Shown here: positions 1 through 64,000 of the stretch, in pieces
Numbering within the stretch: position 1 is the stretch's first letter
Layout of the letters: each line of letters opens with the position of its first letter
Source of the DNA: Candidatus Saccharimonadales bacterium
GTDB lineage: Bacteria; Patescibacteriota; Saccharimonadia; Saccharimonadales; UBA10212
Assembly (NCBI GenBank): GCA_035480715.1
Contig: DATIHL010000015.1
Span: 72,384-136,383 of the forward strand
Length of the DNA: 64,000 nt
Reading direction: 5' to 3'
Notes under the pieces: model-generated
The model's database searches: none
What the model saw: the letters and a program-made list of their open reading frames with translations, nothing else
Told to the model about the DNA's origin: nothing
Program-made: the position numbers and the translations under genes

Positions 1-320
1 AAAAATCGCTTATCCCTATGTTTCTTGAGCCAAGGCAAATAGCTGACTGCGTAATCGTCGATGCGCAGTTTTTCTTGCTCTTGGAGCTGCATTATGGCAG
101 TTGCCGTAAATGTCTTGGAGTGCGACGCGATGCGGAACAAATGATCCGGGGTCATCTTTTGCTTCTTCTCAAGATCGGCATAGCCATGGGCTTCTAGAAA
201 AATAATCTTGCCATCACGAGCAACGGCAACAACCAGTCCAGGGATGTCGTTCTTCTGCTCGTAAATCAAACGGAGCCATTGGCTTAAATATCCGTACGGC
301 TCCCAGTCTGTCTTAGTCAT
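1..320 (-). CDS. serine hydrolase / beta-lactamase-family protein, N-terminal part only (gene runs off the left edge)
   Basis: Absent from the ORF track because it is truncated. Reverse translation from ATG 320-318 gives MTKTDWEPYGYLSQWLRLIYEQKNDIPGLVVAVARDGKIIFLEAHGYADLEKKQKMTPDHLFRIASHSKTFTATAIMQLQEQEKLRI, with the S-x-x-K motif (SHSK) of class C beta-lactamase/PBP-like hydrolases. Confidence 0.7.
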   Translation of the reverse strand, partial: MTKTDWEPYGYLSQWLRLIYEQKNDIPGLVVAVARDGKIIFLEAHGYADLEKKQKMTPDHLFRIASHSKTFTATAIMQLQEQEKLRIDDYAVSYLPWLKKHRDKRF

Positions 321-355
321 AGATATATTATTTCACAATTTACTAAAATGTAAAT

Positions 356-380
356 TGCTTAACTTGTTAAGTATTCCCTG
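356..380. repeat. P palindrome copy 1 (TGCTTAAC-TT-GTTAAGTA plus TTCCCTG tail)
   Basis: Read directly; one mismatch to the consensus TACTTAAC-NN-GTTAAGTA. Lies 11 nt downstream of the stop of 391..825 and ~36 nt upstream of the ATG at 320 (minus-strand genes). Confidence 0.7.
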
Positions 381-390
381 TGGGTTCGTG

Positions 391-825
391 TTATTCTCCG
401 TGAACCGCTGCCAACCCCTCCAGCTGACTACGAATTTCGTCAACTCGAGCAAATGTCATGAAATGTACATCCGAAAGCTCATACCCGACTGGCATTACTG
501 GAACTTGATCGCCGTCGCCGTATAGCGGCTCGGTAGAATTAAGGTAAATAACGCCTTCCTTTGATAACGCCATGGACTCGACTCCCGCTGGCTCGCAACC
601 GTGCAAATCCCAGCCCTCGACATATTCTATGACCCGTTCTCGTTTACGGAATATACTTCGGCGTACTTCTTTTTCTAAGCCAACAAGGCAATCAGTCGGC
701 ACTCTTCTACCACCTAGCCTCATAGCCAAGTCAGTGGCGTCCAATAAAAGTTCGGTGATTGCCTCGTCATTTTCTAACACATACTCGATGCCGTTCGGCG
801 CTTCGTAATCCCCGCTCGCACTCAT
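391..825 (-). CDS. hypothetical protein (144 aa, acidic, no recognisable motif)
   Basis: ORF track. The ATG at 825 is preceded by AGGAGG 6 nt upstream (taggaggaattttATG). Confidence 0.6.
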   Translation of the reverse strand: MSASGDYEAPNGIEYVLENDEAITELLLDATDLAMRLGGRRVPTDCLVGLEKEVRRSIFRKRERVIEYVEGWDLHGCEPAGVESMALSKEGVIYLNSTEPLYGDGDQVPVMPVGYELSDVHFMTFARVDEIRSQLEGLAAVHGE

Positions 826-835
826 AAAATTCCTC

Positions 836-2131
836 CTAACTCAATCTCTTAGAGATTTCGTTGACTTTAACACGCTCTTGTTGAGTAGTATCCCTACTCC
901 TTAGTGTCAAAGTATCGTCCTCTAGAGAATCAAAGTCAACAGTCAGACACCATGGAGTGCCGATTTCGTCTTGGCGACGGTACCGTTTGCCAATATTGCC
1001 GTTGTCGTCGAACATAACTGCTCCAATTTCATCTTTGAGCATTTTGTAAACTTCTTTGGCTTTGGCGACCAGCTCAGGTTTGTTTTTGAGTAGTGGAAAT
1101 ACGGCGACTTTAACCGGCGCAATTTCTGCCGGCAGTTTTAGGAAAACACGCTTTTCCCCTACCTGCTCGTCTTCCGAATACGCTGAAATAAGTAGTGCCA
1201 GCACTAAGCGCTCTACGCCAAATGAAGGCTCGATAACATGCGGAAGGAACGGTGAGCTACCATCTTTGGGCCGGTACTGTAAATCCTTGCCTGAGGCTTC
1301 TTGGTGATTCTTGAGGTCGTAGTCGCCTCGATAAGCCAGACCGGCTAGCTCGTCAGTTTTAAATGGAAAATCGAACTGAAAATCTATGGTGCGTTTAGAG
1401 TAATGTGCTCGATCCTCCTCTGGAACTTCTAGTTCGTGGATATTATTTTCCGGTAGCCCAACTTTTTTGAAGAAGTCCATCATACTGAGGCGCCATTGCT
1501 CAAATGCTTCCTCCCATTTATCAGATTGAACAAAATACTCGATTTCCATCTGCTCCATTTCGCGCAGACGGAATAAAAAGTCTCGGGGGCTAATTTCGTT
1601 ACGAAAAGCTTTGCCGATTTGCGCCAAGCCAAAAGGCATATCGGGCTGAACGGTATCCAAAATGTTTTTGAAGTTAACAAACATACCTTGTGCAGTTTCC
1701 GGACGCAAGTAGCTAATACTATCTTTATCCTCAGTGGGGCCAGTATTTGTCTTGAACATCATATTAAACTGTTTAGGCTCACCTAGTGTGTCTTCCTTGC
1801 CGCATACAGGACACTTATTCCCATCTATATGATCCTGACGCAAACGTGAATGACAATTACTACACTCAACCATTGGGTCGTTAAAGCCGGTAGCGTGGCC
1901 GCTAGCCTCCCAGACCTTTTTGTTCATTAAAATAGCAGCATCCATCGGATACATATCATCCCGGCTAGTTACAAAGGAGTTCCACCAAAGGTTTTGGATG
2001 TTGTGCTTAAGCGCTATGCCTAGCGGGCCGTAATCATAAACACCAGCCAAACCACCATAAATTTCGGAACTAGGAAAAATAAATCCCCGCCGTTTAGCCA
2101 AGCTAACAATATCTTCCAAAGAAACACCCAT
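836..2131 (-). CDS. glyQS: glycine--tRNA ligase (homodimeric class II type)
   Basis: 431 aa. The N-terminus LAKRRGFIFPSSEIYGGLAGVYDYGPLG and the overall layout are typical of alpha2 GlyRS. Confidence 0.93.
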   Translation of the reverse strand: MGVSLEDIVSLAKRRGFIFPSSEIYGGLAGVYDYGPLGIALKHNIQNLWWNSFVTSRDDMYPMDAAILMNKKVWEASGHATGFNDPMVECSNCHSRLRQDHIDGNKCPVCGKEDTLGEPKQFNMMFKTNTGPTEDKDSISYLRPETAQGMFVNFKNILDTVQPDMPFGLAQIGKAFRNEISPRDFLFRLREMEQMEIEYFVQSDKWEEAFEQWRLSMMDFFKKVGLPENNIHELEVPEEDRAHYSKRTIDFQFDFPFKTDELAGLAYRGDYDLKNHQEASGKDLQYRPKDGSSPFLPHVIEPSFGVERLVLALLISAYSEDEQVGEKRVFLKLPAEIAPVKVAVFPLLKNKPELVAKAKEVYKMLKDEIGAVMFDDNGNIGKRYRRQDEIGTPWCLTVDFDSLEDDTLTLRSRDTTQQERVKVNEISKRLS

Positions 2132-2154
2132 CTTAAGCAGGAATTATAGACGCT

Positions 2155-2817
2155 TTAACGAGTTTCGGCTACTTCTACGCGCGCCGGTTGGCGCAGGATT
2201 TGGATAAATTTATATTGATATTTACCAGAGCGAGCTTTAATTATCTGCTGAGCCACCCATCCTTTATCAAGCATTTGGTCTAAATCGTCACGCTTTACTC
2301 CATCCCAAAATGCAGTCCGCATGCCGGACGGTGCTGCAACTAATACTTTGGCTATGCGACCATCTTCCGCCAAGCCGTTACTCAATTGGCCAGCGCCAGC
2401 TTTAATAAAATTATAAATGGGTTCCAGTTTGCGCGGCGTCCACTGCGATGTTGAGGTAACGGTAACAAGTTCATCCAGGTGATTCTGTTTTATCAGGAGC
2501 GATCTTACAAAATAAATTAGTCCCCTCCCACCAACATCCAGCATATCTTCTATTTGCTGCGTAGATAAATCAGTGACAGTACCATCCTGATAAAAACCGG
2601 CAGCGTATACTAAAACATTAACTTTTGGCAAACCCTTAATAAACCTTTCTATTTTTGTAGGCAAGTCGTTTTGGGTTAGATCAAACTTTCTAAATTCAGC
2701 AAAATTAACCTTTGGGTCGTTTCTGCCCGTGATAATTACTTCATCGCCTTTATTGCTAAACTCCTTAGACAAGGCTAGACCTAAGCCCGAACTGCCACCT
2801 ATAATCAAGACTTTCAT
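2155..2817 (-). CDS. SDR-family oxidoreductase
   Basis: 220 aa. N-terminal Rossmann motif MKVLIIGGSSGLGLALS. Confidence 0.75.
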   Translation of the reverse strand: MKVLIIGGSSGLGLALSKEFSNKGDEVIITGRNDPKVNFAEFRKFDLTQNDLPTKIERFIKGLPKVNVLVYAAGFYQDGTVTDLSTQQIEDMLDVGGRGLIYFVRSLLIKQNHLDELVTVTSTSQWTPRKLEPIYNFIKAGAGQLSNGLAEDGRIAKVLVAAPSGMRTAFWDGVKRDDLDQMLDKGWVAQQIIKARSGKYQYKFIQILRQPARVEVAETR

Positions 2818-2828
2818 ATCAAGAGAAA

Positions 2829-3521
2829 TTATATCCGAACGTAGGTTTTGAGGATAGTATCGATTAGAGCTTGACAGTCATTAATAAGATTTAGAGCGCC
2901 TTCAATCCGTTGAAGGGCTTTGGGAGCATTATTGCCAAAACCCAAGCGCAGGAATTTTATGTGATTGACATTGAATTCACCCTGCTCTTTTGGAGCGAAT
3001 TTCATTTTATCAAAATCGAAGCTGTAAGTTTTGGACTGTGCTAGTTTTTTGCCGGACTCATCACTATGCAAATTAGGTGCGTGACCAGCGAGCTTCAAAA
3101 GTTGCATCCTAAACCATAGCTTAGTAAGCTCGGGTGAAATTTCGGAATCGTCAAGTGCGCCTAGAGCTCGATCTAAGAGATTAAAATAGGCTTCTTCTGG
3201 CTGATCTTCGGTAGCCTTATTTAAAATTTTGAGGAAATCATAGCCCTCGTTTGTGCGGTCGATGCTTTTGACAATGTTTCCGTAATGCCGCATTAGTCGC
3301 GCGGAAATAAGCGTATTAATTTCACCACGTCCAACAATGACGGTTAGATCACTGACGCTGAAAAGTTCAATACTACCAGCCAGTTTGGCCTTGGATTTTC
3401 GCACACCTTTGGCAATAGCCTTAATTTTGCCGTGGTCTTTGGTTAGGAAAGTTAATATCCGATCGGCTTCGCCGTAATCTGTACGGGTGAGTACAATACC
3501 TTGCGTTGCGTATTGCTTCAT
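2829..3521 (-). CDS. recO: DNA repair protein RecO
   Basis: 230 aa. OB-fold N-terminus GIVLTRTDYGEADRILTFLTKDHGKIKAIAKGVRKSK is RecO-like. The start overlaps the upstream gene by 4 nt. Confidence 0.85.
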   Translation of the reverse strand: MKQYATQGIVLTRTDYGEADRILTFLTKDHGKIKAIAKGVRKSKAKLAGSIELFSVSDLTVIVGRGEINTLISARLMRHYGNIVKSIDRTNEGYDFLKILNKATEDQPEEAYFNLLDRALGALDDSEISPELTKLWFRMQLLKLAGHAPNLHSDESGKKLAQSKTYSFDFDKMKFAPKEQGEFNVNHIKFLRLGFGNNAPKALQRIEGALNLINDCQALIDTILKTYVRI

Positions 3522-3904
3522 GCTTTAGCCGGCTGCAAAACCCTATCAACAGTTTGAGTAAGCTTTGAAAGTGGCGTGTTGGATTTGTAGTGATAGTCGG
3601 TAATGTTCAGATGCTCGAAACCATCCAAAGTGCCCTTAAGTTCCTCCGGCGACAGGCTGCTGAACAGAATTATTGGAACGTTTTGCCAATCGGGGTAACT
3701 GCGAAATTCGTATAGAAATTCCACGCCTCCCCTGCCCGCCAAAACTAGATCAAGAATTATTATATCCGGTAGCCTTGTATCGGCACTATCAAGGGCTACC
3801 TGCGGATTGACTTGCCAATCAACATCATGTCCACGTTTTTTTAAAAATTTGGCAATATTTGCGGCCAGAATTTTATCTGACTCGATTAATAGGATTTGAG
3901 CCAT
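3518..3904 (-). CDS. stand-alone response-regulator receiver domain protein
   Basis: 128 aa. Acidic pocket (IESD), phospho-acceptor Asp in IIILDLVL, ILFSS and a conserved Lys region are present; there is no output domain. Confidence 0.85.
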   Translation of the reverse strand: MAQILLIESDKILAANIAKFLKKRGHDVDWQVNPQVALDSADTRLPDIIILDLVLAGRGGVEFLYEFRSYPDWQNVPIILFSSLSPEELKGTLDGFEHLNITDYHYKSNTPLSKLTQTVDRVLQPAKA

Positions 3905-4654
3905 TTAAACAAACTGTAATTGCTTGCTGACAGGAATAGCTGTAGCGATGCCATGCAGGCCACCATGTGCTGCCGCGCGTAGCGGCTGCCACATGGAGCT
4001 GCAAAGCATGTCGGCAATTAAAACACCACTAGCTGCTCCGGCGGGCATTGACGGCAATGGTTGGCGGGCCCGACCGACCAATAAGCGGGCGTTGCGTAGC
4101 GTCTTATCGCTTAAGCCCTCTATACTACTGAAAACTCCGGTAGATATAACGCTCTCGGAGCTGCGATGTGCCCCCAAAAGCAGTTTGTAACGTTTCTGCT
4201 GGACTTGTGCGGCCTGAGCTCTTATTAGACTGGCGGAGAGTATTTGGATTGCCGTTTGCAGGCTGGCTTGATGAGTTAGAACGGGAGTTAGTCTGCCCGA
4301 AACATCGACTTGCAAATCAGTGGCATATTTTTTAGCGTACGGCGTAAGTTCGTGGGCGACGTCCTGTAAAACAGCGCCGATGGCCACTGGCTCGAAGGTC
4401 ATAGAATCAACATCAGAATTGATCCTAAGGGTTAGTTTGTAGGCCTCGATAAGGTGGAGTCCATTTTCGATACTTAAGATGATCTGCTCTTTTGACGAGA
4501 GGGTACTCTTTTTACTGAAATTATCTTCGTCAAGAACTTCGAGGCTCGACTTAATTTGCAAAAAAGGTAACGCTAAATCATCACTGAGCGCGGCGAGCAA
4601 CGCCTTCATTGGATTCAGCTTATCGACGTCAGTGCCGACTACTCTTCTCCTCAT
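3905..4654 (-). CDS. histidine-kinase-like protein with degenerate catalytic motifs (H-box His replaced by Asp)
   Basis: 249 aa. ALSDDLALPF aligns with the HisKA H-box xSHELRTPL with D in place of H. The downstream CA-like region (IQILSASLIRAQ, GAASGVLIA) lacks canonical N and G boxes. Abuts the receiver gene with no gap. Confidence 0.5.
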   Translation of the reverse strand: MRRRVVGTDVDKLNPMKALLAALSDDLALPFLQIKSSLEVLDEDNFSKKSTLSSKEQIILSIENGLHLIEAYKLTLRINSDVDSMTFEPVAIGAVLQDVAHELTPYAKKYATDLQVDVSGRLTPVLTHQASLQTAIQILSASLIRAQAAQVQQKRYKLLLGAHRSSESVISTGVFSSIEGLSDKTLRNARLLVGRARQPLPSMPAGAASGVLIADMLCSSMWQPLRAAAHGGLHGIATAIPVSKQLQFV

Positions 4655-4735
4655 ACCCCTTGCAAACTATTAAATATAGACTAAGTATAGCATTCTGAGC
4701 TGATGTCTAACCACATCGACGCGCAGTAATTAATG

Positions 4736-5428
4736 TTATGGAACAAATGTTAGAGTAGCTAAAATTGTATTATTAAAATCAGACAAAAAACTGGGGGATT
4801 CTGTGTAAATTTTGAGGGTTTTATCACGAACCTTGATTATGATCATAGAGCCCTGTATAAGTAACGCGCTGTTTTGCCCAATTGCACCGTCAAGTCGAGT
4901 ACCAGTTTGTACATTTGGTATCTGAGTCATTAGTGGTGGTACATAAGGACTGGCTGTGGCGGTACCTTTTTTGATAAAACTGTCAAATTGCTTAAGAACC
5001 TGCGCGTAGGAAAGTCCGATTAGATCTACTCGCAAAGCATATTGCGGTATGACTCCATTTAGCGCCGTTGGGCTAGGTACTGTATCTGGGTAAAAGAGGG
5101 ATTTTAAAGGATCGGTAGGATTAGTTTGATCAACATAAGCACTCCAGGTTTTGGGATAATTGAAAGTCACCGAGCCAAATGTAGCTGGGCCCTTAAATGC
5201 CTTATTAGGCAGTTTTTCTTTTTCGGCAAAAACACCACTGTCTCTGGCTACTTGAACCTGCTGCGCCTTAACGACCGCAGCAGCTACTTTTTTATCAGAT
5301 CGATTTTTGTAATCTTGCTGCTGCTGATACGCCCAATAACCAAAAGTCGCAGCCGCCACAAATGCAATGGCTAGAACGATGACTGCTGCAATTAAAACTA
5401 CTCCACCTTTTTGGTCGTTGTTTTTCAT
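4736..5428 (-). CDS. membrane-anchored hypothetical protein
   Basis: 230 aa. N-terminal TM helix GGVVLIAAVIVLAIAFVAAATFGYWAY followed by an extracytoplasmic domain. Confidence 0.6.
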   Translation of the reverse strand: MKNNDQKGGVVLIAAVIVLAIAFVAAATFGYWAYQQQQDYKNRSDKKVAAAVVKAQQVQVARDSGVFAEKEKLPNKAFKGPATFGSVTFNYPKTWSAYVDQTNPTDPLKSLFYPDTVPSPTALNGVIPQYALRVDLIGLSYAQVLKQFDSFIKKGTATASPYVPPLMTQIPNVQTGTRLDGAIGQNSALLIQGSMIIIKVRDKTLKIYTESPSFLSDFNNTILATLTFVP

Positions 5429-5485
5429 TTATATGCTTATGGTAAACCACTTCCCCTGTCAGAAGCAAGTAGCGTAACTTTTATT

Positions 5486-5806
5486 TTAGTCGGTTTTATC
5501 TAATTCTTGCTTAAGAACGGTAATACTTGCTTGATCTTCAGCAACATCATCAATAGCTTCTCGGACATCTTTGATAGAATTTTTTATTGAAAGCAGTCCT
5601 AGCCCGCCGGCGAGGACTCCAGGAATAATAATTCGAAGATCAGAAAATATTATTCCCTCTACAGTACCTAGACCCCCTGCGCCCGTCATTATACCGCCCC
5701 ATATACCTTGCTTTAATGAAATTAGTACACTTTTTTCATTAAAGTCCAAGGATTGCACATGGTGTTCTAGGCTTCTCTCCACATCTCTTTGGGATACTTC
5801 ACTCAT
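5486..5806 (-). CDS. hypothetical small membrane protein (Gly-rich hydrophobic core)
   Basis: 106 aa. Central segment GIWGGIMTGAGGLGTVEGIIF...IIIPGVLAGGLGLL. Confidence 0.5.
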   Translation of the reverse strand: MSEVSQRDVERSLEHHVQSLDFNEKSVLISLKQGIWGGIMTGAGGLGTVEGIIFSDLRIIIPGVLAGGLGLLSIKNSIKDVREAIDDVAEDQASITVLKQELDKTD

Positions 5807-5849
5807 GTTAAAAGCTTACTTCAATATAATTGCAGCGCAAGCATGATTA

Positions 5850-6353
5850 TTATTGATATTTATATAGAAACAAAGCGCCGCTTTTCTTGACTGGTTTTTT
5901 GCCGGGGATTTTGAAGGCATGGCTGACTAATTTTATTTGATGATCTTTTGAATATTTGAGTAGCAATTTATCGAGACGGACCATGTAGTGTGTGATTAAA
6001 AAAACGAATACGCCGTCCGCCTGAGACAAATCGGCGCGCCAAAAATTACCAATTTTAATCTTCACTTGTCCGCCGTAGCGCCTTGTTCGAAGCCAGGCAT
6101 AGGCTGCTAAAAATGGGTTGAGCTCGTACCCAATTGCTTGCAGACCCCGTCCGGCTGCCAAAACCAGCAGCCGCCCATCGCCACAACCCAGATCAACGAA
6201 AGTCTGCCCGGGTTTAAGGTCTATTAAATCCAGTGCTTCGCTACTTTGATTTTTGAGCGTCGGAAGGTATGGGGCGCCGAATGGTAAAACTGCGGCGTAG
6301 ACCAGTACTAAAATCACACCGATTACCCAAACAACCCAAAAAACCCACCACAT
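5850..6353 (-). CDS. class I SAM-dependent methyltransferase with N-terminal TM anchor
   Basis: 167 aa. SAM-binding motif VDLGCGDGRLLVLAA. N-terminal hydrophobic segment MWWVFWVVWVIGVILVLVYAAVL. Confidence 0.72.
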   Translation of the reverse strand: MWWVFWVVWVIGVILVLVYAAVLPFGAPYLPTLKNQSSEALDLIDLKPGQTFVDLGCGDGRLLVLAAGRGLQAIGYELNPFLAAYAWLRTRRYGGQVKIKIGNFWRADLSQADGVFVFLITHYMVRLDKLLLKYSKDHQIKLVSHAFKIPGKKPVKKSGALFLYKYQ

Positions 6354-6356
6354 GGC

Positions 6357-7409
6357 CTATGTACCTCTTGAACGGTTGTGCAACGCCTTTTGGTAAAAGA
6401 AATAACCCGGGGTAAGTTGGATAAACATATTAATTACACGGTACATGAGTGTAACCGGTATACTCACCTCGGCAGGAATACCGGTGGCCACTAAAACAGC
6501 CGTCATCAGACCTTCATATATACCAATGCCGGCCGGCAACACGGAAACCAAACCAGCAACATTAGCTACACAATAAGCCAATATTACTGCTCCGATATTC
6601 ACCAAACGGCCGAAAGCTATGTAGACAGCATAAATTGCAGCAATCTCCGTGATGTTAGCGATCAGCATATATAAAAATGGCATCTTCAGTTCCCGCCAGC
6701 GATTTTTCAGAATCTGATAATTATCATGGAGTTCACTAAAGACTTTTTGAGCATTATCGATCTGAAACGTCTCGGGATGCTTGGGTCTTACTAGATGAAT
6801 AGTTTTATTCAACAGCCTAGTTATAAACGTTAAGAAAGTATTTATCCGGCTGCGGCTCTCGATTATATAAATCACAATAAATGTGCCAACAATCAGCAAA
6901 GTCACGATAGAGCTGGCAACTGCGATAATTAAGTTGTTGGTATGACCACGTAGTGCCAAAAAGAAAACGCCTAGAACCAGTAACGGTTGGAAGCTGAGGT
7001 AGAGCAGAAAAAGTTTCATTACCTGCGCCAAAGTTGATTTAGCGCCGCTAACTCCTAAAGACCGCATCCGTAAGGCAAAGTAAGATATACCGCTGACTCC
7101 CCCGCTCGGCAGGATATGATTGACAAAATTTAATTCCAAAGTTAAGCGAAACATCGGCCAATAAGCTACCTTCTCTTCCAATATGGCAAAGAAGTGGCGA
7201 TACAAGCGCGCATAGGAATCGTAGTTGAGTACTTCCAGCGGAATTATCAACAGCAGAGCCGCGGTATTCACGCGACCCAGATTTTTAATAACATCAACGA
7301 TTTGACGGCGCAGCGTATAGACAAGAATGGCTAGAGCTACGAACGATACAATAGTCAGAATCAGCTTCCAGCGCGACTGTCTGAGGATTTGGTCGGTAGC
7401 TTCCATCAA
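6357..7409 (-). CDS. flippase-like / lysylphosphatidylglycerol-synthase TM-region family (UPF0104-like) membrane protein
   Basis: 350 aa, polytopic. C-terminal LPAGIGIYEGLMTAVL motif typical of the family. TTG 7409 or ATG 7406 could be the start. Confidence 0.65.
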   Translation of the reverse strand: MMEATDQILRQSRWKLILTIVSFVALAILVYTLRRQIVDVIKNLGRVNTAALLLIIPLEVLNYDSYARLYRHFFAILEEKVAYWPMFRLTLELNFVNHILPSGGVSGISYFALRMRSLGVSGAKSTLAQVMKLFLLYLSFQPLLVLGVFFLALRGHTNNLIIAVASSIVTLLIVGTFIVIYIIESRSRINTFLTFITRLLNKTIHLVRPKHPETFQIDNAQKVFSELHDNYQILKNRWRELKMPFLYMLIANITEIAAIYAVYIAFGRLVNIGAVILAYCVANVAGLVSVLPAGIGIYEGLMTAVLVATGIPAEVSIPVTLMYRVINMFIQLTPGYFFYQKALHNRSRGT

Positions 7410-7410
7410 T

Positions 7411-7484
7411 ATGAGAAACCCCTTCGCGGTTTCTCATCGCGCCGGGCAAAAAGTGTGATTTTTGCTCGGGCTGCTCTTCCGGAT
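7411..7484 (+). ncRNA. structured element family X, copy 1 (function unknown)
   Basis: Near-identical flanks to 32177-32241 (CCCCTTCGCGGTTTC.CATCGCGCCGG ... TCGGGCTGCTCTTCCGGAT) around a hairpin with conserved stem and divergent loop. The stem is fully paired only on the plus strand (G.U); the minus strand would have A.C mismatches. Confidence 0.4.
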
Positions 7485-7525
7485 AAATTAGCCATACATC
7501 AATATCATATTACAATTAGTGGAGC

Positions 7526-8722
7526 ATGAGTGAGTTTGAGGCAAAAAGTATGTGTATTTTAGGACGCCAGCCGGCGCTTGGTTTATCAGAACTTGAAAGT
7601 TTGTATGGCGCTGAGCATATTCGACCAATTGCAGGCGCTGCTTTGCTGGATATTGATGCCGTCGATATCAATTTTAAACGGCTGGGTGGCACTATAAAAG
7701 TTGCTCGTTTGCTGAGCGTGCTTCCGACTACCAAATGGTCGCAGTTGCTCGATTATCTGAAAAAGACTATCCCTCAACATCTTCAACATGTGTCCGAAGG
7801 ACCATTTACTTTGGGCTTGAGCTTGTATGGCCTGTCAGTCCCGATAAACGAGATTAATAAAGGAACTCTGACAATCAAAAGAGCCGTGAAGCCAACGGGG
7901 CGAAATATACGAGTAGTGCCTAATAAAAATGCCGAGCTCAACGCGGCGCAGGTCTTGCATAATAAACTAACGCATAAAGGGGCTTGGGAGCTGCTTTTAA
8001 TCCGTGATGGCTCGCAAACCTACCTAGCCCAAACGCTCTTTGTACAGGATATCGAAGCTTATGCCGCCCGCGATCAAGCCCGGCCCAAGCGCGACGCCCG
8101 GATTGGTATGTTGCCGCCAAAACTAGGCCAGATAATTATTAACTTGGCTGTCGGGCATATTAAAAGCCAAGATAGTTCCAGGGTGCGGATTCTTGATCCT
8201 TTTTGTGGCACGGGAGTAGTTTTGCAGGAAGCATTGCTGATGGGTTATAGCGTGCTCGGTACTGATTCCAATGAACGCCTGATCGAATACTCAAAGACTA
8301 ATATTCGGTGGTTAGTGCAAAAATATCCGAACTTGAGTGGGCACGTCTCTATCGAAATCGGAGACGCTACGGATTTTAAGTGGCCGCGTTTTTCAGCTGT
8401 CGCCAGTGAGGTTTATCTAGGCCGGCCACTCAATAACCTGCCCGATCAAGCCGAACTTAAGAAAATAATTAATGATGTAAATACAATTACTAAAAAATTC
8501 TTGCTGAACCTAGCACCCCAACTAAAAAAAGGCCAAAAAGTATCCCTAGCTGTCCCGGCTTGGAAAACCAAAACCGGATTTAAGTATTTACCCCTTATTG
8601 ACCATTTAACAGATATGGGATATAATCGTGTGCAGTTTCAGCATGTTCGCCGTGAGGATTTAATCTACTTTCGCGAAGATCAAATTGTCGCCCGCGAGCT
8701 GCTAGTTTTAGAAAAGAATTGA
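7526..8722 (+). CDS. SAM-dependent RNA/DNA methyltransferase (UPF0020/Trm11-like catalytic domain)
   Basis: 398 aa. ILDPFCGTGVVLQEALLMGYSVLGTD motif I. GTGGAG SD precedes the ATG. Confidence 0.65.
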   Translation: MSEFEAKSMCILGRQPALGLSELESLYGAEHIRPIAGAALLDIDAVDINFKRLGGTIKVARLLSVLPTTKWSQLLDYLKKTIPQHLQHVSEGPFTLGLSLYGLSVPINEINKGTLTIKRAVKPTGRNIRVVPNKNAELNAAQVLHNKLTHKGAWELLLIRDGSQTYLAQTLFVQDIEAYAARDQARPKRDARIGMLPPKLGQIIINLAVGHIKSQDSSRVRILDPFCGTGVVLQEALLMGYSVLGTDSNERLIEYSKTNIRWLVQKYPNLSGHVSIEIGDATDFKWPRFSAVASEVYLGRPLNNLPDQAELKKIINDVNTITKKFLLNLAPQLKKGQKVSLAVPAWKTKTGFKYLPLIDHLTDMGYNRVQFQHVRREDLIYFREDQIVARELLVLEKN

Positions 8723-8731
8723 GGAAGCACT

Positions 8732-9004
8732 ATGTCCAAGACTAAAGCAGGTGGTACCAGTAAGAATATTCACGACAGCCCCGGCCAGAGGCTTGGACTT
8801 AAAGTATTTGGCGGGCAGAGCGTCAAAACCGGTGATGTTTTAGTGCGACAAGTCGGGCTAACTAAGCGTTCAGGCAATGGTACATTTTTATCAAGAAATT
8901 TCACCATTCATGCAGCTAAAGACGGCGTAGTCAAGTTCAACAAACGACGCGTTAAGCGTTTTAGTGGACGCAGCGTTCCCCGAACCGAAGTTATCGTTGA
9001 GTAA
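8732..9004 (+). CDS. rpmA: 50S ribosomal protein L27
   Basis: 90 aa. KAGGTSKNIHDSPGQRLGLKVFGGQSVKTGDVLVRQ matches the L27 signature. Confidence 0.92.
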   Translation: MSKTKAGGTSKNIHDSPGQRLGLKVFGGQSVKTGDVLVRQVGLTKRSGNGTFLSRNFTIHAAKDGVVKFNKRRVKRFSGRSVPRTEVIVE

Positions 9005-10604
9005 TCGATCTTAGTAAACCGATAAATAATGGATGTGGGCGGTCTGGTCGCGAGCGGAATTCTGGGTGTGCTTGCGTGGTCACAAAATATGGATGGTCAA
9101 TAGCTTCGATCATCTCTACAAGATTATCGTCGGGGCTCATACCGCTGGCTAGTAGTCCCCACTTTTCATATTGATTGCGATATTTATTATTAGCTTCGTA
9201 GCGATGGCGATGGCGTTCTATAATCTGCTCCTGGCCGTAAAGTCGACGTGCTTTTGTACCGCGAGTCAGCACACATGGATAGTCACCCAAGCGCATTGTG
9301 CCTCCAGTATTTTCTTTACCGATCTGCTCGGCCATTGTGCTAATCACCGGATCGGGTGTATTGGCGTCAAACTCTGTAGAGTTGGCTTTGCTGAGCCCAG
9401 CCCGTCTGGCAGCAGCAATCAGCGAGACTTGCAAACCCAGACATAGCCCTAGATACGGCACCTTGTTATCCAGCGCATAAGTGGCTGCCCAGACTTTACC
9501 TTCAATACCGCGTGGGCCAAACCCGCCAGGCACCACAAACCCATCTAAACTTCTTAAAAGCTCCTGCTCTTTCTTATCTTTAGGTAAATCTTCTGCCTTT
9601 ATCCATACGATGTCTAGATTAACTTCATTAGCCCAAGCCGCAGCTCTGAGTGCTTCAAAAACGCACATATAGGTGTCTTGATTATCAGTATATTTAGCTA
9701 CCACGCCCACTCGTATTGTTTTACGGTAGCGCGTCAGCGCACTTTTGACGACTCTTTGCCAGGCTTTAAGGTCTGGCCGGCCAGTCCTAAGGCCAAGGTT
9801 CCTGGTGATGACATCGGCAATTTTGGCCTCTTCTAAAGATAGTGGTACTTGATAGATAGTGGGCGCATTAGGCAGCAGTACAATTGCCTCTTGATCGACG
9901 CCAGTAAAGAGGCTTAGCTTGGGCACTACCGAGCGAGTTGGCTTTACCTCGGAACGCGCGACTAAAACATCCGGCACAATACCAAGCCCACGCAGCTCGC
10001 GCACCGAATTTTGGGCTGGTTTAGTCTTGAATTCCCGGCTGGCACCAAGATATGGCATGTAGACAACGTGTACAAACAGGCAGTTCTCTTGCCCTAGTCT
10101 CATGGCCATTTCGCGAATTGCCTCGATGAAACCAAGTGATTCGTAGTCGCCAACCGTTCCGCCAATCTCGGCGATATGTACATCAAAACCATTACCGGCG
10201 GCGGCGATGTTTTTCTGGATCTGGTTGGTTATATGAGGAATAATCTGCACGGTCTGACCCAGATATTTACCTGATCGCTCATCGTTAATAACTTGGCCGA
10301 AAATCTGACCCGACATTAGACTGCTAGCTTTGGTTAGCTCCACATCTAAAAATCGTTCGTAGTGCCCGACATCTAGATCAGTTTCAGCGCCGTCAGCCGT
10401 TACAAAACACTCACCGTGTTCGGCCGGGTTTAGTGTGCCGGCATCGACGTTTAAATACGGGTCGCATTTTTGAATATTTACCGAGAGACCGCGAGCTTTT
10501 AGGATAGTACCGATGGAAGCAGCAGTGATACCTTTGCCGACGCCCGATAAAACACCGCCGGTCACAAAAATATACTTAGTCTGAGCCTTGGCCGCTCTTG
10601 CCAT
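8991..10604 (-). CDS. pyrG: CTP synthase
   Basis: 537 aa. N-terminal KYIFVTGGVLSGVGKGI synthetase domain and C-terminal GATase (GLCLGLQ). The 3' end overlaps rpmA convergently by 14 nt. Confidence 0.95.
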   Translation of the reverse strand: MARAAKAQTKYIFVTGGVLSGVGKGITAASIGTILKARGLSVNIQKCDPYLNVDAGTLNPAEHGECFVTADGAETDLDVGHYERFLDVELTKASSLMSGQIFGQVINDERSGKYLGQTVQIIPHITNQIQKNIAAAGNGFDVHIAEIGGTVGDYESLGFIEAIREMAMRLGQENCLFVHVVYMPYLGASREFKTKPAQNSVRELRGLGIVPDVLVARSEVKPTRSVVPKLSLFTGVDQEAIVLLPNAPTIYQVPLSLEEAKIADVITRNLGLRTGRPDLKAWQRVVKSALTRYRKTIRVGVVAKYTDNQDTYMCVFEALRAAAWANEVNLDIVWIKAEDLPKDKKEQELLRSLDGFVVPGGFGPRGIEGKVWAATYALDNKVPYLGLCLGLQVSLIAAARRAGLSKANSTEFDANTPDPVISTMAEQIGKENTGGTMRLGDYPCVLTRGTKARRLYGQEQIIERHRHRYEANNKYRNQYEKWGLLASGMSPDDNLVEMIEAIDHPYFVTTQAHPEFRSRPDRPHPLFIGLLRSITQR

Positions 10605-10681
10605 GCTTCCTGTTAACCCTCGCTCCTTTAACTACTTAAAATTCTAGCACAATTGAGCGTATCTAACCTAGAGAGGCGAAG

Positions 10682-11911
10682 TTATATTTTGGCTTGTAAA
10701 ATCTGGTAGGCTTTATCTTTTTGTGGATCTTTGGCGGCTTTTTGATCAGCATCGCTGATCTCTATTTTTGTATCAGGCGTAATACCTTGTTTATCGATGT
10801 TTTTACCGTCAGGTGTATACCAGCGGGCTATTGTTACCTTAAGCTCAGAACCATCTAGTAAATTCTCCACTTGCTGAACGCTACCCTTACCAAAGCTCTT
10901 CACGCCGACCAAAGTCGCTGCTCCGTTGTCATGCAGTGCACCGGCAGTTATTTCGGCAGCGCTCGCCGAACCACCATCAATCAGCACAACTGTAGGCATA
11001 CCTTTAAATGGGCTGTCGCCGCTGGCATATTTGGTTGATAGGATGGTCGAACCGCGCCGCTCAGATACGATTGTCTTACCGCTACCAAGCCACAGGCTTG
11101 ATATATTCACTGCACCGTCCAGATATCCACCTGGATCACCGCGCAAATCGAGCACGATAGCTTTAACGCCTTTGCCTTTGAATTCGGAGGCGGCCTTTTG
11201 CGCCAGACCTACAGTGTCGTTGGTAAATTGAGTAATTTTAAGATAACCGATAGCTCCATCTTCGTGGTATTGCACGCTGGGTACGTTAATCTGAGTGCGG
11301 GTGATTGTAACTTCGAAAGGCTTGCCGTTGCCCCTGATGATGGTCAATGTCACATTAGTATTAGCGGCACCGCGAATCTTGCGAACCACGCCATCTATAC
11401 TCAGACCGCTGGTACTTTGGCTATTCACAGCAGCGATGATATCTTTAGGTTTAAGACCGGCTTTTTCGGCCGGATAGCCTGCTAGCGGCGAAACTATGAC
11501 GATATTATTATCAGCGTCTGTGCCTAATTCGGCTCCTATGCCGGTAAAACTGCCCGAGAGTTCATCGTTGAACTCTTTAGCATCTTTAGGACTGAAATAT
11601 ACAGTGTACGGATCCCCAGCTGCACTCACCAGCCCGGATTTTATGCCATCCAACAGCTGCGATTGATTAAGGCTGCCGTCAAAATCGTTATTCAGCAGTC
11701 TATATACCTGATCGACTGACGAGTAGTCAAAAACAGAGGTAGGACTGACCGTTCGAGCCCGGCTCAAGCCCTTTACATTAATGTCTCCTCTACCAATAGC
11801 CAAGCCAGCTCCGAATATAGCAGCCAAAACGCTCAGTACAATGACTGATTTAATGAAGCGGCGCATCCTCCGGCGCCTCGGCCTAATTTCTTGAGCCTCG
11901 TATTCTTCCAC
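10682..11911 (-). CDS. ctpA: S41 carboxy-terminal processing protease with PDZ domain
   Basis: 409 aa, GTG start. N-terminal TM anchor, PDZ (GLKPKDIIAAVN), S41 core (GGSASAAEITAGAL ... SFGKGSVQ). Confidence 0.88.
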   Translation of the reverse strand: MEEYEAQEIRPRRRRMRRFIKSVIVLSVLAAIFGAGLAIGRGDINVKGLSRARTVSPTSVFDYSSVDQVYRLLNNDFDGSLNQSQLLDGIKSGLVSAAGDPYTVYFSPKDAKEFNDELSGSFTGIGAELGTDADNNIVIVSPLAGYPAEKAGLKPKDIIAAVNSQSTSGLSIDGVVRKIRGAANTNVTLTIIRGNGKPFEVTITRTQINVPSVQYHEDGAIGYLKITQFTNDTVGLAQKAASEFKGKGVKAIVLDLRGDPGGYLDGAVNISSLWLGSGKTIVSERRGSTILSTKYASGDSPFKGMPTVVLIDGGSASAAEITAGALHDNGAATLVGVKSFGKGSVQQVENLLDGSELKVTIARWYTPDGKNIDKQGITPDTKIEISDADQKAAKDPQKDKAYQILQAKI

Positions 11912-11990
11912 TAGCTATTTTCTAAATATTAAACTAATGCTTTTTATTATACAGGTTGTAGAGTTATTGGGATTATAGGTTATATGAAAA

Positions 11991-12014
11991 TACTTAACTT
12001 GTTAAGTATTCCCT
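11991..12014. repeat. P palindrome copy 2 (TACTTAAC-TT-GTTAAGTA plus TTCCCT tail)
   Basis: Perfect 8+2+8 palindrome read directly, ~80 nt upstream of the ctpA GTG on the minus strand. Confidence 0.8.
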
Positions 12015-12028
12015 ACTTTTGGAAAAGC

Positions 12029-12130
12029 GAGGCTCTTACTTTCCAGCACATGTGACAAAACAGATAGAGTCCGGACTAATTGGACGGGTGATATCCGGTT
12101 TTCGAGTGTGCTGGAAAGTAAGAGACCGAG
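12029..12130. repeat. structured element family Z, copy 1 (perfect 18-bp outer stem)
   Basis: CTCTTACTTTCCAGCACA (12033-12050) pairs perfectly with TGTGCTGGAAAGTAAGAG (12107-12124). The interior shares blocks CAGCACATGTGA.AAAACAGA.AGAG, ATTGGA, GATATC and CTGGA.AGTAAG with 16193-16296. Lies ~12 nt from the stop of 12136..13263. Confidence 0.6.
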
Positions 12131-12135
12131 CGTCT

Positions 12136-13263
12136 TTAGCCGCCGAAGTAGATATAGATTAGGCCAGAGCCGTTGATGTACATCTCTGAGTAGTGTCCAG
12201 CCAAGTCATAGTTGTATTGGCTGACGTATATCATATTGCCGTTAACCGCCTCTACCCACATAGCATGTCCGTAAGCTCCGCCCATCGATATGGCGACAGA
12301 ATGCACTCTGGGCACTGAGCCCGTAGGAATACCGGCAGACTGTGCGTCAGATGGCCATTGATTAGCATTGCCGACACCACCCCAGTAAGGCATGTAGCCG
12401 TAGGTTTGCTGTACTTTCCAGGCGGTGTAGCTAACGCACTCTCGATTGAGCATTCCCCAAGGATCAATCAGCGAATCCTGGTAGGCATTGTCCAGATATG
12501 CCGGATAACCGCCGTGTCCAGGATCACCGGCAACAGCTGTACCTCCGAGTCGATGATTGGCTGCCAGCTGCTGCATCCGTAAACTGGCAATCTGGGAATT
12601 GTTAGTTTTAATCTGCTGGTCATAATTGGCTTTCTGATCCTGGGTATACGCCAAAAGCTGTGCTTGCTGAGACTCTGACGCATTAATCTGGGCCTGCTGG
12701 GCCTGCTGATCTTTTATCCTACTCTGCAGTTCTCTTTGCTGTTCTTGAAGTTGTTGTTTAAGTTGGTTGATCTGATTTACGGTATCTGTAACCTTATTTT
12801 CCACTGCACTCCGAGACACTTGTTTATTAACGTAATCGCTCAGATCGTTACTACTCGCCAGGATTTCAAGGGTAGAAATCTTGCCCTCTAAATACATGGC
12901 TTTGATGTCTTCACCAAGGACATGTTTTTGGTGGTCAAGTTCGATCTGTTCGGCTTCGATCTTAACCTGCAGCTCGTCACTAGCCTTTTGATTAGATACT
13001 ATGGCCTGTTGCAAATCATCAATTTGTTGCTGCAGCTTATTAACAGCATCCTGATAGCTGCTGGCTTGGGCCGCTAACTGATTGGCCGATTGTTGATTAG
13101 CGGCGTTTTGATCTCGCAGTGCCTGTATTTGAGCGTCAAACTGGTCGGCGCGTACTAGTCCGCCATAGAATGTAGCACCAGCTAAAACTACAGCAATAAC
13201 AATAATCGCCGTTAGCGATTTAATATGAACTATTTTGTATTTTTCTAATTTTTGTTTTAGCAT
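12136..13263 (-). CDS. PcsB-like peptidoglycan hydrolase (signal/TM anchor, long coiled coil, C-terminal CHAP domain)
   Basis: Q-rich coiled coil followed by a CHAP domain (NRECVSYTAWKV ... GHAMWVEAV). Start set at ATG 13263 (MLKQKLEKYK...) because the TTG 13323 extension coincides with a TTGCAT-17-TATTAT promoter. The ORF-track alternative is 12136..13323. Confidence 0.78.
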   Translation of the reverse strand: MLKQKLEKYKIVHIKSLTAIIVIAVVLAGATFYGGLVRADQFDAQIQALRDQNAANQQSANQLAAQASSYQDAVNKLQQQIDDLQQAIVSNQKASDELQVKIEAEQIELDHQKHVLGEDIKAMYLEGKISTLEILASSNDLSDYVNKQVSRSAVENKVTDTVNQINQLKQQLQEQQRELQSRIKDQQAQQAQINASESQQAQLLAYTQDQKANYDQQIKTNNSQIASLRMQQLAANHRLGGTAVAGDPGHGGYPAYLDNAYQDSLIDPWGMLNRECVSYTAWKVQQTYGYMPYWGGVGNANQWPSDAQSAGIPTGSVPRVHSVAISMGGAYGHAMWVEAVNGNMIYVSQYNYDLAGHYSEMYINGSGLIYIYFGG

Positions 13264-13294
13264 CGAACTTTTTATTTTTTGTGCTAACGCTTTG

Positions 13295-13323
13295 ATAATA
13301 CTACACCCTCCACTCGCATGCAA
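13295..13323 (-). promoter_or_regulatory. sigma70-type promoter candidate for the PcsB-like gene
   Basis: Minus strand TTGCAT (13323-13318), 17-nt spacer, TATTAT (13300-13295). Confidence 0.45.
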
Positions 13324-13455
13324 TAGATACGAGCATTGTACAATTCACACTTTGCATCTAGCAGACAGCGCTTTTTATAGGGCTGATTTATAGCTGTTTA
13401 GAAAATGTAAAATGTTAATTAATTGATAGTTGTTAATTGTCGACTTGAGAAATAT

Positions 13456-14400
13456 TTATTGTCTGAGTTTAAGATACCGCCGTGTGGCTACTCCTGACGA
13501 GGCGGCACCAATTATTATACCAATAGCAATTTGTGTAGTCAAAATCAGCCCTAAATGATCCCTGAAATAGTGGTTAGAGAAGCTAATATCCAACAGCCCC
13601 AGACTACTGGCCTGTAAGGTAGAGCTGGCAATCGCAAAAAGCGAAGCGCAAACAATCAAAGACAATATGGCTGCTACAGCACCATAAAGCATCGTTTCAA
13701 CTACAAATGGTCCCCTTATATAGCCGGTGCTAGCACCAAGCAAGCGCATAATTACTAGTTCATCGCGTCGATTAAATATGGCCATCCGGATAGTGTTAAA
13801 GATTATGAGCATAGATATGAAGATAAAGACGATAATTCCGATCACTCCCGCTTGTTCAAAAAAGTGTGTGGCACTAGTGATTTTGTCGATAGCCGCTTTG
13901 CGATCACCCGAATAGCTGGTGGGGTCAGACTGCAGGGCTTTAATGTTTGGTTTATCCAGGAAACTCTTAATACTGGCCAGATTGTTGGGATCAATAGGTT
14001 TAATTACCAAAGTCGCCGGTAAGGGGTTGCTGGTCTCAGAAATTGCTGTCAATAGATCCTTATTATTGGCATTCTGCTGCTCATAGGTCTTTAAAGCCTG
14101 ATCTTTAGAAATATATTCCACCGATTTTACGTTATCTATGGCTTTCAGCTGATTAGTCACGTTGCTACGCTGTTTATCTGTCACACTGTCTTTTAAATAC
14201 ATCGAAACATCAATGTGGCTGGTAATATCAGCGATGGTGTGGCGAAATGTGGCGTTGGCGACCACTGCAAAAAGCAAAATCGTAAGAGTAATCCCCATCA
14301 TGGCGATGGCTGCAATGGCTATCCAAACATTGCGACCAAAATTAATAAAGCCGTTTTTAACGATACGCTCGAGCGTAATAAATCTATGGTCGTCTTTCAT
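13456..14400 (-). CDS. ftsX: cell-division ABC transporter permease FtsX
   Basis: 314 aa. Four TM helices with a large first extracellular loop. 4-nt overlap with ftsE. Confidence 0.9.
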   Translation of the reverse strand: MKDDHRFITLERIVKNGFINFGRNVWIAIAAIAMMGITLTILLFAVVANATFRHTIADITSHIDVSMYLKDSVTDKQRSNVTNQLKAIDNVKSVEYISKDQALKTYEQQNANNKDLLTAISETSNPLPATLVIKPIDPNNLASIKSFLDKPNIKALQSDPTSYSGDRKAAIDKITSATHFFEQAGVIGIIVFIFISMLIIFNTIRMAIFNRRDELVIMRLLGASTGYIRGPFVVETMLYGAVAAILSLIVCASLFAIASSTLQASSLGLLDISFSNHYFRDHLGLILTTQIAIGIIIGAASSGVATRRYLKLRQ

Positions 14401-15080
14401 ACTTCTTTGTACTGGCCGCTGGCCCTATCGGAAACAACTTTGCCGTCTTTTATTGTCACTACTCTTCGTCTAAGCTTATTAACGATTTCCTGGTTGTGCG
14501 TAGTCAGCAGTACGGTGGTACCAAAACGATTTACCTTCTCCAATACCGCGATTACATCCCAAGCGTGCTTAGGATCTAGGTTACCTGTCGGCTCATCAGC
14601 TATCAAAATTTTGGGCTGACGCACGATAGCCCGTGCTATGGCTACGCGTTGGCGCTCACCACCTGATAACTCTAGGGGGTATCGGTTGCCCTTATCTTTC
14701 AGCCCTACCACGTCTAAGACTTTAGGTACCGTGTGTTTAATCTCATTATTAGATATCCCGGCGATCTCTAGGGCAAAAGCGACGTTTTCGGCGACAGTCT
14801 TATTAGGGAGGAGCTTAAAATCCTGAAAAACTACACCGATTTTTCGGCGCAGCAGTGGGATATCTTTATCTTTAAGGTTCTCGTAATCAATACCGCCAAC
14901 GATTATTTTGCCGCTGGTCGGTTTTTCTTCCCTTGTCAGAAGCTTAAAAAGGGTAGATTTGCCAGCACCGCTGGGCCCGACTATCAGAACAAATTCTTTC
15001 GGCTCAACGTGCAAAGAAACACGCTCCAAAGCCGGCCCCCGCCGATTGTACGTCTTAGTTACTCTGTCAAGCAAAATCAT
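14397..15080 (-). CDS. ftsE: cell-division ATP-binding protein FtsE
   Basis: 227 aa. Walker A GPSGAGKST, signature LSGGERQR, Walker B ILIADEPT. Confidence 0.93.
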   Translation of the reverse strand: MILLDRVTKTYNRRGPALERVSLHVEPKEFVLIVGPSGAGKSTLFKLLTREEKPTSGKIIVGGIDYENLKDKDIPLLRRKIGVVFQDFKLLPNKTVAENVAFALEIAGISNNEIKHTVPKVLDVVGLKDKGNRYPLELSGGERQRVAIARAIVRQPKILIADEPTGNLDPKHAWDVIAVLEKVNRFGTTVLLTTHNQEIVNKLRRRVVTIKDGKVVSDRASGQYKEV

Positions 15081-15101
15081 TACCGCTATAGTATAACAAA
15101 A

Positions 15102-15130
15102 AGGGTTACAGGGTCAGAGGGTTGTAGGGT
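15102..15130 (+). repeat. four tandem AGGGT(T) units at 8-nt period (G3N5G3N5G3N5G3)
   Basis: AGGGTTAC AGGGTCAG AGGGTTGT AGGGTTAT read directly, between the ftsE start (15080) and the inverted repeat at 15147. Confidence 0.7.
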
Positions 15131-15168
15131 TATAGATAATAAATTATGACAGAGTAGGGATTTTGCCT

Positions 15169-15200
15169 GGCGGCGGGGCTGGAATGCTCGCCCCGCCGCC
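15169..15200 (-). terminator. GC-rich hairpin downstream of the island-1 ORF (no U tract)
   Basis: GGCGGCGGGGC / GCCCCGCCGCC, a perfect 11-bp stem with a 10-nt loop, 17 nt past the TGA at 15217-15219. Confidence 0.5.
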
Positions 15201-15216
15201 ATGACATGTTGCGCGA

Positions 15217-16041
15217 TCAGCTCGCCCTCATGATCTGAGCTGGCTGAGCCGAAGGATGTCGGTAGTCCGCACGAACCTCCTCGATCTCCTCCTCGGTCAT
15301 GCCGAGCTTGAGACCGAGACACTCGACAGCCGCTCTGAGATCCTCGATCTGATCCACCGAAAGGAGAGCGTGGGTTCGCAGCTTCTGTTCCGGAAGACTG
15401 ACAAGTCTGCCGATAGTCCCGACTTCTCCAGCACGGATCGCTGCGGCGGTACCTCTCCCGAGTCCCGGCAGTTGGACTACAGGCCACTCAAGCACCTCTG
15501 CCGGCGATGGCTGCTGCCTCAGCTCCGCGACCTCGGCGTCGCGCCAGATCGGCTGCACTGCCCCCTGAAACCTGCTTTCACGGAACTTGGCGTCCGGGAA
15601 CCAGTCTTCAAATACCCGACAGGTGTAACGCGACATCCTCGGCTCGAGCTGTTCACCGAGGACCACCAGCGACACCAGCTCCAGCCAGTTCTCCGGAAGC
15701 TGCTCGAGTGACGTTGCGTTCTCGACCATCTCGGCGAGGAACGCGCGCACATCACTGACGAACTTGTCGCTGTCCATCCACTTGAGGATGGTGTGGTAGC
15801 TCTTGCGGGTATAGCGCCGGAAGATCTGGAACATCGAGTCTTCCTTGAACGGATGGATCCACCACATGTCGTCCGCCCCCAGACGCACGTCGATGATCTC
15901 GACCGTCTGAGCGTTGGCCTCGATGACCGCATCGTCATGCAAGTGCAACCTCTCCGGCGTATCAAGCGAGCAGCCGATCAACAGTACGATCGGCCCATCG
16001 AGCTCCGGGTACTGACTAAAATCCAAGTTCACTTGGATCAC
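15217..16041 (-). CDS. hypothetical protein with RpoA alpha-CTD-like (HhH)2 C-terminal domain, high-GC
   Basis: 274 aa, GTG start. The C-terminus VVQLPGLGRGTAAAIRAGEVGTIGRLVSLPEQKLRTHALLSVDQIEDLRAAVECLGLKLGM aligns position-for-position with E. coli RpoA CTD ([60 protein letters not shown]). The N-terminal ~190 aa is unassigned. Confidence 0.65.
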   Translation of the reverse strand: MIQVNLDFSQYPELDGPIVLLIGCSLDTPERLHLHDDAVIEANAQTVEIIDVRLGADDMWWIHPFKEDSMFQIFRRYTRKSYHTILKWMDSDKFVSDVRAFLAEMVENATSLEQLPENWLELVSLVVLGEQLEPRMSRYTCRVFEDWFPDAKFRESRFQGAVQPIWRDAEVAELRQQPSPAEVLEWPVVQLPGLGRGTAAAIRAGEVGTIGRLVSLPEQKLRTHALLSVDQIEDLRAAVECLGLKLGMTEEEIEEVRADYRHPSAQPAQIMRAS

Positions 16042-16192
16042 CGTCCTTTCTGATCGCGGGTTTCTCTACTCTGTCAAGTTACTGCTTGGGAGCCACCCAA
16101 ACAGCAGCTCGACCAAACTTCATCACAATTATACAATAATTAGCACGTTAAGTAAATATATTGTCGGGCATCATGCAGAACTTTGACTGCAC

Positions 16193-16296
16193 GAGGCTCC
16201 TTGCTTGACAGCACATGTGAAAAAACAGAGAGAGCTTTGACCGATTGGAGAAGCGATATCTTGTTTTTGAACGTACTGGAGAGTAAGGGGCTGAGG
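16193..16296. repeat. structured element family Z, copy 2 (degenerate outer stem)
   Basis: Homologous to 12029-12130, sharing blocks CAGCACATGTGA, AAAACAGA, ATTGGA, GATATC and CTGGAGAGTAAG. Ends 3 nt from the prfB stop (16299-16301). Confidence 0.55.
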
Positions 16297-16298
16297 AA

Positions 16299-17378
16299 TT
16301 AGACTTTTTGGAGCCAGGCGTTGATAAATGGGTCGAGGTTGCCATTAAGCACTCCCTCAACATCAGATGTTTCGTAGCCAGTGCGTAAATCCCTCACCTG
16401 CTTATATGGATGCAGTACGTAGTTTCTGTCTTGACTGCCAAATTCGGTTGATTTGCTCGGTCCTTTTAGCTCAGCAAGGTCATTGACATGTTGCTGCAGC
16501 TGCAGCGCAGCTAGACGCGAGCGCAGGATGGCCAGCGCCGTTTCTTTGTTCTGCAGCTGTGAGCGCTCGTTTTGAATCGCTACCGAAATACCAGTGGGCA
16601 TATGGGTCACCCGGACGGCGGAGTCGGTGGTATTAACTGATTGGCCGCCGTGCCCTCCGGCGCGAAATACATCGATTTTAAGATCTTTTTCATCAATCAG
16701 AACTTCATCCGGACGCTCAATCAGTGGTAGAATTTCTACTTTAGCAAAGCTGGTCTCGCGTGAATGAGCTGTGTTGAACGGGCTCAAGCGCACTAGACGA
16801 TGCACGCCGCTCTCGCCCGCCAATTTGCCGTATAAAAAATCGCCGCCACTTATTCTAATCGTCGCACTTTTAATCCCAGCTTCTTCGCCGGCTGATTGGT
16901 CAAGGGTGCTAACATGTAAATTATTTTTTTCTGCCCATCGTGTGTACATTCTAAGCAGCATCTCGGCCCAGTCCTGTGCGTCTGTTCCACCTGCGCCGGC
17001 GTAAATACTTAGAACCACATCATGATCGTCGTATGGACCCTTAAATTTGAGGTCTTCTTTGAGCTCCTCATAGTCGTTTTCTAAATCAACCAGCTGTCTT
17101 TCTAGCTCAGTTTGCATGCTAGAATCGGCCAGTTCCGCCAAATCGGTCAGCTCTTTGGCAGATTTATGCAGCTTAAGCCACGGCCCAATTTTACGTTCAA
17201 GATCTGCGGCTTGCTTGCTAACCGTCTGTGCTTTGGCATTATCTTGCCAAAAATCCGCTTCGGCCATCTGATGATGAAGCTTCCTAAGTTCAGTTTCTTG
17301 CTCTTCAATATCGGTATGTACGTACATCGAATCGACATCAAAAAATAGTTTTTTGGCGCGTTGTTTTAGCTCTTCCAT
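16299..17378 (-). CDS. prfB: peptide chain release factor 2 (single uninterrupted frame)
   Basis: SPF tripeptide (RLSPFNTAHSRETSFA) and GGQ ([16 protein letters not shown]). Start taken at MEELKQRAKK (ATG 17378), 1 nt after the stop of the upstream M16 gene. The ORF-track extension to 17456 overlaps that gene. Confidence 0.9.
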   Translation of the reverse strand: MEELKQRAKKLFFDVDSMYVHTDIEEQETELRKLHHQMAEADFWQDNAKAQTVSKQAADLERKIGPWLKLHKSAKELTDLAELADSSMQTELERQLVDLENDYEELKEDLKFKGPYDDHDVVLSIYAGAGGTDAQDWAEMLLRMYTRWAEKNNLHVSTLDQSAGEEAGIKSATIRISGGDFLYGKLAGESGVHRLVRLSPFNTAHSRETSFAKVEILPLIERPDEVLIDEKDLKIDVFRAGGHGGQSVNTTDSAVRVTHMPTGISVAIQNERSQLQNKETALAILRSRLAALQLQQHVNDLAELKGPSKSTEFGSQDRNYVLHPYKQVRDLRTGYETSDVEGVLNGNLDPFINAWLQKV

Positions 17379-17379
17379 T

Positions 17380-18663
17380 TTATCTCCAAAGAGGCTGCAA
17401 TTGGTCGTACAATTTTTGAGAAAGCGTAGAATCAGTACCACCCAGAATCCCCACACTGCCCAGATCCTCGGAAAACATCTGCCTCATAGCCCTGGCCATA
17501 TCGGATTTAGTAACAGCTTTGATACGAGCCGGAATAGTGCGCATGTCTTCAACGTAACCATCAAAGAAATACCGGCCGTAGGCGCTAGCCACGCTGTTGA
17601 CGGTTTGCAGGGAGCGCTGGAAAGAACCTAGAGCGTATTGCTTGGCACCCTCCAGTTCTTTATCGTCAATAATGCCATTTTGGATCTTTTTAACTTCGGA
17701 CATAACGATATCGGACAGCGCCTGCGCATTTTCAGCCAACACTTGTGCGCTCAAAAACCACTCTGTAACCCGGTTTGAAAGATGGTGCCCCGAGCTCACA
17801 TGATAAACTAGGCCGCGATCTCGAGCCTGGCCAAAAATTTTTGAATAAAGTGTTTCTGTTAGCATGATGCGCGCTAGTCCCAATGCGTCGTCATCACGAG
17901 TAGAAATAATATCGTTTAAGTGCGTGCTGATTATCAGATAAATATTAGGCACTGTCTCATTAGCCACGAATACAGGTTTTTGCGGTTTTCTGGCTTTCTC
18001 TAGAGGTAGTTTGATGCGGCCAGGCCCTTTTGGCAGTTCGATTTCCTCGATGATTTTTTTAACTTCACTGCGCCTACCCCGCAGACTGCCGGCTATAACA
18101 AAGCGGATGTTTGACGCAAAATGGGTCTTTTTATAATGCTCGATTAGATCTTCCCTTTCGATATTCTTCATAAGATCAATGCGTTGACGGTCGGTGGCAA
18201 CATTGAAGCCAAATGATCTAGAAAGCTCGCTGGCCAGTTCGCGAAAGTGATTATTGGTATAGCTGGTGAGTTCGTCCCGGATGTTGCCGGATTCGGCGTC
18301 AAATTCCTGTTTTAAAAATAGCGGCTTAGTCAGACCCTTAAACAAAAGACCCAGTACGCGGTCCCATTCAAAGTCAGCCACTTCGCCGACATAAGAAACC
18401 GAATAATAGCTGGTGTAGGCATTACTATCAGCGCCGTTTTTTGATAGCTCTGATTGATATATTTGGCGGTCCGGGTAGTATTCATTAGCACCGGCAGCCA
18501 CTATGTGTTCCATTAAATGCGGCACTTCCCACTTGCGTTTCGGTACCAGAAATTCACCGGCCCTAAAATTGAGTTCATAACTTGTGACTGTAGCACCGGG
18601 AACATCGATTAGCAGCCCTTTGGCCCCATTCTTTAGCTCCACCTTATCAACTGTATGTTTCAT
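17380..18663 (-). CDS. M16-family (pitrilysin-like) zinc peptidase
   Basis: 427 aa. Inverted zinc motif HxxEH present (HLMEH). GGAGGAAG SD upstream. Confidence 0.8.
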   Translation of the reverse strand: MKHTVDKVELKNGAKGLLIDVPGATVTSYELNFRAGEFLVPKRKWEVPHLMEHIVAAGANEYYPDRQIYQSELSKNGADSNAYTSYYSVSYVGEVADFEWDRVLGLLFKGLTKPLFLKQEFDAESGNIRDELTSYTNNHFRELASELSRSFGFNVATDRQRIDLMKNIEREDLIEHYKKTHFASNIRFVIAGSLRGRRSEVKKIIEEIELPKGPGRIKLPLEKARKPQKPVFVANETVPNIYLIISTHLNDIISTRDDDALGLARIMLTETLYSKIFGQARDRGLVYHVSSGHHLSNRVTEWFLSAQVLAENAQALSDIVMSEVKKIQNGIIDDKELEGAKQYALGSFQRSLQTVNSVASAYGRYFFDGYVEDMRTIPARIKAVTKSDMARAMRQMFSEDLGSVGILGGTDSTLSQKLYDQLQPLWR

Positions 18664-18668
18664 GCAGC

Positions 18669-21311
18669 CTACTTCCTCCTTTTCTTTTTGTGGGTTGACT
18701 TCTTCTTGCGCTGGCGCTCGGCTTTGCGGGCTTTTTTGCGCTCGGCTTTAAACCGGGCAGTCTGGACTTGTTCTTCGCGGGTGCTCAAAAAATCTGATTC
18801 TTCAAATTCTTCGGCACTGGTCACTTGAGCGGCATTATCGACCGAACCCCGAGCTGCTCGCGTCAATTCGGTCTCAACTGCCCGCTCTGCCTCCGCCTCA
18901 GAAACTGGTTGGGCGTGCATAATGCCGCGCACGATGTCGTGGCGCAGTACCGCCTGCATATCGTCAAAAAGGCGCTGGCCCTGACGACGATATTCTACCA
19001 GCGGATCACGCTGACCGACGGAAATCCAGTGAATACCTTCACGCAAATGGTCCATATTTTCCAGATGCTGCATCCACAAATTATCCAGAATCTGCATGTA
19101 AATATCGCGTTCAACTTTACGCAATGTGTCGGCGCCAAAGGCTTTTTCCTGATTCCTATAAAGTTCTAATGACGCCTTCTGAAGTTCATCTTTGAACTTG
19201 TCAGCCGATGTGTCAAAGAGCTGATCAAGCGTTTTCGCATCAAGTGGCAATACCTCTGTTAGTATGGCTTCAAAGGTTTCGGTCATAGAGTCCGGGTGGG
19301 CTACCAGCGCATCGGCTTCTTCGGTTATAAATTTCTTGACGCGGGCGCTGATATCTTCTGCCTGCAAGACCTCGCTGCGCAACGCGTAAACCGCTTTGCG
19401 GTGGCGATTCATAACGTCATCGTACTGCACCACGTTTTTACGTTGATCAAAGTTAAAGCCTTCGACTTTTTTCTGGGCACCTTCCAAGCTCTTGGTAATC
19501 ATACGACTCTCGATCGGCGTATCCTCATCAACTTTCAGTCGGTCCATGATCGAAGCAATTCGGTCACCCCCGTAAATGCGCATCAGATCATCTTGGCAAG
19601 AAACGTAAAATTGGGTGGTACCCGGATCGCCCTGTCGCCCTGCCCGTCCGCGCAGCTGGTTGTCAATCCTTCGAGCTTCGTGTCGTTCGCTGCCCAAGAC
19701 AAACAACCCGCCCAGCTCAACCACGCCTTCGCCCAGCACAATGTCCGTACCGCGTCCGGCGATGTTAGTCGCTAGAGTTACTGCACCCTTCTGGCCGGCT
19801 TTAGCAATAATTAAAGCTTCGCGCTCATTATTCTTGGCGTTCAGTACTTCGTGCGGCACTTTGGCAGCTTTAAGCAATGCGCTCAAATGCTCGTTTTTCT
19901 CCACACTGACCGTTCCTAACAGTACGGGCTGGCCCTTCTTTTGTAGCTCGGCCACCTCTTGTGCAATAGCTCGGAATTTTCCGGGTTCTGTTTTGTATAT
20001 CCTATCTGGCAGATCTGTACGTACCATCGGTTTATTGGGCGGCACCTCGACCACATCCATTTTGTAAACCTGATGAAATTCTTCACTCTCGGTCGAGGCC
20101 GTACCGGTCATTCCAGCCAGCTTACTGTACAAACGGAAGTAGTTTTGGAAGCTGATTGTCGCTAGCGTCATTGACTCTTCCTGAACCTCCACACCTTCTT
20201 TAGCTTCAATGGCTTGGTGCAAACCTTCGTTGTAGCGCCGGCCGCGCAGCAGTCGTCCGGTAAAGTCGTCAACGATTACAATCTCTCCCTCATTTGTCAC
20301 CACATAGTCCTTATCGCGGTGAAACAGCGTTTGCGCTTTTAAAGCTTGTTCAAGGTGGTAAATAGTACGCAGATTCTCAGTTGCATAAAGGCTGCTGATG
20401 CCTAAGATTTTCTCGACAAACTCTACCCCATCGTCAGTTAAAATCACGCTGCGGCGCTTTTCATCTTTCTCGTAATGTTCGGTTTCTTTGAACTGCCGGA
20501 CAACTTTGGCGAATTGGTCATAAGCCGCGGCACTGGCCGTAGCTGGAGCCGAAATAATAAGTGGTGTGCGGGCTTCGTCGATCAAAATCGAGTCTACTTC
20601 GTCAACGATGGCGTAATTTAGATCACGCTGACGCAATTGGTCGGTTTCACGCACCATGTGATCACGTAAGTAGTCAAAGCCGTACTCGTTATTAGTACCG
20701 TAAGTTATATCGGCCGCGTAAGCCTCCTGACGCGTAGCCGGGCGCAAATGCCTCATTCGCTCGTCAAAGTGATCTTTATTCTCGTACTGCCGATCGTATA
20801 TATAAGATTGGTCCGGCATAACCACCCCCACGCTCATGCCCAAGAAGTCATAAATCTGGCCCATCCAGCCGGCATCGCGCTGCGCCAGGTAGTCGTTGAC
20901 CGTAACCAGATGCGCGCCCTTGCCTTCCAATGCATTCAAATAAAGAGCCAATGACGAAGTTAGAGTTTTACCCTCACCGGTTTTCATTTCGGCGACTTTG
21001 CCCTCGTGCAGCACCATGCCGCCGATCAGCTGCACATCAAAATGTGTCTGCTTTAGCGTGCGGGTAGAAGCCTCGCGCACGGCTGCAAAAGCCTCCGGCA
21101 AAAGCTGATCCAACGTTTTGCCACTTTCAAGCTGCTTTTTAAATTCGTCAGTTTTGGCACGCAGATTAGCGTCGGATATTTTTTTGTACTCACTAGTCAG
21201 CGCGTTAACTTCACTCACGCGCTTGCGCATCCGCTTGATTGTCGCAGCTTGAGGGTCACCCAATATTCTTTTTATGGGTTTACTACTCAGTTTTAATTTC
21301 AACAAAAACAA
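18669..21311 (-). CDS. secA: preprotein translocase ATPase SecA
   Basis: 880 aa. MKTGEGKTL Walker A and DEVDSILIDEARTPLIIS. Lys/Arg-rich C-terminal tail. Start position uncertain within the first 3 codons (TTG). Confidence 0.95.
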   Translation of the reverse strand: MFLLKLKLSSKPIKRILGDPQAATIKRMRKRVSEVNALTSEYKKISDANLRAKTDEFKKQLESGKTLDQLLPEAFAAVREASTRTLKQTHFDVQLIGGMVLHEGKVAEMKTGEGKTLTSSLALYLNALEGKGAHLVTVNDYLAQRDAGWMGQIYDFLGMSVGVVMPDQSYIYDRQYENKDHFDERMRHLRPATRQEAYAADITYGTNNEYGFDYLRDHMVRETDQLRQRDLNYAIVDEVDSILIDEARTPLIISAPATASAAAYDQFAKVVRQFKETEHYEKDEKRRSVILTDDGVEFVEKILGISSLYATENLRTIYHLEQALKAQTLFHRDKDYVVTNEGEIVIVDDFTGRLLRGRRYNEGLHQAIEAKEGVEVQEESMTLATISFQNYFRLYSKLAGMTGTASTESEEFHQVYKMDVVEVPPNKPMVRTDLPDRIYKTEPGKFRAIAQEVAELQKKGQPVLLGTVSVEKNEHLSALLKAAKVPHEVLNAKNNEREALIIAKAGQKGAVTLATNIAGRGTDIVLGEGVVELGGLFVLGSERHEARRIDNQLRGRAGRQGDPGTTQFYVSCQDDLMRIYGGDRIASIMDRLKVDEDTPIESRMITKSLEGAQKKVEGFNFDQRKNVVQYDDVMNRHRKAVYALRSEVLQAEDISARVKKFITEEADALVAHPDSMTETFEAILTEVLPLDAKTLDQLFDTSADKFKDELQKASLELYRNQEKAFGADTLRKVERDIYMQILDNLWMQHLENMDHLREGIHWISVGQRDPLVEYRRQGQRLFDDMQAVLRHDIVRGIMHAQPVSEAEAERAVETELTRAARGSVDNAAQVTSAEEFEESDFLSTREEQVQTARFKAERKKARKAERQRKKKSTHKKKRRK

Positions 21312-21368
21312 ACCTCCACTAAAAAATTAGCCACTCCTTATTGTACTCCAAAAACTGCTCCCAAAAAA

Positions 21369-21393
21369 TACTTAACTTGTTAAGTATTCCCTG
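21369..21393. repeat. P palindrome copy 3 (TACTTAAC-TT-GTTAAGTA plus TTCCCTG tail)
   Basis: Perfect palindrome 5 nt after the serS stop. On the minus strand it is followed by TTTTTT. Confidence 0.8.
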
Positions 21394-21397
21394 TTTG

Positions 21398-22687
21398 CTA
21401 TATTTCGGTCTGGCCGCCCATATACTTTTGTAGAACTTCTGGAATTTCTACACTACCGTCGGCCTGCTGATAGTTCTCGATTATAGCTACCATTGTTCTG
21501 CCGGGTGCAAGAGCGGTAGCATCATTGGTGTAGGCAAACACTGTGTGTTCGTCTTTATTTTTGATACGTGTGTGCAATCTACGGGCTTGGTAGTAGGTCA
21601 TGTAATCCGCTGTATGCGTCTCGAGATACTTATTTTGGCTCGGCAACCAAGCCTCAATATCTATACCTCGTGCGTTAGGCTTGCCAATATCGGGTTTGCA
21701 CTTATTGAGAACATGGTATGGGATATTTAGCTGTTGCATTAAGTATTCTTGGATAGCCACAAAAAACAAATGTTCAATTAATCCCTGTTCTGGTGTTGTA
21801 AAGCTCTCCATCTCAAGTTTATCGAACTGGTGCATACGAATTATACCTTCAGTGTCTTTACCATAACTACCGGCTTCACGTCGAAAACTCGTTAGATAAC
21901 CTAGATAGCGTATGGGTAAATCTTCAGCAGATAAGATTTCATTGGTATACATCGATCCTAAGGTGTGTTCAGCACTGCCCTGAAGCCAAAGATCGTCTTC
22001 CTCAGAGCCTACTTTATAGCGTTCATCCTGCGGTTCTAGACGGTCCATGTTTTTGAATACTTCGGTGCGAATCATCGCAGGTGGTAGAACCGGTATAAAT
22101 GGTTTAGGTGAGACGTTCTTTAAGCCGGAGTTCTGAATAATTTTTTTAAGTGTTTCTTCATTTGTTAATGCTTCTAAAACAAACTGTACGAGAGCAAACT
22201 GTAGTCTCACTAAATCACCTTTTATGTATGCAAAACGAGTACCTGCGACTTTTGCAGCACGTTCTTTATCAATCCAGTCATGTTGTTCTGCGATCTCCCA
22301 GTGGGTTTTTGGCGCAAAGTCGAATTTAGGTTTATTTCCCCATTCTTTTACTACAACATTATCAGCTTCACTATTTCCTTCCGGCACATCATCAGCTGGC
22401 ATATTTGGAACTTCTTTTAGCCGCTGTATGTATTCATCGTCTGCCTCCCGAAAAGCTTGTCTCGCTATAGCAAGTTCTTCCTTAAGCTTTTTTGCTTCTT
22501 CAGACGGACCTTTTGATTTTTTGGAAATCTCGTTGCTTTTTCTCTTCAGGTCCTCTCGCACATGCAAACGTTTGTTCCGGAGTTGGTATACCTCAAGGAG
22601 TTTTTCAATATCAACTTTATAGCCTTTTTTTTCAGACTCTTGTTTTACTTTTTCGGGATCATCGAGTACAACTTGAATATTCAGCAT
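21398..22687 (-). CDS. serS: serine--tRNA ligase
   Basis: 429 aa. N-terminal coiled-coil arm and class II core (FRREAGSYGKDTEGIIRMHQFDKLE). Confidence 0.93.
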   Translation of the reverse strand: MLNIQVVLDDPEKVKQESEKKGYKVDIEKLLEVYQLRNKRLHVREDLKRKSNEISKKSKGPSEEAKKLKEELAIARQAFREADDEYIQRLKEVPNMPADDVPEGNSEADNVVVKEWGNKPKFDFAPKTHWEIAEQHDWIDKERAAKVAGTRFAYIKGDLVRLQFALVQFVLEALTNEETLKKIIQNSGLKNVSPKPFIPVLPPAMIRTEVFKNMDRLEPQDERYKVGSEEDDLWLQGSAEHTLGSMYTNEILSAEDLPIRYLGYLTSFRREAGSYGKDTEGIIRMHQFDKLEMESFTTPEQGLIEHLFFVAIQEYLMQQLNIPYHVLNKCKPDIGKPNARGIDIEAWLPSQNKYLETHTADYMTYYQARRLHTRIKNKDEHTVFAYTNDATALAPGRTMVAIIENYQQADGSVEIPEVLQKYMGGQTEI

Positions 22688-22696
22688 ACTTTTATT

Positions 22697-23458
22697 CTAT
22701 TTCTTCTTAGCAACAGCGTCTAGCGTTAATTGTGTGCGGGCGCGGGCATAGGCGCAATATTCGCAATCAGCTGCTTCTTTAGGCATATTGCCTTCTAGGG
22801 TTTTTTTGATTTTCACTAGAGTTGGTTCGATCCATTTATCTGATCCTTTATATGGAAAAATATTGGTGCGGAACTCTACTTTATTAAAGAAACCATCTTT
22901 TTTAGCGATACCGTTGGCGTAGACAAAATAACCAGTGTCGCTAACTTTATGCCCCTCGCCGCGCAGCAGCCATTGATAGACCTCCATCTGACGACGGTAG
23001 CTGTCGTGCCACCTGGAGTCTTCCAGATTAGTGATTTCTTTATCTTTGGCGGTGGCTTTGTAATCCACAACCACCAGTTCACCTTTAGGGTTAACCCACA
23101 CGTCGTCAACCCCGCCGGAAATCAGTAGATTTGTCGGTTCATGCAAGTGCTGAACGCCGGTAAAAGCGTGGCGCCACCGCTCCAAATCTTTGTGAGCGAA
23201 CGGCTTGGCATCGACTTTAAATTCAATCTGCCAGGGGTGCTGCTCGTCTTTAGCACGGTATCCATCAAATTCTATTTTTAGCAGAGCGTCGATGGCGGTG
23301 TTGATCAAAAAAGGCGGCGTACTGGGTTGATTAATTTTTAAACGCTGGGCTAGCCAAAAGCATCGCTGGCAGCGCATAAAATTCTCGATCCGGCTGCGAC
23401 TTAATTTATAAACCTCTTTTTGCCCGGACTTGTAAGCCGGGCTCCTCTCGTATGCCAT
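22697..23458 (-). CDS. PD-(D/E)XK nuclease-family protein, Cas4/RecB-like, with four cysteines
   Basis: 253 aa. CQRC near the N-terminus and CEYC near the C-terminus. Core ELVVVDYKAT (D/E-x-K). Confidence 0.65.
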   Translation of the reverse strand: MAYERSPAYKSGQKEVYKLSRSRIENFMRCQRCFWLAQRLKINQPSTPPFLINTAIDALLKIEFDGYRAKDEQHPWQIEFKVDAKPFAHKDLERWRHAFTGVQHLHEPTNLLISGGVDDVWVNPKGELVVVDYKATAKDKEITNLEDSRWHDSYRRQMEVYQWLLRGEGHKVSDTGYFVYANGIAKKDGFFNKVEFRTNIFPYKGSDKWIEPTLVKIKKTLEGNMPKEAADCEYCAYARARTQLTLDAVAKKK

Positions 23459-23628
23459 TACTATATTCTAGCAGCTTACTTAACCAGCGAGCTGAACGGC
23501 CAAGAAGGAAATTAGCGCCAGCACAACCGCTACGATTACAGCTATTAGACCCCAGTTTTTGGTCGGATTTGGTGGTGTCTGTGGTTCCATGCTTACAGGA
23601 TAGAGGATTTAAGGCTTAGGATATAGCC

Positions 23629-23661
23629 AAAATAAAAGACGCGGCTTTTGAATACCGCGCC
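23629..23661 (-). terminator. intrinsic terminator after the YggT-like gene
   Basis: Minus strand GGCGCGG-10 nt-CCGCGUC followed by UUUUAUUUU, 43 nt past the stop at 23704. Confidence 0.6.
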
Positions 23662-23703
23662 TCTTTCGCTTTCAGGACTTTATTTTTACTTCAGCCTGCT
23701 CGG

Positions 23704-24006
23704 TTATTTTTTGGCCCAGCGTCCCAAAAGGGATACCGCCAAGTAGCCGGCTACTGCATATGCAGCCATGGCAAAGAGCGCCACGAAGTCTACAACCCAC
23801 CCATGGTTCACAACGTTGTACGATGGGAACACACCTCGCAGTGGTTCAAGCAACGTGGCTGTACTGGCGTAGCACCAGTGAATGAAAGTTGCATCCGGGT
23901 TTCCATTGAAGAACCGCAGAACAACTCGCAGCAAAAGCAAAAGCTCAGCTACGCCCACGAAGAAATGAACCACTCCTGCGACGGACTGTCGATGAGTGAA
24001 TGGCAT
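23704..24006 (-). CDS. YggT-family membrane protein
   Basis: 100 aa. LLLLRVVLRFFNGNP ... LLEPLRGVFP ... VDFVALFA pattern. GGAGGAGG SD. Confidence 0.7.
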   Translation of the reverse strand: MPFTHRQSVAGVVHFFVGVAELLLLLRVVLRFFNGNPDATFIHWCYASTATLLEPLRGVFPSYNVVNHGWVVDFVALFAMAAYAVAGYLAVSLLGRWAKK

Positions 24007-24101
24007 ATATGCCTCCTCCTTAATGTTAATAACTTCATCATATTCCTAATAACGCAAATTTTCAATATACATATCCACAGGACCCAAATGCGTGATTCCT
24101 G

Positions 24102-24485
24102 CTAGTTCTTGTTACGACGCTCTAATTCGTGGATCCGGTCATGGTCTAAGCCATAGTAATGAGCTACTTCGTGCCAAATAGTGTGTCGAATATGCTCGCG
24201 CAGTTCGTCTAAGCTATTACTGAAAGCCAGGGCGGGATTTTTAAAAATTGTTATCTTATCTGGCAGAATCTTGGTTGTTCCCTGCCGCCGTGGCAATGGT
24301 ACGCCCTCGTAAAGACCAAAAAGTACTTCGCCGTGAAATAATCGGAGTTTTATTACTTGATCCGGCGAGGGATCGTCCTCGACTATGAAGGCGACATCCT
24401 TTAGATGCTCCTGATAAAGAGGAGGAATGGCATCTATACCGTCGCTCACTAATTTTCTAAAGTCTTCGTCGCTGATCGAAACCAT
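24102..24485 (-). CDS. metallopeptidase-family protein (zincin-like, HExxH)
   Basis: 127 aa. IWHEVAHYYGLDHDRIHELE at the C-terminus. Confidence 0.75.
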   Translation of the reverse strand: MVSISDEDFRKLVSDGIDAIPPLYQEHLKDVAFIVEDDPSPDQVIKLRLFHGEVLFGLYEGVPLPRRQGTTKILPDKITIFKNPALAFSNSLDELREHIRHTIWHEVAHYYGLDHDRIHELERRNKN

Positions 24486-24572
24486 CCTTCAATATTACCA
24501 AGTTTAGGCTTCTAAGCGTTTCATCAGTTTTCAATTTTATGATTGGCTTGCTTAAAAAGGAGCAAGCACGTT

Positions 24573-25031
24573 ATGAAAATTACTAAAAAGGCCGTTTTGG
24601 CAGCAGTTTTGGGAGTTGTTGGCACTGGAGTAGTGACAGCCACAGCTTTAGCTGCCACTTCTTCAACGGATACTAAATATCCGTCAATTGTCCAAAAAAT
24701 AGCTGATAAATTTCATCTAAACCCGGCGGATGTGCAGAGCGTTTTTGACCAGAACCGCCAGGATATACAGGCCCAGCACCAGCAAAAACTAAAGAGCACG
24801 CTGGATCAGGTAGTTAAGGACGGCAAAATTACGCAAGATCAGGCAGATAAGCTGTTGGCCAAACTCAACAGCCTGCACGATCAATTCAAAAACGATAACC
24901 GCGAAGAACGAATGCAAAACCGTCAACAGTTGCATGACGAGCTCGAACAGTGGGCTAAAGATAATGGCATAAATAATTTGGACGACATCCTGCCCCATCC
25001 ACTTATGGGCAGACATCACATGATGCAGTAA
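24573..25031 (+). CDS. secreted hypothetical protein (Q-rich, helical)
   Basis: Start chosen at MKITKKAVLAAVLGVVGTGVVTATALAA (signal peptide), preceded by AGGAG. The ORF track begins at 24543. Confidence 0.6.
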   Translation: MKITKKAVLAAVLGVVGTGVVTATALAATSSTDTKYPSIVQKIADKFHLNPADVQSVFDQNRQDIQAQHQQKLKSTLDQVVKDGKITQDQADKLLAKLNSLHDQFKNDNREERMQNRQQLHDELEQWAKDNGINNLDDILPHPLMGRHHMMQ

Positions 25032-25096
25032 ACCGCATGTGCGGCCATTCAAGTAACTTAGGCCACACCGGACTTAAAGTAATTTGCTTCGGAAAA

Positions 25097-25128
25097 CAAT
25101 AAAGCGCCTTTTGAGGGGCGCTTTATTG
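25097..25128. terminator. bidirectional hairpin terminator
   Basis: CAATAAAGCGCC / GGCGCTTTATTG, a perfect 12-bp stem with an 8-nt loop, 66 nt after the stop at 25031. Confidence 0.6.
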
Positions 25129-25369
25129 TCGTGATTTCTCCCTTGCGGGATAGTCACTGAATCACCTCACGATGATCTAGGTACAACTATACGCAGATAC
25201 CTGAGTCTAGTCAAACGCTTAAGTTTATTGTTTAAATTGCTTTTGCTTGAAGTTGAATTAACACCTGTAGATTCGCAATCAGAAACTAGAAATTAGCAAA
25301 TGGAGTGTTGTAATAATTGCATTTTACTCGCCTGAGGTCTCAAACATATTAAGAACTTAGGTAAGTTGC

Positions 25370-25401
25370 CCTCCCTCAGCCGCCGAAGCGGCTGAGGGAG
25401 G
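25370..25401 (-). terminator. GC-rich hairpin downstream of the island-2 ORF (no U tract)
   Basis: CCTCCCTCAGCCGC-CGAA-GCGGCTGAGGGAGG, a perfect 14-bp stem. Confidence 0.5.
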
Positions 25402-25466
25402 ACTGCCCGGGGGAGCGGTGAAGCAGTATTGCGTGTAGTGCGACTGGGATCGCCGGCGATACCGCG

Positions 25467-25880
25467 TTAGCGGATGAACTCCGCGACGAGCCAAGCGACC
25501 AGCAGGATCGCGGCCGGCCTGGCAGCGGTGTCGAAGAACTCGACGCGCTTGCTCATCAAGCGGCCATGCATGGAACCCTTGAACACGCGCCAGGGGTTGT
25601 AGAGACGACCCTGGAGAGCATCGCTGACGAGCATGATGACGCCGAAGGCGCCAAGCACGACGAGAACGCAGTTCCAGTAGCCGTCGATCGGCCCGAGGCT
25701 GATCGCGCCGGCCAGCGGGTTCCACGTGTAGTACAGAACCGCTCCGAGCATGAGCGCAGAGACGAAGACCGCCGACACGAGCTGAACCTTGTCGAGGATC
25801 CACTTGAAGAGGCCGTCAAGTCCGTCGAACGGGTCGACAGCCGTCTCTGCTCCGTGAAACTGACCAACGTGCGTGGCCAT
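25467..25880 (-). CDS. high-GC small membrane protein (137 aa, about 3 TM helices)
   Basis: Start at MATHVGQFHG (ATG 25880) preceded by AAGGAGG 4 nt upstream. The ORF-track extension to 26030 runs through the promoter. 36/60 G+C in 25621-25680. Confidence 0.65.
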   Translation of the reverse strand: MATHVGQFHGAETAVDPFDGLDGLFKWILDKVQLVSAVFVSALMLGAVLYYTWNPLAGAISLGPIDGYWNCVLVVLGAFGVIMLVSDALQGRLYNPWRVFKGSMHGRLMSKRVEFFDTAARPAAILLVAWLVAEFIR

Positions 25881-25901
25881 GATTCCTCCTTGTAGAAGTT
25901 T

Positions 25902-25929
25902 GGTGCTCCCTATCGGTCGATAGGGCACC
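25902..25929 (-). promoter_or_regulatory. palindrome/hairpin in the 5' leader of the island-2 gene
   Basis: GGTGCTCCCTATCG-GT-CGATAGGGCACC (core 8-bp arms CCCTATCG/CGATAGGG), between the promoter and the SD. Confidence 0.45.
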
Positions 25930-25947
25930 AACCGATTTGGCAACCAG

Positions 25948-25976
25948 ATTATACAACTTTTAGACCATAAATGCAA
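25948..25976 (-). promoter_or_regulatory. near-consensus sigma70-type promoter
   Basis: Minus strand TTGCAT (25976-25971), 17 nt, TATAAT (25953-25948). Confidence 0.6.
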
Positions 25977-26028
25977 CAGCAAAATGCCGTCGTTTATTAT
26001 CAGACTGGCGCGGTACGGTACCCTGAAC

Positions 26029-26059
26029 AAAAAAGGAGCGTAAATTCCGCTCCCTTTTG
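26029..26059 (-). terminator. intrinsic terminator (bidirectional architecture)
   Basis: GGAGCG-7 nt-CGCTCC flanked by an A run and a T run. Minus-strand read: GGGAGCGgaatttaCGCTCCTTTTTT. Confidence 0.6.
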
Positions 26060-26180
26060 CGCAGCGTCATCGCCGAAGCGACTGGCTTACTGGCCACCTC
26101 ACGTGGCTAACTTAAGCATATGCACTCAATGCGATAGTCGTCAGTGATTATTGTCACTTACTTTTTGTCATAGCCATTAA

Positions 26181-26408
26181 CTAAGCAGGTGCAGTTGCCA
26201 TTTTAGGTTTTTTACTGGAACGATTCTTCAACCATCCCCAAAGTGCCCCATGCGCGATTTCCCATGCACCAAATACGGCAAGTGGTGCGGCGAATTCAGG
26301 AAATACCGCAGCTCCTACTAAGGCCACTGTGCCAATGCTATAATGCAGCTTCTCAAAGAAAGCCGCTCCGCGTTCAAAAAATCCTTTTCTCCCCTGCTCC
26401 TTAGCCAT
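26181..26408 (-). CDS. small membrane protein (75 aa)
   Basis: ORF track. Hydrophobic core IGTVALVGAAVFPEFAAPLAVFGAWEIAHGALWGW. Confidence 0.5.
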   Translation of the reverse strand: MAKEQGRKGFFERGAAFFEKLHYSIGTVALVGAAVFPEFAAPLAVFGAWEIAHGALWGWLKNRSSKKPKMATAPA

Positions 26409-26442
26409 ACCTATATTTTACACCCCCAGACCAAATCTGAGC

Positions 26443-26814
26443 TCAAGAAGAAGCTCTTGATACTGCGTCTTCAAGGAGTTCTTGCGCCGTTCTTAAATAG
26501 TCAATGGGCTCTGTATTCAAATGCTGCGGCCTGTCCTCGTCTTCATCGGTGCTAGAAAGGTAAACTTGGTACCCATCTAAATCATTCCCCTCAATATATC
26601 CCCTCATTTGGTCTTTGAAATAGAAATCATACACATAACCTTCATCTCCCTCTCTTTTATTAAAGCCACGCAGCTTCCAGGTGGGTAGTCCAGCTTTTAC
26701 GCGGGCGACACGTTCTAAGACGTAGTCCATCCGTAAGTCACGGTCATTGATCGCCTCATCATGAGTAATTGTTAGCTTGGGCAAATCTGGCCTGCTCGGG
26801 TCTTTTTCGTTCAT
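26443..26814 (-). CDS. hypothetical protein (123 aa, acidic)
   Basis: ORF track only; no motif recognised. Confidence 0.5.
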   Translation of the reverse strand: MNEKDPSRPDLPKLTITHDEAINDRDLRMDYVLERVARVKAGLPTWKLRGFNKREGDEGYVYDFYFKDQMRGYIEGNDLDGYQVYLSSTDEDEDRPQHLNTEPIDYLRTAQELLEDAVSRASS

Positions 26815-26867
26815 ACAATACTATACTTATCGGCTAACGACCTTAATTGCAAGCATAAGCAAAATGT

Positions 26868-28067
26868 TTAGAGGGTTTCGACGAATGTCAGGGCGTGGCC
26901 GGGTTTGCCTTCCCTACCGGTGCGGCCGATGCGGTGCACATAATCGTTGTACGTCTGCGGTTCGTCAAAATTAATCACGTGCGTAATATCTTTAACATCG
27001 ATGCCGCGAGCGGCGACATCCGTAGCTACCAGAATATTAATTTGGTTGGTACGGAAGCCATCTAGTGCGCGGTTGCGTTGACCTTGGCTTTTACCGCCGT
27101 GCAGTGCGCTAACTTTAAAGCCGCGCGCCTCGAGTTCCTTACCTAACCGCTCTACGCCGTGTTTGGTCCGGCCAAAAATTATTACCTTGCCTATATCTGG
27201 AGTTATCAGTATGTCGTGCAGCGAATCTATCTTTTGAGTCTTGCCGCTATAACGAACTACGTCTTGATGAACGTTATCGTGAGTCTCGTTGACTTTAACG
27301 TTTATCACTTCCGGTTCATGCACGAATGTTTCTATCAGGCTGCTGATTTCTGGGCTTAGCGTGGCGCTGAAAAAGAAGGCCTGGTGCTGCTGCGGCAACC
27401 TTGCCAAAATAAAACGCACATCGTTGATAAAGCCCATATCAAGCATACGGTCTACTTCGTCCAGCACGACCATGTCGCAGTTGGCCAGATTCAGGGTGTG
27501 TTGGTTTAAGTGATCTTTAATACGCCCAGGCGTGCCGATGATTATCCGCGCTCCCTGCTTTAAAGATGTCAATTGCCGCCCCATAGGCGCGCCGCCGATA
27601 AGAATCGCTCCGGGCAGGCCGCTGCTTTTGGCCAAAATCTTGCACTGCTCGTCTATCTGTATGGCCAACTCACGCGTCGGTGCGATTATTAAGGCTTTGG
27701 ATGTCGGGTTACGCAGCAAGCGGTTTAAGATTGGCAGCGCAAAGGCCGCCGTCTTGCCGGTGCCAGTATTGGCAATGCCAACTACGCTTTTACCTTCAAG
27801 CCCAAGTGCAATGGTTTTATCTTGAATTTCAGATGGCGCCGTATAGCCCTTGCTCGTCACATTGCTTTTAAGCAGCGGATGCATAGCAAAGTCGGCAAAC
27901 TCGTGTGTCGATTTGTACGGCAAAGTCTGTGTGGCAGATGCCGCTTTTACAAAACGCGCGGGATCTACCGTCTGTTTAGATTTCTTTGCCGGGTAACGGC
28001 GATTAGGCCCGTAGTGACGGGTGGTGCTGGGGCGGCGAGGGCCGCTTCGATAACTATTTTTGTACAT
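26868..28067 (-). CDS. DEAD-box ATP-dependent RNA helicase
   Basis: 399 aa. Q motif (FADF...PSEIQ), AxTGTGKT, DEVD, SAT, HRIGRTGR. Confidence 0.92.
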   Translation of the reverse strand: MYKNSYRSGPRRPSTTRHYGPNRRYPAKKSKQTVDPARFVKAASATQTLPYKSTHEFADFAMHPLLKSNVTSKGYTAPSEIQDKTIALGLEGKSVVGIANTGTGKTAAFALPILNRLLRNPTSKALIIAPTRELAIQIDEQCKILAKSSGLPGAILIGGAPMGRQLTSLKQGARIIIGTPGRIKDHLNQHTLNLANCDMVVLDEVDRMLDMGFINDVRFILARLPQQHQAFFFSATLSPEISSLIETFVHEPEVINVKVNETHDNVHQDVVRYSGKTQKIDSLHDILITPDIGKVIIFGRTKHGVERLGKELEARGFKVSALHGGKSQGQRNRALDGFRTNQINILVATDVAARGIDVKDITHVINFDEPQTYNDYVHRIGRTGREGKPGHALTFVETL

Positions 28068-28217
28068 TAAAAAAGAATCCTTTAGTTTATTTAGTAACTC
28101 GTTGCTTTCGATGAAGCCTAAGTTAGTATTTAAATAAACCCGGATTCACTTTGAACAATATTATTATTCTAGCATAACAATTATAATTATGCAACTCTTC
28201 AGTGGTCTCAGATGAGA

Positions 28218-28466
28218 TTATTTGAGTTTGGAGACTTCGTGCAGCTCTTTAGTTGGCAAGTCAACAGCGTTGTGAGCCTCGTTAACCACGTCGGCTGATT
28301 CCGCTTCTGTAATGCAGTATGACTTACCCTCCTCGGCGTTATAAAAAACTTTATGGGGCGTAGCGCCATGGTTTTTAGCTGATTCTTGATATTTCGCCCA
28401 ATTAGCTTTCATTTGGTCTTCGGTGAAAGGTCCACCAAAATCGTGCACTCCTAAATATATAGGCAT
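28218..28466 (-). CDS. small DUF4242-like protein
   Basis: 82 aa. The MPIYLGVHDFGG start and overall pattern resemble the DUF4242 (SCO4226-like) family; assignment from memory only. Confidence 0.5.
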   Translation of the reverse strand: MPIYLGVHDFGGPFTEDQMKANWAKYQESAKNHGATPHKVFYNAEEGKSYCITEAESADVVNEAHNAVDLPTKELHEVSKLK

Positions 28467-28579
28467 ATCCCCTCCTTTGAATTATTTGCACCCAACATTA
28501 TATGCGATATCGCCTAAAAAAGATGTTATTTAGGTTAATATACAAACATAAGCTAAAAATAAGAAAAACGCTAAAGACC

Positions 28580-29527
28580 ATGGCCTATAAAAAATCCGCA
28601 TTTAATCCGCAGCCGTTCAGCCTTAGTCGGCTTGTTCTTTTAGTGGTAGCATTGGCCGGATTGTATATCGTTCTGCCGCGTGTTTCATTTTTCAAAAACA
28701 GCATTAATACATTGCTAGATGGCTACATGCCCTACATCGTCCTGGCTGCACTGTCTTGGCTGGCCAGCTTTGCGGCGGCCGCCATGGTTTACAAATTTCT
28801 TTCGCCAAAACATTTAGCTTTTCACAAGACGCTGCTGGTACAGTTAGCCAGCGGCTTCACTAACCGTTTATTGCCGGCCGGTGCCGGAGTTATAGCCTTA
28901 AATACCCGTTATTTGATCAAGCAAGGTAATTCGGGCCTTGTCTCCGGAGCCGTGGTGGCCACTAACAACGTTTTTGGATTTTTGGGAAATGCTCTTCTGC
29001 TAATCTTCATAGTCACCCTGGGAACCAGTATCAGTACTGATTTATTAAAATTCAGTGTTCCTTACCGGGCACTAATTGTTTTGGCATCTGTTATTGCGGC
29101 GGTGCTGATCCTTATATCGCTGACAAAAAGCAGTTTTGTTAAAAAGGCCAAAGGGGCAACCAAATTGATGATAAAAGCCACATTCCAAAGCCCCTCGCGT
29201 CTATTTTTTGCACTTTTGTCCTCAATAGCAGTTACCTCTTGTTATGCGCTATCATTTACCTTTATCGAACTGGCTTTTAATGTCCACCTAAATCTGGCGC
29301 AAACCTTGATCGTGCTGGCGGTAGGAGTAATCGCTGCTACGGTTACCCCGACTCCCGGCGGCCTGGGCGGCGCCGAAGCCGGACTTGTAGCTGCCCTAAT
29401 CTCTGTCGGCGTCCCTTCGCAACAAGCCTTAGCTGTCGCCCTAACCTACCGTTTTATAACCTACTGGTTACCGATACTACCCGGATTCATCTGCCTCCAG
29501 GTCGCATTACGCCGCCGCTACATCTGA
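28580..29527 (+). CDS. flippase-like / UPF0104-family membrane protein (second paralogue)
   Basis: Polytopic, with TPTPGGLGGAEAGLVAAL motif. Start set at MAYKKSAF (28580). The ORF-track start 28502 adds a highly basic 26-aa extension and would leave almost no divergent promoter space. Confidence 0.65.
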   Translation: MAYKKSAFNPQPFSLSRLVLLVVALAGLYIVLPRVSFFKNSINTLLDGYMPYIVLAALSWLASFAAAAMVYKFLSPKHLAFHKTLLVQLASGFTNRLLPAGAGVIALNTRYLIKQGNSGLVSGAVVATNNVFGFLGNALLLIFIVTLGTSISTDLLKFSVPYRALIVLASVIAAVLILISLTKSSFVKKAKGATKLMIKATFQSPSRLFFALLSSIAVTSCYALSFTFIELAFNVHLNLAQTLIVLAVGVIAATVTPTPGGLGGAEAGLVAALISVGVPSQQALAVALTYRFITYWLPILPGFICLQVALRRRYI

Positions 29528-29552
29528 TTTTTTGAATTCGATGAGAGAAATC

Positions 29553-29957
29553 TCAGAGCCATTCGGCTACGCCAGCATGATGAGAGCAAGTTCCGCTGCG
29601 ATGCTGGCTAAAGCTATATGAGCCATCTACACACCTAGCTGCAGCTCCTGCCGGCGCACTTGGAGCAGCGTATGGAGAACACACAGTACTACCGTCACTA
29701 TTTACGTATGTACCATTCGGGCAATTTAGTGGCTCAGAGTTAGCCGCTGGTTCAGCTATAGGAGTTGGAGTCGGGGTCGTATCTATTGGTGACTGTTGAG
29801 TAGTCTGTGCTCCCTGCACCGCTGAAGGTGATGGATTTGTGATGGGAGTATTGACCTGATTTTTTGTAGAGTTTCCTAGAGAACCTATCCCAACTAATCC
29901 GAATATTCCTACTACAGAAATAACTACAGCTTTTTTAAGGTTGCTCCACGCTTTCAT
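29553..29957 (-). CDS. secreted protein with C-terminal DUF3761-like Cys motif
   Basis: Signal anchor, Pro/Thr linker, then CVDGSYSFSQHRSGTCSHHAGVAEWL. ATG 29957 follows AAGGGGGG. Confidence 0.6.
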   Translation of the reverse strand: MKAWSNLKKAVVISVVGIFGLVGIGSLGNSTKNQVNTPITNPSPSAVQGAQTTQQSPIDTTPTPTPIAEPAANSEPLNCPNGTYVNSDGSTVCSPYAAPSAPAGAAARCVDGSYSFSQHRSGTCSHHAGVAEWL

Positions 29958-30018
29958 ACCCACCCCCCTTATTACTTATGATTATACGCCGCGTTTAAAG
30001 AAAGTGTATTTCGGGGTT

Positions 30019-31140
30019 TTAGATTGCGCTTTCTGCCAAGCCGTCTATACGGCTAATTTCATAATAATTTTCTGCAGATGTGTCTTCGTCGAGCTGGCGT
30101 ATCGAGTCATACGAAAGATATTTAACCGCTTTGTTGAGTTGTAAATACTCATTTGAGAAGGTCGGCCTGCTTAACTGTTCAAATACGCGAGAGCGCTTTT
30201 CACGATCAGCGACAATATATAACGGATAGCTAGAGTTTGGAGCTAATGCCCGCAAATCAGAGAGTCGAAGTATCCCTGAATAAATGGATGTGGAGTTTTC
30301 TACTTCAAAGGCTGCTTTTACTGACAGCCCCAGCTTCCAAACAGTGTCGATGTTTTTAATATAGCTTGGGATATCTAGAGCCTCGGCGAAAGTATCAATA
30401 ACGTGGGGCTTAAATACATGTCCCTTATACTGCTTACCTTGATCGTTTGGAGGTACCCACACATCTAGTTTGGCTTTATTGCCAAGGCTGATGAGTCGCC
30501 ACTGCATTTCGTCATGTGGTGTCTCGGCGCGAACGACTTCTTTTTTCAGCTCCGTGTCAATTATTTGTTTTTGGAACAGCTTATCTACACTAATGGCCTC
30601 GACTTTTTGTCCGGTTTCAAGCTTCTTCAACACAGAGACAAGATCACCATAGCTTGAAAGTAGTGCATCTGTTTTGGCTTGGTCAATTGCCATAAACCCA
30701 CGAAAAGTAAAGTCTGTTCGATAGTCTAATAATTCATTGAGTCTTTTCTGTTCAACATTGACTTCCACAAAATTAGTCAAAAAGTATACAAGCTCCCACG
30801 TTTTACCCTCAAAGTCCTTGCCCCAGAAAAATTCGGCGAGCTTAGGATTGCGGATTTTATAAGCAACTTCCGCAGCCCCAATTATGAGTTTATTACGGTA
30901 GACGATCACATAGTCGCCCCTCTCCATGGTTTGCCATGTTCTATCGTTGCCGGGTCCACTTACTGCTCCCCAAACCGCATAGGGACGGCCGTGAGTGTAA
31001 GATTGGAGCTCTGTTACCGTCTCCTCGTCAAGATAATTTGCGATCTCTTCAACATTGCGTTGATGACTTATCGTATCTTGGTAATGACGTTCTGTGTCAT
31101 GTCCGCCTGAAGCAATTGTGACGAATATTTTTCTGGGCAT
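30019..31140 (-). CDS. two-domain protein: N-terminal PUA/EVE-like barrel candidate plus C-terminal restriction-endonuclease-like (PD-(D/E)xK-type) domain
   Basis: 373 aa. N-terminal region PYAVWGAVSGPGNDRTWQTMERGDYVIVYRNKLIIGAAEVAY. C-terminal region HDEMQWRLISLG...LDVWVP...IDTVWKLGLSVKAAFEVENSTSIYSGILRLSDL. Pattern-based only. Confidence 0.45.
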   Translation of the reverse strand: MPRKIFVTIASGGHDTERHYQDTISHQRNVEEIANYLDEETVTELQSYTHGRPYAVWGAVSGPGNDRTWQTMERGDYVIVYRNKLIIGAAEVAYKIRNPKLAEFFWGKDFEGKTWELVYFLTNFVEVNVEQKRLNELLDYRTDFTFRGFMAIDQAKTDALLSSYGDLVSVLKKLETGQKVEAISVDKLFQKQIIDTELKKEVVRAETPHDEMQWRLISLGNKAKLDVWVPPNDQGKQYKGHVFKPHVIDTFAEALDIPSYIKNIDTVWKLGLSVKAAFEVENSTSIYSGILRLSDLRALAPNSSYPLYIVADREKRSRVFEQLSRPTFSNEYLQLNKAVKYLSYDSIRQLDEDTSAENYYEISRIDGLAESAI

Positions 31141-31194
31141 TCAAAACTCCGATTTGAGCTAATTATATCCCTGTTGTAAGGAGTTGTACAGGGG

Positions 31195-31842
31195 CTAGAT
31201 AATCCCCGCGTCTTTAAGTATTTGATCAAGGCCGGTAGTGCGGGAAAGTTTGGCCATCATAGGATAGTCTCCAAGTAACTCTTCCGAACTATACGCTTCT
31301 GGAGGGACATGCGAATATTCCTCTAAGGCCGGCAGCTCAATCACTTCTTGTAGCAGCAACTGAACAAGTTCTCTACGATTATAGGCTACATCGCCGTTCA
31401 CGCTTTGCTCCGGCGGCTGCTCTAACTCCACCTCTGTCGCAGCTTCAGTCGCCACTACTCTTACATTTGCGTTAGTTATCAGCTCATCCAGATTTTCTAA
31501 AGCTCCCAGCCTTTCGGCATAGGTAGCCAGCGCGAAGCGAACGGAATCCTCGCTCTTCCCCGTCTCCTTATAAATCTGATGTAACGACTGTCCTTCTACC
31601 CAACGCCGCATAAGATCGATCGGAGCTTGCAGTTGCTTTTTGCGGCGCCAGTCTCTAATGGCTTTAAGTCGATCGGTGGCGTTTTCGGTCAGAATATCGA
31701 ACATCGCCGGCAGATGGGCCTCTGGAATTTGGGAGATGTGATCATGCGATGCTTCTTTAAATACCCATCCGAGGAACTCTCGGGCTTTTTCAGGGACAAA
31801 CGTCGGCTCTTGCTCGCCAGAGCCGAGCTCAAACTCACTCAT
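31195..31842 (-). CDS. hypothetical protein with sigma70-region-4/LuxR-like HTH
   Basis: 215 aa. WVEGQSLHQIYKETGKSEDSVRFALATYAERL helix-turn-helix. AAGGAG SD. Confidence 0.55.
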   Translation of the reverse strand: MSEFELGSGEQEPTFVPEKAREFLGWVFKEASHDHISQIPEAHLPAMFDILTENATDRLKAIRDWRRKKQLQAPIDLMRRWVEGQSLHQIYKETGKSEDSVRFALATYAERLGALENLDELITNANVRVVATEAATEVELEQPPEQSVNGDVAYNRRELVQLLLQEVIELPALEEYSHVPPEAYSSEELLGDYPMMAKLSRTTGLDQILKDAGII

Positions 31843-31905
31843 CTTATACTCCTTCGCACGGATTATACCCCTCTTTTTGGAAAGAATACAGAGTATAATG
31901 AAGAT

Positions 31906-32154
31906 ATGAACGATGGACAGCAGGACATAAATCTAAATTACACCACGCCGGTTGTTACTACTGACGGACACGTCGTGATGTTAAACGAACAAGGTGTGCC
32001 TACCCTTCTTTTCTTTCAGGGACGCCAACAACACGACGCCCATTTGCACGCTGATGTAGTGGCTGCAGTCAGGCTCAACGGTATCGAAGATTTGAAGAAT
32101 CTAAGCAAAGCCATAGACGACACGGTCAAAAAACACCAAACCCGCGAACCCTAA
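31906..32154 (+). CDS. small hypothetical protein (82 aa)
   Basis: In-frame ATG at 31906 within ORF 31627..32154. The upstream part of that ORF overlaps the divergent gene. TATAAT lies 11 nt upstream. Confidence 0.45.
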   Translation: MNDGQQDINLNYTTPVVTTDGHVVMLNEQGVPTLLFFQGRQQHDAHLHADVVAAVRLNGIEDLKNLSKAIDDTVKKHQTREP

Positions 32155-32176
32155 CTACGCTTACGCTTATAAGACA

Positions 32177-32241
32177 CCCCTTCGCGGTTTCCCATCGCGC
32201 CGGCAAAATGGAATACATTTTGTCGGGCTGCTCTTCCGGAT
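32177..32241 (+). ncRNA. structured element family X, copy 2
   Basis: Shares 15+11 nt of 5' flank and 19 nt of 3' flank with 7419-7484. The hairpin CCGGCAAAAT-loop-ATTTTGTCGG is one bp shorter on both arms than copy 1 (compensatory indel). Confidence 0.4.
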
Positions 32242-32314
32242 GAAGCAAGAAAATACCTGAGAACAGCCAACTAGCGCTTATGCTTAAAATATGTTGTAAA
32301 AAGCTATTAAATTA

Positions 32315-32343
32315 TTGACATGTTGTTTAGTCAATAATATCAT
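32315..32343 (+). promoter_or_regulatory. consensus -35 / good -10 promoter driving a non-coding transcript
   Basis: TTGACA (32315-32320), 17 nt, TATCAT (32338-32343). Confidence 0.55.
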
Positions 32344-32348
32344 CGGGG

Positions 32349-32650
32349 TGACACCAGTTATGCCGAGAGGTATTGCTGACACACATGTGTCGTTTGCATA
32401 AGTCGCAAAAGTTTTTGGTTTTATAGAGAGAAGGCAGTTCTAGAAAACCAGCTCTACTAGGAATCAGGAAGTCTTCAGACGAAGCAAAGCGTTCGTCCTC
32501 ACGCGTACGTGCCCTCGTTGGGGCGAAGGAGATAGGCCGTTCAGCGCCCGGCCGGGCGTTACAAACTCAACGATATCTAAGAGTGAATGGCTGAAAATGC
32601 AATCAACGTAAGACCCCCATCGCTTAGGCAGCGGTGGGCGTTTTATTTTT
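32349..32650 (+). ncRNA. unclassified ~300-nt non-coding RNA candidate
   Basis: Bounded by the promoter above and a strong intrinsic terminator. Contains no credible ORF. Several local hairpins: GACAC-ACAT-GTGTC, GACGAA-8 nt-TTCGTC, CGCCC-GGCC-GGGCG. Confidence 0.45.
32614..32650 (+). terminator. intrinsic terminator
   Basis: CCCATCGC-ttaggca-GCGGTGGG followed by TTTTATTTTT. Confidence 0.7.
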
Positions 32651-32699
32651 AGGTGCAAAGCATCGCCTGAACCTGTCAGCCAGCCAAGCCGACTGTACC

Positions 32700-32800
32700 G
32701 TTCAGGCTTGAAGCTCCGCTACTCCTTCGATGTATCTCAATACACCTCAGTCTGTTGCTCGCTTCTTCCTTGTACTGCAACCAAATGCTTAGCACCTACT
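32700..32800. repeat. structured element family Y, copy A (opposite orientation to copies B and E)
   Basis: Core 32719-32779 is about 83% identical by eye to the reverse complement of 38453-38514 (TACTCCTTCG..GTATCT..ATACACCTCAGTC.GT..GCT..CTTCCT.GTACTGCA). Confidence 0.6.
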
Positions 32801-32903
32801 AGTTCTAATTCTATCCACAAGCAAAACGCCTCTGGGATAGTAATGTTTATATATACGGGAGTGAAATTTATTACTGATGAATTTCATGGCATAATTTAAA
32901 ATC

Positions 32904-33479
32904 ATGAGGCTAAAGTGGAAATTGCTACTCCTTGCATCAGCTGCAATCATTTTAGGACTATTAATTATTATGTTTGGGCAGAACAAACACGAAGGGAGGA
33001 AAAATATGCCGGACGGCAACGGATCAACGACTACTAGGCTTCAGCTTATTAGCCCTGTATTCAGGGAAGGTGCGCCTGTGCCAGTTCAATATACCTGTAA
33101 GGGTCAGAATGTAAATCCACCTCTTAATATTATGAAGGTGCCAGCCGGAGCCCAGAGTCTGGCGCTGATTATGCATGACCCGGATGCGCCATCGGGTGAT
33201 TATATACACTGGACGATGTGGGACATTCCGACCGGAACTGAAACTATTGCCGCTAACAGCGTCCCCACGGGCGCTGTTCAAGGCCAAAATAGCAGTGGCC
33301 AGAATAAATACATGGGACCCTGCCCGCCCTCAGGCACACACCGCTATATGTTTGAGCTTTACGCGCTTGATACCAGCCTGAATCTGCCGTCTGCAACCAC
33401 CAGCGATAAGCTTAAAGACGCTATGAAGGGTCATGTTATAGAAGAGCACACTCTAACAGGCACTTTTAGCCCCAGCTAG
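32904..33479 (+). CDS. YbhB/YbcL-family (PEBP / Raf-kinase-inhibitor-like) protein, secreted
   Basis: 191 aa. LALIMHDPDAPSGDYIHWTMWDIP and GPCPPSGTHRYMFELYALD. Confidence 0.85.
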   Translation: MRLKWKLLLLASAAIILGLLIIMFGQNKHEGRKNMPDGNGSTTTRLQLISPVFREGAPVPVQYTCKGQNVNPPLNIMKVPAGAQSLALIMHDPDAPSGDYIHWTMWDIPTGTETIAANSVPTGAVQGQNSSGQNKYMGPCPPSGTHRYMFELYALDTSLNLPSATTSDKLKDAMKGHVIEEHTLTGTFSPS

Positions 33480-33481
33480 GA

Positions 33482-34618
33482 CTAAAAACTTGCATAATAG
33501 CTGGTGACGGTGCTTGAACAGATGGACTGCAGTGAGCTCGGCAGGCTGGTGCACAGCTGTCTGGCCTGCAAATCGCTATGGAAATAAGAAATAAAGTCTT
33601 TGGCAGCGCCGATTACACAATTACTCTCGGCCTCAAAATCTTTGCCTAAAAGACATGTGGCTTTTGTAGTGTCTTTGTTGCTGACGCTCTGGCCGGATGC
33701 ATCGCGCCCTAAGCTTTGATAACAAGTGGCGCGGTATGGTGCCGACGTGTTGGCGCAAAGTTCAAAAACACTACTAAAATTGTAGTTTTCGACCTGCAAG
33801 GCATAAGACGTTTGCATCAGGTAGCACTGCTCTTTGTATTGGTCGCTTATCGCCGTGCAAGGATACATTGGCTGGTCGGCCTTAAGATAGGCAGAAGAGT
33901 GATCAACTGTTTCGTCCGGGCTTTGGACAGTTAAAATATTTTGCATAAAGGTGCCGCCGTAACAGGATTGGCGTTCCCAACTATCTGTTATTTTGTCGCA
34001 GGCATAGAGTGATTGAAATAGATTTCCGTCGAGCGCCTCCATGACTCCATGCCCCAATCCGTGCACACAATTGTAGTGATCAAATGAATAGCGCGCTTTC
34101 TGGGCAATCGGTACACAAATATTGTTCAAATTTGCTAAGAAGTTAGCCGTTCCCTGCTCGTCGGCAACCTGCTCCATCATGCCGTGGTAATAACCGGCCC
34201 AGCAAAATTGGTCGCCGTGCGCAAAAGCGTCGGCAATGTTGCCGTATTTGGCATAGGCCGCCCGGCCAATAACGTGCGCCAGTTGGTGGCACTGGCTCTT
34301 TATATACGGAACTGTTGAGTATTGTTTCTTAATTAGCGCAAATGCCGCCTGCGGCCCGTTTTGCGTTGTGATATCAGTCAGCTCGGATTTATAACAACTA
34401 AATGTGATCGTATTGTTTTGGGCGCAAGTATCAGGGGGCGCTACTACGTTGTTTGCCGTATTGGCAGCTGTTTTTTTATGAGCTTGATCCAGGCGCGTAA
34501 AAGTAGCCAGAAGTAACAACAAAATAAGTATGCTACCTATAAAAAACCGAGCCCTTTTGGCTTTTTTAAGGTGTCGCGAGAACTTAAATCTTCGGTTTTT
34601 CTTCTTAGTTTTTGACAT
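33482..34618 (-). CDS. secreted Cys-rich repeat protein, function unknown
   Basis: 378 aa. N-terminal anchor, then recurrent Cys-led helical motifs (QCHQLAHVIG, NCVHGLGHGV, QSCYGGTFMQ, EQCYLMQTSY, ATCYQSLGRD, SNCVIGAAKD). Confidence 0.6.
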   Translation of the reverse strand: MSKTKKKNRRFKFSRHLKKAKRARFFIGSILILLLLLATFTRLDQAHKKTAANTANNVVAPPDTCAQNNTITFSCYKSELTDITTQNGPQAAFALIKKQYSTVPYIKSQCHQLAHVIGRAAYAKYGNIADAFAHGDQFCWAGYYHGMMEQVADEQGTANFLANLNNICVPIAQKARYSFDHYNCVHGLGHGVMEALDGNLFQSLYACDKITDSWERQSCYGGTFMQNILTVQSPDETVDHSSAYLKADQPMYPCTAISDQYKEQCYLMQTSYALQVENYNFSSVFELCANTSAPYRATCYQSLGRDASGQSVSNKDTTKATCLLGKDFEAESNCVIGAAKDFISYFHSDLQARQLCTSLPSSLQSICSSTVTSYYASF

Positions 34619-34626
34619 TAGTTATT

Positions 34627-35124
34627 TTACTTAACTGGAGCATAATCGACGTGGCAGGCGCCCATCCCGGTCTTTTCGGTGTATTTTTGGTGGTAGTCTT
34701 CCGCTAGCCAGAATGTATTGGCTTTTTCTAAAGTAGTAACAATTTTGCTATCAAATTGGTTCTTATTTAGTTCGTTAATTACTTTTTGAGCCGCGTCTTT
34801 TTGTTCGTTATCAAGGTAGAAAATGGCCGAACGGTAACTGTCCCCAACGTCGGGGCCTTGACGATTGAGTTGAGTGGGATCGTGCATTCGGAAAAACTGC
34901 TGCAGTAGTGTCTCGTAGGTAACTTTTTTTGGATCATAGATGATTTTGGTTGCCTCAGCATGGCCGGTTGTATGGCTGCACACCATTTCGTAAGTAGGTT
35001 TGTCGACGTGGCCACCGATGTATCCGACTTCCGTCTCTATAACTCCAGGCACTTGATCAAAATAATATTGTACTCCCCAAAAACATCCAGCAGCAAAAAT
35101 CGCGGTTTCGGTCTTAGTAGCCAT
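34627..35124 (-). CDS. msrA: peptide-methionine (S)-S-oxide reductase
   Basis: 165 aa. AIFAAGCFWGVQYYF active-site motif. Confidence 0.92.
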   Translation of the reverse strand: MATKTETAIFAAGCFWGVQYYFDQVPGVIETEVGYIGGHVDKPTYEMVCSHTTGHAEATKIIYDPKKVTYETLLQQFFRMHDPTQLNRQGPDVGDSYRSAIFYLDNEQKDAAQKVINELNKNQFDSKIVTTLEKANTFWLAEDYHQKYTEKTGMGACHVDYAPVK

Positions 35125-35133
35125 ATCTCTATT

Positions 35134-35931
35134 TTACCCCAGATCGCGGCGGTCAAAGACGCGCCAGGCAAAAACTCCTAAAATCAGAGTTGCGAGCAGC
35201 AGCCCCACAGCGTTATGCCAGCTATAGTTGCCATATAATATTTCACTTGGGTGGTAATAATTATGGGGTAGAACTTTGGAAGGCCACCTTAGCCAACTAA
35301 CCACCGAGGATAGAGAAACAATGATGTAACTACCAAGCGCGATAAAAGCCGCGATGCCAGCACCGGCCGCCCGCGCTGAGCGTCCAATCGAGCTAATCAT
35401 AAAGGCTACAGCTCCAAAAAGCAGGCTCAATATAGCCGCGAACAGGGTGGCGACCTCGATATTAATGACCGAAACGCCAAGGTGCACCAAATGACCGACA
35501 AGCAAAGCAGTAACTAAAGCAGCTATAGCAACGCTGGTGAGAATAATTATTGCAGCGATGGCTTTAGCCACTATGAGCCTTGCGCGAGACAGAGGCCTTG
35601 CGAGTAAAAGCTCAAGGGTGCCGCTCTCTTCTTCTTTGGCAATTATGCTGCTGCCGACAATTACCGACATGATGCTGAGCAGTAGTGGCAGCATCAGATA
35701 AAATACCCTGCCCGATAGAAAATCTTCAGGCGTCGAAAAGCTGCCTGTATCAGTAAACAGTGCTTTAGCGGTGGTCGATAGATGTGCCAGCACCTGGTTG
35801 AATTGGGCGGCTTGATCGCGGAAGGTCGGGTAAAATGCCAGGCTGATCACCATAAAAGCGGCTATGCCAAACGTCCACCAGAAGATAAACCAGCGGCGCT
35901 GCCACAGAGTCCATTTTATAACTGGAATCAT
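35134..35931 (-). CDS. ABC-2-type transporter permease
   Basis: 265 aa, six hydrophobic segments. 4-nt overlap with the upstream ATPase gene. Confidence 0.75.
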   Translation of the reverse strand: MIPVIKWTLWQRRWFIFWWTFGIAAFMVISLAFYPTFRDQAAQFNQVLAHLSTTAKALFTDTGSFSTPEDFLSGRVFYLMLPLLLSIMSVIVGSSIIAKEEESGTLELLLARPLSRARLIVAKAIAAIIILTSVAIAALVTALLVGHLVHLGVSVINIEVATLFAAILSLLFGAVAFMISSIGRSARAAGAGIAAFIALGSYIIVSLSSVVSWLRWPSKVLPHNYYHPSEILYGNYSWHNAVGLLLATLILGVFAWRVFDRRDLG

Positions 35932-36833
35932 TTGCCGCTCCTTCTATAAAAATGCAGGAATTCTTCTTCTAGTGAAGACTCGCGTCTGTCCAGACTATTA
36001 ACTTTGTGCTTGGCCAATATGGTAAACAGAGGTGTTAAGTCGCCGCGCATCTGTACCGAAACGTAACGCGGTGTATGTACGGCTACTTTGACTTTAGCTA
36101 TGCGTCGAATTTCAGCTAGAGGTGCTTCTTTGGCGAACGAAATATCGTATGTCTGAGTAGTTTCTTTAGAAAAATCACCTATGGTTTGCTCTGCAATGAG
36201 TTTACCCTCGCGGATAAATCCTACACGATCGCACATCTTTTGCACTTCGGTCAGGTTATGGCTACTGATAAACAGAGTTGCGCCGCGGGTCTTATTTTGG
36301 CGTACAAGTTCAAAAAAGGCTTCTTGCATCAGCGGATCGAGCCCGCCGGTGGGCTCATCGAGTATCAATACATCGGGCTCGTGCATAAAAGCCTGGATGA
36401 TGCCAAGTTTTTGGCGGTTACCTTTAGAAAGATTGCCAATTTTTTGATTTTGCTCAAAATTAAATAGCCTGATAAGTTCACGCATATAGCTGGCGCGTTT
36501 AGGAGGTTGAAGATCGCTCATATATTCCAGGAATTGACGGCCGGTCATCTTAGGGTAAAGAGCGATTTCGCCTGACAGATATCCAACTTTGGACTTAATT
36601 TCTACTGAGTCCACCACCGTATCAAGGTCCATAATTTTAGCTTCGCCCAGTGTGGGTAGGATAAAGTTCATCAGCAGACGTATGGTAGTAGTTTTGCCAG
36701 CGCCATTCGGCCCTAAAAAGCCGTAAACTTCGCCAAGTTTGATATCAAAGTCGAGGCCGCGCAAGGCGTATTTTTTCGTTCCCTGATATTTTTTACTCAA
36801 ATTATAGGCAGAAATCGCCACATCACGAGCCAT
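35928..36833 (-). CDS. ABC transporter ATP-binding protein
   Basis: 301 aa. GPNGAGKTT, LSKGNRQKL, LILDEPTGGLD. Confidence 0.9.
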   Translation of the reverse strand: MARDVAISAYNLSKKYQGTKKYALRGLDFDIKLGEVYGFLGPNGAGKTTTIRLLMNFILPTLGEAKIMDLDTVVDSVEIKSKVGYLSGEIALYPKMTGRQFLEYMSDLQPPKRASYMRELIRLFNFEQNQKIGNLSKGNRQKLGIIQAFMHEPDVLILDEPTGGLDPLMQEAFFELVRQNKTRGATLFISSHNLTEVQKMCDRVGFIREGKLIAEQTIGDFSKETTQTYDISFAKEAPLAEIRRIAKVKVAVHTPRYVSVQMRGDLTPLFTILAKHKVNSLDRRESSLEEEFLHFYRRSGK

Positions 36834-36852
36834 TAGCCTTATTGTACAGGTT

Positions 36853-38382
36853 TTACGATTCGAGCTTTAGTCTTTTTATAAGCCACGCGCGCGGTAGAAT
36901 TGATAAGAACCAGCCGGCGCGCGGACCCTGCTCTTTGCCGATTAGCACTTTATATAGAGGCTTAAAGACTTGCTCTGGAGTTAAATTATGACTTTCTTTG
37001 AAATCATAAACAGCCTTATGGAACCACTCGCCATCGGCATCAGTTGGGGCCTGCTCTATCTTTTGAGCTAAGGCTGCTAAATATTCCTTTTCCGGCTGGC
37101 TGAATTTGGAGGCATCAACTTTCTCTAAAAGTTCAAATTTAATATCTTCCGGCGCCCACTTATTTAGCCAGGTATCAATAAAAGCCAGTTCTTTTTTAAT
37201 GATTTCGCTCTGTTCTTTAACCACATTTTTGTATTCGGTCCGCGCCAAAATCTCTAAGGTTTTTTCGGTATCTTTTAGGGCTGCCTGGTAGCTTTCGACC
37301 AGATGTGAAAATGGTATCAAACTAACTGTTGTGGCTATGCCAGCACTACAAATTTCGATTAGTTGTTTATCGTCGTCGGTTTTATCAGGCTTAGCCAAAA
37401 GTGTGGCATAATCGTCTATTAATTTAATAACGCCGTGGACTTGGTCGAAAAATAATTGTTTTTCAGGAGGAAACCTAAGAGTAAAATAACGTACAACTTC
37501 GGGCGGTAAGACCTTTGTTAGTTCTGATATAGCAATAATATTACCCGTACTTTTGCTCATCTTCTTAGTTTCGCCAGTGAGGTTAATGAAGTTATAAGGT
37601 ACAGGGTACGGTGGTTGGGCTTTAAAGACCTCTTTTATAATGGCAGCTCCAGTGTCGTAGCTGCCACCTTTAGTGGCGTGATCACGCCCAAAGGGCTCAA
37701 CCTGAACGCCTAATTGCCACCAACGGGCCGGCCAATCAACTCGCCAGTTGAGCTTAACTTCACCTTTTTCATAACTTGTAATTTCCTGCTCGCCATCAGG
37801 GTTTAAATAAGTAATTGTCTTATCATCCGTATTTATTGATACAAACCGGCGACTTTTAAGATACTCGCCTTCCATTATCTGAACCGGCGCCCAATCTTCT
37901 TCCAGCTTTCGACCTGACACTTCCTCTATAATCAGACGGATTTCGCCAACTGCCAACAGAGACTTTTCGATAACGCCAGTCATGGCGCCGCTACGGTACT
38001 TCTCGTGGCTACGGATAACTTCCATGTCCATGTGTAGTTTTTGAGCCGCACCCAAAAAATCGTTCAAAAAGAAGTTGGCATAGCTTTGATCAGAGCCATC
38101 GGGCGCCGGTACGTCGCAGTAAGGCCGACCTAGATATTTTTTAAAATCCTCCGAAACATTTACTGGCACTTTGCGGAAGGGATCAAGGTCATCAACATAA
38201 TGGATATGCCGAGCTTTTCGGCCGCGTCGTCGAAGTTCTAAGAGGACAGCGTCGCAAGTTAAAACTTCGCGTAGAGTCCCTACATGGTAAATCCCGGACG
38301 GCGAAACACCCGATTCGATAATGATTTCGCCCTCTGGATGTTTAGTAACAACCTCATCAGCAACCTTATTCAACCACTGCAT
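36853..38382 (-). CDS. lysS: lysine--tRNA ligase, class I type
   Basis: 509 aa. PSGIYHVGTLREV (HIGH-like) and KMSKSTGN (KMSKS); Rossmann-fold class I architecture rather than the usual bacterial class II. Confidence 0.88.
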   Translation of the reverse strand: MQWLNKVADEVVTKHPEGEIIIESGVSPSGIYHVGTLREVLTCDAVLLELRRRGRKARHIHYVDDLDPFRKVPVNVSEDFKKYLGRPYCDVPAPDGSDQSYANFFLNDFLGAAQKLHMDMEVIRSHEKYRSGAMTGVIEKSLLAVGEIRLIIEEVSGRKLEEDWAPVQIMEGEYLKSRRFVSINTDDKTITYLNPDGEQEITSYEKGEVKLNWRVDWPARWWQLGVQVEPFGRDHATKGGSYDTGAAIIKEVFKAQPPYPVPYNFINLTGETKKMSKSTGNIIAISELTKVLPPEVVRYFTLRFPPEKQLFFDQVHGVIKLIDDYATLLAKPDKTDDDKQLIEICSAGIATTVSLIPFSHLVESYQAALKDTEKTLEILARTEYKNVVKEQSEIIKKELAFIDTWLNKWAPEDIKFELLEKVDASKFSQPEKEYLAALAQKIEQAPTDADGEWFHKAVYDFKESHNLTPEQVFKPLYKVLIGKEQGPRAGWFLSILPRAWLIKRLKLES

Positions 38383-38433
38383 AAAGCTAGTTTATAGTTT
38401 TTAGTTTTTAGTGGCTAGTACACTAATCCCAGA

Positions 38434-38552
38434 CTAGGCTTTCTCAGCGATGCAGTACGAGGAAGCCGCGAAGCACGGACTGAGGTGTATTCAAGATACT
38501 CCGAAGGAGTACTGTAGTGGCTGACGAAGTAATGCGCGTTGAGAAAGCCTAG
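38434..38552. repeat. structured element family Y, copy B
   Basis: Perfect 13-bp outer stem CTAGGCTTTCTCA (38434-38446) / TGAGAAAGCCTAG (38540-38552). The 3' arm contains the greA stop codon. Inner stem CAGTAC/GTACTG and core GAAGCACGGACTGAG plus a GTAT..ATAC hairpin. Confidence 0.65.
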
Positions 38553-39007
38553 GATATGTGGGTGATTTTGTAGGCTGTATCTGGGGAATTTTTGATTACT
38601 ACTTTGTCACCGATTTTTTTGCCAAGCAAAACCTTGCCAATCGGTGATTCGTCGCTGATTTTACCTGACAAGGGGTCGGCTTCCATAGTCCCGACGACCT
38701 GGAATTCTTTGGTCTTGCCATCTGCGGCCTTCAGTTTAACACTGTTGCCTAGTTTAACGTCGCCGTTGCCTTTGGGTTTCTTTATAATCTGCATATTCTG
38801 CAATACATGCTCGAGCTCAGAGATACGGGTTTCTAGTCTGTCCTGTTCCTCGCGGGCAGTTTGGTATTCGGCATTTTCCGATAGATCACCCAACTCACGA
38901 GCTTGCTTGATTCGCTCAGCTACACCACTACGTTGACCAATAAGGCCTTTGAGCTCAGATTTAAGCCCATCTACTCCTTCTTGAGTTAAGCGGAAAAGTT
39001 TTTTCAT
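38549..39007 (-). CDS. greA: transcription elongation factor GreA
   Basis: 152 aa. Coiled-coil N-terminus with ELGDLSENAEYQTAREEQ and a C-terminal FKBP-like domain. Confidence 0.92.
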   Translation of the reverse strand: MKKLFRLTQEGVDGLKSELKGLIGQRSGVAERIKQARELGDLSENAEYQTAREEQDRLETRISELEHVLQNMQIIKKPKGNGDVKLGNSVKLKAADGKTKEFQVVGTMEADPLSGKISDESPIGKVLLGKKIGDKVVIKNSPDTAYKITHIS

Positions 39008-39073
39008 TAACTTGAACCACTACCTTTCTTACGGTTTATGCTCACCCAACGTACTGTATGCTGGATGATTATA

Positions 39074-40342
39074 TCAATCTTGTAACAGTTTTTCCAGTGT
39101 GCCGGCGAGGTCATTATTAGGGATTAGTTGAGCTTCGTCCGATGTCCGGAGTTTAAGCTCAACGACGCCTTGCTCAACGGTTTTATCGCTGATGACTATT
39201 CGGCCTGGTATGCCCATTAAATCGGCGTCTACAAGTTTTTCCCCAGCTGTTGCGAGGGCCCGGTCATCATATATTACTCCAACACCTGAACGTGTCAAGG
39301 AAGTGTAAGCGCTTTCAGCCCCTTCTATCACCTTAGGATCATTACCCAGACTGGCCAAATAGACTTTGAATGGTGCGATATTGACTGGCCATACCAATCC
39401 TTTATCATCGGCAAAATGCTCGGCAATGAGTCCCATCAACCGGCTAACTCCTATACCATAACAACCCATCAGAATTGATTTTTGGCGGCCTTGATCATCA
39501 ACGTAAACCAGACCAAGAGCATCCGAATACTTAGATCCCAGCGAGAAAATATTGCCGACTTCGACAGCTTTTTCTTCTACCAGATCGGCCTTATTCAGTC
39601 CTAGTTTGACTAATATTTCATCGGCATAAACTTCTTTATTAATGGCCAATTTCTTAGCCTTGTCTAGAAAGATTGTGTCCTCGCCAACGTGGCTCAAGAT
39701 CTGAAATTCATCGCTAAACTCCGTGAATACTCCACCGCTGGCAAAAGTTCTGTAAGTTATATCTTCGGCAAAACCCAACCTTTTGAAAATCTTAAGATAA
39801 GCGGCAGCCACTTTTTCATAAAATTCTTTATGTTCCTGCTCGTTACGGCTATAAGAATAGAGATCCTTCATTAAAAACTCACGGCCGCGCAGCAGGCCGT
39901 TTTTGGCACGTAGTTCGTTTCTGAACTTAGTCTGTATTTGATAGGCGTATACCGGCAGATCTTTATAGGAGCTGACAAAATGCTTAAGGCCGTTAGTCAA
40001 AGGTTCTTCGTGAGTGAAACCGATACCGACTTCGGCGCCGCTGACTAACCTGGATTTAAACCAGTTGTCTACCTGCTTATCGTCCCAGCGGTTAGTAATT
40101 TCCCAAATCTCTTTGTTTTGCAGAGTGCTCATCAAAACTTCGTTGCCGCCGATGGCATTCATCTCTTCTCTAATAATAGTCGAGACGTTCTCTAAGACTG
40201 CCTTACCGAGTGTGAAGTAGCTATAAACACCAGCCATTTCTTTATGGATATAGCCGGCGCGGATTAATAGCTGCGCATTGCGAGCTTCTTCGTCGGCTGG
40301 CGCCTCCCGCCGCGTCTTGATAAATAGTTGTGAGCGTCTCAT
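39074..40342 (-). CDS. proS: proline--tRNA ligase (short form without a full INS editing domain)
   Basis: 422 aa. N-terminus SQLFIKTRREAPADEEARNAQLLIRAGYI, class II motifs, C-terminal anticodon-binding domain. Confidence 0.88.
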   Translation of the reverse strand: MRRSQLFIKTRREAPADEEARNAQLLIRAGYIHKEMAGVYSYFTLGKAVLENVSTIIREEMNAIGGNEVLMSTLQNKEIWEITNRWDDKQVDNWFKSRLVSGAEVGIGFTHEEPLTNGLKHFVSSYKDLPVYAYQIQTKFRNELRAKNGLLRGREFLMKDLYSYSRNEQEHKEFYEKVAAAYLKIFKRLGFAEDITYRTFASGGVFTEFSDEFQILSHVGEDTIFLDKAKKLAINKEVYADEILVKLGLNKADLVEEKAVEVGNIFSLGSKYSDALGLVYVDDQGRQKSILMGCYGIGVSRLMGLIAEHFADDKGLVWPVNIAPFKVYLASLGNDPKVIEGAESAYTSLTRSGVGVIYDDRALATAGEKLVDADLMGIPGRIVISDKTVEQGVVELKLRTSDEAQLIPNNDLAGTLEKLLQD

Positions 40343-40361
40343 AGATTGTCTTTATTTTAAG

Positions 40362-41192
40362 CTAAAAGAGTACTCCGTGAAAGTGGACGCCGAAAGCAAC
40401 TACGTTGTTCATAGCATGTACTAACATGCCAGCGTAAAGTGCACCAGTTCGTTCGCGTAGATAAACTAAAACAACCGATAACAAAAAGGTATCGATGCCG
40501 GCGACCCACAATGGCGTACCATCGGAACCCGAACCCAGATGAGCCAGCCCAAAAAGAACACTCGTAACCAGCATTGCCGGGATAAAGCGCCAGCGGGATC
40601 GCAGTCCGGAATAAAGATAACCTCTGACTAATGTCTCCTCACCTATAGGTGGTAAAAATACCAATGCCGAAAAAGCCAGAATCTGGTCGAGTGATGAATT
40701 TAAGCTGTTAAAACCGACATCTTGAGCTTCTTTGGTATTGATATCCGGCGAAAAAATATTGACAATGATAGAAGCAATAACTATAAGCACGTAGAACGCA
40801 AAAGCGCCAACAAGCGCTCGTTTTACATCCCGGAACTTTGGCCGTCGCCCCAATCCGATTGAGGCCAAACTCAGCCCTCTGAATTCTTTGACCACAAAAA
40901 TTGTCAGAACGGCTGCTAGGCCTTCGGCCAACAGCACATAAAAAAATTGTATTGGTGCGGATTGGTTGAGTGCATTTGACAGAGACGAGTGCGGGTGGAT
41001 TAGACCATTCCCTATCCCAATAAACAAAACGGCTATAAATTGGCTAAATAAAAATATCAGCAGCGTTATTAAAATAACCGTCCACGGACTGCCTAGATCT
41101 TTGGAATCTTTTCTTCTAAATTTGAAGCCTTTGCGGCGTTTTAGTGACTGAGAACCTGCTTGATGCTCAGAGGAATCTACGGACATCGACAA
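40362..41192 (-). CDS. CPBP-family intramembrane glutamic endopeptidase
   Basis: 276 aa. GEETLVRGYLY, FGLAH, HAMNN motifs. The 5' end overlaps the rseP 3' end by 26 nt (alternative later start possible). Confidence 0.8.
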   Translation of the reverse strand: MSMSVDSSEHQAGSQSLKRRKGFKFRRKDSKDLGSPWTVILITLLIFLFSQFIAVLFIGIGNGLIHPHSSLSNALNQSAPIQFFYVLLAEGLAAVLTIFVVKEFRGLSLASIGLGRRPKFRDVKRALVGAFAFYVLIVIASIIVNIFSPDINTKEAQDVGFNSLNSSLDQILAFSALVFLPPIGEETLVRGYLYSGLRSRWRFIPAMLVTSVLFGLAHLGSGSDGTPLWVAGIDTFLLSVVLVYLRERTGALYAGMLVHAMNNVVAFGVHFHGVLF

Positions 41193-42354
41193 TAGTTATT
41201 AGTATAAACAGCGCCAAAAGCAGGGCCATACTGGCCCCCACAATACTTTCTTCTACTTTGCGGCTTAGTGGTCGGCGCAGTAGGCCGCGCGAAATCAAAA
41301 TCAAAAATAGGCGACCACCATCCAGCGCCGGGATAGGTAGGACATTCATCAGCGCCAATGTCAGCGAAATTATGGCGATTATCATCAATACAAAGTAAAT
41401 ACCCAGTGTGCCGCTCCCCCACAAAATGGCGCCAATCGCCACTGGTCCGCCCACCTGAGATGTGGCTTTAGTCTGGCCATTCTCGCGCGCTCGGTGGTTA
41501 CCTGTCAGGCCACCGGCGATTATGGAAGCCAATCCTGACAGAGCGTGTCCCAACCCCTGAAACGTCAGCACAAATAGCTGTTTAGTAAAGCCCAGCGCGA
41601 CAATCGGAGCGCTCCAGGTGCTGCGCCTAATCTGTAACTCAGTTGGCGAAATACCCAAATTGCCCTTTGGATTGTCAGATTTAATACTGGCTTGTACCTC
41701 GGCGGCGCTACGCAGTTTAACATCTTTAGTAACCAGCTGGTTGTTGTGTTTGTATGTCAGCTGGATGGCTTGCCCGGCGAAATCATGCGTGGCATCGTGC
41801 AGTTGTTGTACGTTTTTAATGCTTCGAACGTCCGAGCCGTTTTTGACCTGCAAAATTATATCGCGGGATGAAAGTCCGATTTTATCGGCTGGTGATCCAG
41901 GCTGAATATAGCCGGCGATCAGATCCTGGTGGGACACTTTAGTGTCGCTAGCTACCGTAAATTGATCCTGGCCAACTGAATCTTGCGTTAGCAGTTTGGG
42001 CATGCCAACAAGTGCTAGAATGGTCAAAAGCACCAAGCCAGTGATCAGATTCATAAATACACCCGCCAGTATTATCTTAGTCTTAGCCAGTAGTGAAGCC
42101 GCACCAAAGCTGCCGGACCTGGTGTCGGAATCGTTTTCTCCTTTGAGTTTTACAAAACCGCCTATTGGTAACCAGTTTAAACTGATAATCATGCCGGACT
42201 TTAGCTTTTTGCCCCACGCGCGCGGTGGAATGCCCAAGCCGAATTCTTCGGCTTTAACGCCGTTTCTTCTGGCTACAAAAAAGTGTCCCCACTCGTGAAC
42301 AATCACCAAACCGGCAAACAATACCAAACCTAGAATAAAAAGTAGAGTTTGCAT
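41167..42354 (-). CDS. rseP: RIP metalloprotease RseP (M50 site-2 protease) with PDZ
   Basis: 395 aa. HEWGHFFVARRNG zinc motif, PDZ segment, C-terminal NVLPIPALDGG. Confidence 0.9.
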   Translation of the reverse strand: MQTLLFILGLVLFAGLVIVHEWGHFFVARRNGVKAEEFGLGIPPRAWGKKLKSGMIISLNWLPIGGFVKLKGENDSDTRSGSFGAASLLAKTKIILAGVFMNLITGLVLLTILALVGMPKLLTQDSVGQDQFTVASDTKVSHQDLIAGYIQPGSPADKIGLSSRDIILQVKNGSDVRSIKNVQQLHDATHDFAGQAIQLTYKHNNQLVTKDVKLRSAAEVQASIKSDNPKGNLGISPTELQIRRSTWSAPIVALGFTKQLFVLTFQGLGHALSGLASIIAGGLTGNHRARENGQTKATSQVGGPVAIGAILWGSGTLGIYFVLMIIAIISLTLALMNVLPIPALDGGRLFLILISRGLLRRPLSRKVEESIVGASMALLLALFILITIVDVRRFL

Positions 42355-42383
42355 TCCCCTTAAGTATAACAGTCAGCCTGAGG

Positions 42384-42947
42384 CTAAACTGTAAGTATTT
42401 CTTCCTCTTTGGCTTTGGCTAGCTCGTCGACTTCGTTTTTTTGTTTGGTCAGTAGCTCGTCGACTTGTTTTTCGAAGCGCAGGCGTTCGTCTTTACCGAT
42501 ATCTTTGTCTTTTTCGGCCTGCTCGCCTCTATGAAACGCTTCGTGCCGAGCATTACGGGCAGAAATTAGGCATTCTTCGACTTTTTGGTGAAGGATTTTA
42601 ACCATATCCTGGCGGTTTTCGGTGGTCATTGGCGGCAGATTGACGCGCACCACCCGGCCGTCATCTGTAGGTGTTAGGCCTAATGATTGATCATTGCGAA
42701 TAGCGTCGGCTATAGGCTGCAAATTATTCGGGTCAAATGGAGTGATTTGCAGCAGTTGTGGTTCCGGCACAGCGATAGAGGCAATACTCTTGAGCGGCAT
42801 AGCTTGGCCGTAAGCCTCGACCATTACGCTATCGAGCATGCTGGGATGGGCGCGGCCGGTCCGGAGTTTTCTAAGTTCGTCTTTAAAATGAAAGGTCGCT
42901 TGGTCTAACTTGGTCTTTGTCTCGGAAACAATCTGATTGGGATTCAC
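42384..42947 (-). CDS. frr: ribosome recycling factor
   Basis: 187 aa, GTG start after AAGGAG. LRKLRTGRAHPSMLDSVMVEAYG signature. Confidence 0.93.
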   Translation of the reverse strand: MNPNQIVSETKTKLDQATFHFKDELRKLRTGRAHPSMLDSVMVEAYGQAMPLKSIASIAVPEPQLLQITPFDPNNLQPIADAIRNDQSLGLTPTDDGRVVRVNLPPMTTENRQDMVKILHQKVEECLISARNARHEAFHRGEQAEKDKDIGKDERLRFEKQVDELLTKQKNEVDELAKAKEEEILTV

Positions 42948-42989
42948 TCACAACTCCTTAAAACTTGTCTGGATACATTATAAGCTAAA

Positions 42990-43018
42990 TTGCAAATATA
43001 CGCCTTTTATGCTATGAT
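42990..43018 (+). promoter_or_regulatory. sigma70-type promoter of the mini-ORF operon
   Basis: TTGCAA (42990-42995), 17 nt, TATGAT (43013-43018). About 85 nt of leader before the first SD. Confidence 0.55.
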
Positions 43019-43109
43019 ATACGTCTAGCTAATGCCCTGCACGCTCAAGCGGGCCTGCCTAGCGGCAGTTTAGGTGTTGGCCCGTTCTTTACAACTTGGA
43101 GGAGAAAAA

Positions 43110-43202
43110 TTGGACTGGCCCCCCGTGGTTATGACCGCAGTCCTTGGCTTCGGGTTTCTTTACGGCATTTGGAAAAAAAGAAGGGAGAGAAAGCGCAAAT
43201 AA
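43110..43202 (+). CDS. mini-ORF a: 30-aa single-pass peptide with poly-basic tail
   Basis: TTG start 5 nt after GGAGGAG. (M)DWPPVVMTAVLGFGFLYGIWKKRRERKRK. The stop TAA shares its last A with the next ATG. Confidence 0.45.
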   Translation: MDWPPVVMTAVLGFGFLYGIWKKRRERKRK

Positions 43203-43309
43203 TGATCGCTGCGCTGACAACTACCTATTGGGCATTTCTGGCAACCTCGGTTGCTGGGCTGCTCATTGCTCTCTACCTCATGTTCCAACCAACGCGTCGA
43301 AGACGCTGA
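43202..43309 (+). CDS. mini-ORF b: 35-aa single-pass peptide with RRRR tail
   Basis: ATG in a TAATG overlap. MIAALTTTYWAFLATSVAGLLIALYLMFQPTRRRR. Confidence 0.45.
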   Translation: MIAALTTTYWAFLATSVAGLLIALYLMFQPTRRRR

Positions 43310-43319
43310 AAGGAGATCC

Positions 43320-43439
43320 GTGAATCTTCTAAAAGAGTTGTGGAAGCATCGTCCGCTGTGGGTGGTTTTCTTCACCAGCTGGCGATTCTGGCGCGACTAC
43401 GTCTTACTTCTTCGCAAAAGGGATAAGGAGGGCACGTGA
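43320..43439 (+). CDS. mini-ORF c: 39-aa Trp/Arg-rich hydrophobic peptide
   Basis: GTG start 5 nt after AAGGAG. (M)NLLKELWKHRPLWVVFFTSWRFWRDYVLLLRKRDKEGT. This is the 3' part of track ORF 43251..43439. Confidence 0.5.
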   Translation: MNLLKELWKHRPLWVVFFTSWRFWRDYVLLLRKRDKEGT

Positions 43440-43576
43440 TACGCCGATTCGTCGCAGCCAGGCTGTTGGGCTTGACGTTTGCAGCCTTGGCATTCATTCT
43501 CAGCCGGAAGTACGGCAAGAGGCAGTCGAACCGAAAAAGCCTGCGTGCAACCGTAGGCTGGAGAGAACCAAGGTGA
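43436..43576 (+). CDS. mini-ORF d: 46-aa single-pass peptide with long basic tail
   Basis: GTG in a GTGA overlap, AAGGAGG 5 nt upstream. (M)IRRFVAARLLGLTFAALAFILSRKYGKRQSNRKSLRATVGWREPR. Confidence 0.45.
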   Translation: MIRRFVAARLLGLTFAALAFILSRKYGKRQSNRKSLRATVGWREPR

Positions 43577-43671
43577 TTCTCGCGATTTCAGCCGAGATGC
43601 TTTTTAAGGCGGCCCTCATAGTAGCGGCGGGTCTTCTCGGAGCCTTGCTCTACTACCTGCTCAAACCCTAG
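43573..43671 (+). CDS. mini-ORF e: 32-aa single-pass peptide
   Basis: GTG in a GTGA overlap, GGAGAG upstream. (M)ILAISAEMLFKAALIVAAGLLGALLYYLLKP. Confidence 0.45.
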   Translation: MILAISAEMLFKAALIVAAGLLGALLYYLLKP

Positions 43672-43685
43672 CGAAAGGAGAGGCG

Positions 43686-43925
43686 ATGAAAATCGTAAAG
43701 TCAGTAGCTGAAGTTGTAATCGGGTTGGCCGTAATGATCCTGGGATTCCTCCTTATGGCAGGAGGGTTCGCGGCACTGATCAAAGCATTTGCCGATGCTG
43801 GTCCGGAGGTTCCGGTCAAGAGTCTCACACTTGGCCCCACGGCAATTCTCGTTGGTATCGGCCTATGGATCTCCCTGGTGGCGTGGGGAGAATCCCACGA
43901 CAAAACCGACCGTTCCAACGGATGA
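43686..43925 (+). CDS. mini-ORF f: 79-aa two-helix membrane protein
   Basis: ORF track; ATG after AAGGAGAGG. MKIVKSVAEVVIGLAVMILGFLLMAGGFAALI ... AILVGIGLWISLVAWG. Confidence 0.6.
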   Translation: MKIVKSVAEVVIGLAVMILGFLLMAGGFAALIKAFADAGPEVPVKSLTLGPTAILVGIGLWISLVAWGESHDKTDRSNG

Positions 43926-43986
43926 TCTCCTCAAAGAAGAAAGTCCTCGGTTTCAGTTGAGCTATGAGCTCCTGGTCGAGGCACGC

Positions 43987-44010
43987 AGCCCCGCACAAGC
44001 GGGGCTTTTC
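43987..44010 (+). terminator. intrinsic terminator of the mini-ORF operon
   Basis: AGCCCCGC-ACAA-GCGGGGCT followed by TTTC. Confidence 0.65.
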
Positions 44011-44022
44011 AATATCCGAAAT

Positions 44023-44040
44023 TACTTAACAGGTTAAGTA
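44023..44040. repeat. P palindrome copy 5 (TACTTAAC-AG-GTTAAGTA)
   Basis: Perfect 8-bp arms, 1 nt from the tsf stop codon (44042-44044). Confidence 0.8.
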
Positions 44041-44041
44041 T

Positions 44042-44506
44042 TTATTCCACTTCGCCGAGTGCCATACGGGAAAAACGACGAACAACAATGTTTTCACCCA
44101 GTTTGGCGATATGCTCTTTGACGTAGTCAGCAACGCTGATTTCTGGATTTTTGACAAATGGCTGCCCTAGAAGCTCATCAACGTCCTCTGCTTCGGTGGC
44201 GGCAATATGCAGCGTTAAATCTTTAACCAACTCTTTAAATTCGTCGGTTTTGGCCACAAAATCAGTCTCGCAATTAACTTCTATTACTACGCCAATGCGG
44301 CCGTCGTGCGAATAAGTACCGATCAGTCCTGCTCTGGCTTCGCGCTCACCGCGCTTTTCGGCTTTGGTCAAACCCTTTTTGCGCATCTCGGCCAATGCTT
44401 TATCGAAGTCGCCGCTAGCATCCACTAAAGCCTGCTTGGCGTCAGTTATTCCAACACCAGTAAGCTCTCGCAGCCGCCTAATTTCATCTATAGGTATGTC
44501 TGCCAT
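44042..44506 (-). CDS. tsf: elongation factor Ts (very short form)
   Basis: 154 aa. N-terminal UBA-like IRRLRELTGVGITDAKQALVDASGDFDKALAEMRKKG and part of the core domain. Confidence 0.85.
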   Translation of the reverse strand: MADIPIDEIRRLRELTGVGITDAKQALVDASGDFDKALAEMRKKGLTKAEKRGEREARAGLIGTYSHDGRIGVVIEVNCETDFVAKTDEFKELVKDLTLHIAATEAEDVDELLGQPFVKNPEISVADYVKEHIAKLGENIVVRRFSRMALGEVE

Positions 44507-44507
44507 C

Positions 44508-45341
44508 TTAGCCTATCCCCCTTACTGGTTCGATTTTGGCCGGCTCTTCCGGTTTAGGTTCATCTGTTTTCGTCTCTTCAGCAGCAGCTTCAGACGCCGG
44601 CTTTGTTTCTACTTTGGTCTCTTTTTCCTCAGCCGGTGCGGCTTTTTTAACTTTTGCCTGCCCGTCTTCAATCGCCTGTTTAACATAATCAAGTATCAGA
44701 TTAATAGTCTTTGTAGCGTCGTCATTGCACGGAATCGGGTAATCAACCAATGAGGGGTCGGCATTGGTATCAATTAACGCTACTACGGGTACATCGAGCT
44801 TTTTAGCCTCGCGGACCGGAATATCATCTGTTAAAACATCGACTATAAAAACTGCGCCTGGTTTGACTGCCATGTCTTTAATGCCGCCATAAATATGGTT
44901 CATCTCGTCAATTTCTTCCTGGAAGCGCTGCACTTCCAGCTTGCTGTATTTAGCGGCCAATTCGCCATTGGCCATGCGAGTTTCTAAATCTTTAAGATGT
45001 TTAATCCGCCCGCCGATCGTTGGTTGGTTGGTTAACATGCCGCCCAGCCATCTTACAGTTACATAGGGCATACGAAGCGCCTCAGCCACTTCTTTAACCT
45101 TATCCTGAGCCTGTCGCTTGGTGCTGACTAGTAAGATCTGCTTACCAGCGGCGGCCGTCTCGGTCAAGAAATTTAGCGCTTCTTCCAATGCAGTGACTGT
45201 TTTAGTGAGATCAATAATATGATTGCCGTCACGCTTGCTATGAATATATGACGCCATTTTTGGGTGCCAACGGCTGGTTTGATGCCCAAAGTGAGCACCG
45301 GCTTCTAAAAGCTTCTTAATATCTACATCGACTTTCGCCAA
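44508..45341 (-). CDS. rpsB: 30S ribosomal protein S2 with Lys/Glu/Pro-rich C-terminal extension
   Basis: 277 aa, TTG start. LLEAGAHFGHQTSRWHPKM signature. Confidence 0.93.
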   Translation of the reverse strand: MAKVDVDIKKLLEAGAHFGHQTSRWHPKMASYIHSKRDGNHIIDLTKTVTALEEALNFLTETAAAGKQILLVSTKRQAQDKVKEVAEALRMPYVTVRWLGGMLTNQPTIGGRIKHLKDLETRMANGELAAKYSKLEVQRFQEEIDEMNHIYGGIKDMAVKPGAVFIVDVLTDDIPVREAKKLDVPVVALIDTNADPSLVDYPIPCNDDATKTINLILDYVKQAIEDGQAKVKKAAPAEEKETKVETKPASEAAAEETKTDEPKPEEPAKIEPVRGIG

Positions 45342-45486
45342 TTCAGTAATCCTTTCTCATTGTGCGGTGCTGACCCTATAAAACCTACACGGTGTTTACA
45401 GAGAGGATTGCTGCTCCACACTGCTTAATTTTGACTTGTTAATTTTACCTCTGTTGAAGTTTATTTACAAGAGGTAAAATAAAAGT

Positions 45487-45831
45487 ATGGCAATTAAGTC
45501 ATTCGAGGATTCATCAAATCAATTTACGCGTATAGAGGACCTAGCCGATCCAGTCAGGTTAGCATTGATAGCTGTAAGCAAAGCTCGCTATGCTAGGCCG
45601 ATCTATTATGGACACCCTGCAATTAAAGAAGTCCAGGTATACGATCTAGAGGCGGCAATGGTTGACGCAATGTTGGATAGTAGTATTTCGCCTTTACATA
45701 GCATGAAGCTAAAGCCAGATATTGAAAGAATAGCTCTGGAATCTTTCCCTAATCATGACAAAGTTATGGAGAGAAGACGTCAAGCGGTCAAAAGAATTAA
45801 CGAAGATACAAGTGGCAAATTGACTAGCTAA
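45487..45831 (+). CDS. hypothetical protein (114 aa)
   Basis: ORF track only. Its SD lies in the 3' arm of a 10-bp hairpin (45443-45452 / 45470-45479). Confidence 0.5.
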   Translation: MAIKSFEDSSNQFTRIEDLADPVRLALIAVSKARYARPIYYGHPAIKEVQVYDLEAAMVDAMLDSSISPLHSMKLKPDIERIALESFPNHDKVMERRRQAVKRINEDTSGKLTS

Positions 45832-45874
45832 AAGGGTTGACCAACAGGGGTAAACACAGTATAATCGACAAGTT

Positions 45875-46222
45875 ATGAAGAAAGATCTGCACCCAGGCAA
45901 CTACCGGCCGGTCGTTTTTCAGGATTTGAATAATGGTACGACTTTTTTGACCAAATCGACCGTCGAGGCCGAAGAAACCATCACCCTAGACGGTGTCGAG
46001 TATCCATTGGTCAAAGTGCACATTTCTTCCAGTTCACACCCCTTCTTTACCGGCGAAGAGCGCATAGTTGACGTGGAAGGCCGCGTAGACAAATTTAAAG
46101 CCCGACAGGCCGCCGGCCAAAAAGCTCGCGAGGCTAAATCTACTGTCAAACCAAAAGCCAAGAAGGCCAAAACTGAAGCTCAAAAACTTGGCGCTCACCC
46201 TGTTAAGAAATCAGAAGAATAA
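45875..46222 (+). CDS. rpmE: 50S ribosomal protein L31, type B (no Cys motif), with Lys-rich tail
   Basis: 115 aa. MKKDLHPGNYRPVVFQD ... SSSSHPFFTG signature. Confidence 0.88.
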   Translation: MKKDLHPGNYRPVVFQDLNNGTTFLTKSTVEAEETITLDGVEYPLVKVHISSSSHPFFTGEERIVDVEGRVDKFKARQAAGQKAREAKSTVKPKAKKAKTEAQKLGAHPVKKSEE

Positions 46223-46291
46223 CTAAGTCAAACTAAACCCTCCTTTAACCGCTGTGGTTTTTGGAGAGTTTTTTATACACTGGAGGCAAAG

Positions 46292-47350
46292 ATGGAAGAT
46301 CATGAACAAAATTTACGTATGGAGCTTGAGCAGCTGCAAAAGCAGCTGCAGCACCCTGATGTATTCGGGCGATCAGATTACCCTACTCTGGCGAAACGAC
46401 AGGGAGAGCTTGCTAAAACTCTAGCTTTGTATGATGAAAGAAAGCATCTAAAGGCGCAATTAACTGACGCTAATGATATGGCAAATTCCTCTGATTCGGA
46501 ACTGGCTGAGATGGCCAAGAATGAAGTTGAGGATTTACGACAAAAGCTAAATAAAGCCGACCAGGAGCTGAGCGAAGCACTCACGCCAAAAGATCCGAAC
46601 GACGAGCGTAATGCTATCGTGGAAATACGCGCTGCAGCTGGCGGCGACGAAGCATCACTTTTTGCCGGGGATCTTTACCGGATGTATTCGCGCTTTTGCG
46701 AAAAACACGGCTATAAAACAGAGTTGGACACGGAAAGCCCATCTGAAGCTGGTGGTTTTAAGGAAATCATATTTGAAGTACACGGCGCCGGCGCTTACGG
46801 CCAACTAAAGTTCGAAGCTGGCGTTCACCGCGTGCAGCGCGTGCCAGTAACAGAGAGCAGCGGTCGTATACACACCAGTACTGTAACGGTAGCAGTTTTA
46901 CCAGAGGCCGAAGAAACTGACCTAAAAATCAATCCGGACGAGCTCAGGATAGATGTATTCCGAGCCTCCGGCCATGGCGGCCAGTCTGTTAATACTACTG
47001 ATTCGGCCGTTCGCATCACCCACATACCCACCGGATTGGTTGTTAGTATGCAGGACGAAAAGAGCCAGATCAAAAACCGCGACAAAGCCATGAAGGTACT
47101 CCGGTCTCGCCTGTTGCAAATGAAAGTTGAAGAAGAACAGAAGCAGCTATCAGATGAACGGAGCAAGCTAATTGGCACCGGGGATCGCTCTGAAAAAATC
47201 CGCACCTATAATTTCCCACAAGACCGTATTACCGACCATCGCATAAATTATTCACGCAGTAACCTACCCGGCGCCCTAGCTGGCGACATCGATGACATCG
47301 TCGAAAAACTGCATGAACGCGAACTCGAGTTACTAAAGAGCGGCCAATGA
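46292..47350 (+). CDS. prfA: peptide chain release factor 1
   Basis: 352 aa. P-x-T tripeptide (PVTES), GGQ ([16 protein letters not shown]). Confidence 0.93.
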
Positions 47351-47856
47351 ATTATTTGATTACAGGCCGGGCTGGTTCTGGAAAATCAGCAGTTGGTGCC
47401 GAGCTTCAATCGCGAGGATTAAATGCACTGGATACAGATGACATACCCGGTCTCGCAAACTGGGAAGATTTAAATACCGGCAAACGAATCGAAATTGATC
47501 CCAGTGGTTTTATTGATTATACGAAAGTCGGCTGGAACTGGAACCAACCAACTCTTCGCAGATTATTGGAAACAGCTGGCCAGCTTTTTCTCTGCGGCAG
47601 CGCATCAAATGAGCTCGATTTTCACGGCTTGTTTGATAAAGTATTTGTTTTGAGCCTAGACCCCGAGACCCAAAAAGAACGTCTCAGAACAAGATCGAGT
47701 AAATATGGTAAGGATCCTGCTATGCAAAAGGTTATCCTGCAAGAACAGAAGGAATTTGTAGAGCAGGCTGTTCGACTTGGAGCCATGGCCATTGACAACA
47801 CCCGGCCAATTAATGTTGTTGCAGACGAAATTCTAACTCATCTAGATGAAATTTGA
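47347..47856 (+). CDS. P-loop kinase-like protein (AAA_18/AAA_33-type)
   Basis: 169 aa. [13 protein letters not shown] Walker A. 4-nt overlap with prfA and 11-nt overlap with prmC. Confidence 0.6.
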
Positions 47857-48649
47857 GGCGTTTTTAACTCTGGCAACCAAGAAATTGGAAGCTGTTAGCA
47901 TTGGCTCAGCCCGGCTTGATGTGCTGATAATGCTCGAGGATGAGCTATCTAAGGATAGGAGTTACGTTTTGGCGCACCCAGAAGCCGAATTATCACCTCT
48001 GCAGCTCAAAAAATTGAATAAAAAACTTCTTCGACGAGTCAACCACGAGCCAATGGCCTATATTCGCGGCTTCAGCGAATTTTACGGACGTAAATTCAAG
48101 ATAAACCATCGGGTTTTAGAACCCAGACCAGAATCCGAAACAATGATTGATCTTTTGAAGTCGCTTCATTTGCCCAATGATGCCAAAATCGCCGACGTTG
48201 GAACCGGATCCGGCGCACTAGGTATAACTGCTGCCCTTGAACTTCACAATCACAATGTTGACCTCTTTGATATCGACGCCTCAGCGCTGGCAGTTGCCAA
48301 ACATAATTGTGAATTGCACGAGCTGCATCTAAGAACTACTAAACGCGATCTGTTGAAAAATGATCATAAGGCTTACGATGTAATCCTAGCCAACTTACCC
48401 TACGTACCTAACCACTGGCGCATAAATGAGGCAGCGGCAATGGAGCCTAGAATCGCCATTTTTGGCGGTAAGGATGGGCTGGAGGTTTATCGCCGTTTTT
48501 TTGAACAACTGACACATTTTAATTGGCGTCCGGAATACGTTTTTACTGAATCAATGCCACCGCAGCATGAAGATTTAGCCCAAATTGGCCAAAATGCTGG
48601 GTTTAGGTTAATAAAGAATCAGGACTTTATTCAGCTGTTTGAAACTTAG
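47846..48649 (+). CDS. prmC: release-factor glutamine N5-methyltransferase
   Basis: 267 aa. VGTGSGALGI SAM motif and the NPPY-variant ANLPYVP. Confidence 0.85.
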   Translation: MKFEAFLTLATKKLEAVSIGSARLDVLIMLEDELSKDRSYVLAHPEAELSPLQLKKLNKKLLRRVNHEPMAYIRGFSEFYGRKFKINHRVLEPRPESETMIDLLKSLHLPNDAKIADVGTGSGALGITAALELHNHNVDLFDIDASALAVAKHNCELHELHLRTTKRDLLKNDHKAYDVILANLPYVPNHWRINEAAAMEPRIAIFGGKDGLEVYRRFFEQLTHFNWRPEYVFTESMPPQHEDLAQIGQNAGFRLIKNQDFIQLFET

Positions 48650-48651
48650 CT

Positions 48652-49908
48652 TTAAGGCGCGGCGGTCAGCTTGGCATGTAGAGTTATGGTTTTACCATCG
48701 CGGACTACCGTTAGAGTGACTGTGTCGCCGACTTTGAAGTTCGTCAGAGCCGAAGTTAAGCTAGTCTTTTCGTTAATATTTATGTTGTTAATCTTGGTGA
48801 TAATATCCTTTTCCTTCACTCCGGCTTTCTCGGCCGGGCTGCTGGCAATTACAGAAGGTGTGCTATCGGTGTTGGGGGTCACATAAGCCCCGTGATTAAC
48901 CGGTAAATTATACTGATAGGCAATATCCGGAGTCAGTGATACATAACGTACGCCAAGATACGGTTGCTGCAATTTACCGCTACCAAGTACACCGCTGATC
49001 AGACCTTTGACGTCATTTATAGGAATGGCAAAACCAATGTTTTGCGCACCGGAAGCCACAGCCGTATTTATAGCAATCACGTCGCCGTTGATATTAACCA
49101 ATGGGCCGCCCGAGTTACCTTCGTTGATAGCGGCATCGGTCTGGAAAAGGTCTGTCAGGTTTTCGCCGCTTGTGCCATTTTGATCGCCAGCCTGGACGTC
49201 GCGCCCATATCCCGAGATGATACCGCTAGTAACGGTGTTTTGGAATTGACCCAGAGCGTTGCCGATCGCCACTACCCTATCACCTACCTGCGTTTGCGAT
49301 GAATTACCCAGTGTTACCGGAGTTAATTTTTTACTCCCTAAATTATTTATTTTCAGAAAAGCTACATCCAGTGGGCTGCTATCGCTGGTTCGACCGATGA
49401 CGCTGACATTTTTATAAGTTGTGCCGTCTGCCAATGTGACACTGACGCTGGTAGTGCCACTGGGTACTACGTGGCGGTTAGTAACGATAGTGCCATCCGA
49501 GCTAATGATAAAACCTGTGCCGGCAGCTTCCTGGCTTTGCGGGAAGGAATAGCCAAAAATGTCCTGCGAGGTCTGAGTTTGTACTGCATCAATACTAACT
49601 ACGCTAGAACCGACGTTTTTAGCAATTTCTGAAATAAGTTGGCCCTCGCTGGACACGTATTGTTGTTTAGCCTCTGTTGACGACGGGATCGGTTGGCTGT
49701 GATTATAAGTTCTAGCCCCCAGCCAGCCGCCACCAAAACCTATGGCTAAGATGATAAGCACTACAGCCAAAAGTCGCAGCAGATAAGGGCGATTAACGCG
49801 GCTGATATCCGGCGCCTTAAATTTAGGCAGATTGCCAGTCCTGGAAACGCGGGTCGAAAAGCTCGATACCTTAGCCTCTTTTGAGTTTTCTAAATCATCA
49901 GCCGCCAT
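48652..49908 (-). CDS. htrA: HtrA/DegP-family serine protease with PDZ domain
   Basis: TNRHV, D and GNSGGPLVN catalytic triad; C-terminal PDZ. Start set at ATG 49908 (MAADDLENSK); the ORF track uses TTG 49920. Confidence 0.88.
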   Translation of the reverse strand: MAADDLENSKEAKVSSFSTRVSRTGNLPKFKAPDISRVNRPYLLRLLAVVLIILAIGFGGGWLGARTYNHSQPIPSSTEAKQQYVSSEGQLISEIAKNVGSSVVSIDAVQTQTSQDIFGYSFPQSQEAAGTGFIISSDGTIVTNRHVVPSGTTSVSVTLADGTTYKNVSVIGRTSDSSPLDVAFLKINNLGSKKLTPVTLGNSSQTQVGDRVVAIGNALGQFQNTVTSGIISGYGRDVQAGDQNGTSGENLTDLFQTDAAINEGNSGGPLVNINGDVIAINTAVASGAQNIGFAIPINDVKGLISGVLGSGKLQQPYLGVRYVSLTPDIAYQYNLPVNHGAYVTPNTDSTPSVIASSPAEKAGVKEKDIITKINNININEKTSLTSALTNFKVGDTVTLTVVRDGKTITLHAKLTAAP

Positions 49909-49961
49909 GCTTAACCCCAATACTTAACCATTATACTGAAAATTAACTGAATAAATGTGCC

Positions 49962-50142
49962 CTGCTGTCTAACGCTCACGCTTGAGCAAATCGCTAGGCG
50001 CCAGTGAAGCGCAGACTGAGCCGTATATGAAATACGGTGTGGGAGCACTGGAACTGGCAACAACGCGATTTGCCAAGAACGATAGCGGTGCAACCCGCTT
50101 GACTGGTTGGCAGGCTATCGTGACGCGAGCGTTAGACAGTAG
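49962..50142. repeat. structured element family Y, copy E (largest member)
   Basis: 19-position outer stem 49962-49980 / 50124-50142 (1 G.U, 1 mismatch). Its 3' arm contains the stop codon of 50132..50893. Inner stem CCAGTG/CACTGG. Core AAGCGCAGACTGAG plus hairpin CCGTAT-ATGAA-ATACGG, with compensatory changes relative to copy B. Confidence 0.6.
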
Positions 50143-50893
50143 CGCCAGTCCAGTCAGATAGAACAACTATGATAATTAATATGGCGCACATAATCGCCAA
50201 AATCTGTCGTCTAAACGTCGCACTAAGACGTTCAGAGGCATCAAGATAATAGAGGGCGGCCAGGCTGTAACCAATAGTGGTTAGAATTATTAAAATTTGT
50301 GAGATAGAGCCATAGAACAACAACCAATGCCCCAAAACGAAGGCTAAAGATGCTGCAAAATAGGCCCAGATATTGGTTAGCAATCCCGTACGTGACTCTT
50401 CGAAGCTGCTCAAAAAATGTCTAGCTGACAGATATGTGACGCTCCATGTACCAAAAACTAGTGTTGCCAGTGGAGCATCGCCGAATTTCAAATAGAGCAC
50501 TGAAAGTCCCAATAGCTGCCCGATCATGGCTTGAGCCGAAACGCTCAGTACATCACTCCTTGGCTTCAACCAAACCAGCCAAGCGATGTAAAGCCCCATC
50601 CAAAACAGCTGCCACCAGGTGACCGAGGTACTCGACATAAACAGTACCAGACTGATACCAACTAGGATATCAATACCGTTTGAGGCGATATTAACCAACC
50701 AATAACGCGGCCTAACAGCAAAGATTCGCCACTTAGCCAGTAGAATCAGTAGGATGGCCAGCGACACAAAGTCTATCCGTACCAGGACATAGGCCAATAT
50801 CGGTAGCAGGATATTGAGGCCTAAATGAATAAAGTGCGAAAAGCCACTGACGGGCTTAACGCTAGCGCGCATTTTAGTTAGAAGGTCTTGCAT
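50132..50893 (-). CDS. polytopic membrane protein, function unknown
   Basis: 253 aa, about 8 hydrophobic segments. 20-nt overlap with the LCP gene's 3' end. Confidence 0.6.
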   Translation of the reverse strand: MQDLLTKMRASVKPVSGFSHFIHLGLNILLPILAYVLVRIDFVSLAILLILLAKWRIFAVRPRYWLVNIASNGIDILVGISLVLFMSSTSVTWWQLFWMGLYIAWLVWLKPRSDVLSVSAQAMIGQLLGLSVLYLKFGDAPLATLVFGTWSVTYLSARHFLSSFEESRTGLLTNIWAYFAASLAFVLGHWLLFYGSISQILIILTTIGYSLAALYYLDASERLSATFRRQILAIMCAILIIIVVLSDWTGATV

Positions 50894-52514
50894 CCTGTCC
50901 TAGAATTATAACAAAGGCAGTACCGAGTGGTGGACTAATGCCAAAACTGCTAGGCAGTTTGCTAACAGCCGCTACACCGAAGCGCTGTTCCAGGTAGTGG
51001 CGGGTATATTTATCTACACCTTTGCTTAAATCTACGATGGTCGTCGCCAATGGATTAGTAGCATTTGTCGCATTCTGGACCGTAGTGACGTTGTAACCAT
51101 AGGATTTGAGGGTGGTGGCAGTCGTTGTGGCCAGTCCCGCAGTCGTCGTGGCATTGTAAATGGCAACCTGGGCGTTTTCTTTAGCAATAAAGCCGTCGCG
51201 TAGGGCGTTTCTGACGTAACTTTTCATATCATCGTATTCAAACAGCCCGGCCCGTGGTTCAACAATTGAAAGCCCGTTTATGTTACCTGTTGTCAGAAGG
51301 TTATGCGGCGGTGTGACCAGATCGAGTGAAACGATAGCGTTAGAGCGTACTTTGGATGTAATCTGGTAAACGCGGCTAAGATCAGATCGTGAAAAGTCGG
51401 TATAAACATTGCTGCCAAAGCTGTCCAACAGTGAAGAGATTCGTACCGGATTAGCGAACGTGCCGGCCGAGAGAATTTTGTCCTTTAGGGCAACCAAAAT
51501 CAGACGTTGGCGCTCGCCGCGGGCAAAATCAGAGCTGGTCTCGCGCGATTTAGCGTAAAGCAGCGCCTTGTGTCCGTTCATATGCTGTAGGCCCTTCTGG
51601 GCGATAATTGAATTATAGTTGTTCTCCCAGGCAATTGTCGGGTCGTAAAGCTGCTCTGGAACATTAACATCCACGCCGCCCACAGCATCAACCGCTTGCT
51701 GAAAAGCCGTAAAGTCTACTACAGCGTGATAATGGATTGGCACGCCAATAACCGGCTCCAGCGTCCGATCGAGCAAATCAAGCCCGGCCCTCTCTTTATC
51801 AATCAGGTTTTTAGCTTTTGACTGCTGTTTCCCGTAAGGGTAAGCAGCGTTAATTTTTTGATAGCCGTCTCCCGGTATTTTGACCCATAGATCTCTAGGG
51901 ATGCTTAGTAGCGCTATCTTATTGTTTATGGGGTCGATGCTGGCCAGCAGAATCGTATCTGTTAAGTCCGGTCCATCGTGGCCGGGGCCGCCGATGCCAA
52001 GCAGTAAAATATTTACACGACCGTCGCCTTCGCCTTTAAGCTGGCTAATATCAACATCGCTGGCGAGGGCTGGTGCCCGCCCGCCACCGCGGAACAGGTG
52101 TCTTTGAGTAATATAGAACTTCGCTCCCAGATACAAGCCACCAGCCAAAAGTAGAATTAATAGCGATAAGGTAATGCGTTTAAGTGTTTTGCGCAGGCGA
52201 GCACGGCGAATTCGGCCTCGGACCTTATCCTTACGTTTGTCGTAATCAAGCTCGTCTAAAACGATCGGCTCATCAAGTATCGCTTCGCGCTCTGCGGCTT
52301 CGGCCGCAGTGCCGCCTAGACCGCCCGGTGACTGCCGCGTGGCATGGAATCCATCAGACCGCCGGGTAAATGCATCCAGCGTAGGCGTTTGATCACCTCT
52401 GTTGGGGCTGTAGGAATGACTGATCGGTACGCCTAAACGGCGGCCACCCGAGACAATCCCGTCTATCGAGGCTGGCCTTTTGTTCAGCCCGTCCGGCTTT
52501 TTTTTATCGCGCAT
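50874..52514 (-). CDS. LytR-CpsA-Psr (LCP) family protein with C-terminal LytR_C-like domain
   Basis: NILLLGIGGPGHDGPDLTDTILLASIDP and RDLWVKIPGDGYQKINAAY. Start set at MRDKKKPDG (ATG 52514); the ORF-track TTG start is 52544. Confidence 0.82.
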   Translation of the reverse strand: MRDKKKPDGLNKRPASIDGIVSGGRRLGVPISHSYSPNRGDQTPTLDAFTRRSDGFHATRQSPGGLGGTAAEAAEREAILDEPIVLDELDYDKRKDKVRGRIRRARLRKTLKRITLSLLILLLAGGLYLGAKFYITQRHLFRGGGRAPALASDVDISQLKGEGDGRVNILLLGIGGPGHDGPDLTDTILLASIDPINNKIALLSIPRDLWVKIPGDGYQKINAAYPYGKQQSKAKNLIDKERAGLDLLDRTLEPVIGVPIHYHAVVDFTAFQQAVDAVGGVDVNVPEQLYDPTIAWENNYNSIIAQKGLQHMNGHKALLYAKSRETSSDFARGERQRLILVALKDKILSAGTFANPVRISSLLDSFGSNVYTDFSRSDLSRVYQITSKVRSNAIVSLDLVTPPHNLLTTGNINGLSIVEPRAGLFEYDDMKSYVRNALRDGFIAKENAQVAIYNATTTAGLATTTATTLKSYGYNVTTVQNATNATNPLATTIVDLSKGVDKYTRHYLEQRFGVAAVSKLPSSFGISPPLGTAFVIILGQDARPSN

Positions 52515-52601
52515 CACAATATTGAACCAGTATACCATTAGCAATTAACTACAGGAACAGACGCTGTTCGGGTTCCTGACAGCTAATTGATGATTATTAA
52601 A

Positions 52602-52619
52602 TACTTGACTTGTTAAGTA
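52602..52619. repeat. P palindrome copy 4 (TACTTGAC-TT-GTTAAGTA)
   Basis: One mismatch to the consensus. Lies in the divergent region between the LCP gene and lepB. Confidence 0.7.
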
Positions 52620-52676
52620 ATTTTTCAGAGTCATTTCAGTCTCCATACTTATACTCTTAAGCTATAATGGTAGCTT

Positions 52677-53429
52677 ATGCAGCCTGAACGTAACCTGAAT
52701 TCCAACCCCGTTCCACGTAGCCCGGAGGATCTGCGCAATCTAGAACCAGTATTACCAAGCTCGGGCGCAACCCATCCCAGCTCGCCTTCGGCGCCAGTGC
52801 AAACTCCTCCGGAGTATAACTCTCCCCCACCTCCTCCGCCCAGACGCATACAGCGTTTTGAAGGTTGGCCTTCAATTTTCTCGACGCTAACGCTATTTTT
52901 ACTGGCACCGGTTATAGCTTTGTCGATTGCGGCTTTTGTAGTCCAGTCTTATCAGGTTGATGGACAGAGCATGGAAACCACCTTGCAGAACAATGATCGT
53001 CTGATCGTAGATAAATGGCCCCGTTCTTGGGCCCGTCTTACTGGCCATGAATATGTACCAAAACGCGGCAATATTATTATTTTTAACCAAACAGGGCTGG
53101 ATTTTGCCGGCGGCGGCTCTAAACAGCTAATTAAACGGGTTGTGGGCTTACCTGGTGAGCGCATTGTAGTCAGTGGTGGCAATATTACAATCTTTAACCG
53201 CGAACACCCAGACGGTTTTGATCCCGATAAATCTGGTATTTATCACATTAGTGCGACCGTTACGCCTGGCGAAGTCGACCAGACGCTAAAGGCCGGTGAG
53301 ATTTTTGTCTGCGGCGATAACCGCACTAACTCAGAAGACTCGCGTTATTTTGGCCCGGTCAAGCTCAATCAAATCGTAGGCAAATTGTCCTTCAGGATCA
53401 TCCCACTCGGCAAAGCCCAAAGATTCTAA
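52677..53429 (+). CDS. lepB: signal peptidase I with Pro-rich N-terminal extension
   Basis: 250 aa. GQSMETTL (catalytic Ser), KRVVGLPGERI, GDNRTNSEDSRYFGPV. Confidence 0.9.
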   Translation: MQPERNLNSNPVPRSPEDLRNLEPVLPSSGATHPSSPSAPVQTPPEYNSPPPPPPRRIQRFEGWPSIFSTLTLFLLAPVIALSIAAFVVQSYQVDGQSMETTLQNNDRLIVDKWPRSWARLTGHEYVPKRGNIIIFNQTGLDFAGGGSKQLIKRVVGLPGERIVVSGGNITIFNREHPDGFDPDKSGIYHISATVTPGEVDQTLKAGEIFVCGDNRTNSEDSRYFGPVKLNQIVGKLSFRIIPLGKAQRF

Positions 53430-53580
53430 ATTAACCTAATTGACTTAACTTCTAATTGACCTAAATAATTCATAAACCTCAAATACCAAACGGCTTGGAT
53501 CATTGGAGCTCGGTGCCTGTTTAGAGTACTTAGGTTAATTAGAGTAATTAGAAATTTTAGCGTTAGTGGTTTGGGTACTT

Positions 53581-54468
53581 TTATTGTTCTGGGCTATTTT
53601 GGAGTTTTTGGGCAAGTTTTTCGAGCTCTTGCTCATCGGAAAAATGAATAATTAACTGGCCACCCTTGGCTGTATGCTTGATTTTGACTAACGTGTTGAG
53701 TTTATGACTCAATTTCTTTGTTAAATCGGTTTCTGAGGCTGTTTTACTACTTGCCTGTGTTGATGTTGCACCCTTGCGAGCGGCTACTACAAACTGTTCA
53801 GCCTGACGTACCGTCCATCCGTTGTCCAAAATACTACTAAGTAATTCCTCCTGTTTAGCCGGTTGCTCCCTTAAAGCCAGTATGGCTCTAGCGTGTCCCT
53901 CGCTGATCTTCCCATCTCTTAACGCTTCGCGCGCACTGTCCGGTAACTGTAGTAAACGGGCCATATTGCTGACTGTACTGGGAGCTTTTCCTAGTTTTTC
54001 AGCAATTTTTTCGAGTTCCAGATTAAACTGATGTTGTAATTTATAAACAGCTAACGCTTGTTCTAGAGGTGAAAGGTCTACTCTCTGGATGTTTTCAATA
54101 AGCGCTAGCTCTATTTCCTCTAGTTCCTCTAGTGAGCGGATGATCGCCGGTATGTGAGTCAGCTTGGCAGCCTGCGCTGCCCGCCATCGGCGCTCGCCAG
54201 CGACTATGCGGTAGGCAGTTTTAGCGCTGTCTGGGCCGCTTGCCCGTACTACTATGATTGGCTGCAGGACGCCGTGACGCTTAATCGATGCCGTCATCTC
54301 GTCGTGCTCTTTTTTGCCGTGTTCGCGGCGGGGTTGGTCGGGATTGGGCAAGATATCGCTTATGAGTAATTTTTGTACGCGGTTTTTATCTTCATCAAAA
54401 ATGGCGACATCGATATCCTTAGGAATTAGTGTGTCTAAGCCGCGTCCTAATGTTAGTTTTTTAGCCAT
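53581..54468 (-). CDS. parB: chromosome partitioning protein ParB
   Basis: 295 aa. GVLQPIIVV and IVAGERRWRAA box, plus an HTH region. Confidence 0.9.
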   Translation of the reverse strand: MAKKLTLGRGLDTLIPKDIDVAIFDEDKNRVQKLLISDILPNPDQPRREHGKKEHDEMTASIKRHGVLQPIIVVRASGPDSAKTAYRIVAGERRWRAAQAAKLTHIPAIIRSLEELEEIELALIENIQRVDLSPLEQALAVYKLQHQFNLELEKIAEKLGKAPSTVSNMARLLQLPDSAREALRDGKISEGHARAILALREQPAKQEELLSSILDNGWTVRQAEQFVVAARKGATSTQASSKTASETDLTKKLSHKLNTLVKIKHTAKGGQLIIHFSDEQELEKLAQKLQNSPEQ

Positions 54469-55222
54469 TTAATCGCTTCTCCAGTTCTTTCGCTAAGGCC
54501 TTATAGGCCCGCGCGCCTTTGCTCCATTTATCATGTTCTATTATAGTACGCCCGAAGCTTGGGGCCTCAGCTAAGCGAACATTGCGTGGAATAACGGTGT
54601 TAAATACTTTACCGCTGAAGTGTTTTTTGACTTCTGCCTCTACCTGTTCAGCTAGAGATGTTCGGCTATCGTACATAGTCAGTACTATTCCCAGCAGGTT
54701 GAGACCGGGATTGATAGCTTGCTTGATTTTGTTGATGGTGTCGATTAGCAGACTTAAGCCTTCCATAGCGTAATATTCGGTTTGGACAGGTACCAGCGCG
54801 TCACTGGCTGCAGCCAGTCCATTAATGCTAAGCAAGCCCAAGCTTGGCGGACAGTCAATCAAGATGTAGTCATATTCAAGGTTACTCAGAATCTGACGCA
54901 GTTTTAGTTCGCGGCCAACTTCGGCAGCTAGCTCGATTTCGGCAGCAGCTAGGTTGGCATTGCTGGGAATAATAAATATGCCGTCAGTGTTTGTCGGGCG
55001 GATACTGTTTGATACCTCTGCGCGATTAAATAGTACGTCGTACAATGTTGAGTCTAAGTTTCTTTTATCCAGGCCTAGTCCACTAGTGCTATTGCCCTGC
55101 GGGTCGGCATCAACTACCAATACACTGCGGCCGCTGCGCGCCAAATAGGCCGCCAAATTAATAGTGGTGGTAGTTTTGCCTACTCCCCCTTTTTGATTAA
55201 TAACCGCAACGATGTGGTTCAC
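54461..55222 (-). CDS. parA: chromosome partitioning ATPase ParA/Soj
   Basis: 253 aa. Deviant Walker A NQKGGVGKTTT. 8-nt overlap with parB. Confidence 0.92.
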   Translation of the reverse strand: MNHIVAVINQKGGVGKTTTTINLAAYLARSGRSVLVVDADPQGNSTSGLGLDKRNLDSTLYDVLFNRAEVSNSIRPTNTDGIFIIPSNANLAAAEIELAAEVGRELKLRQILSNLEYDYILIDCPPSLGLLSINGLAAASDALVPVQTEYYAMEGLSLLIDTINKIKQAINPGLNLLGIVLTMYDSRTSLAEQVEAEVKKHFSGKVFNTVIPRNVRLAEAPSFGRTIIEHDKWSKGARAYKALAKELEKRLNG

Positions 55223-55360
55223 TTTTTATTTGCCCTTATGCTTCTTATATAGTCTACCATCATCAAGTTATACAGTAAACAGCGGTCTTGCCTTAGGCGA
55301 GCCGGCTCGCGTCAAAACCAAACTTGCTTATGTTGAGTAATCTAAGGTAAATTAACACCT

Positions 55361-56098
55361 ATGGACGATATGAAAGCCCGTTATCGGTTTTCGACACCGA
55401 AGGCTCATAAAACACACAGGCCTTCAAACGCGCCATCTAACCACCTGATTCACGAGGCACTTCAGGGAGATACTTCAAAGAAAAGCTGGAAATTGCTTAA
55501 TTCACCTTCAAGATTTGCGCTTTTGCTTATTTTAATCTCGGGGTTGAGCATTGCTGCTATTATTCTTACGCGGCATAGTCATAGACAATCTCAAGGCAGC
55601 GGCGGTTCAGCAGTAAGCCAGGCAAATTCCGCGAACCAGCAAAATCAGCAAGTACAATCGCCTAAAGGTGGACAATCAGCTCAACAATCAATCACATCGC
55701 CGTCTTTCGTCAATGAAGCTCCAGCTTTTACTGTTTATTATCCCTCCAGTCCGCCGCAAAGCCTGACAGTTGATAAATCCACGATTACTTATTCCAAGAA
55801 TTCATTCAGTTTTAACCTAGCTCAAAATGGCCAAGACCAATTTTATGTTAACGAACAGCCCGCCGGTGACAATTTCAGTTACCAGCGGCTAAAGGCCCGT
55901 CTGGGCTCTCCAAATGAAACTAATACCGCACTCGGTATGGGAATTTTTGGTACTATTGGAGTCAATTTTATAACTGCCGTAAGAACAGATAAAAATACCC
56001 TGATAATTGTTAATTGCGCTGCTCTGGAATGCGGAGTACCATCTAAAAATTTAATTAACTCCATGCAGATAAACAACACTCCTACTAGGCTGAGGTAG
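55361..56098 (+). CDS. membrane-anchored hypothetical protein (paralogue pair, first member)
   Basis: 245 aa. Basic N-terminus, one TM helix, Q/S-rich linker, then a beta-rich domain beginning FTVYYPSSPP. Confidence 0.55.
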   Translation: MDDMKARYRFSTPKAHKTHRPSNAPSNHLIHEALQGDTSKKSWKLLNSPSRFALLLILISGLSIAAIILTRHSHRQSQGSGGSAVSQANSANQQNQQVQSPKGGQSAQQSITSPSFVNEAPAFTVYYPSSPPQSLTVDKSTITYSKNSFSFNLAQNGQDQFYVNEQPAGDNFSYQRLKARLGSPNETNTALGMGIFGTIGVNFITAVRTDKNTLIIVNCAALECGVPSKNLINSMQINNTPTRLR

Positions 56099-56102
56099 GG
56101 CG

Positions 56103-56627
56103 ATGGAAGGACAAAATCCCAAGCATGTGTCTCATTTTCGCAAGAAAAAGCTTGTGGCAGTTATCGCCGTTCTGGGCATTGTTTTGATATTGGTGGTCGT
56201 CGGTGCTTGGCTTTATGGGCAAAAAAGTGCATCGCCAGTGCCCAAAAATATCAAAAATGCGGTCAGCTTCCCCATTTATTATCCTGATCAGAAAAAATTG
56301 CCGGCCGGTTATATCCTTGATACAAAATCGTTTGCTAATCCCGTTAAAAACGGTGTGTCCTACGCTGTAAATTACGGTAACGGCCAAAAGCTGATCTTTT
56401 CAGTCCAGCCAAAGCCGTCGGATAATGAATTACAAAGTTTTTACGGCAATTACATTCCGTTGAGAATTGATATTCAAATACCCAATGGCCAAGCCGAAAT
56501 AGGAACCTATCATAACCAAACTCTAGTAAGCCTTCCGGTTATCAATGGACCTTGGATTATTATTACCGGTCCCCAAAACACTAACCAGAGCCAGCTAAAA
56601 CAAGTACTTTCCGCTTTGCGGAAATAA
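56103..56627 (+). CDS. membrane-anchored hypothetical protein (paralogue pair, second member)
   Basis: 174 aa. One TM helix, then a domain beginning VSFPIYYPDQKKLP, laid out like the upstream gene. Confidence 0.55.
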   Translation: MEGQNPKHVSHFRKKKLVAVIAVLGIVLILVVVGAWLYGQKSASPVPKNIKNAVSFPIYYPDQKKLPAGYILDTKSFANPVKNGVSYAVNYGNGQKLIFSVQPKPSDNELQSFYGNYIPLRIDIQIPNGQAEIGTYHNQTLVSLPVINGPWIIITGPQNTNQSQLKQVLSALRK

Positions 56628-56631
56628 ATTT

Positions 56632-59600
56632 CTAATTGCCAGTAACAATCAACTGGTCAAGGGTTACAGTGTTTTGCGAGGCACTAGCGCCCCATGTAGG
56701 ATAGATGTAGAGATTTTTGGCGGTGGTCGATGTAACAGTGGTGCTGGTTGTAGACACAACCGGAAAGCTACCCAAAGAAGTGGTAGAAGCAGCCGTGGTT
56801 TGGTAATTGTAAATACCTTGGCCATTCATTGAAGTGGTAGAGAAACAAATAATTGTAAAATCAAGTGACCATAATTGGTTTGACGCCCCGTTGGCGCCCG
56901 CTATTGCCGGGGTATCAACACCTATTTTAGTATCATTTCCTCTAGTTGTAGCATCGGTGCCGTAGTAAACGCTCATGCCAAGTGTTGGGGTGTTAGTATT
57001 GCTCCAGTGGCCTTTTGCCATAATATGGATGGCTCTTCCGGCCTGGCAATAGTTGGCAGGTATGGGAGCGGCGCTATTAAAGGCTGCGCAGGCAGTGGTG
57101 CAGCTGGCTATAGTATTGCCGGCTGGGATCGATGTATTAGAGTACAACAAGCCATTACATGTAAGCCAAGAGCCGGCCTGGCCGCACATAAAGTTGTGAT
57201 CACTCGCACTATAGAACATGGCGCCATTGATTACCGTGGACGGCGCATTTGTAGCCGTTCCGGCGTTAAAGGTCGAATTACTATCGCTATCAAGCACCAA
57301 AAGCTCGCCAGCCGTCTCGCCAGTCGAACCACTACCGACAATCACGTTAGCATTAGATGTATCAACCGTCAGAATAGCAGTGCCTGAAGAATTCTGTACC
57401 TGCAAACCAGTGGTGGTATCAGCTTGGTTCTTAAAGGTCACCGGGTTGGTAACGGTACCGTTAAATTGCAGCTTGCCCTCATAGTAGGAGTTAACAGTCG
57501 AACCAGACTCCAGCAACACGCCATCCACATAGAAGGCCGGAGTCCTGGCAGTGCTATCGCTTTGGCGGATAAATATGTAACCACCGGTGGTAACCGTACT
57601 GGTCGTGAAGGTACATGAATATCTGGCCCAAGTAGTAGTAGCCGAGGAGTTGTTCAATGTACAGGTTGATTCGCCGGCAAAGGTGTCATTATCAGCCCTA
57701 CCGGCTTGGATCGTAACTGTTCCGCTACCAGAGCGCGCCCAGAAACTTAAGGCGTAATTCGTAGAGCTGCTTAATAAGGTTGCAGTATCGTATTTAGCCC
57801 CAGCGTTGGTGGTAGCAGAGGTATTAATAGCTAAGGATTTATTGCCCACTATTTGGGCGGTACTACTACTGGATACCGAGCCGCTACCTGTATTGATTGC
57901 CCAGTTAGTAGTATCTGTTTCAAAGCTGGCGTTACCAACCAGGTTGTTATTGGTAGTATCGGCTAGGAATAAGTTGTTGTTGCCAGATGTGTTTTGTATT
58001 TGGAAGCCGGTGGTCGAGTTGCTGGAGTTCTTAAACAATGCCGAACCATTGCTTTGAGAGAAGGTGGCGATGGTACTGCCGTTGGTTTTCAAATTCAAAT
58101 CATAGGCGTCATTAGTGCCAAGGTCGGCCGTTGCGCCAAAGCTGTTGCCATCATCAACAAAGGCCGATAGAGTAGCATCTCCGGCACTTAATACGCGGTT
58201 GGCCTGCAAGAAACTACCGGCCTGCACAGTAGTGTTACCGACAGTGGCAGAGGCTTGAGCGAACTGAAATGTTACAGTTTGAGCAGTTGAGCCGTTGACT
58301 ATTATGCCCATTAGCTCGTACTCGTCCGAGAGATTGTTTGCAGCCTGGTTGTTTGGGCTTTGGTTAGCGCTACAGGCAATATTACTTTCGGTTTTGGCAT
58401 TTTCGAAGTCACCATATCCCCACGTACAAGATGTTGTTGACTGCGGCACATCAAAGTGCCACTTCCAACCGGCAGTGCGTGCAGCACTGACGAGGCTAAG
58501 TACAAAGCGGAAGTTCCAGGTCTCGTTGGCGCCAATTGAGAACTTGAGAGCCGTATCGCTGACTAGGGTAGTTGAGTTGTTAACACTTTGGTCCGAGGAT
58601 TTCACCTGGTTGACCACCGGGTTTACACTTAAGTACTGGGTGGTCATGGACTTCCAGGTTGAACCGTTGTAGCCTTCGAAATCGGTACCGGTCCAGCGGA
58701 TAGTACCAGCGTTAGTATTAGTGGTAGTACCAATATTTATAGCGCCATTTACCTGTAAGGTTTCATTGGGCGTTGATGAAGTGCCAACCCCGAGTTTACC
58801 GTTAACCTGAGTGTAACCGGCAATCGACGAACCTATATTAACTCTAGTGGTCGAGCCTGAGGTGGCACTGGTACCGATATTGATGGTCTGCGTGTTACCA
58901 TTACCCGCTGAAGCGCCAATAGCAATGGTATTAGTGGCAGTGGAATTTCCTAAAGTTATGCCCCCCGTGTTATTGGATGTACCAATGGTATAGGTGGCTG
59001 AGGCAGCACCCTGGACCGTAAAGGATGTTGTGTTAGTAGTACCACCGATAGTAACTCCGGTCGCCGTAGAAGTACCGACGCTCAAAGCGCCGGAAACCGA
59101 ATCAAACAAGGCGCTTGTAAAGCTGGTATTAGCCTGTCCGCTGCCAGAAATTCGGAAGTCGGCTGTTTGGTCAGATGTGTTCTGGTTTTCTATCGATGCG
59201 CCACCGGCACCGGCAAACTGCCAAGAAGCCCCGCCGTTAGTGTTGGACCAAACTAGCGTGCCGGTGCTGCCCGGAGGAATTCTGATGCCGCTAATTGTGA
59301 AATAATTACCTGTAGCTGCAATATTTGCTATGTAAATCGTACGCCCATAGGTTGTGCTGGCTGTTGGCGTTGGGATTGTATAGGCTCTACCCGATGCTGA
59401 AGGAGCAATACTAAAGCTGCTGTAGATATTGACAGTGGAGGCAGCTGAGCCTATGGAACCAGCAGATAAATCTCCTAGGGCTAGGGTGGTGTTAACGGTA
59501 GCACCATTGTTAGTTACAGTCCCAAACCCAGCCGCATTACCTAGTAAGATTGACAGACCGGCCGCACCTTGCAAGGTAATCGTCGATGTATTGGTGGTGC

Positions 59601-62600
59601 CTCCAATTGTCACACCGGTGGCTGTTGTAGTGCCGACGTTCAGTCCACCGGTTATGGAATCGATCAACGGCGTGGTGAAGCTAGTGTTCGCCCGGCCAGT
59701 GCCGGAAATTCTAAAGTCAGCTGTTTGGTCGGCCGTATTCTGGTTTTCTATTGATGCACCACCCGCGCCAGCAAATTGCCACGAGTCACCGCCGTTAGTA
59801 TTTGACCAGATTAATGTACCGGTACTGCCCGGAGGAATTCTGATACCAGCAATCGTAAAGTAATTACCCGCTGCAGCTATGTTTGCTATATAAATCGTGC
59901 GGCCGTACGATGTGCTCGCTGTAGGTGTGGGTATCGTATAGGCTCTAGCTGATGCCGTTGGAGCGATACTAAAGCTTGTATAAATATCTACAGTAGAAGC
60001 AGCTGAGCCGATTGAACCTGCGGCTAAATCTCCCAGAGCCAGGGTACTATTAAGTGTAGCGCCGTTATTAGTCAGCACGCCCGAGCCAGCGGCATTACCC
60101 AGAGTAGTATTCGCGTTTCTGACTGTAAACGTACCAGTGGTAGCACCCATAGAGATAGATGTGGCTGCTTGCAGCAATGTAACAGTTGTGGCAGTAGAAT
60201 TGAACAGCCCTAACGTCGATTGGTTAGTAGCGACTGTGGCGGCATTAAGATTAATATTACCGCTGCCAGACTGGATGGTGGTGGCTGAGGTACCGCTCGT
60301 CGAACCAAGTACAGTCGAATGGTCGGTGCTGTTATTACCAAATCCACAGGTACCGGTACCACACTGGATGGATACAGCACTGGTAGTGCCAGTAGCGCCG
60401 ATAGTGATGGTACCGCCGGAGCCTTGGGTTATGCTAATGGCACTGGCGCCGGTGCCACCCTGGATGGTGGTTGCGCTGGTGCCTAGTAGATTACCGATTA
60501 CAATGGTATCAGTCGAAGAAGCTGTGGCATTATTGCCAATATTAATAGTTTGGGCTATCGCATTGGCAGTATTACCTACTTGAACAGTGTTAGCCGCATT
60601 AGCCGTAGCGATGTTGATGGTACCGGATGTAGCGGATTGGATAGAGACAGCGCCAGAAGAATTGCCGCCTTGCACGGTGACAGTAGAGGCCGCCGCGTTG
60701 TTAGAGCCGATGGTTATAACAGAGGTATTAGTGCTAGTAGCACCAGCACCTATGGCGATGCTATGAGATGTCGAGGAATTGCCAATAGCGATAGAATTGG
60801 CGCCTGTGCCGGCATCTACAGTTACTGCATTACCAGCATTACCGTTAGAACCTAGCGTTACTGTTTGGGTCGAGTTAGCGCTGGTATCGGCAATATGTAT
60901 AGTTGTATCTTGGGCTGTCGAGCCAACAGATCCAATATTGATCGTTTTACTGGCTACGGCATTAGTTCCCAAATTAATTGTTCCCGAAGCAGCCGTTTGC
61001 AGTGCTAGTGTTCCAAAGGCCTGAATGGTAGTGTTACCGCTGGTTGCACCCGTAAAGGCACCGATGGTCACATTAGTAATGCCAGCGGCGGTGAGATTAC
61101 CGATATTAATAGCTTGAGTATTGCCGGTATTTGTAGAGCTCGTGCCAATTTGAACAGTATTAGCTACGGCATTACTTCCAACCCCAATAACACCACCGGA
61201 AGCTACTTGTAGGCCAAGGGTCGTGTTGCTGCCATTAACACCAGCCTGGAGGGTAAGCGTGGAAGTAGAAGCTGTCGAGCCAACAGTTGCAGTTTGGGCA
61301 GCATTGCCTGTAGCAAAGTTGGCTACTCGAGCCTGTGCACCTGTGCCGATATCAATCTGCCCAGTACCCGAAGAGATGGTAACCGTAGGGTTAGAAGTGC
61401 TATTGCCGATTTGGATAGCTTTGGCGTTGGTATTGCCAATATTAACTGTTGGCGTACCAGAAGTAGTTGTACCAGTGTCAATGGTAACATCTCCACCTAC
61501 CCCCGTGCTGCTAGCGTTACCAGAAGTAATTGAGATCGCACCTGATGTTCCTGATGTAACTGCCGCAGTTTGCAAACTTATACCGCCGGTTCCACCTTGC
61601 AAACTTAAAGAGCCGGCAGAATCACTGGTCTTAACCGTAAGATTACCTGAATCGGTCTGCCAGGTAGATGTACCGTGAGCCGTAACATTGAGCGTTTGGC
61701 TTGCTGCCGCACTTATGGAGTTTGTAGAAGCTGCCGTAAATGTTAACGCTGAAGATGTTAGCACGGTATTTCCGCCAATCTGATAAGACCCAGCTGTGGT
61801 GTTGAAATTGCCCGACCCTGTAACGGTCGTACCGCCGGAAATGCTGCCCACTAAAACTAAGTTGCCACTGGCATCAACGGCGAATTTTGAAGTTGGTGAA
61901 GCTCCAGCCTGCAGATCAATCAAATTCCCGGTTGGTGCCGCATTAGTATTTGAAGCAAATATTAAGGCATTGCCCGAACTTGGATTGCCAGATGCTGTGA
62001 CTTTGAGAGTATTACCAGTATTAGTACCGTTACTAAGGCTTAAAACAGTACCAGTTGAGGCACTGGAAGAGTTAGTGAAGCTATATAAAGTACCGGCGCC
62101 TGCAGCGGCTGAAGACGTATCTGTGGCATTCTTGGCCAAGTATGAGCCTGAGGCCTGGTAGCCGGTACAGACTGAACCGGTTGAGCACAATGTGCCGTTT
62201 TCGGCTGGTAGGTTTAGGGTGTATGCAGTACTGCTTGGAGTCAGGGGTACAAGGCTGATTGAACCTGTTTGGCCAGAGAAGTTGAACTTTAGATCACCGG
62301 TCACGCCAGATGCACCACTGTTGCCTAGCACAGCTATACCACCTGACGTATCAACAGATAGGATGTTCTTGGCACTGGTGTTTTGGACCTGCAAAGTGGT
62401 AGTGCCGTTACTAGCGGCCTTTAGGGTGGTGTCACCAAAGACCTTGGCCAGTTTGTCATTGCCATTGACGCCAAAGACTTCAGCATTACCACTAGATATA
62501 ACCTGGAAGGAGTCTTCACCGGTAACATCTGAACCATTTTTTACTACTACTCCGTGGGTGTTGTTGCCTTGCAGGAATATATTGCTGGTGGCTAAGATAA

Positions 62601-64000
62601 CGCCATTGTTGTCTAGGGACAAGACTGCTGTGCCGCCGGAGGCAGCAAAAGTAAAACCGGCATTACCAGTCCCGTCGCCGATTGAGACAGTATTACCTGA
62701 GGTGTCAACGTTGAGTAAATAATTTCCCCCAGAATTCTGCACTTGGAAAGCAGTTGTCGTATCGGCCGTATTTTTAAACAAACCAGCCCCATTAACAGTC
62801 AGATTGCCCGAACTATCGGTTGTGGGTGCGCTGCTAGCATCACCAGCTAGGCCAGTATCATCCAGAGTCAGACCTCTTACTGTGCCGATTAAACCGGTAG
62901 TACTGGGTGTACCCCCAGCAGTAATACGGTAAACTTTGTAAGACACCGCACCCGTTACGACACTCCAAGTCAGATGATTGTAAGTCGTAGAATTAAGAGT
63001 TGAGCCATCGCTGGCAGAAATAGATGTAGTGCCTGAGGCAGCCGTCTCACCGCCTGAAGCCGAGACAGCTGTAATCTTATATGACCAGTTGGTGGAGGTC
63101 GTACAGCCGGAAGCCGAAGTTACACATGTAATCGTTGGAGCACTAGGCGTAGATAATGCATTAATTGTTGTACCGCCTGATAGGCCACCAGCTAGGCTAA
63201 TTGCTCCTTGATAATACGAAGACCCAGTTACACTCAAATTACCGTTGGCTTGGAGACTTTGGCCGACTGATAGGCCGCCTTGAATATTGAAGTCGCCAGC
63301 CACTTGGCCATTAGAGTCTATTTGAAGTGTGCCAACCTCTGCGCCACCAGCTTCTAGTTGCTGCGTGTAGGCACCTCCCATGTCATAAGTTACAAGGGCA
63401 CTAGTGCTGTAGCTAGTTACATAAGCATAGCGGCCGTTGACCCAAACGTATTGGGGGTTGGATAAGCCAGCAGAAACCGTACCTATCGAAACCAGGTTAT
63501 AAGGGTTATATACATCAACAACATTAAGTGTTCCGCCCGAATTGCTAGCCACATAGGCATACCTGCCTTGTAAATACACCCCCTCGGCATTGCCAATACC
63601 TCCTATAGAACCTATTTGCGAGGGGCTAGCGGGATTACTGACATCAAAGCTTACCAAAGAGTTGCCTCCCCAGTTAGATACATAAGCGTAACGGCCCTGG
63701 ACATAGACACCGTAAGAATTATTTAGCCCAGTAGATATGTTGCTTACCTCTGTTGGGTTAGCGGGATTTGATACGTCAATAATCGTTAATGAACTACCGC
63801 CGTTGGCTATATAGGCATAACGGCCCTGGACGTATATATCCTGAGGTCCATTTAAACTACCGCTTATAGTACTAACCATGGTTGGGCTGGCGGGATTAGA
63901 TACGTCAAATGTAACCATGGTATTGGCTGAAACATCGACTACGTAAGCATAGCGGCCTTGGACATACACATCATACGGACGGAATAGGCCAGTAGATATA
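56632..64000 (-). CDS. giant cell-surface protein, 5'-truncated by the window (>2,445 aa): LVIVD-type beta-propeller repeats, FN3-like module, long Thr/Ser/Gly/Asn/Ala repeat region, CBM4/9-like domain, Cys-containing C-terminal domain
   Basis: The frame stays open to position 64000 (upstream of the track's M: ...YDVYVQGRYAYVV). The (Y/V)VQGRYAYV motif repeats at ~42 aa period over 63370-64000. The CBM-like segment runs NLVGNASFETDTTNW ... FYVDGVLLESG (about 57500-57950). Almost no charged residues across most of the length. Confidence 0.85.
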   Translation of the reverse strand, partial: ISTGLFRPYDVYVQGRYAYVVDVSANTMVTFDVSNPASPTMVSTISGSLNGPQDIYVQGRYAYIANGGSSLTIIDVSNPANPTEVSNISTGLNNSYGVYVQGRYAYVSNWGGNSLVSFDVSNPASPSQIGSIGGIGNAEGVYLQGRYAYVASNSGGTLNVVDVYNPYNLVSIGTVSAGLSNPQYVWVNGRYAYVTSYSTSALVTYDMGGAYTQQLEAGGAEVGTLQIDSNGQVAGDFNIQGGLSVGQSLQANGNLSVTGSSYYQGAISLAGGLSGGTTINALSTPSAPTITCVTSASGCTTSTNWSYKITAVSASGGETAASGTTSISASDGSTLNSTTYNHLTWSVVTGAVSYKVYRITAGGTPSTTGLIGTVRGLTLDDTGLAGDASSAPTTDSSGNLTVNGAGLFKNTADTTTAFQVQNSGGNYLLNVDTSGNTVSIGDGTGNAGFTFAASGGTAVLSLDNNGVILATSNIFLQGNNTHGVVVKNGSDVTGEDSFQVISSGNAEVFGVNGNDKLAKVFGDTTLKAASNGTTTLQVQNTSAKNILSVDTSGGIAVLGNSGASGVTGDLKFNFSGQTGSISLVPLTPSSTAYTLNLPAENGTLCSTGSVCTGYQASGSYLAKNATDTSSAAAGAGTLYSFTNSSSASTGTVLSLSNGTNTGNTLKVTASGNPSSGNALIFASNTNAAPTGNLIDLQAGASPTSKFAVDASGNLVLVGSISGGTTVTGSGNFNTTAGSYQIGGNTVLTSSALTFTAASTNSISAAASQTLNVTAHGTSTWQTDSGNLTVKTSDSAGSLSLQGGTGGISLQTAAVTSGTSGAISITSGNASSTGVGGDVTIDTGTTTSGTPTVNIGNTNAKAIQIGNSTSNPTVTISSGTGQIDIGTGAQARVANFATGNAAQTATVGSTASTSTLTLQAGVNGSNTTLGLQVASGGVIGVGSNAVANTVQIGTSSTNTGNTQAINIGNLTAAGITNVTIGAFTGATSGNTTIQAFGTLALQTAASGTINLGTNAVASKTINIGSVGSTAQDTTIHIADTSANSTQTVTLGSNGNAGNAVTVDAGTGANSIAIGNSSTSHSIAIGAGATSTNTSVITIGSNNAAASTVTVQGGNSSGAVSIQSATSGTINIATANAANTVQVGNTANAIAQTINIGNNATASSTDTIVIGNLLGTSATTIQGGTGASAISITQGSGGTITIGATGTTSAVSIQCGTGTCGFGNNSTDHSTVLGSTSGTSATTIQSGSGNINLNAATVATNQSTLGLFNSTATTVTLLQAATSISMGATTGTFTVRNANTTLGNAAGSGVLTNNGATLNSTLALGDLAAGSIGSAASTVDIYTSFSIAPTASARAYTIPTPTASTSYGRTIYIANIAAAGNYFTIAGIRIPPGSTGTLIWSNTNGGDSWQFAGAGGASIENQNTADQTADFRISGTGRANTSFTTPLIDSITGGLNVGTTTATGVTIGGTTNTSTITLQGAAGLSILLGNAAGFGTVTNNGATVNTTLALGDLSAGSIGSAASTVNIYSSFSIAPSASGRAYTIPTPTASTTYGRTIYIANIAATGNYFTISGIRIPPGSTGTLVWSNTNGGASWQFAGAGGASIENQNTSDQTADFRISGSGQANTSFTSALFDSVSGALSVGTSTATGVTIGGTTNTTSFTVQGAASATYTIGTSNNTGGITLGNSTATNTIAIGASAGNGNTQTINIGTSATSGSTTRVNIGSSIAGYTQVNGKLGVGTSSTPNETLQVNGAINIGTTTNTNAGTIRWTGTDFEGYNGSTWKSMTTQYLSVNPVVNQVKSSDQSVNNSTTLVSDTALKFSIGANETWNFRFVLSLVSAARTAGWKWHFDVPQSTTSCTWGYGDFENAKTESNIACSANQSPNNQAANNLSDEYELMGIIVNGSTAQTVTFQFAQASATVGNTTVQAGSFLQANRVLSAGDATLSAFVDDGNSFGATADLGTNDAYDLNLKTNGSTIATFSQSNGSALFKNSSNSTTGFQIQNTSGNNNLFLADTTNNNLVGNASFETDTTNWAINTGSGSVSSSSTAQIVGNKSLAINTSATTNAGAKYDTATLLSSSTNYALSFWARSGSGTVTIQAGRADNDTFAGESTCTLNNSSATTTWARYSCTFTTSTVTTGGYIFIRQSDSTARTPAFYVDGVLLESGSTVNSYYEGKLQFNGTVTNPVTFKNQADTTTGLQVQNSSGTAILTVDTSNANVIVGSGSTGETAGELLVLDSDSNSTFNAGTATNAPSTVINGAMFYSASDHNFMCGQAGSWLTCNGLLYSNTSIPAGNTIASCTTACAAFNSAAPIPANYCQAGRAIHIMAKGHWSNTNTPTLGMSVYYGTDATTRGNDTKIGVDTPAIAGANGASNQLWSLDFTIICFSTTSMNGQGIYNYQTTAASTTSLGSFPVVSTTSTTVTSTTAKNLYIYPTWGASASQNTVTLDQLIVTGN
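58987..60102 (-). repeat. in-frame tandem duplication (2 x 558 nt / 186 aa) inside the giant gene
   Basis: Unit starts: LGNAAGSGVLTNNGATLNSTLALGDLAAGSIGSAASTVDIY at 60102 and LGNAAGFGTVTNNGATVNTTLALGDLSAGSIGSAASTVNIY at 59544. The units are collinear and highly similar throughout. Confidence 0.85.

Follow-up and report, generated by a model that had tools for sequence, protein, structure and literature searches.

An 18-bp palindrome that recurs in this DNA is likely to be the operator of a conserved MarR-family homodimer, encoded next to rsmA, which would control its own promoter as well as the promoters of secretion and envelope genes. The operator and the regulon are new here, and the kind of system, a MarR operator, is already known. 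To our knowledge, no regulon has been described in the phylum of Saccharibacteria. Hardly anything is known about how Saccharibacteria and other Patescibacteria regulate their genes, and a regulator paired with its operator provides an entry point.

The window, that is, the whole stretch of 64,000 nt that was analysed (G+C content ~47%), was searched with the pattern TACTTAACNNGTTAAGTA, i.e., TACTTAAC-NN-GTTAAGTA, with up to two mismatches allowed. We found six copies compared to 0.03 expected, and none of 100 shuffled window sequences reached this number. The 8-mer TACTTAAC or its complement occurred 12 times compared to 1.94 expected, close to the count of about 11 (with one or two expected by chance) given in the preliminary description of this DNA; nine of the 12 occurrences were arms of the six full sites. 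The recurrence of the palindrome in the window was confirmed as real. A variant form of the 18-mer is TACTTGAC. Positions and settings of the copies, along with those of the parA and parB genes and of the sites near marR genes of other Saccharibacteria, are given in Table 1.

Table 1. Palindrome copies, isolated half-sites and partition genes in the window, and palindrome sites at marR genes in other Saccharibacteria loci
Feature	Position of 18-mer, half-site or gene	Position with extension	Form	Setting
Copy 1	356-373	356-380	TGCTTAACTTGTTAAGTA, 1 mismatch, TTCCCTG extension	17 nt after the stop of 391..825 (minus strand)
Copy 2	11991-12008	11991-12014	exact, TTCCCT extension	79 nt upstream of the called GTG start of ctpA (10682..11911, minus strand)
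Copy 2b	16137-16154		TAATTAGCACGTTAAGTA, 2 mismatches	downstream of prfB (16299..17456, minus strand)
Copy 3	21369-21386	21369-21393	exact, TTCCCTG extension	11 nt after the serS stop (21398)
Copy 4	44023-44040		exact	1 nt after the tsf stop (44042)
Copy 5	52602-52619		TACTTGACTTGTTAAGTA, 1 mismatch	divergent spacer between the LCP gene (50874..52544, minus strand) and lepB (52677..53429, plus strand)
Isolated half-sites	23477-23484; 34628-34635; 49921-49928		second halves match at ~3 of 8 positions or fewer	
parB	53581-54468			
parA	54461-55222			
L163 marR spacer			exact	40 nt before the ATG
L165 marR spacer			two adjacent one-mismatch 12-mers, TTTACATGTTAA and TTAACATGTAAA	
L167 marR spacer			TACTTGACGCGTTAAGTG	overlapped by TTGACG-17-TATAAT
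L167 second site			exact	within the 3' end of marR; the neighbouring MFS transporter gene lies 81 nt downstream
L169 marR spacer			CACTTGACACGTTAAGTA	with TTGACA-17-ATAAAC

All five full copies named in the preliminary description were recovered at their positions, with 1, 0, 0, 0 and 1 mismatches. The arm that it had listed as a half-site at 16147-16154 is indeed there but is really a part of a sixth full copy, copy 2b. Likewise, a half-site that it placed at 23478-23485 exists one position to the left, and it missed the one at 34628-34635. With three isolated half-sites in total compared to ~1.9 expected, these elements, the one at htrA among them, do not exceed chance and are outside the system.

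The six full copies are all intergenic, in agreement with the placement between genes or at gene ends described earlier. Five of them lie 38-97 nt 5' of gene starts (those of a beta-lactamase-like gene, ctpA, a hypothetical gene, secA and the divergent pair LCP/lepB), and copy 4 lies between convergent gene ends. A distance of 1-11 nt from a minus-strand stop codon had been reported for three copies; this held for those at serS and tsf but not for the one at 391..825 (Table 1). The gene names serS, secA, tsf, ctpA, htrA, lepB and LCP were upheld by NCBIfam. Family searches confirmed secA, serS, prfB, ftsX, rpsB, frr and the class-C beta-lactamase-like gene beside the sites, as well as ctpA, tsf, htrA, the LCP-family gene, signal peptidase I, parA, parB and the CHAP-domain gene. 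From these neighbours a regulon of ctpA, secA, htrA, lepB and the LCP gene had been proposed. We found full upstream sites for ctpA, secA, lepB and the LCP gene, but only a chance-level half-site for htrA. The tsf-adjacent copy sits between convergent gene ends rather than 5' of a gene.

Promoter-like elements overlap or abut several of the copies. On the minus strand copy 1 ends 1 nt upstream of TTTACA-16-AATAAT (354..327), which sits directly before the ATG at 320 of the beta-lactamase-family gene (PF00144, class-C-like); the mRNA of this gene is probably leaderless. Copy 2b, upstream of a hypothetical 274-aa gene (15217..16041, minus strand), occupies the -35 box and spacer of TTTACT-17-TATAAT (minus strand, 16156..16128), and copy 5, equidistant (57 nt) from the called LCP and lepB starts, occupies the spacer of ATTACT-17-AATAAT pointing towards the LCP gene on the minus strand. 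The mismatch in copy 5 is an A-to-G variant that is also present in several marR operators. For copies 2 and 3, a good -35/-10 pair in register was sought and not found. Copy 2 is also 127 nt after the stop of the CHAP-domain gene (12136..13323, minus strand), and copy 3 precedes the called secA start (21311) by 57 nt, with a TACAAT box resembling a -10 element 23 nt downstream on the minus strand (24 nt from a TTAAGT hexamer). A palindrome upstream of secA was seen in another genome as well (L108). Copy 4 has no promoter and no gene start downstream. Thus, the promoter geometry varies among sites, and the overlap with, or abutment to, -35/-10 boxes, defined as consensus matches, is clear for window copies 1, 2b and 5 and for the marR spacers of L167 and L169. 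In the two latter promoters the left arm is the -35 element itself, in line with the earlier remark that the arms resemble -35 hexamers.

The preliminary description also mentioned a TTCCCT(G) extension shared by copies 1-3, and this extension is present. The flank TTCCCTG/CAGGGAA was found at window copies 1-3 and in L008, L103 and L155 (six of 100 intergenic half-flanks); its sharing is real.

A comparison with related genomes had been suggested in the preliminary description. In an exact-match scan of 185,579 species genomes (one genome per species), ~96 of the 119 exact matches listed came from MAGs of Saccharibacteria, Saccharimonadales or 'Patescibacteria'. From the motif length we calculated that ~140 exact matches would be expected by chance in the whole collection; with the share of Saccharibacteria guessed at a few gigabases, about one chance match would be expected in this group. 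Since ~96 Saccharibacteria matches were listed compared to about one by chance, the palindrome is a clade-wide conserved sequence. The Saccharibacteria genomes that carry it exactly span a range of 37-56% in G+C content. A scan of viral contigs produced 10 matches, which is the chance level. In the full-text literature we found no paper on the motif when searching by arm sequences or for a palindromic or intergenic motif of Saccharibacteria.

Among the exact Saccharibacteria copies listed, the flanks showed a symmetric A/T preference (aaW...Wtt). The central dinucleotide was TT/AA in 57% of the copies listed, AT in 19% and AC/GT in 13%. An 8-2-8 architecture with symmetric A/T flanks fits the size of MarR-operator repeats (~16-20 bp, with half-site centres ~10 bp apart).

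Beyond the seed copies, ~700 kb of site-bearing blocks from other genomes contained one exact, five one-mismatch and six two-mismatch copies. Given this rarity of near-copies, a typical genome probably holds from a few up to about 20 sites, and the window is unusually rich in them. On one 776-kb contig the exact sites were spread across at least 260 kb. The window sites are not positionally conserved: eight syntenic regions of other lineages, running from parB through lepB, LCP and htrA to tsf, had no site, so the window sites are lineage-specific gains.

A crude ORF call, checked by protein families, placed ~55 of the 99 exact Saccharibacteria copies listed inside genes and 44 in intergenic or gene-edge positions. 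With the intergenic share of these compact genomes taken as roughly 10%, the 44 of 99 listed copies mean that intergenic DNA is about four-fold over-represented. In tandem gene pairs, the distance was typically 1-18 nt from the preceding stop and 35-116 nt to the following start; at least eight copies (window copy 4 included) were located between convergent genes, and at least six between divergent genes. Other recurrent targets were rnpA/yidC, two Rpf-like transglycosylases, TauE and NRAMP; further targets elsewhere were an S8 peptidase, a cohesin-domain surface protein and a second MarR paralogue. The S8 peptidase, YidC, RnpA and NRAMP were assigned by reading the sequences rather than by family search. 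The target set appears to lean towards secretion and envelope functions.

The lead to the regulator was found by clustering the proteins that flank all listed sites. The most recurrent intergenic context among these sites, seen in five genomes, was a position 15-44 nt upstream of a MarR-family gene. This gene, located downstream of rsmA/ksgA, encodes a protein of ~140-154 aa with PF12802 and PF01047 above threshold; among solved structures this protein is closest to an unnamed MarR-family regulator (3s2w), followed by MepR, OhrR and SlyA-like proteins. Each fetched locus that encodes the rsmA-linked marR has an upstream site.

In a test blind to the motif, four more orthologues (P0136, P0175, P0234 and P0217) were taken from a protein search with long contigs as the only criterion. 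They are 44-55% identical, and all reside in the synteny pyk-pgk-tpi-uvrD-nudix-rpfB-rsmA-marR. In four of four, the 42-72 nt spacer between rsmA and marR carries the palindrome or a close variant. Altogether, in all nine orthologues examined, all from other Saccharibacteria, the spacer before marR has such a site; by our own calculation, a 60-nt spacer would contain a match with at most two mismatches with a chance of ~1.6e-5. The same nine proteins share the conserved recognition helix QTEA(S/N)(V/I)SRQ and wing NRREH. We also observed tandem copies of the 18-mer 6 nt upstream of another, unrelated MarR gene in two Bacteroidota genomes, which suggests that MarR-fold dimers use this sequence. 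The earlier suggestion that the palindrome is the operator of one dimeric DNA-binding protein thus gained support and a candidate protein.

Several of the MarR proteins (among L050, L165, L167 and L169) end in Cys/His-rich stretches, such as HEYACQSSTWCQ, a possible sign of redox or metal sensing. The gene that follows marR in L165, L167 and L169 codes for an MFS transporter or a TauE exporter.

In the model that we favour, the extended consensus, approximately aaW-TACTTAAC-WW-GTTAAGTA-Wtt, would be the binding site of a winged-helix MarR-family regulator that works as a homodimer and is conserved in Candidatus Saccharimonadales; in the genome at hand its orthologue would be encoded beside rsmA, outside the window. 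Each monomer would read one TACTTAAC arm, with the arm centres 10 bp, or one helical turn, apart. The protein is predicted to control its own promoter and, in this genome, also secA, ctpA, the divergent LCP/lepB pair, the beta-lactamase-family gene and one hypothetical gene. It would act by binding over the -35/spacer region or immediately beside it, most likely as a repressor relieved by a ligand or by a redox or metal signal. The model predicts a regulon centred on secretion (secA, yidC, lepB) and envelope remodelling (LCP, CtpA, Rpf-like and CHAP-neighbouring genes). For new genetic systems in these bacteria, the palindrome could serve as a ready-made controllable promoter/operator. Counting against the model are the ~55 of 99 listed copies located deep inside housekeeping genes and the at least eight copies between convergent genes, where a promoter operator has no obvious role. 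The lack of positional conservation of the window sites and the variation in promoter geometry among sites also weigh against it.

The operator could belong to a different dimeric regulator, e.g., the second MarR paralogue of L011 or another winged-helix protein, that also controls the rsmA-linked marR. Locus L011 does have an exact copy between the divergent second MarR-family gene and a hydrolase gene, and cross-regulation is common among MarR paralogues. On the other hand, MarR genes are most commonly autoregulated, no regulator other than the rsmA-linked orthologue was found repeatedly beside the site (nine of nine), and the recognition helix of this orthologue is conserved to the same degree as the motif. 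We consider a different regulator quite improbable.

The closest parallel to the rsmA-linked MarR system is found in Streptococcaceae, where dimers of the MarR-family zinc repressors AdcR and ZitR bind TTAACYRGTTAA overlapping the -35/-10 boxes, with one or two copies per promoter, including sites in the operon of the regulator itself (PMC6372160). The core half-sites and spacing of the two systems are identical (TTAAC-N2-GTTAA, a 5-2-5 layout). However, the AdcR/ZitR sites have a central YR, while the palindrome has mostly TT, AA, AT or AC, with YR in ~3 of the 99 listed copies, and its conserved site is longer, with TAC...GTA and A/T flanks. The Saccharibacteria protein is not an orthologue of AdcR/ZitR, neither of which appeared among its 53 PDB relatives at E<=0.01. 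Zinc-uptake genes were not seen beside the palindromes; the targets are secretion, envelope and housekeeping genes.

The MarR box of the SlyA/RovA type is TTAGCAAGCTAA. It has the same 5-2-5 palindrome layout but a different half-site sequence, and we saw no evidence for counter-silencing in the palindrome system. The system also recalls MarR-efflux pairs such as MepR-MepA, as an MFS or TauE transporter gene comes after marR in several lineages. Another shared trait is a number of sites above that of a one-operon repressor. We know of no description, for either SlyA/RovA or the MarR-efflux regulators, of perfect intragenic sites conserved over long evolutionary distances.

The frequent position of the copies at gene ends raises the possibility that they are weak, sequence-conserved, bidirectional intrinsic terminators or REP-like hairpins, the other reading offered in the preliminary description. 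Many intergenic copies are indeed located 1-18 nt after a stop, at least eight lie between convergent genes, and the flanks extend the palindrome by at least 6 bp, and up to 11 bp, in 10 of the 44 listed intergenic copies. The adjacency to stop codons, though, is largely explained by the motif itself, which has TAA in two of three frames on either strand, so that ORFs entering it end there. Copies 2 and 3 fold, together with a U-run, to -10 and -11.8 kcal/mol (z of about -5.7 and -5.8) because GGGAA pairs with the U-run (UUUUU). The other four of the six window copies (1, 2b, 4 and 5) have folding energies from -1 to -5.5 kcal/mol and z from -0.9 to +0.4, no better than shuffles. The core stem contains one G-C pair, in contrast to the G+C-rich terminator beside copy 4, which folds to -17.2 kcal/mol. 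This strong plus-strand terminator (43987-44010), located just left of copy 4, closes a run of small hydrophobic plus-strand ORFs. Rfam had no match in the window at the gathering score and none of note around copy 4. Moreover, copy 5 and several other copies lie between divergent genes, and half of the listed copies are inside ORFs. Exact conservation across the class and the invariable presence in marR promoters, overlapping -35 boxes, are unlike terminators or REPs; REP/RAYT elements in particular are strictly extragenic, lineage-specific, numerous and associated with a Y1 transposase, while the exact palindrome is shared by the class, is low in copy number and is intragenic in about half of the cases. 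The hairpin reading is very improbable.

A different chromosomal role was considered as well, since the window contains parA and parB (53581-55222), with a turn of the GC skew near 56 kb and six high-fidelity sites within 53 kb of parB. In this alternative the unusual ParB of Saccharimonadales would use the palindrome as a non-canonical, parS-like centromere or as another kind of site for organising the chromosome. The window ParB is 100% identical to a protein from a Candidatus Saccharimonadales MAG. Aligned with Caulobacter ParB, it carries L, A and P in place of the DNA-contact residues Q162, S172 and R173, and M, Q and G at 179, 184 and 201; the roles of these residues, with R173 described as invariable in parS-binding variants, were taken from the literature (PMC7383237). 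The ParB helix LGKAPSTVSN is nearly universal among 120 Saccharimonadales homologues. Canonical parS was not found at up to three mismatches either in the window or in ~190 kb of parB-flanking DNA of relatives (L120-L132, L146-L157). From the altered contact residues and the lack of canonical parS in the searched DNA, we infer that the centromere of Saccharimonadales is non-canonical. The half-site TACTTAAC shares five of eight bases with both parS (TGTTTCAC) and NBS (TATTTCCC). Similarly to the sites of ParB and Noc, the palindromes are of high fidelity, occur within genes and in all intergenic contexts, and are each perfect or absent, which is typical of parS.

Still, the distribution of the sites around parB points the other way. 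The 13 metagenomic parB loci had no palindrome site, and eight longer parB regions, with the synteny parA-parB-lepB-LCP-x-htrA-...-prmC-prfA-rpmE-rpsB-tsf, had no copy with up to two mismatches. Within 10 kb on either side of parB in relatives no site was present; altogether, no site at this threshold was present in ~190 kb of DNA around parB from ~20 lineages that share the ParB helix and synteny. A search for another recurrent palindrome near parB found none. Conversely, none of the ~96 site-bearing 8-kb blocks listed contains parA or parB. The spread of exact sites on the 776-kb contig, the two extra central base pairs relative to the 16-bp TGTTNCACGTGAAACA-like parS and the association with marR promoters in nine of nine genomes, which is unparalleled in parS/NBS systems and is left unexplained, also count against a ParB site. 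As the main explanation it was set aside on account of the site-free ~190 kb, and we give this reading little credence.

Beyond parA a giant minus-strand ORF (56632-63999, >2,445 aa) runs off the window. Its C-rich coding strand accounts for the positive GC skew towards the window's right edge, and the apparent skew minimum at about 56 kb is therefore not necessarily the mark of an origin.

The intragenic copies are the part of the distribution that a promoter operator explains least readily. Those located deep inside genes lie 225-1,970 nt from the gene start and 240-830 nt from the gene end. Among the copies listed, the same codon position was hit in RecX (14 genomes), FolD (six), ValS (five or six), TsaB (three or four) and RNase HII, cysteine desulfurase, GatB, ApbE and MurI (two each); AspS, HisS, AlaS, Dus, RsmD, MurJ, RluD and a histidine kinase gave single cases. 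Since one reading frame of the motif is open, all of these copies encode x-L-N-x-L-S-x. We compared orthologues that happened to lie in other fetched loci and found that the site was either perfect or absent: six vs. three for FolD, three vs. seven for TsaB, two vs. five for MurI and one vs. three for AspS. Where the site is absent the peptide is unrelated, and where it is present a variable segment of the protein is replaced by x-L-N-x-L-S-x. For RecX the peptide [IL]LNKLS was found in 93 of 120 close homologues. Such perfect sites that rewrite protein segments make a concrete, directly testable puzzle.

No -10 box in register was found by eye downstream of the intragenic recX sites. An idea that the recX and tsaB sites substitute for one another within one neighbourhood was dropped, with too few genomes and a pattern compatible with independence.

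Copies within genes and between convergent genes hint at a further role of the protein outside promoters, where it may serve as a roadblock, insulator or structural factor. In a broader version of the model, the MarR-type protein would be a genome-wide factor of Saccharimonadales, with sites selected inside housekeeping genes (recX, folD, valS, tsaB, gatB, alaS) and between convergent genes, working as a signal-controlled roadblock or insulator or in structuring the chromosome. We regard this broader version as rather doubtful; if it were true, a minimal genome with few regulators would throttle growth functions via one sensor.

The rewriting of variable protein segments by high-fidelity copies would also fit a DNA uptake signal accumulated through biased natural transformation, or some other genome-wide tag. 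Saccharibacteria are naturally competent, coding and non-coding DNA carry copies alike, and recX and rnhB are among the host genes. A gene with a TfoX_N domain, of a competence-regulator family, is located just left of the window (~2 kb from its start in locus L160, beyond the beta-lactamase-family gene). However, the density is far too low: ~12 extra copies with up to two mismatches in 700 kb and about one per 190 kb near parB, that is, roughly one per 10-190 kb, while DUS and USS occur at about one per kb. Known uptake signals are asymmetric 9-12-mers, in contrast to the palindrome, and the association with marR promoters is left unexplained. The uptake idea was rejected on density, and any such tag appears extremely improbable.

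Several minor features of the window were observed as well. The 253-aa protein encoded at 22697-23458 matches the Cas4/PD-(D/E)XK nuclease family weakly, at 37.7 bits with a cut-off of 65 bits, and no CRISPR array was visible in its vicinity. In relatives tsf and frr are neighbours; here a 1.1-kb insert (42948-44022) separates them. It carries small hydrophobic ORFs on the plus strand (e.g., 43686-43925, 79 aa) and ends in the terminator at 43987-44010.

The region 10682-21311 is a conserved minus-strand division/envelope cluster made of secA, a 427-aa gene, prfB, a hypothetical gene, ftsE (assigned from the N-terminal sequence only), ftsX, a CHAP-domain hydrolase gene and ctpA, with palindrome copies at three of its internal boundaries. 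A structured element of ~105 nt occurs there twice, after the CHAP-domain gene (12020-12135) and after prfB (16185-16300). The element had no Rfam match, and its 12-nt core CAGCACATGTGA had no match in the other Saccharibacteria loci fetched. The two copies are 77% identical, each adjoins a palindrome copy, and both fold better as plus-strand RNA, to -54.9 and -44.2 kcal/mol (z of -7.6 and -6.7).

Follow-up and report, generated by a model that had tools for sequence, protein, structure and literature searches.

A large palindromic element family at gene boundaries in Saccharimonadales and other Patescibacteria

Three structured copies in the window

The window, that is, the whole 64,000-nucleotide stretch of Candidatus Saccharimonadales DNA analysed here, contains three copies of a structured element, designated A, B and E (Table 1). 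Copy B is situated in the greA-lysS spacer and copy E between a 253-aa ORF and an htrA-like gene, each being flanked by a stop codon on one side and, on the other, by a conserved TATAAT-like box that belongs to the next gene. A preliminary description of this DNA had proposed that the three are related structured elements, and all of them indeed match the pattern GACTGAGNNGTATN{3,7}ATACNNNGNNGGAG. This pattern, in which 20 bases are specified, occurs in the window at 32722-32752 (-), 38478-38509 (+) and 50014-50045 (+), and 100 shuffles yielded 0 matches. A covariance model, R1, built from an alignment of 112 copies, retrieved A, B and E from the 64-kb window and nothing else.

Table 1. Coordinates of the elements, their parts and adjacent signals in the window.
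Feature	Position	Strand	Remarks
Copy B	38434..38552	+	type 1, single-arm hairpin, 119 nt, intact; R1 95.8 bits
B, P1 5' arm CTAGGCTTTCTCAGCG	38434..38449	+	outer ~9-10 nt are an inverted copy of the host C-TAG-GCTTT of empty sites
B, conserved arm 1	38450..38536	+	G.A core strands 38477-38483 and 38503-38509; tip hairpin 38484-38502
B, P1 3' arm	38537..38552	+	holds the complement of the greA stop codon, 38549-38551
Copy E	49962..50142	+	type 2, two arms closed by P1, 181 nt, intact; R1 96.5 bits
E, P1 5' arm	49962..49980	+	outer part CTGCTGTCTAA is an inverted copy of the host last codons and stop
E, conserved arm 1	49981..50079	+	core 50013-50045
E, arm 2	50080..50120	+	outer stem CGATAGC/GCTATCG, loops GGTG/GCAGG, inner stem; 45-sequence arm-2 alignment
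E, P1 3' arm	50124..50142	+	complement of GCT ACT GTC TAA of the 253-aa ORF (..ATV, stop 50132-50134)
Copy A	32650..32798	-	decayed type 2, core 32722-32752; R1 62.3 bits, many non-canonical pairs
Terminator-like hairpin and T-run of preceding + strand unit	32616..32649	+	
TATAAA box, 8 nt upstream of lysS ATG	38391..38396	-	separates B from lysS
TATAAT box of htrA-like gene (ATG at 49908)	49930..49935	-	context CAGTATAAT

The outer stem of B (38434-38449/38537-38552) consists of 13 Watson-Crick pairs, the perfect 13 bp originally reported, followed by one G.T and 2 further pairs, and its 3' arm contains the greA stop codon as described (CTA on the + strand, 38549-38551). The outer stem of E (49962-49980/50124-50142) shows the one G.U (here G.T) and one mismatch noted earlier, and its 3' arm likewise holds the stop codon of the upstream ORF (TTA on the + strand, 50132-50134); the last codons of the 253-aa ORF, besides its stop, also lie inside this arm. 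All 30 of the 30 R1 model pairs are canonical in E. The minimum free energy (MFE) of B is -59.8 kcal/mol (z -7.2) on the + strand and -41.4 kcal/mol (z -3.5) on the - strand, and that of E is -95.9 kcal/mol (z -6.8) on the + strand, with about -95 on both strands.

Copy A, previously placed at 32700-32800, actually occupies 32650-32798 on the - strand. The copy has a deletion of the 3' strand in the basal stem of arm 1 and keeps arm 2 and P1; its MFE is -58.8 on the - strand vs -31.8 on the + strand. It adjoins the terminator-like hairpin of the preceding + strand unit (32616-32649, T-run included), with which it is contiguous. The ORF-free stretch that ends at this hairpin, formerly called an ncRNA, has no Rfam match. 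It starts with a copy (32168-32244) of an ~80-nt two-hairpin sequence that occurs twice in the window, the other copy being at 7410-7487; the halves are 88% and 77% identical.

Other repeats are also present in the window. The palindromic sequence AAATACTTAACTTGTTAAGTATT has five intergenic copies (352-381, 11987-12016, 21365-21394, 44019-44048 and 52598-52623) and may function as an operator or in connection with a promoter. Another structured repeat, 96 nt long (12035-12130 and 16200-16295; copies 74% identical), with terminal inverted arms CTTACTTTCCAGCACA...TGTGCTGGAAAGTAAG, lies between - strand genes and is unrelated to the A/B/E family. Finally, a 2445-aa ORF (56632-63969, -) contains internal repeats of ~130-560 nt, and the GC skew around it is of opposite sign to that of the rest of the window.

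Distribution, fold and strand asymmetry of the family

An exact-pattern scan of one-genome-per-species contigs identified 112 stretches, against an estimated chance expectation of ~5. Nearly all of the pattern-bearing contigs are labelled as Saccharibacteria/Saccharimonadales or Patescibacteria MAGs, some of them as Parcubacteria, Kaiserbacteria, Paceibacteria or Patescibacteria, and the core is common to lineages as deeply separated as Saccharibacteria and Parcubacteria, Kaiserbacteria or Paceibacteria. A few matches stand under unrelated labels (Gammaproteobacteria, Binatia, Babeliales, Deltaproteobacteria and Actinomycetes), and we suspect that these contigs are mis-binned. A covariance-model search, as envisaged in the preliminary description, was made as well: R1 gave 118 matches in the first 100 loci, ~20 of them beyond the exact pattern and with up to 3 per 8 kb. 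A tandem triplet was observed within 400 nt on the - strand of locus L095 (2221-2326, 2343-2440 and 2516-2621), with scores that fall from 63.6 through 44.7 to 33 bits. A phage origin was ruled out by the 0 pattern matches in viral contigs.

No Rfam family that could account for A, B or E was found. The Rfam 15 covariance models gave nothing at gathering score across the whole window, and at E<=10 the sole match between 32000 and 50400 was an unrelated isrK at 46330. The literature searched on CPR/Saccharibacteria RNAs and on palindromic repeats of Patescibacteria contained no description of the family. A, B and E are members of a large, previously unannotated palindromic family of Saccharimonadales and other Patescibacteria.

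Each copy comprises a copy-specific outer stem, P1 (13-18 bp), a TTGG/CCAA helix, arm 1 and an optional arm 2. P1 closes the whole fold into either a long hairpin of ~120 nt or a Y-shape of ~170 nt, and the sizes are accordingly bimodal, with one class at 117-130 nt, to which B belongs, and another at 160-181 nt, which includes E. Arm 2 (~45 nt) has covarying stems of its own in an alignment of 45 sequences. As the copies detected solely by the model reveal, the core of arm 1 reads 5'-R-GA-NN-GA-[hairpin]-GA-NN-GA-G-3', where the GA dinucleotides are constant and the NN/NN 2-bp helix covaries (CU/AG, GU/AC, AC/GU, AU/AU, GC/GC and AG/CU). A third GA/GNA loop is located lower in arm 1, making a total of three tandem G.A modules.

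Covariation on the larger alignment is strong. Among the 112 sequences, 91.8% of pair cells are paired, vs 29-44% after sliding the partners by 1-3 columns; sliding also lowers the covariation score from 0.629 to 0.07-0.11, and 22 of the 30 pairs changed on both sides. Two details of the preliminary description were revised. The inner 6-bp stem proposed there (CAGTAC/GTACTG vs CCAGTG/CACTGG) pairs non-homologous positions of B and E and is no family helix, the true covarying helices being located elsewhere; and the block GAAGCRCRGACTGAG, taken for single-stranded, in fact forms 2-bp helices alternating with tandem G.A loops. The change of closing pairs at the tip hairpin, on the other hand, is real. 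Resemblances to a hammerhead core (CUGA...GAA), group II intron domain V (GAGCCGUAU) and K-turns were rejected, because divergent copies keep only the GA dinucleotides and the defining positions are missing. Similarly, an SD/anti-SD role of GAAGGAG/CUCCUUC was discarded because AAGGAG is not conserved, being replaced by GAACAAG, GAGTAAG, GAATGAG or GAGCGAG in model-only copies.

The two strands of the element are not equivalent. The strand with the purine loops and the G.U pairs, hereafter the motif strand, gives the lower of the two MFE values in 111 of 112 copies (means -37.8 vs -29.2 kcal/mol), and in 107 of 112 when DNA parameters are used. By a tally from the alignment table, G.U pairs number ~257 vs 63 A.C pairs, and two positions are mostly wobble pairs. 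Mostly, the motif strand serves as template for the neighbouring gene. The reverse strand has one or more frames open across the element in 65 of 84 copies, vs 24 of 84 on the motif strand and 20 of 84 in shuffles. It was therefore ruled out that antisense copies are driven to gene ends by stop codons of the reverse strand. This strand is poor in stop codons and, therefore, spurious ORFs pass through the element; such ORFs, e.g. 5655-6026 in L005, 2939-3463 in L056 and 4990-6249 in L073, cluster as false 'protein families'. An apparent association with PNPase or LeuRS was likewise dismissed as an artefact of element-crossing ORF translations and synteny.

Gene boundaries, RNA leaders and empty sites

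A stop codon lies -8 to +7 nt from the outer end of P1 in 35 of 44 cases, and 62 copies have a converging ORF (at least 80 codons) whose end lies at a fixed distance from the core. There are two groups of such distances, corresponding to the two size classes. Of the 44 abutting genes, 27 end in TAG, vs a background of 29%. The abutting genes are diverse housekeeping ones, including greA (three times), khpA, rpoD, secY, gyrA/B, aaRS and RNase J. The common polarity relative to the preceding transcription unit, first noticed for A, B and E, is a general property: the motif is antisense to both of its flanking ORFs in 45 cases and sense to both in 13, with 21 mixed cases. GC skew and gene direction identify the window as one replichore, within which A is inverted along with a small island of + strand genes; an orientation set by replication was thus ruled out. 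Orientation tracks local gene direction, not the replichore.

Copies are also found outside protein-gene 3' ends. In L003 and L045 a copy lies in the tmRNA leader, directly upstream of the mature 5' end, and in L045 a TTGACA-18-TATACT promoter precedes element and tmRNA; in L007 and L057 a copy is placed directly upstream of 16S. All of these leader copies are sense-oriented. Furthermore, the family-4 UDG gene carries in-frame sense copies in four genomes, the UDG of L076 being devoid of the element and that of L105 retaining a remnant, and the IleRS-like gene of L038 and L065 carries antisense in-frame copies. One of these copies, a second insertion of 35 aa in the L065 gene, is missing from L038. 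Elements persist at orthologous sites (three times at greA, four at UDG and two at the IleRS-like gene) with stems that have changed and are still paired, which suggests constraint at the level of the locus. As a separate observation on aminoacyl-tRNA synthetases, L079 encodes a 1130-aa LeuRS (105-3494, +) with a NUDIX domain between its catalytic and anticodon-binding parts.

Close relatives provide empty sites for both intact copies. The greA-lysS spacer measures 166 nt with B and 20-41 nt, with no model match, in relatives whose GreA is 73-84% identical; the spacer holding E measures 223 nt, compared with 19-120 nt and no model match in relatives whose 253-aa protein is 78-82% identical. 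Elements are therefore gained and lost at given sites. The lysS box is conserved as TATAAT in the element-free relatives, and so is the CAGTATAAT context of the htrA-like box. The option that the element is a cis-regulatory leader of lysS or htrA was consequently abandoned: it is missing in relatives, and it lies upstream of the conserved TATAAT-like box, which stands between the element and the ATG. Nor does the element correspond to a riboswitch, T-box or other structured 5' leader of lysS or htrA, and there was no Rfam match.

The spacers show further regularities of their own. The PEBP gene has a TATAAT-like box (32890-32895, +) 8 nt upstream of its ATG, as for lysS; the box lies 5-7 nt before the ATG in the relatives L118, L120 and L125, and 21 nt before it in the htrA-like gene of the window. 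These distances suggest that this Saccharimonadales lineage has leaderless or near-leaderless mRNAs. Where spacers are shortest, the -35 region would overlap the preceding gene. Right after the same stops, element-free relatives carry other, unrelated inverted or AT-rich repeats (L123 1663-1782, L119 1660-1747 and L121 1669-1764), for example the inverted repeat CAATTAACAGTGAGCAG...CTGTTAATTGTTCACTG of L123, and the site behind these stops seems to be generally permissive for hairpins.

The preliminary description had also offered a terminator or stabiliser at mRNA 3' ends. A classical terminator does not fit, since there is no U-tract in either direction: T residues 3' of P1 average 2.5 of 9, and A residues 5' of P1 average 3.35 of 9 vs 2.63 in controls. 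A terminator scan at B and E found none. On the mRNA strand, the reverse-complement hairpin that begins on the stop codon might still be a broader host cis-element. It would then stabilise 3' ends, terminate transcription with the help of a factor or, as RNase III-type punctuation, separate transcription units, much like REP/ERIC hairpins or the tRNAs of mitochondrial transcripts. Such a role could explain why the element is placed exactly between a stop and the following gene's TATAAT box, why it borders tmRNA and 16S directly at their mature 5' ends, why its orientation bias follows transcription and why it is retained at orthologous sites; the reverse strand, too, still forms a long hairpin, as the - strand values of B illustrate. 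We nevertheless consider this reading unlikely, given that in 111 of 112 copies it is the opposite strand, bearing the G.U pairs and the tandem G.A loops, that folds better, that no U-tract is present, that close relatives lack the element at the same sites and that copies inside ORFs occur in both orientations.

Alternatively, the motif strand itself might be transcribed, giving small RNAs that diverge from the AT-rich promoter of the next gene or belong to the tmRNA/16S leaders, and that act in trans, for instance by binding a protein, or block antisense transcription. G.U pairs and purine-loop motifs confined to one strand are typical of RNA, the core is deeply conserved, and paralogues within a genome are divergent while each keeps the fold. 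Moreover, -10-like hexamers are enriched 10-40 nt upstream of P1 in the direction of the motif (TATAGT at 38393-38398 for B and TATACT at 49932-49937 for E), and the strong promoter of L045 reads through element and tmRNA in the motif sense. However, the -10-like enrichment is family-wide equal on both strands and comes without a -35 box, and the scan found neither a motif-direction promoter nor a terminator at any of the three window copies, so that a sigma-70 promoter or intrinsic terminator of their own was dismissed for A, B and E. In addition, P1 overlaps coding sequence, presence and absence are polymorphic at housekeeping loci, and the antisense copies in the IleRS-like ORF would escape motif-sense transcription. 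Taken together, we regard motif-sense RNAs as quite unlikely.

Partly host-derived outer stem and proposed origin as a palindromic insertion element

In the P1 of E, the codons GCT ACT GTC TAA pair with the far-side sequence TTAGACAGCAG. The ..ATV* ending that these codons encode is conserved in 20 of the 20 homologues read, and TTAGACAGCAG is present in none of the empty sites. Host flanks are paired likewise at the UDG codons TWV(I/V)LP and at the QHL codons of the IleRS-like gene and, to a lesser degree, at C-TAG-GCTTT in B. The outer part of P1 is therefore host flank paired with its own inverted copy. Such an inverted duplication might be made by the insertion itself; alternatively, hairpin-templated (quasi-palindrome) correction could extend the stem and keep it paired, or selection for pairing could be responsible. 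These options bear on the earlier argument that covariation implies selection on RNA or single-stranded DNA. The covariation is strong, as stated above; as proof of RNA selection it is weaker than had been assumed, because the outer stem consists in part of host sequence and its inverted copy, to which hairpin-templated DNA processes can also give rise. Covariation in P1 is therefore not clean evidence. The asymmetric loops and wobble pairs are beyond the reach of templated correction and therefore still argue for a constraint on the fold of one strand.

Among the three options of the preliminary description, that of a small mobile structured repeat targeting gene ends fits best, because the element is multi-copy, lies against stop codons, and is absent at the sites of B and E in close relatives. 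We accordingly propose, with about an even chance of being right, that the family is a non-autonomous palindromic insertion element of the RPE/REP kind, because it shows gain and loss, in-frame insertions in essential genes and copies in RNA leaders. Its members settle where they are tolerated, namely behind stops, before the 5' ends of tmRNA and 16S, and in frame within genes, and they behave like elements whose folded shape is preserved more than their sequence. According to this proposal, the element would spread or persist as a folded single strand, its G.A-rich rod may be recognised by a trans-acting factor that is not encoded adjacent to it, and P1 would owe its formation and continued pairing to hairpin-templated copying, to selection or to both. 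Selection against the strongly folding strand in protein-coding mRNAs would then account for the bias in orientation. If the greA and 253-aa-ORF transcripts extend past their stops, they would carry the weaker, reverse-complement hairpin, which would begin on the stop codon. Any effect on the host would presumably be of the REP/ERIC type, through a 3'-end hairpin on the upstream mRNA.

The rickettsial palindromic elements (RPEs), known as in-frame insertions in Rickettsia genes (PMC10969869), are a close parallel. As with RPEs, we are dealing with hairpin repeats of ~100-150 bp in a reduced genome, both intergenic and in frame within unrelated housekeeping genes (PMC10969869); a peptide loop is added to the product, here in UDG and in the IleRS-like gene, and no transposase is adjacent. 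The host phylum is different, and the likeness is one of such features. Unlike RPEs, the present elements have a copy-specific outer stem and a conserved asymmetric G.A rod, lie mostly behind stops in one preferred orientation, and share a core across very deep lineages.

REP/REPIN and ERIC/Correia repeats are also multi-copy extragenic palindromes, often at gene 3' ends and co-transcribed (PMC10969869). Correia and ERIC are co-transcribed as hairpins; RNase III cuts the former, and the latter changes mRNA levels when located at 3' ends (PMC10969869). Their effects depend on orientation, as one strand folds better, which is a further point of likeness. The elements described here differ in having no common terminal inverted repeat, no target duplication and no REP-like tetranucleotide, in that no cognate RAYT/IS was seen within the 8-kb loci, and in the strong divergence of copies within a genome. 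REPINs are doublets of short inverted REP units that have a conserved 5' tetranucleotide and a cognate RAYT gene. The two hairpin halves of the present elements can be told apart by their conserved asymmetric G.A loops and their G.U pairs and hence do not represent a single unit in inverted duplicate.

As in MITEs, the elements are non-coding, non-autonomous and multi-copy, with insertion polymorphism. A classical MITE was nonetheless rejected, on account of unrelated P1 arms within a genome, the lack of a boundary consensus and the lack of a target duplication. The boundaries of 84 copies yielded neither a consensus nor a terminal inverted repeat common to the copies. P1 identity is 0.47 within a genome vs 0.48 between genomes, and arm identity 0.755 vs 0.69. 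With regard to target duplications, TA occurs near both boundaries in 21 of 84 copies vs 16 in the control, and the longest direct repeat across the boundaries is distributed as for mismatched flanks. A TA/CTAG target duplication was likewise rejected; some copies read CTAG...CTAG, with no excess over controls. No transposase-like family is present among the ten commonest ORF clusters of the 8-kb loci.

Several observations weigh on the insertion-element reading. The divergence within genomes looks more like that of old, individually maintained elements than like that of an active repeat. Together with orthologous persistence and deep conservation of the core, it counts against a purely selfish interpretation. 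Against the insertion-element reading also stands that neither the excess of TAG stops nor the orientation rule is mechanistically explained by it, as do the lack of common terminal inverted repeats, of target duplications and of a recurrent transposase-like neighbour, and the viral contigs devoid of the pattern. The closing stem that is unique to each copy and partly host-derived, the conserved G.A rod and the rule of orientation and position at gene boundaries are unusual features of this family.

Integron attC sites have conserved ends and a variable centre, keep structure over sequence, and fold on the strand antisense to the ORF. The present elements resemble them in keeping structure while sequence varies, in the antisense relation of the folded strand to the upstream ORF, in starting at or on the stop codon and, for E, in the presence of GTCTAAC...GTTAGAC in the outer stem. 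The arrangement of conserved and variable parts is the reverse, however, 84 copies give no R''/R' consensus, and the neighbours are core housekeeping genes (greA, secY, gyrA/B, rpoD and aaRS). When the attC R'' (RYYYAAC) and R' (GTTRRRY) cores were sought, only E matched, through its host-derived TAA context. An attC identity was ruled out by the missing R''/R' cores and the housekeeping neighbours. A wider possibility is a DNA-level single-strand site for a recombinase, an HUH enzyme, a topoisomerase or the replication machinery, which would operate independently of the host transcript. It would account for a fold kept in all transcript contexts (3' ends, ORFs read both ways and RNA leaders) and for the attC-like conservation of structure over sequence, with a fold antisense to the ORF and overlapping its stop; the missing TIR/TSD resembles IS200/IS605-type single-strand transposition, and the motif strand is the more stable one with DNA parameters too (107 of 112). 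The ends, however, have no conserved core and no family-wide RYYYAAC/GTTRRRY, the neighbours are housekeeping genes and not cassettes, orientation follows transcription and not the replichore, and no integrase or Y1 transposase gene recurs among the commonest ORF clusters of the 8-kb loci. We therefore judge such a site to be very improbable.

In mitochondrial transcripts, tRNAs serve as punctuation. By analogy, the structured elements of this family adjoin stops and stable-RNA 5' ends in a compact genome; the differences are that most copies here are antisense to the transcript and that they are dispensable in relatives.

The elements might also be no passengers at all, representing instead structured nucleic acids of a new class that have a function in Patescibacteria, a proposition that we put forward as doubtful. 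On one version, a motif-sense RNA, arising from the neighbouring promoter through divergent transcription or forming a leader, would use its periodic tandem-G.A rod to bind a conserved cellular partner; on another, the elements would serve genome-wide as punctuation or insulation at the gene boundaries of these streamlined genomes. A linked idea is that insertion, or later templated copying, duplicates the host flank in inverted form, so that the closing stem would come from the last codons of the host gene.

Patescibacteria (CPR) constitute a large share of bacterial diversity and have very small genomes, and the literature searched offered no description of their non-coding repeats or RNAs. 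The family reported here appears abundant, with 3 copies per 64 kb in this window and up to 3 per 8 kb elsewhere, and its structural support is as strong as that of many curated RNA families, even though it is absent from Rfam. It provides a natural case of in-frame palindrome insertion outside Rickettsia, and a clear example of compensatory stem changes involving host coding sequence, in which covariation of a DNA palindrome need not equal RNA selection. Furthermore, the family is useful as an annotation marker for spurious ORFs and for apparent insertions in UDG and aaRS proteins. If a cellular partner of the element exists, it would be a new piece of CPR molecular biology.

Follow-up and report, generated by a model that had tools for sequence, protein, structure and literature searches.

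A plus-strand cassette of six putative small membrane-protein genes between frr and tsf in a Saccharimonadales bacterium

Between frr and tsf, both on the minus strand, a Saccharimonadales bacterium (CPR) carries a plus-strand stretch of about 1 kb with six consecutive short open reading frames (ORFs a to f). Are these six reading frames real genes, what kind of products do they encode, and is their position an accident of this genome? The locus was analysed within a window of 64,000 nucleotides, to which all positions refer, and in related genomes. A preliminary description, which had considered that the organism might belong to the CPR, as it does, had portrayed the stretch as a self-contained unit; all the elements that it described were present in the sequence (Table 1).

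Table 1. Features of the tsf-frr interval, in window coordinates (TM, transmembrane; SD, Shine-Dalgarno).
Feature	Coordinates	Strand	Description
frr	42384..42947	-	ribosome recycling factor (PF01765); left boundary of the slot
Promoter	42990..43018	+	sigma-70-type; -35 TTGCAA, 17-nt spacer, TG-extended -10 TATGAT; divergent from frr
5' leader	43019..43109	+	~85-90 nt; hairpin CGGGCC...GGCCCG around CTGCC/GGCAG
ORF a	43110..43202	+	30 aa; TTG start; MDWPPVVMTAVLGFGFLYGIWKKRRERKRK; one TM segment, C-terminal flank charge +7
ORF b	43202..43309	+	35 aa; ATG overlaps stop of a (TAATG); one TM segment, tail QPTRRRR
ORF c	43320..43439	+	39 aa; GTG start after AAGGAG; tail LRKRDKEGT
ORF d	43436..43576	+	46 aa; GTG overlaps stop of c (GTGA); one TM segment, long basic tail +8
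ORF e	43573..43671	+	32 aa; GTG overlaps stop of d (GTGA); one TM segment, C-terminus LLKP
ORF f	43686..43925	+	79 aa; ATG after AAGGAGAGG; two TM segments
Terminator	43988..44011	+	intrinsic; 8-bp GC stem, loop ACAA, then TTTTC; convergent with the tsf end
tsf	44042..44506	-	EF-Ts in its short form of 154 aa; bounds the slot on the right

The unit between frr and tsf

The promoter was found as described, with TG ahead of the -10 element, and was the sole promoter-like site detected by the promoter scan in 42300-44600; its -35 (TTGnA) and -10 were conserved when aligned with relatives. In the leader, a core (TTGGCCCGTTCTT) at 43077-43089 was followed by the SD sequence GGAGGAG, and about 20 relatives shared a leader core of the form TTGGCNCG(C/T)(A/T)CCTT plus a GTCAAYG box. 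A leader profile (nhmmer) matched positions 43045-43109 of the window (E 2.7e-5), and its only other matches, all in the orientation opposite to frr, fell in the tsf-frr gaps of relatives. The fold of the window leader was no more stable than those of shuffled sequences (z 0.11), RNAalifold gave no consensus structure for the MAFFT alignment of the leaders, and Rfam gave no match in the window at the gathering threshold and none in the leader when the limit was relaxed to E of 10. A function of the leader as an SD-sequestering riboregulator was rejected (SD pairing probability of 0.63 vs. 0.61 in shuffled upstream sequence). The anti-SD-like CCTT motif of the leader is conserved.

At the other end, the hairpin terminator of the preliminary description was recovered at 43988-44007 (AGCCCCGC-ACAA-GCGGGGCT; fold of -17.2 kcal/mol), and the cassettes of relatives also finished with similar GC hairpins and T runs. 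A simple terminator scan missed the cassette hairpin, as it counted just 4 T after the full stem. The search for mobile-element boundaries returned short two-copy repeats only; one 13/15 repeat shared by the leader and the terminator is probably due to chance.

All six ORFs had the lengths previously given and a purine-rich, GGAG-type SD located 4-12 nt ahead of the start, and the three stop-start overlaps were as reported, in a self-contained operon with translational coupling. A hydrophobic segment had been attributed to most of the products, which held for a, b, d and e (one TM segment) and for f (two), but not for c, which was Trp-rich and amphipathic and showed no clear TM segment by hydropathy. 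Likewise, the statement that four of the six fell below 60 aa was right for the mechanical ORF track, in which the frame of c measures 62 aa, but as products five of the six are shorter than 60 aa. The predicted structure of f was a helical hairpin (H2-38 and H45-77, pLDDT 68), with a conserved loop, AG(P/S)EVPVxSLTLGPTA. Pairwise comparison of a-f revealed no mutual similarity.

Six tiled SD-led ORFs did not arise in any of 2000 dinucleotide shuffles (best shuffle 4), nor did five SD-led ORFs with a hydrophobic segment (0/2000, best shuffle 2); the minus strand of the same region contained one such ORF. A codon model trained on the genes of the window favoured the proposed frame in five of the six ORFs, strongly in f and with d as the exception, and for the six taken together the proposed frame was ahead by 16-60 nats. 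The dN/dS values of f against its two homologues were 0.41 and 0.33, and three other cross-locus peptide pairs gave 0.23-0.40. Evidence of selection on individual ORFs is thus confined to those with homologues, which a-e lack.

The slot in related genomes

The cassette neighbours in the window annotation were frr, rseP, tsf and rpsB. Nucleotide similarity to relatives was lost at the frr edge (~42936-42946) and was back at the tsf edge (~44019-44052). The three contigs of the same population were identical. A metagenome scan for closer relatives gave, as its best result, an frr 81% identical, whose cassette was unrelated to that of the window. The flanking DNA of the nearest relatives of the window was just ~70% identical, a distance at which replacement and extreme divergence of the window cassette are indistinguishable. 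The usual position of pyrH is between tsf and frr. A pyrH remnant was considered and rejected: the minus-strand frames were similar to nothing, and tsf and frr are adjacent in many relatives.

Related loci were counted without redundancy, and those with an frr at least 62% identical were taken as the clade. SD-led small TM ORFs were present in the tsf-frr gap of 28 of the 44 clade loci, and two or more in 21 of them; outside the clade, 2 of 83 loci had such an ORF and none had two or more (Fisher, 1.2e-14). The strand was strongly asymmetric, with 72 clade gap ORFs opposite frr vs. 4 on the frr strand. The series of 1-6 small SD-led ORFs in the slot (median length 43 aa), often with 4-nt overlaps, differed from one clade species to the next, and nearly all the cassette ORFs of the clade encoded one or two hydrophobic helices with a basic C-terminal flank. 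The slot was empty in some clade members, and is thus accessory. Across clade species, homology extends to the promoter and leader but almost never to the peptides. The locus is a position-fixed, clade-wide slot and not a one-off insertion.

A cross-locus match was found for just 13 of the 110 SD-led ORFs listed; 86 of those listed were TM-flagged, all of them small membrane ORFs. The mode of turnover was visible in two pairs of loci. Between L010 and L094, the flanks were 94% and 86.5% identical and gap-free, and the interior was unalignable but for a 65-nt island at 97%; between L094 and L096, the flanks were 91-92.5% identical and the interiors had no detectable similarity. Swapped interiors between flanks 86-94% identical suggest replacement by recombination.

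Base composition also set the cassette apart. The raised G+C noted earlier rested on exact counts (34/60 in the cassette and 23/60 elsewhere in the window), and the whole cassette had 53.8% G+C vs. 46.8% in the window. In 21 of 24 loci, the cassette ORFs had a higher G+C at third codon positions (GC3) than the core genes on either side, with a mean difference of +0.11 (p 4.5e-5). The raised GC3 hints at a host-derived origin of the cassette, which is only a possibility.

Taken on the sequence evidence, the reading that we favour, by a modest degree of confidence, is that the six ORFs form a real operon of small membrane proteins with transcription of its own and that the cassette is a miniature, replacement-type hypervariable island of small integral membrane proteins, in a dedicated, clade-specific slot of one Saccharimonadales lineage. 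The conserved promoter and leader at the frr-proximal end and the GC-hairpin terminators at the tsf-proximal end bracket the variable set of ORFs, and the interior would be renewed by recombination via the conserved flanks.

Frameshifted remains of one longer membrane-protein gene, e.g. a CDP-alcohol phosphatidyltransferase, would also leave several short frames. The frames of a-f do alternate (0,2,1,2,1,0), long stop-free frames overlap them, and a multi-TM gene of 212-231 aa, a CDP-alcohol phosphatidyltransferase, occupies the slot in L011, L018 and L021. However, when the long ORFs of relatives' gaps were compared with the cassette frames (phmmer), the matches listed reached at most ~5 bits, and the six ORF products had no match in Pfam. 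Every fragment would come with a separate SD and start codon, the homologues of f are intact genes, and multi-mini-ORF operons occur in 21 other loci. The preliminary description had itself pointed out that one continuous longer gene in relatives would speak for a pseudogene; no such homologous gene was found among 160 related loci or 5.8 billion proteins. This explanation is largely refuted.

The short frames may instead be pervasively translated proto-genes, produced as the conserved promoter and leader drive imported GC-rich DNA, with most of the peptides lacking a selected function. In this view such DNA would easily give hydrophobic ORFs, and the complete orphan status of a-e, the extreme turnover, the occurrence of empty slots and the absence of a coding signal in d would all fit. 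What makes this improbable in our view is the correctly spaced SD of every ORF, the three junctions overlapping by 4-5 nt, the 72 ORFs of relatives that are built likewise with a strand asymmetry of 72:4, and the dN/dS values of 0.23-0.41 wherever homologues exist.

Family searches and other origins of the peptides

Among the six ORFs, homologues existed for f alone: P0002 (54% identity, E 3.8e-11) and P0003 (49%), which were intact genes of 70-72 aa. In a word-indexed search of 5.8 billion proteins, f and the profile of its family retrieved only f itself and the two relatives, and a-e, searched as a concatenate, retrieved nothing; a-e also had no match in any related locus. The six peptides gave nothing above the cut-off in Pfam and PHROGs. 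The cassette peptides of the window and its relatives (86 in total) were compared with Pfam, NCBIfam, PADLOC and PHROGs, in which the small TM peptides matched nothing; the real family matches were to CDP-alcohol phosphatidyltransferase (3 relatives) and to the prepilin N_methyl motif (2 relatives). The view that the peptides belong to no known family was thereby borne out in all four collections and in the 5.8-billion-protein search. The PHROG matches that could be traced belonged to one pilin-like ORF and two transferase (lipid-synthase) ORFs. Two weak PHROG matches, phrog_16377 (E 0.0044) and phrog_7793 (E 0.0089), had no assigned cassette member.

The prepilin matches came from ORFs of ~40 aa in L106 and L016, which consist essentially of a prepilin N-terminal methylation motif and a helix (Pfam N_methyl, E 2.7e-6; also the GspH, PilA and ComGC models). 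These two cassettes raise the alternative that the peptides are accessory mini-pilins or pseudopilin-like subunits of the Saccharibacteria type IV pilus or competence machinery. This is very unlikely for the window, since none of a-f matches N_methyl or has G|FTLIE, the motif occurs in just 2 of the 86 cassette peptides, and neither pil nor com genes are found next to the slot.

Phage origin, or a holin cassette, was among the candidates of the preliminary description, and was not supported: viral contigs, phage records and plasmid records had no match by DNA or protein, and neither the endolysin nor the spanin gene expected next to a phage lysis cassette was found among the neighbouring genes. 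The broader alternative is a phage or plasmid fragment, inserted at a hot spot, whose peptides would resemble type I toxins or holins and would depolarise or permeabilise a membrane, either that of the producer or that of a host. Toxins of the Ldr/Fst/BsrG type and class III holins have a single hydrophobic helix and a charged C-terminal tail, a build shared by a, b and d. Type I toxins in general (Hok, Ldr, Fst, TisB, BsrG) resemble the cassette in their length of less than 60 aa, in their single hydrophobic helix followed by a charged tail, in having a structured 5' leader and in being usually missed by annotation; a, b, d and e are of the corresponding size and hydrophobicity (one TM segment, 30-46 aa). 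The G+C and GC3 of the cassette are unlike those of the rest of the genome, and the site is a variable hot spot. However, type I toxins are monocistronic and the cassette comprises six coupled cistrons at a fixed position; a consensus scan, which can overlook such sites, predicted no antisense promoter in 42300-44600; viral contigs, phage and plasmid records and PHROGs held nothing similar to the cassette; and no endolysin, integrase or repeat boundaries were present at the locus. Since the promoter and leader have homologues in other species, they are part of the resident locus and not imported by an element. On balance, a toxin or lysis origin seems rather unlikely.

A multi-peptide bacteriocin locus (leaderless or double-glycine) with small immunity proteins, strain-variable like the pneumococcal blp region, would be expected to have tandem cationic ORFs and hypervariable content flanked by conserved DNA. 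Both were seen here (ORFs of 30-46 aa, with a pI of 10.5-12 for a-d), and aureocin A70 and garvicin KS are likewise encoded in operons of 3-4 tandem, cationic, unprocessed peptides of ~30-35 aa. Leaderless bacteriocins, however, are amphipathic, mutually similar and accompanied by exporter and immunity genes, whereas the cassette peptides are unrelated TM anchors with clustered terminal charge. No double-glycine leader was found, a-f are mutually dissimilar, the genes next to the cassette include no ABC exporter, C39 peptidase or regulator, and there were no bacteriocin matches in Pfam or NCBIfam. We consider this origin very improbable.

Proposed role and comparison with known systems

If the cassette is a replacement-type island of small membrane proteins, its peptides would be inserted N-out/C-in, following the positive-inside rule, in the cell membrane of a monoderm epibiont. 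They may work together, in a small hetero-oligomeric assembly or else as accessory subunits, and the set could alter the properties of the membrane or cell surface, with phages, hosts or kin as the source of diversifying pressure. A surface or membrane-identity role of the cassette is proposed here purely by analogy. A bolder and more tentative interpretation, to which we give clearly less credence, is that the fixed tsf-frr position is an "expression slot" (promoter, leader RNA and terminators) that swaps unrelated sets of mini membrane proteins: an undescribed, kilobase-scale membrane/surface identity locus tuning host range, phage susceptibility or kin recognition, with the leader as a new cis-regulatory element.

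To our knowledge, almost nothing is known about the envelope components of an epibiont that vary under host pressure. Saccharibacteria live attached to actinobacterial hosts with active defence (e.g. PMC13622651). The slot is a compact hot spot at a fixed position and can be found by leader profile search, and routine annotation overlooks its proteins: among the six ORFs, gene callers found only f. Should the peptides prove important in interactions with hosts or phages, the slot would serve as a natural strain-identity marker, a defined locus to delete or swap in the now genetically tractable Saccharibacteria, and a case study in the birth and exchange of small membrane proteins. If they are functionless, it would still be a clean example, within a reduced genome, of a hot spot for recombination at which GC3 is raised.

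The individual peptides resemble KdpF, AcrZ, MgtS and CydX, which are 30-50 aa long, span the membrane once, have a basic flank on the cytoplasmic side and act by binding larger membrane complexes. These are single conserved genes linked to a partner operon, whereas the cassette brings together six unrelated hypervariable ORFs with no partner gene in the operon. ORF f has the same two-helix hairpin build as the small two-TM proteins of Bacteroidota in Pfam DUF3098, and matched this profile below its threshold of 25 bits (20.7 bits, E 3.1e-4, 51/67 profile positions); the match is probably a mere resemblance between hydrophobic helices. An integron cassette array was rejected: the ORFs overlap or lie 10-14 nt apart, leaving no room for attC, no repeat family was present, and no integrase-sized ORF was found in the gap or its immediate neighbours. 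The "hypervariation" described in a CPR genome (PMC6851277) is that of a repeat protein and offers no parallel.

A close parallel is with replacement flexible genomic islands, in which the same chromosomal position holds non-homologous content of one functional kind, exchanged by flank-mediated homologous recombination, and whose products are envelope-associated (Lopez-Perez et al. 2014, PMC4033161). The cassette matches them in its conserved flanks, position and turnover of content: the slot was occupied at the corresponding site in 28 of 44 clade loci, its genes were non-homologous and of a similar kind, and recombination through conserved flanks was apparent in L010/L094 and L094/L096. The scale is different, since replacement islands span 10-100 kb and encode glycosyltransferases, pilins or flagellins, whereas the cassette is ~1 kb of mini-ORFs, with pilin-like ORFs in 2 loci only and a lipid head-group transferase in three relatives; and replacement islands vary between strains of one species, whereas cassette variation was seen between species of a CPR clade. 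Unlike those islands, the slot has a shared promoter and leader that would drive whatever is inserted.

Layout and coding potential of the cassette

The plus-strand unit lay in the gap between tsf and frr, with a leader of ~90 nt between its promoter and ORF a. This promoter was the sole promoter-like site detected by a promoter scan of 42300-44600, and no antisense promoter against the cassette was predicted. All six starts were preceded by a GGAG-type Shine-Dalgarno (SD) sequence, and three junctions overlapped (TAATG, GTGA and GTGA). G+C content was 53.8% vs. 46.8% for the window, the second highest among the window's kilobases. The layout given in the preliminary description (plus-strand unit, promoter, leader, six SD-led ORFs, junctions and terminator) was borne out by the sequence, and its G+C counts were exact on recount. 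These features identify the cassette as a predicted independent transcription unit of small, coupled cistrons, divergent from frr and convergent with tsf.

Features of the cassette and its flanks in the window, and transferase genes in related loci
Feature	Locus	Position	Strand	Details
frr	window	42384-42947	minus	left neighbour of cassette
Promoter	window	42990-43018	plus	TTGCAA-17-TATGAT, TG extension
ORF a	window	43110-43202	plus	TTG start, 30 aa
ORF b	window	43202-43309	plus	ATG start, 35 aa
ORF c	window	43320-43439	plus	GTG start, 39 aa
ORF d	window	43436-43576	plus	GTG start, 46 aa
ORF e	window	43573-43671	plus	GTG start, 32 aa
ORF f	window	43686-43925	plus	ATG start, 79 aa
Terminator hairpin	window	43988-44007	plus	8-bp GC hairpin, then TTTTC; -17.2 kcal/mol
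tsf	window	44042-44506	minus	right neighbour of cassette
CDP-alcohol phosphatidyltransferase	L011	1753-2448	opposite frr	212-231 aa (range of the three)
CDP-alcohol phosphatidyltransferase	L018	4683-5336	opposite frr
CDP-alcohol phosphatidyltransferase	L021	4929-5567	opposite frr

None of 2000 dinucleotide shuffles contained six tiled SD-led ORFs (shuffle maximum 4) or five SD-led ORFs with a hydrophobic segment (maximum 2), and the opposite strand carried one SD-led ORF of the latter type. With 16,153 codons from the window's genes as training data, a codon model preferred the set a-f over the five other frames by 16-60 nats and ranked the proposed frame first for 5/6 ORFs, ORF d failing; G+C at third codon positions (GC3) was 0.61 for the cassette ORFs vs. 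0.46 for the genome's genes. By hydropathy, ORFs a, b, d and e each encoded one TM segment and f two, while the product of c, Trp-rich and amphipathic, had none; the C-terminal flanks were strongly basic in a, b and d (net charge +7, +4 and +8). The predicted products have features typical of small integral membrane proteins. No paralogy was found among the six peptides, and no second cluster of such mini-ORFs elsewhere in the window.

Three other regions of the window also stood out. Its G+C-richest kilobase (15001-16000, 58%) contained most of a 274-aa ORF (15217-16041, minus). Its neighbours were an ftsE-like ABC ATPase gene (14397-15080) on one side and prfB (16299-17456) on the other, and several ORFs on the two strands overlapped there; this ORF, too, may be foreign DNA inserted among core genes. 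A 187-aa multi-TM ORF (25467-26030, minus) lay in a kilobase of 52.5% G+C, above its surroundings, and a single 2445-aa ORF (56632-63969, minus) reached the window end.

ORF f and the pseudogene reading

The identical f protein was found only in one NCBI 'Candidatus Saccharimonadales' MAG and three Logan contigs, the latter with a cassette identical to that of the window; gene callers had annotated f alone of the six ORFs. A concatenated a-e query gave no match, not even to the a-e peptides themselves, which have therefore never been called as genes. No homologues of a-e were encoded at any of 160 related Saccharimonadales loci collected via frr (80 genomes at species level plus 80 contigs from metagenomes). 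Two true homologues of f emerged when 1.84 billion representatives were searched exhaustively with HMMER, namely P0002 (72 aa, 54% identity, E 3.8e-11) and P0003 (70 aa, 49%); a profile search with the f family added no further ones. The AlphaFold2 model of f was a helical hairpin (H2-38 and H45-77, pLDDT 68) whose turn corresponded to a conserved AG(P/S)EVPV loop.

The cassette might instead be the remains of a broken longer gene, in which case relatives should carry one continuous gene at this place, as the preliminary description had pointed out. No such homologous gene was found in the related loci, and among the comparisons listed (at most about 5 bits) the long ORFs in their gaps resembled no frame of the window's gap. 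The pseudogene reading was rejected because there was no longer homologue in relatives and because P0002 and P0003 were intact small genes with dN/dS values of 0.41 and 0.33. Where measurable for cassette ORFs, selection was purifying.

The 925-bp contig L084 carried the same leader as the window, three unrelated mini-ORFs and then an f homologue, L084_4. A second f homologue (contig L085, 573-785) lay outside any tsf-frr setting, with its own SD and terminator, preceded by a 112-aa soluble ORF with no recorded Pfam hit; given this different setting, the f module moves between contexts.

Conserved ends and variable interior of the slot

The gap between tsf and frr ranged from 3 to about 2750 bp in relatives, and listing their SD-led ORFs revealed that the architecture of the window recurs: runs of small hydrophobic, basic-tailed ORFs on the strand opposite frr, several pairs overlapping by 4 nt. 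Among non-redundant loci, at least one such ORF was present in 28 of the 44 clade loci (frr at least 62% identical to that of the window) and at least two in 21, vs. 2 and 0 of 83 more distant loci (Fisher p = 1.2e-14 for clade vs. outgroup). Clade mini-ORFs were opposite frr in 72 cases and on the frr strand in 4. The 74 cassette peptides of up to 80 aa had a median length of 43 aa and a mean net charge of +0.2 over their first 10 residues and of +1.4 over their last 12. The slot was empty in some clade members (27-91 nt, containing only frr's -10 box), and the cassette is therefore accessory.

Several observations concern the flanking genes. In the empty-site relatives L097, L115 and L017, a TATAAT box 6-8 nt before the frr ATG suggests that the frr mRNA is leaderless; the window's frr, by contrast, had a 29-nt leader with AAGGAG. 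In bacteria pyrH usually lies between tsf and frr; it was missing from this position in L017, L042, L034, L041, L058 and many other loci, and the gap was shorter than 150 nt in roughly half of the related loci. EF-Ts had 154 aa in the window and close relatives, compared with about 195 aa in more distantly related Saccharimonadales (about 459 vs. 585-594 nt in tblastn spans, loci L004-L083), both forms being far shorter than the 283 aa of E. coli EF-Ts.

The frr-proximal end was homologous across species, in the order -35/-10 boxes, GTCAAYG box, hairpin, core TTGGCNCG(C/T)(A/T)CCTT, SD and first start. A leader profile gave 17 nhmmer matches in about 1.2 Mb, 17/17 of them in tsf-frr gaps and opposite frr, including window 43045-43109 (E 2.7e-5) and loci left out of profile building; Rfam matched nothing in the leader, even with the E threshold relaxed to 10. 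At their tsf-proximal ends, relatives' cassettes carried GC hairpins followed by T runs. Within the clade these regulatory ends are conserved and inherited vertically.

The leader hairpin was much more stable than shuffles in L084, L010 and L008 (z -3.3 to -4.5) and no stabler in the window (z 0.1); RNAalifold gave no consensus fold, and the CCTT box as an SD-sequestering element was dropped after failing a shuffle control. In L021, L008, L004 and the window (43084-43092) the hairpin was directly followed by a U-rich tract (in L021, GAACGAGC-UUUG-GCUCGUUC + U7). This resembles an intrinsic terminator in a 5' UTR, and the leader may be a transcription attenuator. A 13/15 direct repeat, 950 nt apart (window 43042-43056, CGCTCAAGCGGGCCT; 43992-44006, CGCACAAGCGGGGCT), connected the leader hairpin with the terminator hairpin, its copies bracketing the variable part; it is probably due to chance.

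The interior was highly variable: all-against-all comparison of 110 SD-led ORFs (86 TM-flagged) gave cross-locus links for only 13, in six small families, one of them formed by ORF f and L084_4. On the tsf side, loci L010 and L094 shared 94% identity across 2065 nt, and on the frr side 86.5% across 1281 nt, while their interiors (roughly 630 nt) were unalignable save for a 65-nt island at 97%; L094 and L096, with flanks 91-92.5% identical, had interiors without detectable similarity. The pattern in both pairs is one of replacement by recombination and not of gradual divergence. Similarity of the window to relatives ended at about 42940 and resumed at about 44020-44050; since the flanking DNA of its nearest relatives was only about 70% identical, its own cassette would have arisen by replacement by analogy with these pairs. 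GC3 of cassette ORFs exceeded that of flanking core genes in 21/24 loci (mean +0.11, Wilcoxon 4.5e-5), consistent with G+C-richer donors as the source or with a recombination hot spot subject to GC-biased gene conversion.

Cargo of related slots and proposed mechanism

Two kinds of recognizable genes, both absent from the window, were found in relatives' cassettes. Three cassette operons contained a phosphatidylinositol-phosphate-synthase-like gene (table) whose best-scoring models were those of archaetidylinositol/phosphatidylinositol-phosphate synthase (E as low as 5.6e-37); GC3 of the small ORFs in these cassettes, leaving out the transferase itself, was 0.75-0.83 vs. 0.55-0.62 in flanking genes, and the transferase may be a lipid head-group gene from a high-GC donor. 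Mini-pilin ORFs occurred in L106 and L016 as the last SD-led ORF of the cassette (495-620 and 601-720 within the gap, counted from its frr-proximal end): about 40 aa, with the prepilin N-terminal methylation motif, a hydrophobic helix and little else, both ending in GWW. Known pilins are longer. Both kinds fit a membrane/envelope theme. L004 (5594-5941), L006 (2862-3209) and L007 (5499-5846) encoded a conserved membrane protein of 115 aa (about 57% identity among the three) immediately upstream of frr and on its strand; in L004 this insertion displaced the mini-ORF cassette further from frr.

No phage, plasmid or defence signals were found for the cassette, no endolysin, integrase or exporter near it, and no flanking repeats of note around it. 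The PHROG matches traced to a member were one pilin-like mini-ORF and the lipid-synthase genes, in relatives; two further matches were weak (E 0.004-0.009).

We propose that the peptides insert N-out/C-in and that a-f would work together, forming a hetero-oligomer or serving as accessory subunits. The interior of the slot is exchanged by recombination. The selective agent could be a diversifying pressure on the envelope of the epibiont; Saccharibacteria hosts are described as counteracting their epibionts (PMC13622651).

The preliminary description, an unplaceable membrane-peptide operon, was right as far as it reached. The locus is a clade-specific slot, small and hypervariable, whose promoter and leader are conserved; it is relevant to both CPR and small-protein biology. 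Its replacement pattern agrees with the description of replacement flexible genomic islands (PMC4033161). The slot is a variant on known kinds, replacement islands and small membrane proteins, and is not demonstrably a new mechanism.
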